Assembly (NCBI RefSeq): GCF_037042905.1
Contig: NC_087251.1
Coordinates: forward strand, 14,944,001 to 15,008,000
Reading direction: 5' to 3'
DNA from: Lytechinus pictus
Lineage: Eukaryota
Length of the DNA: 64,000 bases
Below, one piece after another: positions 1-64,000 of this stretch. The position numbers and the translations under genes are program-made. The notes beneath the pieces are model-generated. The model was not told where the DNA came from and searched no databases. It worked only from the letters and a program-made list of their open reading frames with translations. The number at the start of each line of letters is the position of its first letter. Positions within the stretch are counted from its first letter, which is position 1.

Positions 1-1479
1 ACTAATCCCTTGAGGGGCTTTCACAATTGGTTAACTGATTAATCGCTAAATGAAATGGCCTATCACGATCATCGTTGCATGTGCATTTTGCTCAGTAGAC
101 TGACTGAGAACCAATCAGAATTATTCTTTCAAATTAGCGATTAATTGCGAACCTTCGTGTTATGAGGCCCTGAACGCAACAAATGGGTGACAATGTATTT
201 AAGCTCATGGTTGCACGGTCAGAAAAGGTTGTAAAACCAGTAATCAAAGCCCCTGTTCCACATTGATATTCCTGCTACTGTTGGCAAATTTCTAAGATTG
301 AGTAGGATAGTATGAAAATAAACCTTTGACGTGGAAGAGTAACGAAATGTTTGCCAGAATGAATACCTTCACAGGATAACCACATCAGTGTCATGTTCAC
401 GTACTGTCTGGAAAGACCTTCCCATACTCAGCCTGCTGCTTCATATCATGTAGTTTAGATTCACTAGGTGTTTTATCTTTTAAAATGCAAGAGCTCTTTA
501 TTCAATGTTTTAACATTAGATTCCATGTTCTTCGTTGACACATACAAAACATTCTGATAATCTTTTTTTACGAGTGTTAATTTTAGAATTTTAGAAATGC
601 ACGAACACGTGCAAAATTTATCAAAATAGGTTGTGTCAGCACTCAGCAGATTTTCTAATGGTGAATGGTTTTCTATTGGATATGAGCTTTTATTTCAAGA
701 TTTTCACTGCACTTTTCATATTTAAAATTGTTAGGCCTTAAAAATTGCATTTTCTGTGAAATTCTGGGAATTGTATGTTCTTTTGAATGAGGTGAAATTT
801 TTCCACAAATGGAAGTATTCTGACTGGAAATGTGGCTGCTGATCTGCACAAATGTCCCTTATCGATTTTCCTTGTCGTCACGACGTTGGTTCAATCCATT
901 TTTCAATTGATCCATGTCCCCTCTCCTTAGATTGGGAGTTTCAGTTCATGCATAGTCAGTTTATACCCAAGAAAATTTAAAAAGAGATTTTTGCTGGCAA
1001 AAATGAATTCTTAATTTTCATGGGCTACTTTTCACAACTATGTACATGTACTACCTGAATCTGCAACATTGGATAAACTTTGAAAATGCAACAAATGGGG
1101 ATTTTCCAGGGCTCTTTTGAGCATTTTTTTGGGGGGGAATCGCCCCAGCCCCCGTGTATTTGTTTCCCTGGATTCATGTACCTGTTGATACCTGTTTATA
1201 CCATTGTACCTTTATAATATCTATCCTGTTTCTCCTTTGTCTTTTTTCCTCTTTTTCCCCTGTTTTTCTTTCTCTTTTAAAAATTATTACAAACATAAAA
1301 CTGATTTCTATAACGTGTGTTGGACTTTGTTGTGTGCTATCTCTTTCACCTACATTGTTATTTGCCTGTTTTCATTGTAATCTGATACACGTGTACACTG
1401 CACCTTTATAACCTCTATGATAGTTGACACTCAAATGTAGAACTTGTCTTTATGTAGGAGAACCTTTTCAGTATTTCTG

Positions 1480-1725
1480 TATTGCATCTCTTTTTTTTTC
1501 TTTCCACCTTTCTATTCCCTTTTTTTCTTTCCTCTGTTTGTCTTTCTTTCTTTTACTCCCTCTCCTCTCCATCCTTTTCATCTCATTCCCCTTTCCTCTC
1601 CCTTTACCCTGTCTTCTCTCCCTTTCCCTCACCCTGTCTCCTTAGCTCTCCGTTACCCTCCCCCTCCCCTTACCCTTACCCCCCCCCTTCTCCTTCCATG
1701 TCTCTCTCTCTCATCTATCTTTTCA
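1480..1725. repeat. Polypyrimidine (CT-rich) low-complexity tract
   Basis: Read directly. It generates the spurious F/L/S/P ORFs in the track. Confidence 0.85.
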
Positions 1726-2525
1726 TGGCGACACTGATTGGAATTATCATTGCATGTAATCTGTGTGTAATTACTCCCATGATCTGGCCTTGGTTCTTTG
1801 TATTCAATCCAATCTATTCCGATATGCCCTTTGATCCCTGCAATAAGAAGTAGGTCTATACTTTGGAATTGGTTGAATCAATGCTCACTGAAAAGCTGAC
1901 ATCAATTTGCTATGAATTGTCTTGTTACAATATCCTGCAGGATGATTTATTTCTATTATCAATATGTACATGCATAAAATGTGAAGATACTTCACTTCAA
2001 CATTTTAACGGCATCTTGGGTAAGAAAGTGTTAAAAATCTGAAGACTGTTACATACATATACATTAAATAAATAATGTACCTGGTACATAATACTAGTAA
2101 TAACTTACTAAAGATATATGAAAGCGATGTAAGGTTATTTTATCACTCATGAAGTGATGTTCATTTTTTTCTGCTTGCCTGAAAATCTGGTAATTGTATT
2201 ATCACTTTTTTTTTCTTCAGAGATTTAGACAAATTAACTGAACAATATACTTGTACTTGTGTTATTTATTATTTGCAGAAGAAGGATGAAAAAAAAAATT
2301 TATTCCCCAAATTTAGTAATTTACTATAATAGCAGTTTTGTTGAGCTCTCTTTTACTTTGATTTCTACAGTATAAAACATGCATGTGCAAAATTGAAATG
2401 TTTATATTCTTGTATTGTTAAATCTAACCATTATGTCATTTTGTATTTTTCAGATTGATGAAGAAAACATTTTCACCCTCTGCAACCTTTCTTGATTGTG
2501 ATGTTCCGAATGGAACGATGTAGCC

Positions 2526-2597
2526 ATGGCTTCTTCAGACGAAGGTGACTCATCCGCCCCGTCAACGCCAAACTATGCCCAGCTATCGGGATATTCG
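2526..2597 (+). CDS. ERR: ERR coding exon 1 ([24 protein letters not shown])
   Basis: Acceptor ttttcag before 2454, in-frame upstream TGA, Kozak gccATGG at 2526, donor GTAAGT at 2598, phase 0 matches next exon. Confidence 0.75.
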
Positions 2598-5500
2598 GTA
2601 AGTGTGCTACATACAGTACTGTAAGCCTGAGTCTAATCCATTTGAAAACTTACACTCCATTGATTCTGTCAAGCCCCATTTTTGTTTTGGTGAAGCCGTT
2701 GCACCAATGAGATTAATGAAAATGGCAATGCGTAGGAAAGCGGTACTTTTACCATACAGTGTCGGATAGGAAATGGTGGACAGTATTGTCTAGCTAGTTT
2801 TTACTTTAATTATATTCACAGGTATTATGAAAGTCCTTTCATCTCTGAGGGAGCAATGAACCACCCAGGCAAAGATCGGAATGTTTATCAAAATGTACAT
2901 TTTCTATAAAGGATGTAGAAAAAAGCATTGAACTTGTGCCTAGCAAAAAAAAAAAATAATAATACAAAAATTTTAAAAATAAAATAAATGGGGAAATTCT
3001 AGATCAATACAGTGATAAATGATTTAGTATTTTCTTAATTTTTAAGTTGTTTGATTTAAAATAGTATTATTATCTCATGAATTTTAAAAATAATATAGTG
3101 TCTTTCAAAGAGCAAACATGAATGAATAATTTTACTTCACAATGCAGCCTCCCGCCAATGTACCTATGGTGAAGGCCGAGTACGATGGGAGCCCCGGTTG
3201 CAGCAGCGACAGCGTCTGCTCTCCCGAGTCGAATGGCGCCCTCATCAACGGCATCCAGAACACTCTCCTTGATGAGGCTGCCAAGGGGGATGGGGACCAA
3301 AGTGCTAACCCTAGGCTATGTGCTGTATGTTCAGACCTGGCATCTGGGTATCACTATGGCATAGCATCATGTGAGGCTTGTAAAGCCTTCTTCAAGAGAA
3401 CAATTCAAGGTGTGTACCATGTTCCTGTAAAATATTTCATTAAATTTACCTTGATTTACCTTGATGTTGGGCATAAAGTATAGAAGACTTATTTGCCCCT
3501 CTGCATCTTCTTAGAACTTGTCCTCAGTTGAACGCGACAATTTTACAATGCATGTGTGGGTTTGGACGAGTTATGTAAATTCTGTGTCGGGGTCGAAACG
3601 ATTAAACTTGGTTTTAAACATGCAATATTGAAAAATCTTTGAGGAAAGATAATCATTAACATTAAAATCACTCTTTTCCATGCATTTTTCTCAATATTTC
3701 TTTTGGTACATGCAGTTATAAAGACCCCCCCCCCGCCCAAAAAAAAAAATGGTGTTGTCAATACAAAAAAAATCAAATTATTTTCTTGTTTATAAATAGT
3801 GGTATCTGTCCTAGATGATTCTTGTTCAAGATTTAAGAGAGAGTTATCCACAAATTCAACAGCGTGAAATACATTAGTATTCATGAATTCATGATATTTT
3901 AGAATATTCTTAAATCCATGATATTTATCAATTTTTTATACTCATATTCATAATTTGAAATGTCCAATTGCTATACGTTCAAACAAATCTTTCAAATTTA
4001 TGCTCATACCCTCATCAGTACACTTCTGATGATATTCAGTTAGGCCTGAGTCATTTCGTTTATTTTGGAAAACGCTATTAATGAATGGGCGGTTAGGGTT
4101 AACTGGCCGGGGGAAATAAATAAATAAACCTCCCCAAAAGTTGCTTTAAGGGATGGTCCAGGCTGGAGATATTTATATCTCAATAAATAGAGTAAAATTT
4201 ACAAAGCAAAATTCTGAAAATTTGATCAAAATCGGATAACAAATAACGAAGTTATTGAATTTTAAAGATTTGCATTATTCCAGTGAAACAGTTCTAGGCA
4301 TGTCTTTATGAATGTTAATTAGGTGGGCTGATAATGTCATATCCCCACTTGTTCTTTTGTATTTTATTATATGAAATTAGGTTTATTCAGAATTTTTCTA
4401 CCAAGAACTAAAACAATTGGATTGACAACTGATTAAGTGCATTAGTTATTCATTGCCGCAACTTATTTATTTTTATTGTATAAGATATAGATATAAGGGA
4501 ACTTATTTTACAGGGCCACATGGCCTTATTTTTGTTTCCCTTTTTTTCATTTTCAAATGATTTAGCATGTATTACCCTTTCTTGTTTTTATTGAAAGGCA
4601 TTCTGTATTAACTGTTTATATGTATTTTACTTTTATGAATGTATATTATTGCATGTATTTAATTTGTATTGTAATGAACTGTTTTTATATGATTATGGAA
4701 AATAAATGATCAAACAATCAAACAAACAAATTTCATAATTTCATTTATAATGGAGACATCATTTACACATGTATGAAAAATGAAACATTAAAAATTTCAT
4801 GTAATAACATAAAAAGGAAAGTGGGGATGTGACATCAACCCACCTCTTGAATATTCATGACGCAACTTTAAAATTCAATAACTTCAATATTTGTTATCTG
4901 ATTTTGATGAAATGTCCAGCATTTTGCTCTGTGAATTTTACTCTATTTATTTAGATATTCAGCCCGGACCATCCTTTTAAATGTCACATATTGATATCTT
5001 CACATCAATAAAATGGCCATCTATTTCAATTTTCCAAATTTCCCTGAAATTATTTTTATTTAGTTGGAAACTATCAAGAAAATGAAGAATATTTCCTTCT
5101 TTCTTGACTCTGAAAGATCATACTTTTAGTTAATGTCACACGAGATCAACTAACATGAATGTCTACATGTGGGACCACAATAAATACATATGCCAAATTT
5201 GGGCAAAACAAATTTCGAGAATCTTAATTGTAGAACTGAACTAACATTTTTGCCAGTGGATAAGCCAAGTAAAAGTCGTTGAATAATTTATATTGAACTT
5301 ATTTACATGTATGCATTTGGGCTCATTTTCTCGACTTGAAATAAAAAATCCTATCAAGATCACCTTCAAAATTGATTCGCAATTCATTATGGGTATTTTT
5401 TTTTTGAGTCGAGAAAATGAGCCCAAATGCCATAAATAGATTCAATGGAATAACAGACTTACAGTAAGTCTAATAAAATGTAAGTTTATGTCTATAACTT

Positions 5501-8500
5501 AGAATCTCGTAATTTGTATAGCCCGAATTTGGCGTATTCTTTATTGAGGTAAACATGTAGACTTTCATGTTAGTTGATCTAGTGTGATATCAACTGAAAG
5601 TACAATCTTTCAGTGTCAATAAGAAGGAATTATTATTCATTTTTGATAGTTTCCAACTAAATAAAAATTATTTCAAGGAAATATGGGAAAAAGATGAAAA
5701 TTTCTTGGATGTAAAAATGTGAAATTTCCTAAACTTTTCGGGTAGTTTTTTTTTTACATCAAATTGTCAAAGTAGGAAAAATTGTATGCCCTGAATGCTT
5801 GAACGGTGTTTAAACGTTTTGACTCGGCCCTGTATTCAATATTCCCGCTTTTTCTCTGAGTAGGTATTTCCTCTATTGAATGTTCCTTATAATATTCAGT
5901 ATTTCAGATGCCATAAATGTGCAGGTAGATCCTCCAGAATATTTTTAAGTCAATCTGTATGACTGATTGATTAGATAGTGGGTCCGGTCGGTACCGTAGA
6001 TTTACCTTCTGTAAATTCTTCAAGTGCTCTGTTTGAAGGGGTGTTTAGGGACAGTGATTTTCCGCGATCACAGAAAACGGACGGAATTCACAGAAATTGC
6101 CTTTTGAAACAGAAAGTGGCATTTCAAACGGAAAATCACGGAAAACATATTTTTCCTCAGAATACACAGAACAGCAACAGAAATTACTCCAAAATCTCAA
6201 CAAAATACGAACATTAAATGGCCACAAAACTTCACAAAACACGATCTCACTTCACTACAAAGTATGACAATCCACACATCGTGACTGCTCTTGACTCCAT
6301 CACGCTCGATCGTACCCCTCGCCCGCGCCCCGGCCGGCAGGTCGGCCGTATCGAAAACATTCACATGCACACATCGTTTGATTTAACATCACGGTCGTGT
6401 GTTGCTGCCCTCTACGTTTGAAGATGTAACAGCACGATATTCCGGTCTTGAAATCCAAAATGGCGGATAGGCTAAAGTCGTTGACTGCTCAAAACGATGT
6501 CCAAAAAACCCCAAAATTATCAATAAAATTTCATTCAACCGTAAAATAATGCTAATAATGTGAAAGGTGAGGATGTATTCATGTTAAATGTATTTGTCAA
6601 AATATTTTGTGTACCCGCGTAGACCCAATTAGAGCGGATTCTACTGCGTTGTTGGTACAGTGGCAGATACAAATTTTGACCAGCGCAAGTGATGTGATAT
6701 TGCTATTGAATGGGTAAACGGAATTGTCAATTTTCCGTGTACACAAAGTCTATGGGGAAACAGAATTTCCGTTTTCTGACATGCTGAAACGGAATTTAAG
6801 ATTTTCTGAAACAGAAAGGGCAATTTTTTTTTACGGAAAATCACTGTCCCTAGGTGTTTGGAAAGATTTATACCCCTTTCACACTGAGCAAACTTTACCT
6901 CGTTGCTCCCTGTAATATACAAAGTTGGCAAAATCTTATCTAGAGACTGTATCAAATAAGTTATCAGACTTATTTGGGTTTATACATACCAGCGTGGGAA
7001 ATACATGTACTTGATAGTGATAGGCGATTTCGCCCTGATGACAGTCAAAATCCCCCCTAAAGGGGCGACCATTGTTTTTAGATTCACCCTTAAATCTGTC
7101 ACAAACAATATTCAAGCTAGAAAATCAATATTTAAAGTATTGCAGAATGATGATGTTTGCTTTTACTGCATAATTGCTTGTTACCCCTAAAAAGTAACCT
7201 TGAAAATAAAATAAAAATAGCAGCCAAATTCTGCAATCGCCTCAATGTGGAAGAAAGAATAGCCCTCCACAAAATAAAAATTATATCCTACCCTGTTAAT
7301 GTTTAAGACCATCAATACGATATACAGGTGAATAATTTTTTGGGATTAGACCAGGTGGGAAATCACCATGAGAGAATTCAGTGGATTGAACAGCTTGCCC
7401 TATTTATTTTGGCTACTCCAAGCTAAAAATAATGTGATTTGCGTAAATATATTAAATTTGAACAAGGAATATACTAAGAATTTCATCAAAATTGAATATT
7501 TAGAAGTTGTTCATTAATGTGGCTGACAGAGTTCTAAGTATGTCATCGTGGATATTCAATGAGCAAGGTGATCATGGAATGTCCCCTCTTTTTCCTTAGT
7601 TTTTTTTTCAATTAGTCCCATTCTCTGCTCCAAGAATCTGATAATGGGACTTAGTTCTGTTGTAGGCCCTAATGTTGAAGATCATCGTCTTGCAAAGTAT
7701 TACAAGGAAGATAACTTTACAATGATATAATAATGAAATATGGCATTTTTGAAGGCTTCATTATCATGGTGTAAATATCAAGAAAAAGGAAAGTGGGGAC
7801 CAGGCATCAACAGCTTGCTCATTGCATGTATACAACTGTTACACTGAAATAATGCAAACCCCTTTTTTTTCTATTGAATGAGTTTGATGAAATTTTTAAT
7901 GATTATATTTACGTTTATTTACTACTATTCAAATCATAATATTTTGGCCTAGATTACCTTGTTAGAGAAATAAGTATGAGACTTTGTGAGTGTTCCCTTC
8001 CCCTCTCTGTTCCTCACCCTCGAGCAGTTGACCCTAACAATTTGCAGCTCAAACCACAGGCTGTGCAGTCAGTATATAAAGAGAGCTATACTGAGCTCAA
8101 TCACAACAACCATATATTTTTGTCACCAAGGTAGTGTCTTATGAATAATGTCCTCTGACCTTGAATTGGGTCAATGTTGAATAATAATCTAGTATGTAAA
8201 AAAGAAATGCATACTATGAACAATAGCATATGTTCAATGGCTTTACATTAAAGGTCAAGTCCACCTCAGAAAAATGTTGATTTGAATCAATAGAGAAAAA
8301 TCAGACAAGCACAATGCTGAAAATTTCATCAAAATCGGATGTAAAATAAGAAAGTTAGGACATTTCAAAGTTTTGCTTATTTTTAACAAAATAGTTATAT
8401 GAACGAGCCAGTTACATCCAATTGAGAGAGTCGATGATGTCACTCACTCACTATTTCTTTTGTTTTTTATTGTTTGAATTATACAATATTTCAATTTTTA

Positions 8501-11500
8501 CGAATTTGATGATTAGGACCTCCTTGCCTGAAGCACAAAATGTTAAAATAATGGAATTCCACGTGTTCAGGGAGGAATGAAACTTCATTTCACATGACAA
8601 TGACGAGAAAATCAAAATATTTCATATTTCATATAATAAAATACAAAAGAAATAGTGAGTGAGTGATGTCATCAGTTCCCTCATTTGCATACCGACCGAG
8701 ATGTGCATATAACTGTTTTGTGAAATGAAGCGAAACTTTAAAATGTCTTAACTTTCTTATTTTACATCCGATTTTGATGAAATTTTCAGTGTTATGCTTG
8801 TTGAATTTTTCTCTTTTTATTCAAATCAAGTTTTTTTTGGGGTGGACTTGTCCTTTAAAAGGAGCTATCTTTCACACTAAATACCAATATCAATTCCACT
8901 TTACATTGTAAAACATGATAGCTTTGATAAGTTCCCTCAAAAGGTTTTGATTTATTCTTTTCTAACAACTATCCACTTGGGTTGGAATCCATGTAGAACT
9001 GTTTCAAATTTTGTATACTACCAAATTAAAAAACTGCTAATCAAAATTTAGTATACAGTCAATTAATACAATAGTTCATTTAATCTGCTTATGATTTGCC
9101 ACCTCTTTGCTTTGTATATTATTGATTGTGAACTTTGGTATCTCTTTGATCTCACTCACTGAAAATAAGTTATCAAGAGTTTTTTTTTTTTTTAGACAAG
9201 TGACTGTTGTTATTCTATTGGTGCTTTTTTTATGTGGAAAGTTTGGAAACATTAGAATTACAGTACGATGTAATTCGGACTGCCTTTCAAATTTTGATAA
9301 AAGCGGTAGCCATACTACTCCACTTATGCTGCAAAATCCTTGTGTGAACTGTACATCAGTGTCATATTACCATTGTGTGGAACTTCGAATCACTTTCAAA
9401 TGAAAACTATGCACACTGGGAATTTGAAAGTTCTGACACACCCCCTTATCAGAAAGGACAGAATTACTATCTGTCACTGAAAACAATTTGGGATTAGCTC
9501 TTGCATGGTGTGAAAGTACTCTACAGGTGATTCAAATGAATTAAGATATTGTATTATCAAGATTGTTGTTGCAACACCATCTAAAAGCTTTCTCAATTAT
9601 AGTATTGCTCTTATTGTTTATTCACACAGGTTGGAGAGAAGGTCACTCCTTATCAAAATGTTTGTGCAAGCTGATCAAAAGTTTATCAGTATGAAAGATT
9701 TACATGTTGAAATGTTAACAACATACTGGAAAGATGTTAAGTGGGAAGAAATTCCTTGAATGCTTGATCGCCTGATCAATATACAAGTTACTAAGCTGAA
9801 TAATATGCAGTGTTTGCGAACATTTGCATGATGTGCTATATATATACATGTACAGTAAATGTTGCATATTATAATTGACCAATTCCTATCATTGAGACTA
9901 CATACATGTACATGTATACATTCAGAGTTCGCATATAAATCTACATTCTGACAGGTTAATAATCATGATGAGAACACTCCTCTATGTTATTGTATTTACA
10001 TGTATGGTATCATTTCAGAGTGCTCATTTTATGAATGTTGATTATGTAAGTACTTCCTAGATTTTATTGATGTATTTATCAATCAAAGACTGAAAACTGA
10101 ATAAGTTTGTTATAATCCAAAATAATAATGTCAACCAAACCAAAAGTAAACTAGGTAGTGAGCAATGATTTTGAGATAAAGGTTTTAAATTGTTAATGGT
10201 TATAAGGCCTTTATCTCAATGTTATTGCTTGCTAGGTTTACTCAAGATATGTTTACAATTTGATGTTCATAACCAACAATATTATTTCAGATTAACATAA
10301 TTATTCAGTTTTTAGTCTCGATTGATTTTTTATCCAGTGGTATAAACTCCATGTGTAAATCAAGAGATTTATTTCTTTCCTTCTGGGGTGCAAGACACAT
10401 GTGCATCTACATGTACGAGAATCGAGTTGCATTAATATGATATTTGCATCAGCTGTACATTGTTAATCATTAATTAAACCTGGTTTTATGGAATTCATGA
10501 ATAGTATTCACATTGAACAGTTGTTGGATGATATTTGCTGAAGTGTGAAATGTAATACTTTGCTAATTTTCAGTATATTATGGATCATCGAGTCCAACAA
10601 TATACCATTCATACTATTTTGCAAAACTTATTGAGTTACATGTATAATTACACTGCTCTCATTATCATAGTGGCAAGGCTTGAGTAGCCTATATGTATAA
10701 TATCTAGAAATTTACCTTTAGATTGAGAAAAAAATTCTAATGCATGTTTTAGGAGCCAGTGAAGACAATCATGATCAGTGACAGGGCATGTAGGTGTAAT
10801 CGGTCCTGATACTGCTGCTTCTTACCCATTCAGAAATTGAGTTACATGTGGTTTCATTTACTTGTAATTTATTTAATTTTCAATTTCAATATTATTTTTT
10901 TGTCATTCTGATCAGGTAACCTGAATTACCAGTGCCATTCCACAAGAGCATGTGAGGTGAATAAGAAGAGGCGTAAAGCATGCCCGGCATGTCGCTTTCA
11001 AAAGTGCATCAATATGGGCATGATGATAGATGGTGAGTCTGGTTATTCCACCAATTGATCAACCGTTGATCCGATGGTAGTCATAATCATTCAATTAGAT
11101 TAAAACTTCACTTCATGAATCCAATGTAAAAAAAGTTGTGGTGGGAACGTTCTCAATCTTTTTGGTCATTTTAAGAACAGAAATAGTTTTGATTCATTTG
11201 TCTCCAATGGTTCAACACACACTGATATATGTGATAAATGGATGCTGTGAAAAGCATTTCAGGGATTCTGATAGGTATTCAAATATGCAAGATCTGGATT
11301 TTGAGACCAGTATTTAATCATAGACTCAATATTCATGGAAATAAAAAACAATACATACAGTATCCTGTTGGGTTCAGTTTTAATTTTTTTTTTTTTTTAC
11401 AGTCATTATTACATACTAGTACACTGTACTCATAGAAATTCTGTAAAAAAATGAATCTTCGGTGAGAACAATGGCAGGAAATGGAAGTTCAGTGACCTCT

Positions 11501-14500
11501 ACCTATTTATTTACAGCACTGAGAGCCTTGGCGCAATAGCTGTGATACATGGAATCATATTAATCACTTTCATATTTAGAGCATTGAAGAAAAAGTAATT
11601 AAAGAGAGAGTAAAGTTCCACCCAGATAGTTTTGAAATAGGATTAAAAGATTATTAGTGGACATTGCTACATGAATGTCTTCTGTTCTGCGTGCTAGTAA
11701 CATGCAGTATTCTAAACAGAGACAATCATGGAATTAATAGTTTTCAAGCCCTTTGATAGAAATATATTTTTATTTTAGGGGGAAAAAGTCAGCCATGCAG
11801 TTGAACACCTACCTTGTATTCATATGACAGCATGGTTATATGTCAATTTAAAATGTCTGAAACATATAAATACTTCATGTATTATCATTGTGGATGCGCA
11901 GGAAGTGGAAAATCTGAAATTACAGATGATTTGTGGATTTTACTGCAAATTTATTCACAAATGTAAAACTAAACTCATATTCAGGATTATTGCAATATGT
12001 GGAAGACCCTTATTGTTTTTTGTGTGTTGAGATATCTTTTTAATTTTCACTCACTTTACAAATTTTGGTGTCCTATCAACAGTTTTTGTGAATTGAATGT
12101 TGGTTGTATGACCGTCAATATCTTAAGAAAAAAATCTTTAAACTGCATCTGACTGATTTCTTTTTGTGAGAATCCATTTCATTACTGCCAAAATTATGAA
12201 CATTATTTACAAAAAGATGACTATGTAGAATCAAAAGTAGTTGTGTACATAGTAAACATTATTTGACTTGCTTCATCAAGTACGTGTAATTTTAATCCGA
12301 CATTGGAAAGTATCCCAAATTAATTTTGCAATGAAATGAGAAGTAGAAGCAATTGCGAGTATATTTTTTGTTTAATTTTCTGTGTCATGAATATCTGAGG
12401 AAGATTTCATTTTTTAGCATTTTATAAACGTGTAAGTGAGGGCTAGTACTTTGTACTTTGGGTTAGAATTTATAATGTGTTTTTCGCCATTTGATGTGTT
12501 TGTTTGTAGGAGTTAGACCCGACAGAGTACGAGGAGGCAGGCAAAAGTATAGGAGGAGGCCAGAAGAAACGGACTTTGCTCCTTCTTCTTCAGCGAGAAG
12601 AGCGAAACATAAGAGAGGTAAGGTTCAAACTTGAACATTTAAAGAGGATTAAGGGTGGCATATCAGGTAGACTTTAGTCTAACTTGGATTTGTGTGTTAT
12701 CTTTTTGTTGGATAATGATAAAAAACTGATAAGAAACTGAAAATGAGTGATTGAAACGGAGTGATGTCATAATGGCTAGCTCATTGCTAAATAACAAGAC
12801 TGTTTAGTGATACATTTAATTAGCATTTTAAGACCCACTTCAAAAGTGGGTGGTATGGAAGGAGGTACAGAGGTGGTGGTGACGGATTGAAAAATATCAA
12901 ATGACTTTATCAGGAAGATATAAAACAGTATTTACATATGAATATGATTTAAAGGATGTATCATAGGTTATAGTCTATCATGGATTTGTGTCTGTATGCG
13001 GGTCATTTATTTGTATAATCAGAAGAAACTGATAAGTAAAAAAAGGATTAAATAGATTGATGTCATAATGGTTTACTGATTGCTGAATAACAAGACAGAA
13101 CCAGAGATAAGTTTCCATTTGATTTAGAGATCTAGGCTACCTGAAGAGTTGGTTCAAGGGGAAGAAGGGATGGAGAATGGAGGAAAGATGGTTGAAGAGA
13201 TAGGAGCAGAAGGAATGGATGGGGGAAGATTGGAAAGAAGAAGGAAGGGGAGGGGGAGTTGGACATACATTGCAGAGATGGAGAATACTATGATAGAATG
13301 ATGAATGACTAGATGGGGAAAGAGATTGGTGGGATTCATTGGAATGAAAAGATTTGATTGAGATAAGTAGAGAAAAATACAGCATTAATCATTTAGTGAA
13401 GAGATTAAAGGTATGTGATTTCTTCAGTTTAAAAAAACATGCATTGTTGTTAGTTTGATTATTTTTTAATACACTCTGAATTGTAATGTTTGTGCACATG
13501 TTGGTACATGTGGGTTTAATCTTAAAAGATTATTCAGTGAATAGAAAGCGTCTTACACGTACACACGGGGCAGCGGAACTGTTTTGAAAGTGGGGGGGCT
13601 GAGCCGAAAGTGGAGGGGCTGACCATGCAAAAAGTCACAATCAGATGGCAATTTTTGTCTCACCTGCATAGCAGAGTGAGACTATAGGCGCCGCTTTTCC
13701 GACGGCGGCGGCGGCGTCAACACCAAATCTTAACCTGAGGTTAAGTTTTTGAAATGACAGCATAACTTTGAAAGTATATGGACCTAGTTCATGAAACTTG
13801 GCCATAAGGTTAATCAAGTATTACTGAACATCCTGACTGAGTTTCATGTCACATGACCAAGGTCAAAGGTCATTTAGGGTCAATGAACTTAGACCATGTT
13901 GGGGGAATCAACATCAAAATCTTAACCTAAGGTTAAGTTTTTGAAATGTCATCATAACTTAGAAAATATATGGACCTAGTTCATGAAACTTATACATAAG
14001 GTTAATCAAGTATCACTGAACATCCTGCATGAGTTTCACGTCACATGACCAAGGTCAAAGGTCATTTAGGGTCAATGAACTTTGGCCGAATTGGGGGTAT
14101 CTGTTGAATTACCATCATAACTTTGAAAGTTTATGGATCTGATTCATGAAACTTGGACATAATAGTAATCAAGTATTACTGAACATCCTGTGCAAGTTTC
14201 AGGTCACATGATCAAGGTCAAAGGTCATTTAGGGTCAATGAACTTTGGCCAAATTGGGGTATTTGTTGAATTACAGCCATAAATTTGAAAGTGTGTTGGT
14301 CTAGTTCATAAAACTTGGACATAAGAGTAATCAAGTATCACTGAACATCCTGTGCGAGTTTCAGGTCACATGATCAAGTTCATGTAAGGTCAAAGAACTT
14401 TGGCCACGTTGGGGGTATTTGTTGAATTGCCATCATATCTCTATAAGTGTATTGGCCTAGTTCATAAAACGTGGAAATAAGAGTAACCAAGTATCACTGA

Positions 14501-17500
14501 ACATCTTGTGCGAGTTATAGTAGTTTTCAAAATCAGCACTGCTGCTATATTGAATCGCGTGATGCAGGTGAGACGGCCAGAGGCATTCCACTTGTTATGT
14601 TTTTTAACATGATTTTGGAAAAAAATTGGGGGAGGGGGCTGAGGCCCCCTCAGCCCCCCTCCCCTCCCTCCGCTGTTCCACGGCCCCTGCACACACATAC
14701 ACCTTTAAAAAAAAAAAAAAATTTGTAACATAGTTAATAGAAACTCAAAGTAAAGAGTACATGTATATGATCATGCTTTCTTTGTCATGAAATATTTCAT
14801 GCAATCTACTTTAGGGAAAACAAACCAAGCAAATGCCTGTATTGTTAATTGTAACTTTCCATTAAATTTGAGGAAATTGTCATTTAATGTCATTATGGAA
14901 TTGAAATAATACTAATTAAAATAATTCCTTCAGCCGCTGAACTGACCAAGCACCTTCTGAAGATAGAACCACCTGTCAGTACCCTCGGGCCGATTGACCC
15001 TAGCCTCAAAGACAAGGATCCAGCCTTCCAGGCCATGAAGATCATCACAGACCTAGGGGACAGGGCACTGGTCAATGTGGTCCAGTGGGCCAAACAAGTA
15101 CCAGGTGGGTGCTTCAGTATAAAGATACCTGGGCAGTTAACTAAGGAAAACAAATCAAATCACAATGAGAGGAAAACTTATTAAAATTTTGTGACGCAAT
15201 TGTAAATAGATTTCCTCTACCAGCATTTTTAGTACTTTTTTTTTTTGGTAGAAAATTTGACAATGAAACTTCTATTTTAGCCCATACAAGTGGCCCAAAC
15301 AAGATTTCTGACAAAATATTCTCTACAGGTCAGAGGTCATATTGGCCATAGCTGAGCTGAGTGATTGTTGCTTTCAATATCAGACAATAGACTAGAATTT
15401 GCTAATTTATTATAGGTGTTCCAAAACTGTTGAATGGCAAAAGCTATCATGCTCCATACTAATTGTTAGTTGAAAGTGTATCAGCCTTAGTTGAAAAGAA
15501 ATGAGTTTGCCCTGACTTATATGTATACGTTACCGTTGAAAGAAATTCTTCAGTGACGTATTCATTGTTGTGTTTGCCACAGGTTTCACAGAACTCTCCC
15601 TAGGGGACAGAAGGATTCTTCTTCAAGATGGTTGGATGGAGATCCTTCTGTGGCAGGTCATCTTCAGATCAATACCTCTCACAGACCCTGACAGAATAGC
15701 TTTCACAAAGGTTTGCTCAATTCATTCTCATACTAGTATATTATCTTCTCGGTTCAAGGACAAATCCCTTTGGAAGTGGGGGAGTCATCATTTGGGAAAG
15801 ATTCCTCAAGGAAGGGTTGTCCTCAGAGGAGCTGTGCCCTGTCAGAGCTGCCATGTTGGAATTGCAGTGGGGGATTTGTCCTTCAGAAAGAGTTATATTA
15901 TGTTCCCGACTCTCAAGAAAGCAAAGAGAAGAGGAAAGTAGAGTATGTATCACTTAAAGAGAAATTCCAGTAGCTGCAGTAAACACTGATTTCATGAGAA
16001 AGTCTGTAAAACCAGGCTTAATTGTCAGTATATCATCGAGGATCTAGATCTGGTACAGTTACATAAACTGAACTTTGTGAAATCTTGAAATCTACGCTGA
16101 AAAATGTTTAGACTGAACTTCCCCAACACAGATAAGCGCATGTGGGACTGTGTATAATTATTGCTTTGAGCGTCGGGCCCGACGCTCTACCCGAATCCTG
16201 TGCTTATTTGCTGATTTCTCAGCAATTACACAATTTCTTCCAGAATCCTTTGGCACATGCGTTTTATCTATACAAACAGACACTTTGGTGGTCATTTCAT
16301 TGGATTCTGTACGAACTCATTTTGATATCGTTACCAAAACTAGCATTTACCTTTAAATGGAGCTACGAGTGCTCACTTGATCGAGCAGTTTCAAAACTAA
16401 ATTGATGAAGTAAGAGAACAAGTCTTAATACAAAATCCTTTGGAACATATGGCTGTCATTTCTATGGCTACTTGATTATAATTTTGTTTAATTTTGTCCA
16501 TCAGTTTTCTGAGTTAGAAACCTGAGGATTAAAAGAGAATAACCACTCAGCAGGATTCCTGATTAAAGCCATAATGAAAAATGGCTCAGACTTTTATAAA
16601 TGGACCTAGGTACCTTGAAAAAGTTGTCTGTTGTCTTTTTCCCATGCAGGATTTCACAGCTACTTTCTTGCTTTTAGTCTATGCAAAGCGTTTAATGATA
16701 AAAAAGGTTAAGACGTTAAGTAGTGAAAATATGCCCAGACTTTTGTCATGATACAAAGTCAAGTATTTTAGAATCCAATGTCAGTTAAAGTCTGAACCAT
16801 CATGTCAAACATTGTGTCTACTGTAACTTTTGTTGTCACCTAGGGTCTGAGTATGGATGAGGAGCAGGCAGCAAGAAGTGGTCTTGGTTCATTAGTGGCA
16901 AAGGCATTACATCTCACGAGAAAACTCAGGGACATTGGCATTGACAAGGAAGAATATGCATTGCTAAAATGTATCATACTTTGTAATGTTGGTAAGTGAA
17001 ATTAACTGATCTGTATTGTTCGAGTGTAGGAAGAGCTTGAGAGACAATTTGGTACCACTTTCTGTGATACAACATTAAGAGAATACCATACATGGGAGAT
17101 AGCTTTTGTCAATATAGAGTAACTTTGGTCATCTCTTTATTTTTGCTTCTAAGTTCTCTTTGGAGGTGGTTGTTTACTTGAAGAAAAAAAAGATTACATA
17201 ACAGCTTTACATTGTTAGACAGTCTCATAAAATTACTGAAACAGTTGTAACACTTGATGGTTTTACCCATCTTGCCTGTTGAACCACTAATAACACCACA
17301 CATTCCATCTTCTGGTCATTATTGTTTCTCATAGGAGCAAAGTTATTCAATTCAATTATTAAAGATACCTGTCCATAACATTACTTGGTTTGTTAAACAA
17401 AGAGTTCAGAGAGACTTGAATCATACTTGTACACCATCTTGCATTTGGCATGCAATGTGTAATCCATTGATGACAATTCAAAAGCGTGAGTTCCCCAAGC

Positions 17501-17933
17501 ATGATCCAACCAGTGTGATGATATGCTGCACAATTCTGTGAATTCAAGTGTGACTTTAATTCACACTTGATTTTTTGTGAATCAACTCTCAGATATCGAT
17601 AAGTTTTCTTTCAGAGTGATTAACACAATTACTGTATATCCAGATGGAGCCCTTTTTCTTAATCACTTATAATTGTTGTTTGCAGAGTTATCAAGAGTGG
17701 AGGAGAACACCCATCTGGGGGAACTTCAGAACAATCTGTATGATGCCTTGCATCATCACATCATGAAGGACTACCCTGGAGACAGCCGCAGGGTCTGTCA
17801 TCTCCTCTCCACCCTCCCGACGCTTCGCCAGCTCTCCTCCGAATCGGTGGACCATGTCTCACGTAATTCAGCGGAGAAGAGCATCCCCATTCAGCAGCTT
17901 TTCAGAGAGATGCTGGAATCAAAGTGTGATTAA
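2526..17933 (+). CDS. ERR: Estrogen-related receptor (NR3B), whole gene model, 417 aa
   Basis: join(2526..2597,3148..3409,10916..11032,12510..12617,14934..15104,15583..15710,16844..16991,17686..17933)=1254 nt. All introns GT-AG and phase-consistent. P-box CEACKA, C-terminal extension [32 protein letters not shown]-2 LFREMLES. Confidence 0.93.
3148..3409 (+). CDS. ERR: ERR exon 2, A/B region plus first zinc finger
   Basis: [32 protein letters not shown], cag/gt boundaries. Confidence 0.95.
4041..5832. mobile_element. hAT-like non-autonomous element hosting nested insertions
   Basis: Ends taggcctgagtca / tgactcggccctg. 8-bp TSD tattcagt / tattcaat. Long internal inverted arms at about 5040-5170 and 5553-5685. 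Confidence 0.6.
4146..4980. mobile_element. TTAA-flanked MITE (Kolobok-like) with long TIRs
   Basis: ttaa-gggatggtccaggctg ... cagcccggaccatcctt-ttaa, about 100-bp imperfect TIRs. Confidence 0.75.
6046..6852. mobile_element. hAT-like MITE
   Basis: Perfect TIR tagggacagtgattttccg / cggaaaatcactgtcccta, flanking repeat ggtgttt. Confidence 0.8.
8248..8858. mobile_element. TTAA-flanked MITE (Kolobok-like)
   Basis: ttaa-aggtcaagtccacc ... ggtggacttgtcct-ttaa, TIRs over 100 bp. Confidence 0.85.
10916..11032 (+). CDS. ERR: ERR exon 3, second zinc finger
   Basis: [40 protein letters not shown], 117 nt, cag/gtgagt. Confidence 0.95.
12510..12617 (+). CDS. ERR: ERR exon 4, T/A box and hinge
   Basis: [20 protein letters not shown]..., tag/gtaagg. 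Confidence 0.93.
13565..14689. mobile_element. Short GC-rich TIR MITE interrupted by the 13652-14596 element
   Basis: Ends ggggcagcggaac / gttccacggcccctg, G-run and C-run subtermini. Confidence 0.5.
13652..14596. mobile_element. DINE-1/HINE-like (Helentron-associated) non-autonomous element with internal tandem repeats
   Basis: T-run, hairpin gtctcac..gtgagac, (GGC)n, about 5 tandem units of 160-190 bp, subterminal IR tgcaggtgagac, end cttgtt. Confidence 0.75.
14934..15104 (+). CDS. ERR: ERR exon 5, LBD helices 1-3
   Basis: HLLKIEP...[19 protein letters not shown], cag/gtgggt. Confidence 0.92.
15583..15710 (+). CDS. ERR: ERR exon 6, LBD helices 4-5
   Basis: [31 protein letters not shown], cag/gtttgc. 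Confidence 0.92.
15954..16356. mobile_element. TTAA-flanked MITE
   Basis: ttaa-agagaaattccagt ... actagcatttacct-ttaa, imperfect short TIR. Confidence 0.6.
16844..16991 (+). CDS. ERR: ERR exon 7, LBD helices 6-8
   Basis: [14 protein letters not shown]...[17 protein letters not shown], tag/gtaagt. Confidence 0.92.
17686..17933 (+). CDS. ERR: ERR terminal coding exon, helices 9-12
   Basis: LQNNLYDAL...[15 protein letters not shown]...[11 protein letters not shown]. Confidence 0.93.
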
Positions 17934-20900
17934 AAGACTAAGGGGATTTGAATTGCTTCAAAAGCCAAGCTCAAAAAGTATGATCCAAAGAATCGTACAG
18001 CTCAAACTCTGTAGAGCTGTAGCAGTGGACTTGCCACATAGTGAAACTAATATGTCTAGGACATCATTTTGTGATTCAAACATTATTGAGCAAGTGCAGT
18101 GGTAACACACTTTAGGATAAGTTACTGATGGGCGAACGGACTCTTGATTGCGATTTTTATACATGATAACAGCATGAAATTGCTTTTGCAGCAAATCAAA
18201 CAATGTGCAAAGTCGGTTCAAGTTCGGCGTAGATATCGCTTCAAGAACAAGAGTGTGATTTTTATAAAGCAGTGGCAATATGATTGCTTATCAAGATGGT
18301 AGTCCACCATGAAACTACAGAGTCCTATAAATGATGACACTTTGGTGGTGGACAGAAGAAACGCAAGGTTGTTTATCAGCAGAGCAGAAACTGTGGCAGG
18401 AGTCTTGTTGAGTGATGTCCATAAGAGGCTATCTGAAAGAAAGCTACAGAGGAAGTCATTTGTGCATAGACAGTCATTGAAAGATTACTACAACTATATG
18501 GCATGGTTATGAGTGGGATCAGTTTAAATGACAGCCTAATTCAGGTTCTTGCCAAATTTAGGACCTGGCCTACCATTTTTGGCTTCCCTCCAGACCACTG
18601 CAATGTAAGTGTATAGGAGATGCCAAGTTCTGTTCCCTTTGCAAGTCTGAGAGAATAGATATATTTTCTTTTGCGTGTTGGTGACAAAGAATTACCATTA
18701 TTATTATTCGTAGTATTATTAGTGTTATTTTTATTCTTAAAAATGACAATGTATATTCAGAATTATAGTTATCAGTGCAAATGCAGTATGTGAATGTGTG
18801 TGATGGTTGAGGGGGAACTAATGACTGTTTCTGAAGGGAATGGTTTTCAGAATAAGGAAACTCGACTGGGCAACAAGAGTTCTAGTTTAAGAATGTCATA
18901 TTTTCAACATTTACTTGTACACATAGCTGATTATTGAACATGGGTAGAAATATAAGTCAAATTATACTATAACACTAGGATATGTTACTGCCATAGTAGG
19001 TTTTTTTTCCAGGTTCAGTAGTGGGGGAGGGGGTGAATTAAAGCAATAGGGTGTCCCGAGTAGACATTTTCCTTTTTTGAGCATTATTGCTCCCTGTTTG
19101 TGTGAAATAAAAGATATTTTAATTTCTTGTCTAAAATATAATTTTATTAATCAAAACATGAGTTTATATATTTGTATATTTGAAAATGTTGCTATGAATA
19201 TAGTAAAATGTTATATGCACAGAATAATAAGGGATTTTGTTTTGTATTAAAAGAAATAAACATAATAAACACAGACAGTACTATAGCCGTGAGAGATGCA
19301 CTTCATGAGATTCAAAATTAGTATGTAGTTCAGATTACCTGAAATTAATTAGCTGGTTATATTTTAGATCATAAGAAGAAAGGGTCCATTATCAAAATTA
19401 GGATGTATTCTCTTTTTGCTCCTTGTCTGGAATTAATATCTGACACATTGATATGTATCTTGCCAATTCAGAACCAGGTTAAAAATATTAAAATATGGAG
19501 TGAAGTAATTCATATTTTGTTTAATGAAATAAAACTTTTGTTCATTTTATCAGGTAAAGCTAGTTTCCAGACTATATTAATAGTGTTATTTCTAGAAGTA
19601 AGATGATATCAGATAGCAGAAATAAAGACATTACATGTAGTTTTTAGTGTAAAAACATTTTTTTTCTTTGGCTGTTGATTGTTTTGTAGCATTGTTAATC
19701 AATGGACACCACACACTAGAGAAAAATAGATAAATAAATTGAAGTGTACTGTAGGTACTAAACAAACAAAAAATAGAAAATACTTGTCAATTTCTGGAAG
19801 TGCCGACATTCAAGGAGTATGTAGCTAATTTAGCAACAGGCAGGTTGTACAAAATAATGACAAATGAACCAAATGTGTATAAGAAAAGGGAGAAGTAAAA
19901 TAATATTGTATCATATAACAGTAACAAAGCCTGTGATTGGTAATGGACAGTGTCTGCCAAACTTCTGTTCAGCATAATTCTGTTGATTTTTGTTTAATTG
20001 TTATAACACACACACATAGTTTGGTGTGATTAAATTGCTTAAAACCTTGTATGACCTTTGAATCATATTGACATATGTTGAATGATTCCAACCAAATCAG
20101 GAAATCAACTTGCTCACATCATATACACATCATATTAATAATATGTCATTGCCTTTATCAAGGCTTGATAAACTAATTTTCAAACCTTCCAATAATGACA
20201 TATAATAAAGTGTCTGCATTTGAAATTTTTGAATTTGATGGGTTTGTAAATAATGAAGATTTCTATTTTTAAACATGTGCATGTATCTCAGTTTAAGCTA
20301 TGTATTTATGTACATACCTGTCCAATGCCTGTGAAGTATTGTTACATCCTTATGAATGAGGAATATTAATTATCAAATTTTGATAGATTACTGTCAAAAG
20401 GGATTTTTTTTTTGTTCCCAAAACTTTAAAAGCAATTTTATATTCAGCTTTCATTGGGAGTTTGATACTGATCTGGTGCTTATCCAGTAACAGGTGTAGT
20501 CCATGACCCAGGGTAGAACAGTGTCATTCAAAACAAATGCTATAACACTGTATATAACATTTACATTACATTACTGTAATACACTGTACAGTGTATGTAC
20601 CTGCATATTGCCTCATATGGGAAAGATATTTCCCATCCTCTATGGCTGAGGTTAAGAACATATATCGCCTGGACAGCAAGTTAGCTGACTTCACAGACGT
20701 AAAGTTATTATCATTATTTCCAGTTCTTTTCTCTATTTTGTGATTAGCAAATTATAATCTGCTCTCTATGACATCTGAAGAATTTAAAGAGCTACTTGGC
20801 TCTACTGTTATCACTTTTACAGATCTTTTTTTGACAATTCTTGGGTCAGCAAATTAGAAACTTTTGCCCATGATAACTGAAGATAACTTGCCTTTAATAA

Positions 20901-23104
20901 AGCAATATGTCCTGCTATATAGGTAATGGTATTACCCCCCCCCCCCCCTTCACCCTCCGCCCTCCCCACTTTTTGAAAAAATCTTATATCCAAATGGAAT
21001 GGACAGGGTTATATATTTTGTATATGTTGATTTGAAAATCTAATTTTCAATATTTTTTTTAATGTAATGTTAAAAACAATATAATGTAATGTCGGGAGCC
21101 AGCTCAGTGAGTTTGAGAGACTTCCCCTGAGCCAAGCTGGTCTGGGATGATTGCTAAAACAGCAAAGATCAGAAACTGTTTTGTCTCAGAAAAATGCCAA
21201 ATAATAAACAATAAGATTGTAAGAACCATTTACCTCCAAGCCTGAACTGAGCTCAGATTTGTTACCAAATATCTAATTTAACTAATCCTTAACCTGGATT
21301 TCAGCCACATCAAACAAACGTAGTCTTAGTGGAATCATATATAAATTGACTAATCAGATTGACTATCAAATAATGATCATTTGCCTTTCAGAATCGCTTA
21401 CTGGCACTTCCTATATTAGAGCAGTTATAAGGAGACAATTTGTCTATCTGTATTCCCTTCTTGAGCCTAATGAAGAAAATGTATGTTCATACTTTTCATT
21501 GGCGTGCTATTAATCTAATTTTCACAAATCATGATGTTGGGTAGTTTGAAGTTCATTATTGGTCACCAACCTACATTTTCAGTATGCAAGAAGTGCACAT
21601 TACATAATTATATTCATGTGTATATCTTGAATGTACAGAGGTGCCAGGTCTAAAATAATGATTTAAACAAATTATTGCCATAATTTCATATTGGTTACCC
21701 TCTCAGCAATGAGTTACTGAAAATATCCTAAGAAAGGTGAATTTAAAATTGTGTAGTTCTGTATAATATGAAATTAACCAAATGAAAATAAGGCATACTC
21801 TAGGTCTATATGAAATCATGTTTGTGTAAAAGGAGGGGGTAACATGTATCAACAGATAGAGTGCACATATACAAATTACATGTAGATGCGATATATACTG
21901 TTGTTCATTTCAGTCAAACTTCTGTTATCACATTTGTCTCGTTTATGTTTTTATTATAACATTCTGAACTACTGTTGGCTAACTTAAGAAAAACTTAATT
22001 GATGGCAAGTTGGTTTTGACATTATTTTTGTCAAATAAAAAAATGTTGAAAATGAGACAAGAAAAAGGGAAATATTTTGACTTACTACATGAAATATAAA
22101 TTCTATTTTTTATTATTATCAGAGAGATGTGTTTTCAATTATGCTTTCTGTATAAGCATGTACTGAAAATCATTTCATTTTAATGGATGTATATGTATAG
22201 AAATTTTCTGATATTTCTCAATTTATAATGGGTATTGTACATAGATATCTGTTTACTATTTTTTCAATTTGCTTGAAATGTATCATTTATTATTTTCTGA
22301 TTATGCTGTTGAGCATGAAAAATCAGATATTGTGATAATAATGGCTCATTATGGGGATAATGTTCTTATTTCCAGTAAAATGTCAATTTAAGGGTTTGAA
22401 GAAGGAAAAAGGAAATAATTCTTTCTTCATTCACTTCTTGTAAATTTCATTATGATGTGATGAATTTCTGTATGTAAATTGATGTTCAACTTCGAAATTG
22501 TATATTAAATAATTTTTCATGCAAATTTATAATGTTCTTGCAATGATGTCAGTTTGTCTGAGATATTTTTAAAGAGTTGTATTTTATATTGATTCCTTCA
22601 GAAATTAAACTTGATCATTTTTCTTTCCATTTCTTTAATTCTCTCCTCCACCTTTCACTCCCTTCATGTACTTTACGTCTCTTTTTCCCCCTCTTATTCT
22701 TCCATCTCGCTATCTGGCCTCCTATTCATTTTACTCTTTTCTACATGCCCGTTATCGGAATACATTTCTATCATTTTTTCCCTTCTTATTTACCTCTGGT
22801 TATTTCTTATCCCCATTCATTTTCATTCTCTCCTCCCTGTTCATATTTTATTCCTTCTTACTTTCATTCTCTTCTTTTCTTTTTATGTAATATTCTTCCT
22901 TGATTCCTGGAAATTGGACCAAGTATCCCATCAACAATTCAGATGTTCAGGTTTTTTAAGCCATCCATTTCAGTATTAGCAGCTGATGTCCAAATATCAG
23001 CAGTTAAACATAATTTTTTTATTCTTCTTTGTCCTTTCTCCCCACATCTGTTTCCTTAAATTTAATCCACAATCCATTTTCAAAGCGAAATGGAATGTAA
23101 AGTG

Positions 23105-23585
23105 AATTATATGACACCTAGATAGATCCTTGTCATTTGATTGGTTGTTTGATATTGATAATTCTTAATTCTTTAATTCTTAATTTTTTATCCATTCATC
23201 ATGAAATTTTGGATCCATACAATTTTGTCCATAAAACGCACGCACGTAGACCACAGGCACCACAAGTAAAAACATTTGTGTTTGCAGCACGCATGCTGTA
23301 CATGTATGTACGCGACAGTCAACAGACTGAGCTCACACTGCATGAACATATTATGTTGCATCAAAATTCATAAATTTCAAATGAAAAAGTATCTATTTTT
23401 AGGTGTCATATAAGCCAAATAATGAATGTTCTTTTCATTTGTACAATGGACAGAAAACTTCATTTGGTGAAAGATGAAATGAATGATCCATTCAACTCGG
23501 CTACGCCTCTTTGAATGGATATTTCATCTTTCACCTCGTTAGTATTCTGTCCATTGCACTCATAAACATTCATTATTTGTATAAT
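23105..23585 (-). mobile_element. Hairpin-ended non-autonomous element, copy A
   Basis: Reverse-complement match to 36579-37040, about 180-bp palindrome at 23401-23583. Confidence 0.75.
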
Positions 23586-24753
23586 ATAACAAACAAAACT
23601 TATAATGAATATGCAGAAACTTTCATACTCTAATAAAATCTATTAAGCTTTAATTTTGATGGATAAATCAAGTTATCTTTTAAACATTTTGAATTACAGT
23701 CACACACACACTGTGATAGTTATTAGACATTCCATTCAGAAAATGAATAATCACAAAATAACTTAAAATCTCATAGTTGATGTTTACTACATCTGTTGAA
23801 CATGTGAAGCTGGCCAATTTAAAACATTACATGTACACTAAATACACAAATCAGAACACACTGAACATACAAAATGGATGTTTACCTTGATGTTACATAC
23901 TGTATACAAATAAATACAGAGAATAATCTGACTTCATATCCAAACTCATGTAAACAAGAGCAACTCCTTGTATATATTGTTAGCATCGATACAAAGCCTT
24001 ACCCCAAAATTAACAGTTGCCGGTCACAATACTATGCAACTGTCTCGGGTAGCTCATACAAAATGAATTCGAGTTGAAGCGTGTGGCAAGCAATTTTTGC
24101 TGCTGCAAGTGCTGTGCAAGCAATCAGCGCAACAATATATGCACTCATAGAAAATACAAGCTCTGAGTAAGCTGTGCATAAAACCATGAAAATGCGCTAA
24201 TAAACTATGTAACTTTACTAAATGCTTGTGAACGATGAATAAAGGATTTTTTTCATTAAGCGTGAACTCCGTGAGCAGGTCTATGCACCTAAGAACTGAG
24301 CACATTAATTTCATTGCGCTTCATTGAGTATGCCTGACCACGTCTTCCTTTAAGAAATAAACAGGAATAAGGAAGCAATCTACGCTAAGGTGCGACTGTA
24401 GCATTAATGTTTACAAAGATTGCACAGTGACTACTACCAGAATTGAGTCAAGATTTGATACCATCTTATCGTACTAATCCAATCGGTAAACATTTCCTAT
24501 GTTAGTTCATTGATGAACTGACATTATAAAGACCATAGTTTGACTGATAAAAAAACAATCTCTGACTAATGTTAATCATTTAATCCTTATTAAGTGATTG
24601 ATCACTTTCAAAATATGATCTTTACTATACAAAAATTATATATAATTATCATCATTAAGGGTGCATGATTGGAATGGAAATACCTGGACAATGAAACGAG
24701 GTGTGAACAACATTTATTTGAAGTTACATAACACCAAGCTCCCATGTTGATTT

Positions 24754-25168
24754 GGTTACACTTCGTAATTCCGAAGGTTCTTTATTCCGAAGGTTCGTAA
24801 TTCCGGAACACGTAAATTGCCTATACCTCGATGTTCGTTAATCCGAAAACGTAAAAGGGTTCTTTAATCCGAACATTTGTGGCGTTATTCTGAAGGATCG
24901 TTATTCCGAAGGTTCGATAATCCGAAAACGAAATAAAGTTCGTTGTTCCGAAGGTTCTGTAATCCGAAACAAAATAAGGTTCGTTGTTCCGAAGGTTCAT
25001 TAGTCCGAAAACGAAATAAGGTTCGTTAATCATTTCGTTTTCGGACTAACAAACCTTCGGAATTTCGAACCTCATTTCGTTTTCGGACTAACGAACCTTC
25101 AGAATAACGAACCTTCGGAATATCTGAACCTTCGGAATAACGAAGCTTCGGAATTACGAATGTATGCG
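24754..25168. mobile_element. Foldback-type element built from ttccgaaggttcg short repeats
   Basis: TIR ttcgtaattccgaag / cttcggaattacgaa, 8-bp TSD gttgattt at 24746-24753 and 25169-25176. Confidence 0.8.
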
Positions 25169-28100
25169 GTTGATTTAACAGATATTTATACCAGCACAAT
25201 AATACCTCTTGCTTCTTTATATCATTAAAGAATATTTTCAATTATATTCAAATTGTAAAAAAAAGAAGAGTTTTCAATAGTGATGCACACATGTTTATAT
25301 GGATTTCCAAGCTTTGCTATCAACCTTGTATGGCTTGTTTTGAAGAAAAAAAAGGATAAAATCCTCATTAAGTACCTATTTGCGATCACACAGACTGACA
25401 GTTCCATTCCATGATACATCCTATATCATGCCTGGGATTTCAAATACAATGATATTTACAATGTAGATTGCTCCATTTTGGTACCAAAGCACGTACAACA
25501 TAGTGCCAAATATGAAATTATTACTGCTTGTCTGCTTTTCTATAAAATTCAAATCCTACATTATAGAAAAATAACAACACACTGACCTATGCAAGGAGCT
25601 TGAACATTCAGAGGCAATTACACTTTTTTATTGAAGAGATTTTGTGAATACAATAAGCCTGGAGATATTTGTTATTCCTGTATCTTTGCTTGAGAATTTG
25701 TACTGTAATGGTTTAAATGTGAAGTGCTACATGAAGATTTAAGTGTGACAAAAATCCTTTTTCAATTCCTAGTTGCATGTAGTATATAATGGCCAAGGGC
25801 TGTACATGTATGTGACCAAGTCAATGAGATTATCTGTTAATGCATATATCTCCACTTGAGAAAAAATGGATGTCAAACTTAGTTTTTTGTGAAACACCCA
25901 GCCCCCCCCCCCCTCTCCCCCCTTGACAAACTGGTCATAGTTGAAATGGTCACTAAACACAGGAAAAACAATGTTAAAGGTGTATGTTTATGAGAACATT
26001 ATTATAAATTATAAAAACGACAATAAGTCAAGGTTGGTATGACCGTGGGACAAACCAACAATAATACTGCAAGTCGAATGATTCAGAAAGGTAGTAGAAT
26101 GAAACTTGCAATCAATTACAATCAATATTAAATCAATGAGTATATCCCAAGTATTACCATGAATTGCAAATTTGCAATATATTACAGGTCTGCTACTTAC
26201 AGTAGAGGGTATAATTTGATTTGCTATAGTAAATAGTGAACGACCATTCTAAACTTGCTGTCAATATTTGTGATCAATATCAAATCATTTTGTTGCAGTG
26301 GAAATCTGATAAACTGTGACAGATTGTGACTACTTCTTGATCTGCCTAATTGATAGGCTTAAGGGTATTTTTGCAAGAAGCCTGAGTGCAACCTTAAAGG
26401 TGAACAGATAACACTAACGCATTCACAGAGGTAAAAAGCCTTGGACGATGACATACATGAACAAAATATGATTTTTATAAATCATCCACAAGTACTATTG
26501 CCAACTGAAATACTTCTGTCAACTTGAATATATAAAGGCCATGTCACATAGTGCTGTATATTAAAAGACAACATCTGCCCCATAAACAGTGTTTCATCAG
26601 ACTGTGTCAAGACTCCCGAAAATATGCTTTGAACGAGTCCATATTTTTTTTACAGTAAACACCATGTATGTAGTCCTGAAAAGGACTGTTTATTCTTTCT
26701 TGATTGTATGTTAGCTCTGAAAAGAACTGTCCACATTTTAAAACTGCTTGTGTCATCCGTATATATCTAGATACCTCTATACCCAAGACAAACAAATGAA
26801 AAGTTAAATAATCTTGTTTCTTGGAGAGTATTATTTGATGGCAATATGTGACATGGCCTATCTATGTATAGTATTATCAGCTGCATTTGTTAAAACATAC
26901 AAAGCACATAGTATACATACAATAATAGACAAAACAGTACCACAAATAATCAGTCCTTAATGACACCATAGGTAAGGCCGAGCTTTAGCTATATGTATAA
27001 ACCATATTTCTTTTGTTGATTGGAAAGCTTCAACACTACTGCAATGAAAAGGATTAACACATGACAGCCACTAGTTGGTGGTGGTTGGCATGAAGTAATG
27101 AATGTCTTATCAAATGATTTGTTTTTAGTTTGCCCCCCTTTTTTGGGGTTAGTGTCTTAATGCACCTACATGTATACATTTTTTTAGATACCATTTACTG
27201 CAGTGAGCAATATGATATGATATGACAGGCCATGCTATAAAATTAATGTACATGATTTTTAGCTCATTTCACCAAAGAACAATCATCCATGTTCAGAGAC
27301 ATCTTTATTACTATATTTGTTCATTTAATATGTATTGTTCCATTGAATAGGCAACTACGTAATTGGCACCTTGTAAATGTTATATTATTATTATTATGTT
27401 TATTGAAATAATAATAATAATAATGGAAAGCAATTGATAAAATCCTCAAACTGGCAATGTGAAAGCTCCAAATCACTGTCTCTCAATGGAAATCAGAATA
27501 ACTCCAACCTCAAAACATATTCTCAATTACAAATACAGCAAAAGTGAATACTTCTGTTGTTAATTTGAGGAATTACAGCTGATCAAATATGCTTCAATTA
27601 CATCGTCTCTGTTTGCACAAAGAAAATGCTGCGAGCCAAGGAGTGGTTCAGTTTAGTTACTGACAGGACATCCTATTAATTCATCTTATTCTGTCATCAT
27701 CATTATATTTAAACCTCTAGTTGTAGATAATGTATGTTTGGTATATAACAATCAAATCATGTTGAATCAAATATCCCTAATGATTAGAAAACTACTTCAA
27801 CTGTCCATTTCATTTGGCAGATAATGCATTGATTTTTTGACTTGCATGTATTCATTTCATTTACTATGTACATGTATTTATGAGGCAATTCAAGTATTCC
27901 AGAACTTTAGGCAGATGATTTTTCTGTCAAAAGAAATGTTTTCCTTTTCTTTAAATGAATGAATGATGATAATAATGAGCATATATGGTACCATATATCT
28001 AGAAACCTTCTTTTCTGAGGCGCACCATTATTATGAATGAGCATTGTTTCAGCATTGGGGACCTGTTACCTGCATTTCGGTACTTAAACTATATAGGCCT

Positions 28101-30094
28101 ACCAATGAAAAATGTAGTAAATTTCTTGACCATAGCAGTGTGAGACCAGAACGTCAGAAAAAGAATAGCACAAGTAAAACATTTTGGCAATTCGTCTCTG
28201 GGCTGTTTAAACCTTGCATCTCAAAATAAAAATATTTTGATGACAGCTCAGAATAAGCTTCATTTTTTTTGTGATAACATAGGTAGCAACCTGCTTTTTC
28301 CTAGAAAGATTTTTTTACAGTTAACAGGAGAATGTTATCATACAATATAAGATGATCACCATTGCCATATTTCTAAAATACAGCTTGTTCTATGTTGCCC
28401 TCAAAATTTTTAAATTTTGAGATACAAGGTTTTAACAACCCAGCCATGAATTATTAGTTCCCTATCGTATTCACCGCAGCTATATTAACGGATTTAAACT
28501 GCTGTTCGTAATATCAACCACAAAATCCAATAATGATTATCTGATGCTTACAGAGTTTTCAAGTTTGGCACTCCATTCATATATAGCAATGCAGTGCAAA
28601 TCTAGGCATAGGCATATTTGTAAGGCTGTTTCTTTGCATACGCATAATTTTTAGCAAAATCTGAGTGTAATTTTCATTGATAAGCTGAGGTAATCACTAG
28701 TCATGTCTGATCTCTACAGTAATAATTTCTGACATATCCTGAGCAATTTGTACTAGATAAATGAAGAAAATATTTAGATATCATTTATGCATATCCCATG
28801 TTGATAGCATCATGCAATGAAATTATATGGCCTCTAGCCTGGGTAGAAAATAATTTTCAGGTACATAACCAACTATAATTGATACAGTATTGTATTTTTA
28901 CACTTAATCCTGTCCCAAATATAAACCAATTTCAGAGCGATAATTTGTCAACTCATCAGCATAATACCAAACAGGAGCTTTTAACAACACTTTCGTGTAG
29001 CTGATTACAGCAAGAAGATAGTTGGTAACTTATTCTGAAGTTGAAATGTGATTAAATGGCAAACCCAAGTGAAATAGGCTCGGAAGAACGCATTTGAGAA
29101 GCAAAACATCCAACCAGTGGGCCTGGAAAGAATAGACTAGGTAAAGGATTGGAGGGGCACAGCACTGCAAGAACACAATGGCTTGCCCTTCCAATCTTAT
29201 GTCCACTCAGTTACATGTAATTCAGGCACCACTGCATCTAACTCCAAGCAGAAGAATTGGTGATAGATGAAAAGACAAAAGCAAAAGATGAGGTTGAAAA
29301 TTAATGAAGAATTTCAATTTAAAAAAAAAATTGCAATATGTACAACCTGTGGGCAACCTGTTGACATATATATTGCTGTTATAGCTCTGTCCTATTTTGC
29401 AATATATTTGCATCAGTAAGGTTTTTTTTCTCCAATTTTGGAGAAGAAACAGACCAACATTCAACAAAAACACCAATAAAATTGAAGTCTACTTCACTAC
29501 TAACAACTTCATATGCAGCTCATGAATATGCATGTAGAAGGAAGAGATATATATATATTTCAGGTACCTGCATAATAAAAATAACAATCTTTAAATGATT
29601 ACCATCATAAACAGCAGACATGTTTCAATTTGTGTCCACTCCCTAGAGCAGAAGAGATAGAAAATGAATAATATTACTGGAAGTACAAAAGACCACGTCA
29701 TGTCTCCTCTTATCGAGATCAGTTCACTATTATTCTTTGTACATCAAGAAATTTGTCCCACATCACAAAGCTTTATAGCAACTGATTGTCAAACCCAATT
29801 ACTTTAAACTGTCTGTATTATTTGAATGTTTCCATGGTGATGGTAGCTTTGATGGTTTATTGTCCAATGAAAGGGGATTTGGTTGACCCTTGAAAAGAAT
29901 TAAGTGTCCAGCTTTAAGTTGATAGGGTTTACTTGCAAACGATTCAAGCAAATACAATCAGTTGCTATTTTTTGTGTTTCCGGGCCTAGGTGAGACTTTG
30001 CGATCAATTTATCTTATGCATGACTATCTGTACACTGCCCCTGGGGGCACACGCTGCATTGGTTGAAAGTATTTATAAGGTTCAAAGGTCAAGA

Positions 30095-30138
30095 CTAGGT
30101 CTCATCCTCTTCTTCTGTTCTTGAACTCGGTGATGTAC
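30095..30138 (-). CDS. MACROD: MacroD probable terminal coding exon
   Basis: tttttacag acceptor, phase 1 match, [14 protein letters not shown]. Not conserved, so less certain. Confidence 0.6.
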
Positions 30139-33100
30139 CTGTAAAAAGGTCATACATGTAAATAAGGTCAAAATATAAGTTGGAGATGATATAAAAATAT
30201 AGGCATTTAGACTATTGGATAATTCATTGATCTAGGGGTAATTCACTAATATCTTAGATAAATATAAAAAAATGCTCATGGGCTCAATATCATTCTGACA
30301 ACCATAAGAAATATTGTACATTGATAAAAAATTCTGCATTAATGAGTGAATGATTTGACAAAATTTACAACAAATAATTTTATAAATTTGCACAAATAGA
30401 TTCATAATTTGAAAAATTTGTTAATAATAGAATAGCTTAATGAATTTTGCATTAAAAAAAATTGTGCCCACATTTCATAGACACATAGACAGGCATTCAT
30501 AATCATGATTCCTGGTCTCAGTGCCTTTTTTTTCCACATCACATCCCATGGACATGCAAATGGTTGGTAAGTGTTTTTCAAAGGGTTTTGCTGCATATCT
30601 ATTATGTCTATTATAAAATTGTGATTTGCATCCTAATCAAGTGATTGGCTGAAATCTATCACATGACCAGACATTTACAGGCCTCTACAAAAAAAAAATT
30701 AATCACTTGCCCTGTCGGGCAAGTGATAAAAAAATTTGCTTGCCCGATAGACAAAACTGCTTGCCCGATTTTTTTTCAAAAATTCTTTTGCTCTTAATTA
30801 TTCTTTTCTGTCCTGGCTGAACTTGATTTACTGGCGCTGCCCTTTGCATTTCTTTTTCTTGACTCTTGTTCAAGTTGTTCTGGCCTTCATTCTTGGAAAG
30901 AAAGAAGAAAACAGGAAGGAAGGAAGAAAGGGAAAGAAAGTATAAGGGAAAAGAATAAGGACAAAATGAAATAAATAATGAAAGAAAGAAAGGAGGAAAG
31001 AGAGGGAGGAAAGAATGAAGGGAGGCCAGAATGAAAAAAAAAAGAAAATAATGGAAGGAAAGATAGAACGAAAATAAAAACGAGTGGAAGGGAGAAGGAA
31101 TGAAGGAAATAAAAAAAAGGAAATGTAATAAAGAAGGAAAGAAAGAAAATGAACAGAGAGAGGGAGAGAGAAAGGATCAGGAAATAAAAATAGATATGTA
31201 ACAAAAACGGGCAAGAAGGAAAGATAGAAGGATAGAAAAGAAAGAAAGAGGAAAAAGTTCAAACTTCAAGCAAATAAAAACAATCCAATCATATAACAAA
31301 AATCCTAATGATATTTGGTGTTTCTTTTATATATTTGTAAAATAAAATAAAAACTAAAATGTTTTAGAAATGAATAAAATACGGGACGTCTGGTCCTGGC
31401 CGAGTCATTCCGAAGCTTGCATGCATTCAGCGCGATCTAGCCCGAGACTCGGCTGGCGCGATCGCTCGTGTACGTCCGTACATGCGCTCAGAGGGCGAGA
31501 GAGGGGTTTCCCCAGCTAGCTCCTTCGTCGATTAGTTGCGCATGCGCACATTGTAGTTCAGAAAGTAAGATGGCAGCCTCCATCGAACGGGACCGCTGGC
31601 GATAAATTGTCGCCTTTTGTCGGTAAATTGGCGCTGATTTGACATGTTTCCACTGTTTTTTGACTGGTATGACATTGTATGAGAGATAATTGGCCGATAA
31701 TTGCAATTGATCAAAAAATTATTAAACTTTACTGTCAATTTATCTTGTTCATTTTCAAAACAACCACTTGCCCGATCGGGCAATTGACTTTGAGAAATGC
31801 TTGCCCGCACGTCATTTTCACTTGCCCCAGGCAAGCGGGTTTGTCGCGCCCTGCATTTAATTTAACTATTTCACAAGAATTTTGCTTAAGACTGGTACTA
31901 ATGACTGGTACTAATGACTGTTACTACGGACTGGTACTAGTGACTGGTACCAATGACTGGTACTAATGGCTGGTACTAAGGACTGGTACTAATGACTGGT
32001 ACTAATGACTGGTACTAAGGACTGGTACTAAGGACTGGTACTAATGACTGGTACTAAAGACTGGTACTAATGACTGGTACTAATGACTGGTACTAATGGC
32101 TGGTACTAATGACTGGTACTAAGGACTGGTACTAATGACTGGTACTAAAGACTGGTACTATTGACTGGTACTAATGACTAGTTTCATCGACTGGTCATGG
32201 TTTTTAGATGAGGCTGGCTTATCAAATAAGAAGAATCCACATCACTATTTTATAAAACAAATAATACATATCATTTCACTCAGGCATTAGAACAATTATA
32301 CCCACTCATTACCTTTGAAACAGTCTAAATGCCCTCAGCTCTGCCTCGGGCATGTTAGAACTGCTCCAAATGTACCTCATGTGGGCAATTCTTATTAATG
32401 CCCTGAGTGATGTGCATTGTTTGTATATCATCTTACCTTCCAAGGGGAAGAAAGTTGGAAGCAATCTCTCATAAATCTTGAGATCTTTTTCAAGGAATAC
32501 ACAGAACACTATCCTATCCATCTGTGGATAGAAAAATAAGATTATAGGAGTAGAGGCTTAGATGTTAATTCAACATTGGTAACAGAATGACTGATGACAA
32601 AATAAAAATATGAAGAATGGGATGGAGAATGTTTGAAAGAAATTGGACAAGAAATATATGGCCATTTAAAACCTGATCACTGAAACTATGTAAATCTCAT
32701 ACTGGCAATTCGGTATCACTTTGTGGGAAGTGGTAGGGACAACAAATTTGTGATTGTTCTCCTAAGAACTTCTCCCCTCAGGAGAGTAATAAAATATAAC
32801 GTAGACAGCATGAAAAAATAATCATTTTGAAAAAGGTGAACATTTGGTTAGTTTGAGTATTGGAGCAAATGGAAAAGTTGTCTACCTACATAACAATGGT
32901 ATCACCTATGGGGCCAATATGGAGTCCCATACAAGTAGGTACGTAGAGATTACAACTTTTTGAAAATCATATCTCTTAATTTCATCAAACTCTGAAAGAA
33001 TTTAAGAAAGTTATGGCATCTTAGAGCTTTGCTTAATTCCTCTCCTCAGAACTTTACAAGCATGACATGGGTGCCATACAAGTTATCGTATGATAGGCTT

Positions 33101-36100
33101 TTCCTATTGTATTTGATTAGAAGTTTTAAATAATTCTTTAAAAATGTCAAAGGGTCTTTATAAAACTAATTGTATGTTATGCACGACTCCACAAATAACT
33201 GGAACATGTTCTTGAGTGCTACATCAGATTCCCGATCATTTTGATTCACATCTTAAGTGGAATCCAATCTTTGTAGATCAAAATCATTGTTGTGAACAGC
33301 ATGTGAATGCAAAGTTTATTTGTCAAAAATGATTTAAGGATGGCATGATGCATAGAAAATTCTGGGTTTCTCATTTAACACAAGAACATGCAACCTGCCA
33401 TGCATCAAGTTGTGCATAATTTACGAACAGCATTATGACCACCCACAATGTTTTGAATGCTTACCTCCTCATGATTTTCTTCTAGCCAATCTCTGACTGT
33501 ACCAAGGGCCACCCTACAAGCTTCTTCCTGTGGGTAACCTGAAAAATCAGAGTTTGAGAGAAAGGGATTATAAGCACAGAGAAATCTTCCCAAGTCAACA
33601 TGCTTTAAGGACGTTCCACAGTTAAAGTGAAATCCATGTCATTTACACCAAACTTTGCACATAGATACTTTAGAACCTTAATATTCGAAATATACAAAAA
33701 TTAACATAGGTCCATGTGCTTGATTTTTTGCTATAGAGCTTCAAAGTTCACCCAAATTGATGTTCTTAAGAATTGCGCATTCAAAAGAATTTGGCATTTT
33801 TAGACCTCGCAAGAATACTACAATGAGTTTAAACCTCTATTACTCAGTCAAAATACATGAAAAAGTCATCAAATTTCGCAAGAGAGTTAATAATTGTATT
33901 GTTAGAATGAAGAGTCTATTTATAGTGCTATTTGTTTGCAACTTTAAGTCTAACAGCACAGTCAGTTCTTAAAAATGGCGTAAAAGATAACAAAAACCCA
34001 ATCTCAAAAATGTGAAATTTCAATAACAGACTACAAAATTACAATAAATGCTGCACTTTATTCAAAATCCATGTCATTTTCACCAAAATTTGCAAAGTTG
34101 TAGAGGAAGCTATACCTAAGAGGTACAAACATTAAAAAATAGGGGTTCATGTGCTTGTTTTCAAACTATCAGCATTTTTATTAGAGCAAATGTGCTTTTT
34201 AAAACACCAAAAATGCGCCAAATGCGGTATCTATGTGAAGAAAAATCAAAACCACTCTACCATTTATTCAAACTCGGGGTCATATTCGTGATTCTTGGCA
34301 GTACTGCAGAGTAAAGTATTTTGAAATAGTAGAAATATTTTTTTAAATGATCCATGGAATAATTCCAGTTTTTTAGCTTCATAAAATAACGCATCGGATC
34401 TGCAGTTAGGGTGCAGATGATGAGAAAAATCAGCTCATACCCACAGCTAATTAATCACCTGTTCATCCATTGTGACGTCAGCGCGCAGTGTTAAATATGC
34501 GCAGATCATAATGCGCACAAACATAACTGTGGAACGTCCTTAAGCCAAATCAATTGGGGGGGGGGGGGGGAAGTGGAGAAAAATTGAGACCAGGGTCCTG
34601 TAACACAAAGGTTGGTGATCAATCGTACGCTTGATATTCATGATTAATTGTATATTTTCGTCTATGCAATCAATCGTTAAACAATGTTCTACAATAATTG
34701 CTAAGTTTCATGTTATGGGCCGCTGGGGAGTGTTCATCAACCTTTGTTGTCTGACAACCTTCCCTAATTTTGACTGAGTGAAAAGTTCTGTTTTCATGCT
34801 AACTGTCAGATAAAACAGACTTTGTCAGATAAAGTCCTTTCATGAAACGCTACCCTTCCTAGGCATTGATATTAGTCTTCTGAGCTAAAATTCACCTCAA
34901 CCAGATAGATTTTGTAGTCCTGATGGATTCAACTTAACCTGAACCCGACACGACAGTTAAACCTTGATAAAATACACTTCTTTGGTTTCACACACACACA
35001 AGCTGATAAAGGGATCTCCCTCAGCAACTGGGAAGTTGCCAATTTCAATCATTCATTTTCATTTCCATTCTGTTCGAATTCTAACAATCAGAATATAGTT
35101 GGATAATGTACATTGGTAGGACAAATTGAAGATGGATTCCTTAGATTGGCATGTGGGTTTTTATGAATAATTTCATTTTAAAATTGAATCAAATCGCAAA
35201 GGTAATTGTTATGTATCTACAGTTGAGGCCAGAAGTTTACATACACCCAGGAAATTCAAAGAAAAGTTGACACTTGCCAAACATCATAACATTTACTGTA
35301 TCTTATAAAATAATTGTGCTATCATGACAAATTTGATATCAAACAAATTAGTATGTCATGCCCCTTCATCTCATTGCTTTGTCATCAGGAGCTGAAAAAT
35401 ATTTAGGTGTCATTTTTCACCACAATGCAAAAGCGATTTTGTGTCTCGCCCACTTATGAAAATAACAAGAAATATTGTGATTTGCGAGGGCACGCAACAG
35501 AATTGTATCGAAACTTCATTGTAAAATGACTGGGATGGAATAACACTTGTCATTTAGAGCCTTGCACGTAAACTTTAATGTTGACCTGAAAATGACCTTT
35601 GACCTTACCATGTGACCTCCGACTGCAGCATAACATGCGGGTCGCCTAAGTACATCTTCCATCCAAGTTTTGTTGAAAAGTGACTGACGGTTGCGGAGTT
35701 AAGTGTCATAAGAGAGTCTTGCATGTAAACTTTAACGTTGACCTGAAAATGACCTTTGACCTAACCATGTGACCTCCGACTGCAGCATAACATGCAGGTC
35801 CCCCAAGTCCATCTACCATCCAAGTTTGGTTGAAAAGTGACTGACGGTTGCAGAGTTAGGTGTCATAAGAGGTCTTGCATGTAAACTTTAACGTTGACCT
35901 GAAATTGACCTTTGACCTTACCATGTGACCTCCGACTGCAGCATAATATGCAGCTCCCCCCGTCCATCTACCATCCAAGTTTGATTGAAAAGTGGCTTAC
36001 GGTTGCGGAGTTAGGTGTCATAAGAGAGTCTTGCATGTAAACTTTAACATTGACCTGAAAATGACCTTTGACCTTACCATGTGACCTCCGACTACAGCAT

Positions 36101-39100
36101 AATATCCAAGTCCACCTACCATCCAAGTTTGGTTGAAAAGCGACTTACCGTTGTGGAGTTATGTGTCATTAGGTTTGTGACGGACGGACGACATTTGGAT
36201 CCCTAAGTCTCGCCTTCACCTCTGGTGGGCGAGACAAAAAATCTTCATATTTCACACAAATTAAAAATAAAACCTTGACAAAAACATTTCATATTTGTGC
36301 TAGTTACTTCTCAACACAAACATTTCAGATCACACTTTTTGGTTCAGTGGTGACATATCATGATAGAAAATGTAATATAAATAATAGATTTGACACTTAT
36401 ATATTTCTTTGAAACGATGTTTGAAAATATAATAACAAACAATAGAATACATTTAGCATGAATATCACTTTCTTTCTTCAAAGAAAATTCCATCCAAAAT
36501 ATATTTCGATCCCAACGGCATCCCAATTAAGCGAAAGAGCTTAATAGGCTCTTTCATTTCATACCAAGTTAGTCATGGTATACAAATAATGAATGTTTAT
36601 GAGTGCAATGGACAGAATACTTCATGAGGTGAAAGATGAAAATGATCCATTCAACTCGGCTACGCCTCGTTGAATGGAACATTATTTCATCTTTCACCGA
36701 ATAAAGTATTCTGTCCATTGCACGAATGAAAAAACATTCATTATTTGGTTTATATGACACCTAAGGATTGATTTTTTTTTCAGATGAAATTTATGAATTT
36801 CGATGCAAAACCAGCTCATGCAAGGCGAGTTCGGTCTGTTGATTATTACGTCATTACAACATGCGCACTGCTGGTGCCTGCAGCTGCAGTCTCGTTGCAA
36901 TGGACAAAATCGTATGGATCCAAAATTGCACGATGAATGGATCCAAAATTGCACGGTTGATGACGTAATTGCAAAATGGGCTGAATGAACGATATCAAAC
37001 AACCAATCAAATCACAAGGATCTGTCTAGCTGTCATAATGTACAAATAATGAATGTTTATGAGTGCAATGGACAAAATACTTCATGAGGTGAAAGATGAA
37101 ATGATCCATTCAACGAGGCGTATAGTTGAATGGATCATTACAACACGCGCACTGCTGGTGCCTGAGCTGCAGTCTCCGTGCGCGCGTGCAATGGACAAAA
37201 TCGTATGGATCCAAAATTGCACGGTTGATGACGTCATTGTAAAATGGGCTGAATGAACGATATCAAACAACCAATCAAATCACAAGGATCTGTCTAGCTG
37301 TCATAATGTACAAATAATGAATGTTTATGAGTGCAATGAACAAAATACTTCATGAGGTGAAAGATGAAATGATCCATTCAACGAGGCGTATAGTTGAATG
37401 GATCATTACAACACGCGCACTGCTGGTGCCTGAGCTGCAGTCTCCGTGCGCGCGTGCAATGGACAAAATCGTATGGATCCAAAATTGCACGGTTGATGAC
37501 GTCATTGTAAAATGGGCTGAATGAACGATATCAAACAACCAATCAAATCACAAGGATCTATCTAGCTGTCATATAATAATATTTATATTTCTGAAGATAT
37601 AGTAAATTTTACGATGTTTGGCAAGCGAACAAATTTCATGGGTGTATGTAAACTTTTGGCCTCAACTGTATATCTAACAGATACACATTTTGGTCTTGTT
37701 GGTAACATGGTCTCTAGGGACACTTGCTATCCAGAGGGTACTATTTGAAGGGGGTGAGGTGGTCTGTGTCCTAAGGGGATTTCTTATCTGGAAATAACTG
37801 TTTCTGGAAGTCTTGTCATAAATTCACTGATTCAATATTCACTGATACAATATTCACAAATACAGGTAAGTAAATAAAGCATCAAGCACAAATATATACA
37901 AGTATTTATGAATGTACCACTCAAAGCATTCTGACATGAAGAGAATCATTTAAAACCCCATTTCAATAGGAATGCACATTCAATCTGCTACATACTTCAG
38001 TCAAACCTGTCTCTAAAGACCATCAAAGGGAGATAAGTAAAATGGTCTACAGCTGGGGGTGTTTCACAAAGAATAACAACAAGTATGACTTAGAGTTGCA
38101 ATTAAATGTGACGTGTACACAAAATGAAACATGCAATCTTATTGATCAATACACAGTAGTTTGTGTCCTTCTGGCATAATCTGACCAATGCTGTTATGCC
38201 TCTTATACTGCACACAACTAAGCATTTAAGTGCGACTCTAAGTCATACTTAACTCTTTGTGAAACACTCCCAGGTTTGATTGTAATACAAGAAAACATAC
38301 TCACCATACACTCCTGTTGATATACAGGGGAAGGCAACTGATCGGATCAAGGGTTCTGCTGTTTCCAAATCCTCCTGTAGCGTCTTATAATCGCTATCCC
38401 CTTCCTCTTCTGATGCTTGCCTCCCATTGGCTGAAGCATCCTCTTTGCTCTCTTTCTCTTTGGTGTCCGTCTCGTCTCTGCTCTTCCCATCACCCTTTGC
38501 AGCATCCCGTTTCCTCCTGGCTGCCTCCATCTTTGAACGGTTGTTTTTGTTGTGTTCGAGGATTTGCTGGAGGCACGTTGCATAGCAACTAGTTAGGGCT
38601 TCCCTGTGGTTTAGGCTCGGGTTGCCGTAGACGATCGGGCCCACTGTGTGAAGGACATCTGTAAACAGCACAGATGAATTTCATATTAGATGTAAAAACA
38701 AAACATGCCTTCATGATGATTTACAGATTTAAGCAATGATATATCCTAAAATCTGAAAGACATAGATATAGTGATTCAAGGAATTTTATGGAAACCTTTA
38801 ATTCCATGGATGTTTATTCATTTTATTTTAGATAGGAAACTCAAGGGAAAGGGGGGGGGGCATGACAAAGCTACATTCCTGAATTTTCAAAGCAATTCTT
38901 TATTAAAATTACAGAGGACATATGTAATTATAGGTATTATGTACTTACATCTAGCTGGAAGGAGATAACCTGCAAAAAAAAAGAGAAAATAAAAATAAAG
39001 GAAACAAATTGTTATTGTGAATAACATCAACAGATGGCAGTATAGGAATTGACAGACATACATTATATTGAAGTATCCTGAGCTTATTAACAACACAGCT

Positions 39101-41877
39101 AAATAAAATTGTCATCTGTACATGATCTTTCACAGAATAACTTTAAATATCCTTGTGATGCTTGTTCGTCAACAAAATGAGAACAAATGTACATGCAGTA
39201 CTTTGGGTTCATTTCTTTGTTGCTAAGAAATTCAATGAAATGCTTTTATTACTGTAATATTTACCCCCATTAATAAAACAATTAAAATGGAAAAGTACTG
39301 AAATACTTTCTTTATAGCAAACATATACCTGCCTACATGCTGTAATTGTATACAGTATAGCTGAGAGTACTTATTCTTTCATCTTCACAATGATACGAAA
39401 CCAAAACTTCCCATTCTATTCATTTTGTTGTCATGTTCATTGATGTTTAAAGGTGAGATACCGGGTATACATGTAGCATACCTGAGGGGACAGGGGGCAG
39501 GATTCCCCCCCCCCCCACCCTCTTAACAGAATTTTGATGACTTTTTTTGTTCGTAAGAAATTTTCCCCCTCCTGACAAGGTTTGAAAGGTATGCTACAGA
39601 TGGTGCCATCAATAATAAATACCTCCACACATACATTTGCATACAGTTTGCATGAAACACAGAACATAACATTGTACTGCGCCATCTCCCAAAAGCTATT
39701 GAGCAAAATAAATCCATGGTGAAAATTGCAAATGGTATAGTACATGCAATTACAATAAGAAGGAAAACAAATTATTTCAAATCATCATAACGATGAAGAT
39801 GATGGTTTAGAATAACCGCATACTGCAGTACCTTCACCAAATGAGAAATTAAGAGAGAGAGAGAGTGAGAGAAGGTGAGTATCTGTGAGAAAGAGAATGT
39901 GAGAATAGGAGAGAGGAAAAGAAGATGGGAGAGGGAGAAAGACACAAAGAGACAAACAGAGAGACAGACTGAAAGACAGAGAAAGAGAAGGAGAGGTACT
40001 GACCTGCAGTAAGCTTAGCTTCTCCCGTTTCACATCCAGCTAATTTCTTACATTCTTGAAGGAGATTTGAGCCAGCAGCTCGATGTATTGCTCCATCAAC
40101 TACAATCACAAAGACGTTATAAAAGAAAAACAGTGTGTTTTTTGGTCATTAGATGTTTATTAAGGCTTCATGCATGCCAGGAACAGAAACCCACCACATC
40201 ATGCAAGAAATGATAGAACCTAGAATTAATAGGAGGTCTGAGTATTATTGGTATGTTCATCCAAGTACAACCCCAATCAGTACCGTTTATACAGTGTAGG
40301 TAAATTGATAGGCTAAGAGTTTGTATATAGTTTGCTGTTTTCCTATTTAAAACAAAGGGAAAACCAAATAATTACATCAGAAAACTGAAACAGATTAAGT
40401 TCATCATTTCAAAATTCAAATTAAAAAAAGCACACATAACTGTGATAGTGTGACTTTCACTTTTAGTGTCAGTTTTGATTTTTTTCATTTTTTATGTTTG
40501 AATACAATTAACAGAAGATGGAAATATACACAAACTATTCTCTTAATGTTACTGCAATTGATTGATCCAAAACGGGAATAAAGTTATACAAAATGCTCAA
40601 ATAAAAACAAGGTTTTATGTTTTCTGCATCAATTAATATCATATAGAAATAAAAACTAGATTAGAAATAAATGTAAAGAGCAAATAGTAAAATTAGCTAA
40701 ATTATGCACAATTAAAACAAGAATCTTACCTCCTCCGCCTCCTAGTAGTGATCTATTAGCTGCGTTAACGATACAATCAATGTCTAGCTTTGTAATATCT
40801 CCTTGCCATACACTCACTCTATTATTCAGGTTGGCTTTAGCTGCTGATGTGGACTCTATTAAAAAAAAACATACCCAGTATGAGAGGAGACAAATTTGTA
40901 GATGAAATCATCAAAAGATTTAGTCCTAGATATTGATGGTTGTTCGCCCCCCCCCCCCCCAGTCAGTTTCCCCTCACCACCAAGCATTGTTATACTCCCT
41001 CATTGAACAACTCTTTTTCTTGGGGGGGGGGGTCTACAATTGGGAGATTTGTGGTCTTGTGGACTCTTGTCTATCAAACACAGGGCAAAGGGTTCAATCT
41101 TAGTCATGGCATGTTTTCCTTCAGCAAGGTATATACCCACACTGTGCTGCAATCAACCCAGGTAAGGTAAATGCCTGGGTGCCTGGCAGAATTATTTAAA
41201 GTTCCCTGGGCACTGGAAATGGCAGCTGGAGCTAACGCCAAGGTAACAATAATAGTGGGCCTTGGAATAGACTAGTACATGTATCTAGATGGAAGGCATT
41301 ATAAATACAAATATCTATTATTTATTCTAGCAGTATGAAACCATCGTAATTAGCTTGTTGTAATAATACTGTATTCTACATTATACAATATTAACAATAA
41401 AGAGCAGAAATTTATTCTGCTATTTTATCAATGTCACTATCATATTAATATTCTCTTAACAAAGTAAGAAAAATTAGGCATTGATATCACTGCATTGCTA
41501 GAATGTGTGTGGTGGATGTTTCACCAAATGTTCCAAGAGATGCATTATCTGGCCATTTAGATTTAGACTACAGCTTGTTAAACATAAGTTTGTACTACAG
41601 ATGTGAGGATATGAGACTTAATACTCTTTGCACGTAGCAGCCCTATCTCAACTGCATATTCTAGCCATTTAGATGTACATGTATACCACAGCTTATTAAG
41701 TTAATAAACAGGAGTTAAAAATAAAGGTATAGGACTTACTCTTTGCCTGTGGGGCATCCAGTCCCATGTCATCTGCATACTCTGGCCATGTTAAGACGTC
41801 TCTCAGATCTACCAGATCTTGTCTGTACCACCTTGCTTCCTCAGCCTTCTCATCCAATGTCTTACTCAGATACAGAG
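30095..41877 (-). CDS. MACROD: MacroD-type mono-ADP-ribosylhydrolase (MACROD1/2 homolog), 5'-partial gene model
   Basis: complement join(41740..41877,40730..40855,40004..40099,38949..38969,38305..38658,33465..33538,32437..32521,30095..30138). Motifs [53 protein letters not shown]. Start codon not located. Confidence 0.92.
30678..31853. mobile_element. Non-autonomous TIR element (cagg...cctg) with cttgccc subterminal motifs
   Basis: cttgccc/gggcaa motifs cluster at both ends, flanking direct repeat cattta, internal purine tract and GC-rich core. Confidence 0.6.
31890..32180. repeat. 13-bp minisatellite (GACTGGTACTAAT)n, about 22 copies
   Basis: Tandem array read directly. Confidence 0.95.
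32437..32521 (-). CDS. MACROD: MacroD exon
   Basis: [28 protein letters not shown], cag/gtaaga. Confidence 0.93.
33465..33538 (-). CDS. MACROD: MacroD exon
   Basis: [25 protein letters not shown], cag/gtaagc. Confidence 0.93.
33605..34543. mobile_element. TTAA-flanked MITE (Kolobok-like)
   Basis: Perfect 16-bp TIR ggacgttccacagtta / taactgtggaacgtcc between TTAA sites. Confidence 0.85.
35437..36241. mobile_element. DINE-1/HINE-like element with four ~156-bp tandem units
   Basis: IR gtctcgcccac / gtgggcgagac, (GACG)n, terminal hairpin and A-run. Confidence 0.75.
36579..37576 (+). mobile_element. Hairpin-ended element, copy B, plus two head-to-tail 268-bp deleted copies
   Basis: Units start at 36581, 37041 and 37309. 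The last two are near-identical. Confidence 0.8.
38053..38273. mobile_element. Short MITE
   Basis: TIR ctgggggtgtttcacaaaga / tctttgtgaaacactcccag. Confidence 0.7.
38305..38658 (-). CDS. MACROD: MacroD exon with charged insertion
   Basis: YVLHTVGP...CY...[15 protein letters not shown], 354 nt open. Confidence 0.93.
38949..38969 (-). CDS. MACROD: MacroD 21-nt microexon
   Basis: GYLLPAR(Y), strong polypyrimidine tract plus cag, donor gtaagt, supplies the conserved GY.LPA.Y motif. Confidence 0.88.
40004..40099 (-). CDS. MACROD: MacroD exon
   Basis: [32 protein letters not shown]. Confidence 0.95.
40730..40855 (-). CDS. MACROD: MacroD exon
   Basis: [33 protein letters not shown]. Confidence 0.95.
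41050..41325 (+). mobile_element. Degenerate tRNA-derived SINE
   Basis: B-box-like gggttcaatc, body motif tcaacccagg...aaatg.ctgggtgcctggc, (att)-rich tail. Confidence 0.5.
41740..41877 (-). CDS. MACROD: MacroD exon, N-terminal region
   Basis: [33 protein letters not shown] resembles the MacroD N-terminal extension, tag/gtaagt. Confidence 0.8.
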
Positions 41878-43807
41878 CTAGTAAATTCAAATGCAAAGGA
41901 AGATTATTCACCAAGAGCAAAATATAGAATCAATAGAAAAAATTTTGAGAAGCAATCATACTAACAATAGTAATAATAATAATGCATCCCATAATGAACA
42001 TGATGTTCCTCTATGCACTTAAAAAAAAATAATTATGTAAAAAAGAAATATGAGTATATACATGTAGGCATAGGAGGCGGAAGCGGGGGGACCTGTCCCC
42101 CCTTAAATTTGAGGTGGGGGGACGGTCCCCCCCCCTAAATTTTTTGTTGATCACCTTTCTTTTTGCTTGTCAAATTTTTTACCTGTGTCCATCCCAAAAT
42201 TTCAGGTGGACCCCCCTAATTTTTTGGCTTCTGCCGCCAATGGGCATAGGGGGAAAAAAACTTGAATAGTGCTGGTGTGTTATCAACACAATATATCCAA
42301 TGATCAATTCATAAATTGTTTTACTGTGGAAATCATGATCAATTATAGAACATTGTTGATCTCATCAATAACCCTCGAGATCAAAAGATAACTATAATTT
42401 AAGTACCGGTAATGTTTTAAATAGACCTCTTACAGTACAAGACATGCTTATGACAATTGAACGTATATCTACCAATATTTATCCATTTATCAATTGTTGA
42501 TTGAGCAATTTTTGTCAATTAAAATCACAAATTTATGTAGTTATAGGACATACATGTAGAACTAGTACAACCTCGTTTCTTTATCAAAAAAATTCTACCA
42601 ATGAATTTGAACTTTATTCCACCTTTTTTGGTCATGTGAATATCAAGATATTGAGAGAAAGAACCAAACTCAAACTTGAAGTTGGTGACATTTTTGTCTG
42701 TTTGTCTACCTGTCTCTCCATATATATCTGTCTCTCTACCCCCCCTCTTTTCCTTTCTCTTTCACTCTCTAACTCTCTTAATTACTTACTCAATCAATCA
42801 AGAATTGGTTGATCAATCTTTGAGACCCTATATACACCGTACATGTACCTTTCTCACTCTTACAGTAATCCTCATTTTTATACCCTCAAGAGCATTCTCT
42901 GCCTCCACCTTTATAGGCCCTCAAATGTTTAAAATTGATTAAATCTCTTTGTGCTTGAATGGTACAAACAAGAAGCTCATTACACTCAAAACAGAGAGGT
43001 GAAAAGGTGTATTTCACACATAACTTCTTTTCCCTAGAGTATATGCAATAAGTTTCATCAAATAAGTTTTTACCGAAAGGGAAACAGGGATGAAAATAGG
43101 TTTGCTACATATATATAAAAGTATTTTGCAACTTTCAGTAACCAATCACCATGCGTCATAAACAAAGACAGCTGAAATTATCCTTATACACAATATATCA
43201 CTGCAAAAGAGTTCTAAATGACAATACAATATTGCATAAAAAGAGTTTTAAATGAAAATCAGCAATGATGATAAAATTAGCATGTACAAAAAAAATACTA
43301 ACCATATATTCACTGATGACTCATGATTACATAATGAGCAATCGTCCATGATGGAATATAAAAAGCTTCATTAATCATTTGCTTTTAATAGAATGAAGTT
43401 GACTTACTGTTAGAAGTAAACTTTAATCTTTGATTCTATCTTACATGTCTTATGTTAATTAAAGAAAAAAAATGAACCTCTAACAATTTTAAACACAATG
43501 ACAAAGTATTAATCATGATAAGCAATAAAAAAAAGCTGACTATATTAATGAGTACACTAAGGCCACACCCATATCACACCCACTCCTAGTACCAATGAGG
43601 TCCAAACATTAGCATGTATGGACCTCATAGGCGACAATGCGTTAAAAACAGGTTAGAACTTCTAACCGTACTGTTTTCTGCTCCCAAGTATGATATTACT
43701 CCCAAAATATGAGTTTTGTCCTCGTTTGTTTATCATTTATTAAAAGATTGCCCATTAAATATATTCCTATTCCTAATTTAAATTTAATAAAATAAAGGGA
43801 AACTTAC

Positions 43808-44292
43808 ATTTGAGTCCTTTTTCGATCTTTTTTTGGCAGTCAGTCCGGTCACCGTCGAGTGCGATCAAAGCGGTATGAAGCTGATTTTCAGATCACGTGA
43901 TACGTGTAGTCATCACCTGATCGATCGACTATCCTTTTTTAAAGACCGCAACAATTATAAATTTTATTATAAAATATATATAGAATAAATTATTGCATGA
44001 TATTATATATATTTCTACAATTAAAAAATATTTTGGGATATAAATTTAATATTTGACGTAAAAATCGCTATTAAGCAAAATATTTATTAAAAAATAAAAA
44101 ATCAAACAAAATAAAAAAGCCTTGGAGACAGTGCAAAAAACCTAACGATTTGGCCGCGTTGTTAACAACCATCGTAAGGGGCGCTTTATTTATAAATAAA
44201 AAAGAATATGCAGCTGTCTATGGCGACGTGGTTTGTCGCAAGATTTGAGACAAATCCGTGGGAATTCTTGAGAAAATACATCAAAAGAACCG
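43808..44292. promoter_or_regulatory. Putative bidirectional promoter with first exons of MacroD (-) and RNASEH2C (+)
   Basis: Divergent donors: gtaagtt on - at 43807 and gtgagt on + at 44293. CpG-rich patches flank an AT-rich core. Palindromic E-box ATCACGTGAT at 43892-43901. Confidence 0.55.
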
Positions 44293-46137
44293 GTGAGTAC
44301 CGATTAAACATTATTAAAGTAGTTAATAGATTATACATACCTTGTAGATATAGTTTTGAAAGTGATATTAGTGCTTAGTTCTAAGCTAGGGCGGCCCAAA
44401 TGCGCGTGAGTGGAGTCCCAGTTTATTAACACGGGTAAGTATTGCGGTGTCGCCTAGAGTGATCACACCCCTAGCTCCCCCCAAAAAATGAATAAATAAA
44501 AAATAAAGTCTAAACCTTCTCCTGATTTAGTGATGAAATATACTTAGCCTTTTTTTTAGGCCTACCTCTTGTTTTCTTAACTTTGGCCAGCGATCCTGAT
44601 GCTGGTTCGTCAGTGTAGAATCGCCTGAGACTTGGGGGCAAGAAGTCTTCCATGATACCAACTTTTGATGTAAGTGGACCGAGGATGCTACAACAGATGC
44701 CTGCAAGATTGACGAATGGTCGAAAATAGCTGCAGTGTTTTGAACGGAGATGGAGCGGCCAGCGCCAACGTACAGCAGCAACGGGATCGGGAAAACCTGG
44801 CGAAGTAGACACCACCGAAATCCGTATGGAATGTGTGATTTTGCGATAAAGTATCTTTCTCACAGTTGAATGCATGGATGAGGGGTAGGTAAATCCTCTC
44901 TTGAGCTTGCTTGTTAACAGTTGAGTTAATAATAATAACGAGCGCTAGAGCTGGAGCTCGCTCGACAGGGGACTTTCCATGTTTACAAAGTGTAAAGAGG
45001 TGACACGGAAGCGAATCGGGTACGGTACTGTCAACTCTATGCCTGTGGGTATACTGTACACAAAGCTGGCGCGCGCTTTGTATTTGGTATCGCGGGAAAT
45101 TCATCACTGCATCCATCATCAGCAGCTCCGATCCGCTCCCCGGCCTAGCTCCAAATCCAGAGATCCCAGAAATCGGTATGTTAACATTTTTTCATGTTTC
45201 CACACGTATTCTTGAATCTTATTGTGAATAACTGATCGCTTGATCATGACCAGTAATTGATTAATGTTAGGCCTAGTTTCTAATGTTAAACTTTTCAAAT
45301 CCTGACCTGAAAAAAAAATGTCAGGCAGAAGCCAGAAATGGAAACTGGAATGGATTGTCAATTGTCATTGATTAACGAACAGTTAACTTGTTTAGACCAA
45401 AAGCTTCAGTCTCAAGTTGAGTCTCTCTACATTAGTTGTTCCGCTGAACTAAAATGGGAATCATAGTAAAATGTTAGAAATTGTTAATGAATCCCCAGAT
45501 ATGCAGAAACAACTCTGCATGCATACAGTAATAATAAATTCACCAGACTAAAAGTAAAACCATCTAGATGGAGTGACCAGGAATTACAGGCCACCGCCTT
45601 CTTCCTGTACCAGATGATGATGATGATACTATATTCCTGTCTATGATACTTTGATAGGTCTAATGATGATTGATCCTTCATGATTTGATGATTGAGTCAA
45701 TTGACTTGTTGCGATGATTGTGGTTGTGTTGTGACTGCACGCAATCTTGTCGCTTTCAAAACTGGCTTGGATAAACTCTGGCAAAGCAAACAGTTCTATA
45801 GACCTTATCGCAAATAGATTCACGCAAAGGATCATGGGATAGAAAAGGGGGCAATAGCACTGCTATTGTCCGGATGCGACCATGCGAACGCTAGCAGCTG
45901 ACAATATAATGTACGATTTCCATAGAGTATCAAAATATAATCGACGCCCGCAGCCACTCATTCAATGAAAATGGTTTTATGATATAACCTTGTTCTCTGT
46001 TACTACTCCATGTGTGGCAATATATCATATAACGTTGTTCATTGAATGAGTGGGCAAAATAAGGTATTATTTCATAATTTCTCTTTTCCTTTCTGACAGA
46101 CTAGCACAGATCAGAGATTCTATGACTAAGTGACAGC

Positions 46138-46291
46138 ATGGCTTTGTGTGTCGATGGAAAATCACTTGAGAATGTTGGATGCGCAGACCTTCGCCTGATG
46201 CCATGCACGATAGAAGGAGATGGAGAGGCCAATGTATCTCAATTCTTTACACCTGCTATCAGACAGAATGAGGAAAGCCCAGGCACAACAG
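46138..46291 (+). CDS. RNASEH2C: RNASEH2C coding exon 1
   Basis: agcATGG start, MALCVDGK...FFTPAIRQ, donor gtttgt. Confidence 0.9.
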
Positions 46292-49254
46292 GTTTGTCCC
46301 TCTCTTGGTGGTGATAATGATGATGGTGGTGGTTGTGGTGGTGGGGATAATGATGATGGTGGTGGTGGTGGTGGTGGTGATTGTCATGATGATGATGATG
46401 ATGATAATGTTATAATAATTCAACGAAAGTAATAGTGATAATAATGATATTGATGATAAATATGATAACATTAATTTTAACAATGGTTTTTAATGAAATA
46501 TCAAGAGCAAATCACAATTATATACATTGATAATATTCATATTTATAATATACCTCAATAGAATGAAAGTTTAGAGAGTCAGTATTTTGGAAGATTATTT
46601 TCCTGTGAAATGCGACACAATAAATATTTTTCAAATAATATCTGTTCTCTTCCGAACATTATGCCCCCCAAAATTTTTTTTTAAAGATTTTGAAATAAGT
46701 ATACAAAATAATATAAAAAGAAAGTATCTTATTTGCTTTTTCAGCAGGCATGTTTAGTATTAAATAAAAAATGTTTTCTTTCAGGTCAGCAGGTATCATT
46801 CCGAGGGAGACTCCTTAGAGGTCAAGAGATTCCAATCCCTGAGGGATATAAAGGTAAACAAGAAGATATATTACAGGAAAAATTTCCCATCAATTAAAAC
46901 AATTAATGGTACTCGATGGTTTGCCTACATATTTATATATTTAAATGAAATGGAAGGATACAGACAAAACATTTATTAGTTTACTATCTTTCAAATTTAG
47001 TCCATTTACACAATAAAGCCTCCATATTTCAAGAGTGGAGGTTCTTGATACTTCAAGAAAGATAAAGAAATTCACCCTAAATGGCGTAACTACATTAATA
47101 AAATTTGCAACCCTAAATGGCGTAAATATCGAAATCGATTAATTTGACACCTACTGATGATGTTAAATTGATTTTGAATACAACAGGCATAAATTCAATT
47201 TTTTGAAGTTATTGAAAGTAAGGCCAACATGATTACTCTCAAGGACAGGACACCTCTCTTAGCCACTTTGAATAGCAATCTTTTAGCCTAAATTAATGAA
47301 TGCAAGTGAAAAATGTTGCTTGACTGACTGATGCATCATTTACCATTCGTTTTACCAATTTTATCAAAACTTGCCAAAAATGGAATCCATCTTACCAGTT
47401 AATGTGTTGAAAAATACATACATTAATTAAACCTGTATTTTCTTTTTAAAAAATATTGATAATGAAAAACCAATCAATATTATGAATCAAACAAAAAAGA
47501 CAAAAAACAAAAACCCAGCATTACCAACATAATACATTTCCCCTATACATATACAGGTAATCTTGTGTATCTAGCTATAGGACTGTACGGGGGTAACTTT
47601 CATAAGTGCTGCGCTGGCCAGCGTGTGCGAGGATTCCCTTTAAAATCACGCCCTTCATAGTGTTTATGGCTTAGGTCTGCTCTCGGGTCTCCTCAAATTT
47701 ACCCAAATTTGCAAGCCGAAATGGCGTAGATCTACTCAAATTTGCACCCCTAAATGGCGTAATCTTAAATACCAAATTAGCAACCCTAATAGGCGATTTA
47801 CCAGCGAATGGTGCTGAAATGCAACCCTTTTTGCCAAAGACGTCGATGCCGCCCGAGTGCCTGAAACGGGACCCTTTTCGACGCTTTTTCTGAACACGGG
47901 TGCGTAGCAGGCCATGTGGAGAGTGACCCCCCCCCCCCCTGGGGCTGAAAGGAAATTAAGATAATTGTCTTTATTAGCAGTATTTGTTTTTGACAAGTTC
48001 TGTAGTACAAGCTCCAGTATTTAGGGTATCAGAAAATATTATATTAATTTATAAACAGACAATCTTTAATGACTGTCGGTTTTTAATATTTTGTCCTTTT
48101 ACGGTGTATAACAGATTATTTACAGTTGGCTGTTATGTACTAATATGTTTTAATCCTATTTTGTATTTTGACTCTTGATTTAATAGGTGTTATTCTGAAA
48201 GAGCCTAGTAAACCTTTCACTGAAGATGAGGTAAGTTAGCATGCCTTTCAGGTACTTGTGGAAAAGGATTCATATTCTTCATAACTAGAAGGGTTTATTG
48301 TATGTTACCAATGGTGAATGACCAGTATTGTCATATTTGATATTTATAATTTTCAAGTATAAACTGCATTTTCAACCAAACTGTTGTGTTCAAAGTGCTC
48401 TTATTATCTCTGCCTAGCTGTTACAGGTAAAGTCCTCACAATTTTTCAAGGAATTTTTTTTTTTTCTTACTATCAGCAAGTATCAGTTAATTATATGCAA
48501 TTAAATTGTTAAAGAAATTATGATACATCTGATTTGAAATATTCAATATAATTTTATTTCTTTTTATTCACCTTTTGTAAACCAAATTTTTAAATCTAAT
48601 CATTCTGAAACTCTATCCTAACTGATTCACATCTTCTTTCAATGAAGGATCGTACTTTAAAAGCAACCCACAGTTTTGACAAGTTTACCTACTGGAATTT
48701 GGAAACAGCACCTTCTACCAATGACACGATTCAACGAGCCTTGGCATGGACCAATATAGCTTCTGCAGTGAGTTTTATAGGTTTCCAACATTCCATTTCG
48801 AAGTAAAAATCTTTGAGAAGACAATGCAAGTATAAAATGTCATACAAATTCATAATATGCAGATTTTTCAATTGTGTATAAAGAATTTGTTTCCTTAATA
48901 TTTTTTGAGAAAGGGAAAAATCTGTGAAGAAAAATTATCTTACATAATGTCTAGGAATAGTGTTTTTATATATTTTTTTAACATTAGTGAAGTACATGGA
49001 GGTGCTGTTAATGGTCAAATAATGAATGCTTGATTAAAAAGTGTCTCACATGGTTTTCAGAACCAGAAAGGGGAGGGGGCTTTAAAGTATTTTTAATGTT
49101 TGTAAAGATGTGTAATTCAGCCATTGTCTACTGATCATAAAAAAGTATTTAATGATAAACCATTAATATCTTTTTTTTTCTTCAGATACACAGTCCTGTA
49201 TCATCTGATAAGCCATCCCTGGAATCCCAGGGCAGTGTAGCTGGCTGTAGATGA
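46138..49254 (+). CDS. RNASEH2C: Ribonuclease H2 subunit C, whole gene model, 151 aa
   Basis: join(46138..46291,46785..46853,48187..48230,48648..48767,49186..49254)=456 nt. Motifs LMPCTIEGDGEANVSQFFTPAIRQ, VSFRGRLLRG, FDKFTYWNLE..P, ALAW..IASAIH. Confidence 0.92.
46307..46470. repeat. (GGT)n/(GAT)n compound microsatellite
   Basis: Read directly. Confidence 0.9.
46785..46853 (+). CDS. RNASEH2C: RNASEH2C exon
   Basis: QQVSFRGRLLRGQEIPIPEGYKG. Confidence 0.93.
48187..48230 (+). CDS. RNASEH2C: RNASEH2C exon
   Basis: VILKEPSKPFTEDE, tag/gtaagt. Confidence 0.88.
48648..48767 (+). CDS. RNASEH2C: RNASEH2C exon
   Basis: DRTLKATHSFDKFTYWNLETAPSTNDTIQRALAWTNIASA. Confidence 0.92.
49186..49254 (+). 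CDS. RNASEH2C: RNASEH2C terminal coding exon
   Basis: IHSPVSSDKPSLESQGSVAGCR*. Confidence 0.88.
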   Translation: MHSPVSSDKPSLESQGSVAGCR

Positions 49255-50160
49255 AATTCAACCGTTCCAATTTACACCTACCTGAATACTAGTGGTCAGA
49301 TTCAACCTGATTTCATGATGCCACTGTGTTCTCTTGATGCCAGGCGTTTCCAGCTTACTTCAGAGAACCATTTCATGAAGGTTTTCAGCACCGACAAGTT
49401 ATTATTATTGGATAAATGTGAAGGAGATTGGATAGTTAACATAGAAGCAGTCAGATATCTGTGCCTCTAAGTCAATCAAAAGCAAAGGCATTTGTCCGAT
49501 GAAAAAAGTGTTGATGAATACCCTTCAGTATTCTGATACTACAGTATATTAGCCATGATGAGAAACAAAGTCAAGTCCCACAGCAATACTTGGTAGTTCT
49601 TAAAAATTCAATTGGAATCTATTTTGTTGATTCTCGGCCATTGTATTATATGAAGATGAAGGAGTCATTGTGACTTATCTCACTTCTAAGTTACTATACC
49701 TTTCAAGATGTGAATTGTTTTCCTGCCAGAGACTCTGTAGGGAGGGTGTTTGATATACCTTGTGACATGTAATTATTTATGTCATATTGATTGATAGTAC
49801 TGTGAATTTCTTTATGATTAAATTTTGTATGTAAAAAATGTAGATGAATTGTGCTTGTCATTTTAACTTCATAAGTCTCATTTTATGGTTAATTACTGCT
49901 TAATTAGCAGATGTTATTGAATTGTAATATATATGCATGTATATTTGCTGGCTTGTCAGCAAGCAAGTTGACCTGCCACAAAATTCTTGGAGGATTCTTG
50001 TGGTTTCTCCCTCTTATAGTATGCTAGATACCGTAATATATTTGATTATTATTTAAGGTGATTTTTACTCTTCCTAATCTCTGTTTCATGTTGAACCCAA
50101 TATAAATGGAGTTTTTTTTTTGCCAAAAAATAGCCCTATACCTGCTCATTTGATGTGCCA

Positions 50161-51613
50161 TTTTTAGCTCATCCAGTCCGAATGGCAAGATGAGCTTATA
50201 CCGTGGCGTGGCATCCATCCACAATTTAAAAATGCTTCTTCTTTGCCATTTCAATTCTGTTTGCTTTATATGATAGCACTAGGTGGGGGATTCAAAACTT
50301 CTACACAGAATTTTGAAACTCATTAAATATGCTAATTTATGCACATTTTTAAAAATTCACAAAAATTGCTCCTTTATTTGTTGACCGATTTTGAATTTTT
50401 TGCTTCCATCTGGTAGAGCTTCATGAGGTTCACCAAATTTCTACATAGAATTTTAAAATTTTGACTAGAACAATTTTTATGCTAATTCATGCGAAATTAA
50501 TTTATGCATATTTTTAAAAATTCACATAAAATGCTTCTTCTTTATTTGTTGACTGATTTTATTTTTTTTTTCTTCCATCTGGTAGAGCTTCATGAGGTTC
50601 ACCAAACTTCTATACAGAATTTTTAAATTTGGAGTAGAAAATTATTTATGCTAATTCATGCAAAATTCATAAATCACAGAAAATGCCTCATCTTTATTTG
50701 TTGACTGAATTTCAAAATGCTTCTTCTTCATCATTTCAAGTCTGATTTCAATTCTGTTTGCTTTATATGATAGCATTAGATGGGGGATTCATAACTTCTA
50801 CACAGAATTTTGAAACTCATTAAATATGCTAATTTATGCGTATTTTTAAAAATTCACATAAAATGCTTCTTTAATTGTTGAACGATTTTGATTTTTTTTT
50901 TCCATCTGGTAGAACTTCATGAGGGTCACCAAACTTCTACACAGAATTTTGAAATTTTCAGTAAAAATTATTTATGATAATTTATGCGAAATTTATTCAT
51001 AAATCACAGAAAATGCCTCTTCACCTTTGTTGACCGATTTTGATTTTTTTTTTCTTCCATGTGGTAGAGCTGCATGAGGTTCACCAAACATGTACACAAA
51101 ATTTTGAAATTTTTTCTACGAAATAATTTGCTAATTTATGCAAAATTTATTCATAAATCACAAAAAATATTTTTTCTTCTTCATTTGTTGATCAATTTCA
51201 ATTGTGTTTGCTTTATATGATAGCTCGAGGTGGTGATACAAAATTTCAACACAGAATTTTGAAACTCATTAAATATGCTCATTTATTCATATATTTTCAA
51301 AACTCACAAAAATACTTATTTATTTGTTGATTGATTTTGATTATTTTTGTTCCATCTGAGAGCTACATGAGGTTCACCAAGGTTCTACACAGAGTTTAGA
51401 AATTTTAACTAGAAAATTATGCTTAATTTATATGAAATTTATTCATAGATCACAAAAAATGCTTCTATGTCATTTCTTCATCAATTTCAATTCTATATCC
51501 TCAATTTATGTCACCAATATAATTCACTACAGTGTCAACTGGGCTCAAATTAAAATTGTGTTAAATTTAGTTGCGAGATGCCGGATGAGCTCCACATCAT
51601 TGATGTGCTAGTT
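50161..51613. mobile_element. DINE-1/HINE-like element with internal tandem repeats, downstream of the RNASEH2C stop codon
   Basis: T-run, hairpin agctcatc..gatgagct, repeated units with catgaggttcaccaaa, subterminal IR ggatgagct, end ctagtt. Confidence 0.72.
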
Positions 51614-51694
51614 TCTCTTTGAGGTGTAACATACATGTACTAGTATAGTGCACATCTTCAAATATACTGTGAGCCATAAATTCAGTGAGATTTA

Positions 51695-51851
51695 TACCTC
51701 ATTCACATTTGCTCTACAGCGGCTGCATGGCGAGTCAAAAACAGCCGTTTTAACATTTTTTGTAAGAGCTACATTTTGGTGGTTTGAATAATAATGAATG
51801 GCTGTTTTCGACTCGCCGTACGGCTGCTGTAAAGCAAATGTGACCGAGGTA
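51695..51851. mobile_element. PIF/Harbinger-like palindromic MITE
   Basis: About 60-bp inverted arms, tta/taa flanks. Confidence 0.7.
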
Positions 51852-52045
51852 TAAGCATAATAGCTCCATGGTATAAGGCAGTGAATATTCATTCTCTTGA
51901 ACCTTATTATGAGCCTAATGGGTAGCATTAAAGAAATCTGCGCTTGCAGAAAGTTAGTACCTACCCTTTCCATGTGAGGTACAGTTTACATTCTTAAAAA
52001 TTCTTTACACGTAAATCCAATGTAAATTTGTTCTATGCTCAGAAG

Positions 52046-52830
52046 CAGAGGCGTCGATCCTGGGGGGGGGGGCAGGGGGGGGCGATCGCCCCACCAATGA
52101 AAATATTGGGGGGCAAACATATTGTTTTGCTCCCCCAATAATTCCGGATGTGCAAAATTAAAATAAGATTGTAATGTTCAGTAAGCGAGATTGAGATACA
52201 CAACTCGTTCTTTATTTCAAATCGTTCTCAAAATGTCTGCTTTTCAGATTGGAATATAAAAATTTTCAGCTCGCGCTTCGCGCTCGCATCATTTCTGTAG
52301 CAAAAACCCATACTTTTCATGATTAAATAGGTGAATAGAATGTCCCGTTTTCAATGCTAAACCTCAAATGGAACCCCCGCTTCGCTTTGCAATAATCTTA
52401 TGTTGGATATATAGCTTGTTCTTTATCAAAAACGTCCATTAACTGTCAATTTTTTTCAGGTCGAAATATCAACATTTTCAGCTCGCATCTTTTGTTCTTT
52501 TAGATACCAATCTTATTCATTGGTACCAATAATGCTTAGAATATTAAGCTTTCAGGTCAGAATATAAAAAAATTTCAGTCCTAAACAAGTACCCTTTTCC
52601 TGTTTTAAGTTCAGTATGCTAAAAAAAATTCAGCTCGCGCTCGCATTAGTTTGTTGGTGAGATATGTGTCGGTATCTCATAAGTCATATATATATATATA
52701 TACATATATATGCCTATGTGTGTGTGTGTGTGTGCGTGGGTGAGGTTGTTTGTTTTGTATGATCGAGCGCCTTTGGAACTTGATTCATGATTTTGCCCCC
52801 CCCAATCTGAAAAATGGATCAACGCCCCTG
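52046..52830. mobile_element. hAT-like MITE
   Basis: TIR cagaggcgtcgatcc / ggatcaacgcccctg, perfect 8-bp TSD ctcagaag. Confidence 0.88.
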
Positions 52831-55800
52831 CTCAGAAGTAGAACTATGTCTGCAAATTTGAGGGCCATCTTTTTTTTTTTACTTTTTTTTTTAAATGTTA
52901 TTTATGCAATGGCATAATTTCAAATTTAAAAAAGGTTACTCATGCAGACATCACTTTTTTTTATAAGTTGAAGGAACTCCAAAATGTCCACATTAAATTA
53001 GAGGACCTGAGAACTTGTCTTGTATGGTATTAAAATAAAATTTTGCCGTTTTTCCCGATTATTACCTGTATTGCTTTTGAATATGGTTTTTCATGAGAAA
53101 GTTGTCTCATGCCCACATGTTATTATTTCCCACGAGGAAACTTACCATTATAATATCCAAGAAATTTTGTACATATAGGAAAGAAAAAACCCAGATCGAC
53201 TAGTTTGGTTTGTTATAAAATATTCATCTTTAGTATTTATTTCCTTTTCATACATTTCTGATTGATGAACATTGTGTACATGAATATTACATCAAATTTA
53301 ACTCTAGATTGTCAGATCTTAGGTGCAGATTCACAATTGAAGGAAAAATAAAATATTTCAAGCTATATGAAATAAATAACTATTCCTCCATGAAGAAATA
53401 ATTTTGGTAATTTCAGAAGTTCACTTATTGAAATATAAGTATCTTCATTCAAATAATCATAATGCTAATTATTGAACTCATCATCACTGGCAGCTGGCTG
53501 AAATACAAATAATTATACAACATAACACGATTAAAACAGTACCTACATAGAACAGGAATGGCAATATGAAACACACAATTCAATTTTAACAAATAACATG
53601 CCATTTCTGGTTCTTTTGACAGTCTGTAGTGTAATGCTCTCAAATGATCATGACTTGGTCAGTTTATGAAGTGAAGTAAAACTTGAGAAAAATGGGGGTC
53701 AGATGTATAAAAATGTTGAGTATTTCACGAAAGAGAGTCAAAATAATATCTGAGAAGGGGGGGGGGGTAGGAAGAGGAAACGAGACAACTAGACTGACCC
53801 ATTCAACAACATATAAGATAACATTAAAAAAATCATGAAAATAATCTTGGTGCACTTCTGGGAAATACTTGAATGCTTAGAGTAGACCGTGTATAATATC
53901 CTGTAGAATTTCTGTGTATTCTTCACTCTGATTGTGTTACCTCTTCAGAGCCTTGAAAAAGCAGATATCTATACTAACACATACATGTACTTGTGGTCTA
54001 CGCATGGATGTGAGTGATCACAAATGAAAATAGCTGAAATTGCATAAGCTCCAATACTTTTGTCAAGACAAAGTACACAAAAAGCTATAAAAAAAAAATA
54101 ATAGCTATAGCAGAGTCAGAGAGAATATTTGGACATGCCATATAAAGCTGTGATGTAATTATACTTTTATTACACTAATGGTCACAACAGTGCCTAGATA
54201 TTTCAACACCCAAAGGGCAAAGCAGTTTTCAGTATTGTTTGTATTTATATAATACATTTTCAAATAAAAAATTCCATTCGATACAAACATGATGCAATAA
54301 GGGTTAAACTAAAATTCTGCAAAAATTTTCAGCCAACGTACTTGTAAACTTTGAATCAAGGAATAGTTTATTCTAAAACATAACACAGTACTATATATTT
54401 GTAGAAATAACATGAATATGAAATATAGCATATATACACCATACGAAAATAAAACAAATCTGATAGAAAAAAACAGCTAACCACCTATACCTTGACATTT
54501 TGAAAAGTAATTCATACACACACATCAGTGTACATAGCTACCTGTATATGTATGGTGTATAACTTCTTTATATAGAATACACAATTTATAATGGCTATTT
54601 GCACACATACTCGTATAGAGGATGAATAATATATTGTGTATGATTACACAAAAAACAATATCGAATCTGGACAGAGTTTCATGAAATCTCAGGTTTTTTG
54701 TGGTTTGTGAGTTACGCATAACTTTACACGCAACTGGTGACCCATTTTTTGTGACAATTGAGATAACCGAAATGATTGCCATGAAAGTGGAATTGTGACC
54801 CTCCACATGATAGCTCACTTTTGATTAGCCATTGGAGATGTGGTTTCAAAAATATAGCGTAAGGAACAAATGTAAAAGTTGCGAGTTGATTTTGGGGGGT
54901 TTTACATAATTATACCTAGGTTTAACTCTAGGCTTGACAAGAATTGAAGTCCACACATGGAATGCTAGCTTTCGGTATCCTAATTCAAATAAATATGATA
55001 ATGTACTAAAGATTTCATTGAAATCAAAACTTGTACATGTATACTCATTACATTTTCTTTGCATTTTACCTTAAATAACAAGTTTTGGCAATTTATTTTT
55101 ACTGTATGATTTAAATAGTAAATGAGAGCTCTGGCACCTTAGAAAACTGTTGTCTACCTGAGGTGAATTAATTAGTGCTATGAAAGTATCAATTATTACC
55201 AGAATGAGGCATTTTGGAGACAAGATATAAACATGTATTTTGGTTGTCTGATTGATTAACTCAACACAAATTACATCACAATGGTCCAGCCAGGGTTCAA
55301 CTGAATGATTAGGGACCATAATATTCATACACCCTACTTCGCGAATTTTGTCTTTTTCCTATTGCACCTATGTAGTAAATTATCGGTCCGTAATATCCGT
55401 ATTCCCATTTTATCAAGCGCAAGACTTGTACGCATAAAGTGTATCTACATGCCATGCATGATGCACACCTGTGCTGCTTTACACTTCACGTCACAATTAC
55501 TTAGCCAGGATTACATCATCAAATTCACGAACAACCTGAATTCAGAAGTACCAACCGGCAAAAAGGCATGAATTGCTGCAAATAAAAGCTTAAATTACAC
55601 ATCATACAGTTGCAGGCCTATAGGTAATAATAATAATAATGACTGGCTTTAATTTTCGGGAGAAGCCATATATTTCGATCAATAGGCCCATATTGCCCTC
55701 GTCAAGACTCGGGCATTGTGAGACTACTTCAGGAAATATATATGGTATCTCTCTCAAAGCCAATCAATATTATATATATGTTCTTTTGCAAGGAGTTGTG

Positions 55801-57704
55801 TATCTTGAATGATTCAACAAACACAGGTCAATATGGAACTTGTCAATTTGAGTTTAATCCCACATTTCAAAGCAATGCACCACCATATTGTCATAATATT
55901 GTGACTTTCATATACTATGCCACTATTGAAGAGAAGGAAGGTGTTTACAAACTAATATCTCCAAACCAGTTTTTAACATTGATAGTAACCTATTTTTTTA
56001 ATACAGATACCAATCATACCACTCACCCAATTTCTATTGGCAATGAGTAGCAGCTCTGAGACTCTGAATTCAAAGAAAATGCCTTTTATCATATTGCACA
56101 CATTTGAACAGGTTATGCGAAGGGTCTTCAACAATATTACAAACATGTTATTACAGTGTACATATATATGTCAACAAGTAATTTGAATTAATCTTTGAAT
56201 CCTTATCTATATATTTATATTTCAGAGAGTACGTTTCAGAATTAACAACACAGGCAACTATAAACAATACTTTGATAACATGTCATTACAGACAACCATT
56301 TGTGATCATCTTGGTTATTTGCAAAAATATTTGTAGACGTATATATACTCGATCTAAGTATTCTAGGTTTGTAAAATTAGGTGTATTTCTGAGAACTCTT
56401 TGAATACATAATCTTGTTTCTTTGATCAGTATTTTTCATGATGAACATCTATTCAAAATTCAAGAATAATTGGATACAGGTATACTGTAGAATATAACAA
56501 CCGTCAGTATTCATCTGAAAGTTAACTTACATTTTACAACATATTAGGTAACTCATGGGTTTAATCTAAACATTTAATAACCTATGATTTTTTTAGTCCT
56601 GCAGCATAATAACATGAGTTGAAAAAAGAGCACACCAGTCATGCAATGTAGATGCTGTTTCACAATTCATCATGTTACCAAGAAGGAAAGATGACTAAAT
56701 ACTAATGCACAATTTCAGACAAAGAACTTAACAGCACTCAGAACAAATCTCACTTTACTCTATTATACAAAGCTGCATCAAGAACAAGCACAATACAAAT
56801 AAGACTGTGGGCCTGATGGGAAAATAACTAAAATTATAACGATAATAAAAATAATAATCATAGTTTCCTTTAACTTTAACAAAATATACATACACACTAT
56901 CCCCCTTCCCTGAATAAAAAAAGAACAGATGAGAAAATACAAGAAAATAGTATTTTGTTAAAGAAACAGCTGGGTTTGTACAAAAAAGTTACAATGCTAA
57001 GAACTTGAAAAAATTGATGACAGTGACACTCTAGTAATATTCAGCATGTGATGGCAGTGTGTGTCCGTTTGCATCAAGTGTTTGCATTACGAGATGTTCT
57101 TAACCAAACATAAAGGTACCTAGACAAAAGTCTGAACTTCATCTTTTAGTGGCAAACACACTCGGCTTTTTCCTTTCTAATCCTCCCTTTTCAGCATACA
57201 CAAAACAAAAGAGAATATAGGAATGCCGCATTGAAATATAATAATGATAATAACGGTATATTTACCCAGGGTAGCCACTTCAGTTCCGAAAACTGTTCTC
57301 CCAACGGGCCCTGCTATTAGATACTGAGTGGACTTCCTGCTCAAAGACATGGCACAGAATTTGGTAAGTAACTTAAAGCAGAAATGATAACTGTTCCTGT
57401 TGGCAGTATTTAAAACTACTTTTTATTGAAAATACTGCAGGTTTCATGATCTATACTTCGTTCCAAAATCGCACATGTCTATTGCAGCAAAAGTGGGAAA
57501 ATACTGTTTTACCACCAAAAATACTTTTGTTTAATCCATAGTAAGGCATACTTCAATTTATTTTACAAGGTTGGCATCTCTGCTAAAAAAAAGGAACCTT
57601 TGTTTAAGAATAAGATCATCTTGAACACATACATAGTCGTAACATTAATGTAATATCACCTGTATCTTCATTACATTCATATCGAATAAGAATTTTTGTA
57701 GAAA

Positions 57705-57809
57705 CTACCGATCAAACGTCCGCACCATGATCTGTCTGACCTCTTCTTGGTGTAGCGTTGCCGTGCCAACAGCAGGAACTCCAAGAACATCTCTCCCAGC
57801 ATACGCAAG
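57705..57809 (-). CDS. DHTKD1: DHTKD1 terminal coding exon
   Basis: [34 protein letters not shown]. Confidence 0.92.
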   Translation of the reverse strand, partial: LAYAGRDVLGVPAVGTATLHQEEVRQIMVRTFDR

Positions 57810-60800
57810 CTGTAAATACCAATTTTTAGGAAAACACAAGATGTTATTATTTTGATATTTTCCCTAAATGTAAAGTCTAATCTTGTTTTATATATAAAGG
57901 TCATCCTAAATCCTCTATTGATCAGCCATATCCCCAGGCCAGCTTTCTTCTTTAAAACTAATCATCAGCACCATTTATGGGCAATTTTTAATCTTGGGAG
58001 CATTTCATGAAACAGATATCCTCTCGATTTTCACTTACCATTGTTATAAGCTACTGAAAGCATTGCATCTGATTGGTTCAAAGTAAATTTGTTAGTGAAA
58101 ATCACTATTTGTTTCACAAAACACTCCCCTTATTTCATTCCATTTTCATTTCAAAGTCACAGAACCATTGATAACTCACAATCACCAGCATGGAGGAATT
58201 ACACATTTTATAATGAATACCGGTAGATCTCTCGACCATATAAACCTTACTAGCAATGGCTTCCCACTCCATTTTGCCACATAACTGGAAGGGTGCCTGC
58301 CTCTCTGTGGCCATACCATTGAGGCCGGACTCTAGAGTGCACAAGGTTTGTACACTTTCTATATTTTTGTATGGCAGAAAATGCAACCTTCAAACATCCT
58401 TTTAGTTTGCAGGACTTATCCAGGCAAACAATTTGTTTATTTGTCAAAATGGTCAAATCTATAAATATAAGTCATTTTACATTGTTGAAAAAAATATTTC
58501 CATGAAATTTTAAGAGAAATAGATCTAAAACTGCCTCATATCACTGATTTCACCCTGATTGTTGGCTTCAATTCAAAATATCCCACTAATCCAACAATGT
58601 CCTTATCATCACAAAACTTTTTAAATGAATTAGGTGTTGGGGAAAATATGTAAGTTAAAACTAAAACCAAACTGATTTATTACATATGTTAATTAAGCAA
58701 GAGTGCTATAAATGTAGAAGAGTATAACAGTCACAAATCATTAGAATATTCGACTTTGTAAACTCTGGATCAATCACTGATATTCAACTCAGATTTATAT
58801 GTGTTACAAGACCACTTCATTGCAAAGCTGAGCTATCTTGTCATTGCTGTTTTATCTTATATTGATTTTCACATACCTTATACCCAACAAGGTTTTCAAA
58901 GCGAGGTGCTACAAAGGACCACGCCCCCATATTCTTGTGTTCCTCTTGACTCCAAACATAATCTGAGAGGAAAAAAAATCAATGATATAGATTCATTTCA
59001 GTAACAAAAATATGATGATTTCCAATCAATGTTATATCTATATCCGTTGATCAATATCTGATCTATGGCATAACAATATCTATTCCATGTAGGACAACAT
59101 AAAGACATAAGATTGCCTGTCTGCAAATTTCTCAGAGTAATATATCTATTCACTTTTAATCAAGAGCGTATGTCTATTTATTTATGAATATAGTACATAC
59201 ATCTCATCTTTGGCAAGACAGCATAATTATACACATCACACATTGCATGATGCAATGACTACTACCACCATGACTAGATTTAGAGTTACGGAAAATCTGA
59301 AATTGACAAGTTCCAAATTGACCTGTGTTTGTTGAATCATTCAAGATACACAACTCCTTGCAAAAGAACATATATATAATATTGATGGCTTTGAGAGACA
59401 ATCCATCAGAATCTCATATTTGGTATAAGGTAAGCTGTCAAACACAGAACAGTAGCTCCAACTAGACAATTTATCCCCACAACCACAATATAGCTATTCT
59501 GTCCACTCGTCAATCATTTTTGTCTGACATTTAATCATACCATCCACCCATCAGTATCTCACCTTTGGCATTAGTATATCTACTTAAAACACTTTGCAGG
59601 ACATCAGCTGGGAAGGGGCATAGAGACTCGACCCTCACTATGGCTATATCATGAGCCTGTCTGCTCTCCCTCTCCTTCTGAAGGGCATAATAGTGCTTTC
59701 CACAGCATATAATAACCTTCTGGATACTGTATTTACAATAAAAAAAAGGTTGTGATATAAAAATTAGAGGCTGACTAATCACTGGAGTCAAATAACAGAC
59801 TCAGATATTTCTTTTAGTGTACTTGCAAAATTTTCAATTAAATTGAAGTTAATACATGCATAAACATACTTCAAACAAGAGGAAGTGAACAGTTGAATAC
59901 CTGTAGTTTTTATACAACATATTTCCTTTAAAAAAAAACAAATATTTCATGATACCTCATAACAAACATTCTTTCTGATGTTTACAAAGAAGACAATTGT
60001 ATTTTGGGTATGAGATTTTATACTTGTAGTAACTTCTCTTATACTGCCAGGTAGTAAATTCTGGATTGGCAACCTGGAGTATAATCAAAATACAAATACC
60101 ATCATGTTATTTACTCAATGAGTTAAATAAGTTTATACTATGACAAAAAAACACCCTTATTTCCATATATGCATACGGAATTAAACTTTATTCGCAGACT
60201 TAATAAAGCACACATTGATTTATAAACAGTAAAAATCTGAAATATTAAATGCTTTATCACTGAACAACTACAAAGATTCTCCACAGGGCAGGCAAATCAA
60301 ATCTATAATAATGATAATGATAATAATAATTTTATATACCGCAAATCGCAAATTGCCTTTACCATAGCAAGATGAGAAGTGTATTATACATTCAACTTCA
60401 TTGTAAATTACACCAAAATACGAGCTTGCATGAGAAATAATTGTTGATATTGTAGGCCTGCACATAATGGGTGCCAGTCTGTGGACTATTCGTTATTGGT
60501 ATTTAAAAAGAATAGCATTCCATAATAATCTATACATATCAGTAGAAAAACCTTGAATGAAAAATGATGGCCTTTATCAAATGGAGGTATGCTCATTCTT
60601 TTTTTTCAATAACTTATCTGTTCCGAGAGAGTTCACTCCAATGTATAATATTACTATAATGTTACTGTATCACATACCTTTTAGGATCAGTAGTCTGGTC
60701 ATCTATAACTGGTCTAAAACTAGTTCCAGGACCCATCTCCGAGAGGTCTGAAGTGGCAGCTGGAAGACGTAGAAGGATCTTTGGAGAGGCCATGATCAAA

Positions 60801-63431
60801 GGCTTCCTGTAGTTACGGACCATCTGACATGGAAAGAATTGAACCAATCAAAACATCACTCAAGTTTGCCATCTAATTATACTGAAGACCTTCATTAATG
60901 ATTATAAAAAAGCATATTCTCCTTTTGCTTAACCCTTACACCCTCATTATTTTTATACCTTGTGCTTTGTCATTTTAATTCTTATATTTATCTCACCTTA
61001 CATATTACTTATATAAACTTTGTAATGTGTTTTCATGATGAGTGTTAAATAAAATCTGAATTTGAATGAAAAGTAACATATAAATGGAAATCCTTTGTTC
61101 ATAAAAGGAGAGCAAGGATACAAAAGTTCGGTTTGTATTAGCAATAGATCTCCATATAAAGATTTACTGCACCAGATTAGTTAATGCAGTGTTCAACAAA
61201 AGTGAGTATATCCCTTAGAAATACAGTGCAGCTCTTCACAACAATAATTCACTGAACTCAAACAATAAATAAAGAATTTTAAGACTATGACATGAACATT
61301 TATTCTTATAGAGGATGCATATAAAATTGTGCTTATTAATCAACATATCCATAAGGGATACAGTGTTTTGCATGACATGACCATTGCTCAAATACAAAGC
61401 TACACAATAGTGTAGGAGGTTTCACAGTACACCATGTATCTTTTGGGGGGCAGGTGCTGGTCCTGAAAAGGGCCACCCAAAATGACTTTTGGTGGTCCTT
61501 TTTTAGGACCTACACCTGCCCAAGAAAGATACATGGTGCACTGTGAAACCTACTACACTATTCTTTTTCGCCCCCTTCAGAAGTTAAAGCTACACAATTT
61601 TCATGACTATAATGCCTCTGAATTAATCTTAAATTAAATCTCCAAAACAATTGAAGATGCTAGTTCTGTTCAACGTGGGTAAATGCATTAAAGTTATCAA
61701 CTGAATTTGCTCCACTTTTGCAGTAGCTCAACTTTCCTCCACCATCCTATACGCACCTGTCGTCGTAGAATATGAAAGTACTGAGCTGGTGTTGTTGGGT
61801 TGGCAATCTGCACATTGACATTGTCTCCATCCACTCTCTCATCGCTGCTGTCACAAGCCTGAAGGAATCGCTCAAGACGACAGGAAGAGTGCTCGGGGCC
61901 AGCTCCATCAAAGCCATGGGGAAGCAGCATGACGAGACTACTTTGAAGAAGCCATTTTACTGCATGGGGGGTAAGAAGAAAAGTCAAAGTGAGGGCAAAT
62001 GAAAATGAATCATCACATGGTATTGGGTCCAAGGAATCTTTGCCTCCTATTGCGGTCCTTGCAATAACTTTGTTTAAATTCTTCTTTAACATTTTTGTAT
62101 TAAACTGAACATGATTACGGAAGGACCGCAATAATAATAATAATAATTGGCATTTATATAGCGCTTCATCAATCTACGACTGTTCAAAGCGCTTCAAAAT
62201 TATTATTACCCGGTCACTGGAATCATAGCATTCCAAGCAGCCTGTTAGGCGCAAACTTGCTAAACCAACCACAATGACGGTTGTTTCCTACCGGTACCCA
62301 ATTAGCACCTGGGTGAGAGTGGCAAAGTGTGGCAATAACTTTGTTTAGTTTTAAATACTTCTTTAACTTTTTTTTATTAAACTGAACATGATTTCGAAAG
62401 TTACACTGCACATTTATATTGAAAATATACCTAAAGGAAAACGACCCAAACACTTTAAACATTTAAAAGTAAAGTTCTTCATGCAGTGTTCCAGTCGTAA
62501 GTGATAAAAGTAAATAAAAATACTGTGTACATGAAATTAACATTTCTGCATTCAAACAACAAATTAACTACTGGCAACTAGATGTATTACAATTCTATTA
62601 TTCTTGCATTTGTCAGTGAACAACAAAAATCAATAATATAATGCTTACACTCTCCAGGAAAGATGTAGGTATCAATGATTGTCTGAGCAGCATTGAAGAA
62701 ATCACCGAACTGAGCCTCCCATATAACCATCAGATTAGGAGTCTCTATGCTCATCCCATACTCGAAACCTAACACAGCTTCTTCTGACAGTGGACTGTTT
62801 GCAACCTAGCCGTAAGTATGAAGGGGGGGGGGGAAAGGGGTTTTAGTTATAGTGGAAACTTTTAACCCAAAGAGGGATACAGCATTTATCAGGTCAGATT
62901 TACTCTCTTTATGCTCATAAAATCAGCAATAATCATTATTTTATATTCATTTTTGTAATGAAAAAATAATGGATTTAAAACAAGTTTAATTATTGAAGAA
63001 CAATTGGAACAAAAACTTGCATTTTGCAGTGATTCTGTCATTTCATTGTATTGTCAATTCAGAGGGTGTTATGATCAGCTTATGTTAATTGGCTTTTCAT
63101 CAGGAATGGCACCACATAATGCACATATAATAATTTCATATTTTCAATATATTTTTCTGTTTCTAATCATAATCTATGTTAGGTTACTAGCATTCAAGAT
63201 AAGTAGATTATTAAAATTTACTTTGGTTTCTCCTTTTATTTCTAAAGCTTATTCCTGCAATATAATCCGAGTATCAATATCATATCATTACCTCAAAGAA
63301 ACCTCTTTGTGATTGATCGATGTGGTTGAGTGGTATGTGGATACTGTCATTATCTTGATCAACCAGCATGGCATGACGATGACTGAAGGTACCCCGCCCT
63401 ACATCCTGACCACTTAGTCTCACATTGAATC
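57705..63431 (-). CDS. DHTKD1: 2-oxoadipate dehydrogenase E1 (DHTKD1), 3' portion, gene continues past window end
   Basis: complement join(63292..63431,62649..62805,61757..61959,60678..60823,59563..59726,58877..58962,57705..57809). Motifs [80 protein letters not shown] and [10 protein letters not shown] favour DHTKD1 over OGDH. Confidence 0.93.
58877..58962 (-). CDS. DHTKD1: DHTKD1 exon
   Basis: [29 protein letters not shown]. Confidence 0.94.
59563..59726 (-). CDS. DHTKD1: DHTKD1 exon
   Basis: [13 protein letters not shown]...RVESLCPFP. Confidence 0.94.
60678..60823 (-). CDS. DHTKD1: DHTKD1 exon
   Basis: [21 protein letters not shown]... Confidence 0.94.
61406..61562. repeat. Palindrome of about 155 bp, possible Penelope-like or MITE remnant
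   Basis: Arms aatagtgtagg..catgtatctt..ggtcct / aggacc..aagatacatg..ctacactatt. Confidence 0.65.
61757..61959 (-). CDS. DHTKD1: DHTKD1 exon
   Basis: [25 protein letters not shown]...YFHILRRQ. Confidence 0.95.
62131..62331 (-). mobile_element. 5'-truncated SINE with (TAT)n tail
   Basis: On - strand ccacactttgccactctcacccaggtg...gggtaccgg body, ending aagcgctatataaatgcc plus (tat)n. Confidence 0.6.
62649..62805 (-). CDS. DHTKD1: DHTKD1 exon
   Basis: [19 protein letters not shown]...[13 protein letters not shown]. Confidence 0.95.
63292..63431 (-). CDS. DHTKD1: DHTKD1 exon
   Basis: [26 protein letters not shown]...GFFE. Confidence 0.94.
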
Positions 63432-64000
63432 CTGATTGGGGGGAGGAGGAAGGTAAATATTAGTGAACAAAAACAGTTCAACCAGAATCTCATGATCTTT
63501 TATCAGGGATAGCACTTACAATTTATATAAAAGCCTGGGAATAAACTTTTTTTTAAACAAAGTATATATTATCAATGGCCTAAAATAATCTGAATCACAC
63601 TTGCTTTCCTAGACTAATCTAGCCCAGATCGATAAAGGAAGTGATCCAAATGATCACCTGGGAAAATCTCAAGGACTAAACTTGTGTTATGGATGTGTTA
63701 TGGTTTTTTTGTATTTTTTACCAATCACATAGAGCCAAATCGTTACGTGGTCTTTTATATCTGGACCAAGACAGAAAACCAAACATTGCAAGCTTCAAAG
63801 ACTAGTCCATGAATGACTACAAAATAGAATTCATATTAGGATGCAATCTTTGTTAGGATGTAACTGTGTCCTTTGCAGAAACGTCTATGTATTGAAAAGC
63901 CAGACAGATGTCTACCATTTGCGTTGTGTGAAACATTGACCCCAATGTTCAACACATAAAGGTGCTGCAGATGGTGTAACTACAAACCTTATCCTACACT

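Follow-up and report, generated by a model that had tools for sequence, protein, structure and literature searches.

The DNA analysed here (hereafter the window) is a stretch of 64,000 nucleotides from Lytechinus pictus, NC_087251.1 positions 14,944,001-15,008,000, and all positions below are relative to its first base. The window is low in GC (30-40%) and rich in repeats. Four copies of one hairpin-bearing family were identified in it by blastn and alignment (A, B1, B2 and B3), three of them independent. The coordinates of these copies, and of the parts of B1, are given in Table 1.

Table 1. Copies of the hairpin family in the window and features of copy B1.
Feature	Position	Strand	Description	Basis
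Copy A	23107-23583	-	Full length, diverged (75% to B1); majority loop; flanks TAT/TTCACT/TTA fit TAW-N6-WTA	
Copy B1	36579-37038	+	Full-length non-autonomous element, 460 bp; inverted hairpin core	blastn, alignment; family ends in four public runs
7-base spacer, hairpin end	36579-36585	+	TATACAA, the element's own	Equivalent constant in 90 of 94 hairpin ends, families C and D
Outer hairpin arm	36586-36655	+	Tandem G.A sites 36601-36602 and 36626-36627	
Probable inverted core of B1 (ends approximate)	36641-36684	+	Holds the minority-orientation loop, 36656-36668	Opposite-strand joints, core alignment
Inner hairpin arm	36669-36744	+	Partner G.A sites 36699-36700 and 36724-36725	
5-base internal spacer	36745-36749	+	TTGGT, opposite the 7-base spacer in the predicted folded + strand	5-base spacer also in related families
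Internal inverted copy of far end	36750-36764	+		Self-comparison
Far end of B1	37003-37038	+	CCAAT box and terminal arm, lacking 2 bases at the B2 junction	
Copy B2	37039-37306	+	268-bp deletion derivative; B3-left/B1-right chimera (local tandem duplication)	
Copy B3	37307-37576	+	270-bp deletion derivative; majority loop; complete far end, then target half-site (TAATAT, then TTA)	

The initial annotation of this DNA described an element that begins with an imperfect palindrome of about 180 bp with distinguishable arms, and that description holds. The B1 arms are 82% identical across 171 columns, and the predicted hairpin fold (-64.1 kcal/mol, z = -14.7) was equalled by none of 200 shuffles. 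What the annotation overlooked is an internal copy of the opposite end: the inner arm runs on into the inverted far end, and the joined ends of the element could pair wholly with this internal stretch, with seven bases opposite five. Self-comparison brought out the one-ended hairpin and the internal copy of the far end but no terminal inverted repeats (TIRs), and the window copies hold no open reading frame (ORF) of at least 120 aa. The B1 far end has a CCAAT box; family C carries one close to the corresponding end, and L214, described below, carries one upstream of its recombinase ORF. As the annotation had reported, no target-site duplication (TSD) is evident at A or at the B cluster; none is present at two empty sites in families C and D. 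Ordinary DDE-type ends with TIR and TSD, which the annotation had named as the alternative, are not found in the family, and the absence of both argues against a DDE-type MITE. In four public runs, contigs stop sharply at 36578/36579 and at 37037. For each listed run, 18-79 contigs with unlike flanks were counted at either end, which marks the family as dispersed and abundant.

The head-to-tail tandem described by the annotation needs correction. B2 and B3 are deletion derivatives that lack the inner arm and the middle of the element. B2 matches B3 at two diagnostic sites in the alignment and B1 at a third site and at the junction, and it is most simply read as the product of an unequal crossover. 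The tandem would then be partly a local duplication, leaving one true head-to-tail junction.

Several other features of the window were recorded. The left flank of B1 (36230-36565) is a high-depth repeat in the runs with no second copy within the window. On the - strand, positions 38249-38400 hold a Macro-domain gene exon (Pfam PF01661, E 1e-10) whose splice donor lies near 38290; the B cluster is therefore probably intronic. Four 156-bp tandem units at 35556-36240 end in a GACG repeat and a short hairpin with an A run, an arrangement that we take to resemble Helentron-type non-autonomous elements; like arrays of 155-192-bp units occur at 13717-14516 and 50333-51466. Inverted-repeat elements lie at 55763-59386, 8248-8858, 4175-4958, 5030-5690 and 24762-25160. 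Among these is a pair of 93-nt arms, 97% alike and 3.4 kb apart; several are fold-back elements and one is built of 16/42-bp units.

Related hairpin families and elements encoding a recombinase

Metagenomes and genomes were searched with a loop pattern that is blind to orientation and, by design, misses copies with damaged loops. The search returned at least 120 metagenome loci (80 of those listed with full flanks) and 73 genome loci. Most of the 73 prokaryote-genome matches have no long arms and were excluded, save those from G001, a 12-Mb assembly that includes low-GC, animal-like DNA. In G001 the loop matched 55 times and the reversed control once, and DUF3504 had five matches, three of them above cut-off. 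It is titled as a bacterium and holds many low-GC contigs with animal-type transposons, which are likely host contamination. Among the matches listed, four loci (L025, L044, L082 and L090) resemble the window family directly, and others form families C, D, H and more, with the same layout.

Two long elements, L214 and L216, have this layout together with a gene; both come from another animal's DNA, and no autonomous partner with the window family's own ends was found in the DNA searched. L214 is a 2.3-kb element consisting of one end, a tyrosine recombinase (YR) ORF, an inverted end copy (29 bases, 96.6%) and the hairpin. L216 is arranged likewise, but its ORF is frameshifted and its end copy shorter. 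In both elements the hairpin lies downstream of the YR gene. YR/DUF3504 was identified by Pfam scan in L214 and by family search in L216; the catalytic R, H and R align and are followed by the tyrosine in both (R-H-R-Y). Both ORFs are broken, by an insertion in L214 and by the frameshift in L216. The L214 insert (2341-2558), which disrupts the YR gene, is a small multi-copy sequence with a 100-bp perfect palindrome. The loops of L214 and L216 are unlike the window loop. A third locus, L215, has one end in common with short hairpin elements such as L217, and its other end lies off the contig. A search with the L214 protein found no relatives in viral contigs, and against solved structures it matched only QRICH1, weakly (E 0.41).

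Because two YR/DUF3504 elements have the anatomy of the window element, we consider it very likely that the latter is a non-autonomous CryptonA-type transposon, a membership assigned by anatomy, without a linked gene. The initial annotation had suggested a non-autonomous partner of either a Crypton-like YR element or a rolling-hairpin element. The anatomy shared with L214 and L216 favours the first of these; the second is disfavoured, the two long copies having YR/DUF3504 reading frames only and no HUH nuclease. Animal CryptonA elements occur in sea urchin, acorn worm and cnidarians, and terminal repeats are reported absent from them in the accessible text of Kojima and Jurka 2011 (PMC3212892). 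With that description the present elements share YR/DUF3504 as the sole enzyme of the long copies L214 and L216, abundant short derivatives, and the lack of TIR and TSD. The hairpin, internal end copy, target core and mechanism considered here are features that the accessible part of that description does not contain. The layout is likewise undescribed in the literature searched, with subscription papers, Repbase Reports and supplements outside its reach; Repbase entries or the PMC3212892 supplements may describe the palindrome.

The internal inverted copy of the joined ends (36750-36764 together with the inner arm) also resembles the internal complementary region of DIRS elements, as outlined in the available part of PMC13465315. 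On that basis the window element might be read as a non-autonomous retroelement of DIRS type, its internal region acting as the splint for a cDNA circle. We regard this as very unlikely: inverted terminal repeats and a reverse transcriptase, both features of DIRS, were not found here, and only YR reading frames occur in the long copies, of which L214 is about 2.3 kb.

Loop orientation in the window and in related families

The loop does occur in both orientations relative to the arms, as the annotation had claimed. Copy B1 carries TCGGCTACGCCTC after the outer arm (36656-36668), and copy A has GAGGCGTAGCCGA after the same arm (23497-23509, - strand). In B2 and B3 the loop reads GAGGCGTA (37115 and 37383) and lacks three bases, so that the B1 loop is inverted relative to those of A, B2 and B3. 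In contigs of the four runs, the consensus loose ends adjoining the arms show the GAGGCG orientation, and opposite-strand joints are found at 36639-36641 and 36681-36684. B1 is thus the minority form, with about 42 bp inverted. The inverted segment probably comprises the near-perfect core of about 42 bp at 36641-36684, extending beyond the 13-nt loop, and its ends are staggered, with one base gained and one lost. The runs also show an extra A in the loop at 36661, at 30-69% of contig depth in all four; many host copies probably have a four-base loop tip, like that of L216.

All four loci resembling the window family are in the majority orientation by eye. For the larger families, orientation was scored by script with repeated sites merged, which gave 9 flips, 97 majority and 3 ambiguous sites of 109 in family C, 1 flip of 25 in D and 1 of 12 in H. 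On hand checking, L013 and L048 proved to be one majority-type site and L023 and L032 were of majority type, leaving 8 of 108 in C. Flipped loops were therefore counted at 10 of 145 distinct sites (6.9%, 95% CI 3.8-12.2%) among the matches listed, in families C, D and H of other animals: eight sites in family C, plus L080 and L291. By the annotation's own account, its reading would fail if nearly all copies shared one orientation, through a one-off inversion or an assembly artefact. A strongly predominant orientation is largely what we found, though the flips are recurrent and real. B1 is the sole flipped copy in the window, and on its own could have been an assembly or library artefact. We give that explanation almost no weight: flips recur across several independent assemblies, with one site found in two of them (L040 and L056); the perfect stem beside the loop in family C is about 10 bp, which should fall below the usual assembly words; and the ends of the B1 inversion are staggered. 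In a 36-row tree, three flipped full-body copies fall in three places, with weak support (starred branches) that is compatible with one origin.

Rolling-hairpin termini carry their two isomers at a near-equal ratio. The annotation had pointed to such flip/flop isomers from hairpin nicking and resolution, which in a parvovirus-like rolling hairpin with an HUH nuclease would be obligatory, and the recurrence of both orientations in B1 and at the ten sites outside the window is what this explanation has in its favour. It is nevertheless most improbable. The 10 flips among 145 sites in the matches listed depart from 50:50 with p ~4e-29, the long copies encode a YR and not an HUH nuclease, and the hairpin is chromosome-internal with no covalently closed end. 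Nor is it the main loop alone that flips: in the arm of family D a smaller second loop is inverted at three sites among the matches listed. The FLIP and FLOP forms of AAV, as set out in the available text of PMC7671332, similarly differ in the orientation of an internal palindrome against the remainder of the terminus. That text shows both AAV forms to be common and gives no fixed ratio, and the forms arise from the viral replication scheme; here the flipped form is a 7% minority, chromosomal, and associated with a YR partner.

Inversion by a recombinase, the other origin considered in the annotation, also fits poorly. One YR-like core is present twice, at the terminus and, inverted, at the internal site, and a YR acting between these two sites could invert the hairpin. 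Such a reaction would swap the arm markers, whereas in flipped family-C copies the outer markers stay outer, one of them about 10 bp from the loop. No flipped family-C site has both arms swapped, and the B1 G.A sites both remain on the + strand. We hold inversion by the YR to be scarcely credible. Instead, the flips are accompanied by one-sided homogenisation of the arms, at seven C sites and one D site among the matches listed, and by the flips of the second small loop. Template switching yields spacer inversion and arm homogenisation, both named as outcomes in the available part of PMC8604942, and because of this association we consider replication template switching the likely cause of the loop flips. 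Both outcomes are found here at similar frequency, and the system described in that text consists of short repeats in yeast genes. A flip rate of 7% may be high for ordinary chromosome replication.

Target core, spacers and strand asymmetry

Target sites were compared in 40 full-length copies, 8 of 48 rows having been dropped for poor or short ends. TA occupies positions +8 and +9 in 35 of the 40, against a background of 6.7% (p ~3e-36), and the same holds for 45 of 55 far ends collected independently, without that filter. The target core is TAW, six free bases and WTA, with no duplication. Copies A and B3 fit this core; the left flank of B1 is TGG, not TAW. At the two empty sites in families C and D, insertion took place after TAW with nothing duplicated. 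Direct repeats of 4-6 bp are absent, the two ends having only TA or TAW in common, and homology with the spacer is limited to at most one base (T at +1 in 29 of 40). At several loci (L183, L237, L256, L026, L235 and L267), different hairpin families are inserted inside or beside each other, and inverted far ends act as target half-sites.

Tyrosine recombinases cut 5' of the spacer on each strand, and in B1 the exchange point would sit immediately 5' of the 7-base spacer. The spacers are distributed unevenly between the two ends. In families C and D the element's own spacer is constant at 90 of 94 hairpin ends, and it follows 4 of 55 far ends, one of which is a clear tandem junction. An automated search for the ends of further families gave 11 rows, most of them again from C and D. 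Outside C, D and L217/L312 the 7/5 spacer was read by eye, and it was not made out in N, J, E or L214.

The two strands of the hairpin also differ in their mismatches. Across 15 representative hairpins, arm mismatches outside the loop comprise 57 G.A and 2 T.C, and tandem mismatches 18 GA/GA and 0 TC/TC. Both G.A sites of B1 lie on the + strand. Since the G.A strand runs antisense to the YR ORF in both L214 and L216, the bias does not reflect an mRNA fold. Tandem G.A pairs are stable within folded single strands. Predicted folding prefers the G.A strand in 13 of 16 hairpins, by only 0.4-7.2 kcal/mol; the preference is absent in L216, B1 and one flipped C copy.

Strand-biased features, an unpaired spacer and the product of one strand, which would together mark a folded one-strand substrate, are all present at the level of sequence. 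An exchange of both strands without spacer homology would be expected to leave the mirror product about half the time, and only the G.A-strand product is seen. The sorting of the spacer to one side, with the product of one strand alone, argues for a single-strand exchange like those of integrons and CTX phage, an interpretation that we judge rather probable. The alternative is movement as a double-stranded circle that exchanges both pairs of strands, following either the Goodwin model or a Tn916-like scheme in which the spacer is a heteroduplex; the hairpin would then be a site for binding, replication or regulation, and the flips again template switches. Fungal Cryptons and Starships are modelled in this way in the available part of PMC13465315, the target here is a normal palindromic YR core, and a single-stranded intermediate has not been seen. 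The double-stranded route nonetheless appears unlikely to us. A double-stranded circle sits badly with the missing 4-6-bp direct repeat, the near-absence of spacer homology and the one-strand product, and it leaves the one-strand G.A bias and the 7/5 spacer unexplained.

A candidate single-strand route and its counterparts

The reading that we favour, with moderate confidence, is that the window element is a non-autonomous CryptonA-type transposon whose G.A strand folds as a single-stranded circle and undergoes one YR exchange that replication resolves, the flips being template switches. A YR would be borrowed from an autonomous Crypton and the G.A strand released as a single-stranded circle; pairing of both ends with the internal copy would then create a YR site in which 7 bases face 5 in an unpaired spacer. 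There the YR would exchange one pair of strands with a double-stranded target, leaving a junction for replication to resolve, as in the recombination of integron attC sites and of CTX phage. This would place the element's spacer at the hairpin end and the target's at the far end, where they are found. Since the inserted far end and the target half-site would make a new target, head-to-tail insertions could follow. Template switches in the near-perfect hairpin core, in the chromosome or during single-strand copying, would produce the flips. Families C, D and H, from other animals, supply nearly all of the counts behind this scheme, and neither the circle nor the single strand has been observed.

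To our knowledge, a YR route through a folded single strand has been shown only in bacteria so far. As described in the accessible text of PMC2727003, integron attC x attI recombination has a folded single strand, an unpaired spacer, strand choice by mismatches and one exchange followed by replication, all of which would have counterparts here. AttC is bacterial and a short, self-contained hairpin; here both ends and the internal copy would make up the site, and a loose palindrome serves as target. CTX phage with XerCD likewise exchanges one strand pair between a single-stranded element and a double-stranded target before replication, but it uses host recombinases and a single fixed site (dif), unlike the element here (PMC3442271, in the available part). 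In the strand-biased circularizing elements of Vibrio, a YR makes a circle of a single strand and a 6-bp spacer is sorted to one side; these elements carry four genes and a spacer from the donor site, whereas the spacer here is fixed, and the available text mentions no hairpin (PMC9345347). CryptonF and Starship elements share YR-driven insertion without a true TSD. They are flanked by 4-6-bp direct repeats with target homology, in contrast to the lack of spacer homology and the spacers at fixed sides found here; the 2026 paper on them (PMC13465315), in its available part, gives the direct-repeat model and notes that for some families repeats have yet to be described.

The broader proposal is that animal CryptonA elements integrate as folded single-stranded circles, by one exchange at TAW-N6-WTA cores, with the flips and arm conversions as scars left when that single strand is copied, and so as marks of the intermediate. 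We put the chance that this general form holds at about even; the elements would then be the first eukaryotic counterpart of integrons and CTX phage. A single-subunit tyrosine recombinase would be inserting single-stranded DNA into short targets that are common in animals, without spacer homology, and the elements would hint at what domesticated DUF3504 proteins once bound. The element ends, the target core and the one-sided spacer supply exact substrates for testing how animal Cryptons move. The flipped loop is the ordinary part of this picture, probably an occasional copying error.

The loop searches also turned up hairpins of other kinds. Five metagenome loci (L036, L054, L055, L088 and L094) have two or three adjacent hairpins with the same loop tip and arms that are perfect or GA-studded. 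In viral contigs the loop pattern matched four phage stretches without arms. The same 19-base loop motif occurs in phage contigs and several prokaryote genomes, repeated within one assembly and with short arms (L001-L004; L154, L171, L182, L186 and L187; L132, L160 and L195; L153, L163, L185 and L189). These phage and prokaryote loci may represent another class of single-strand hairpin repeats.
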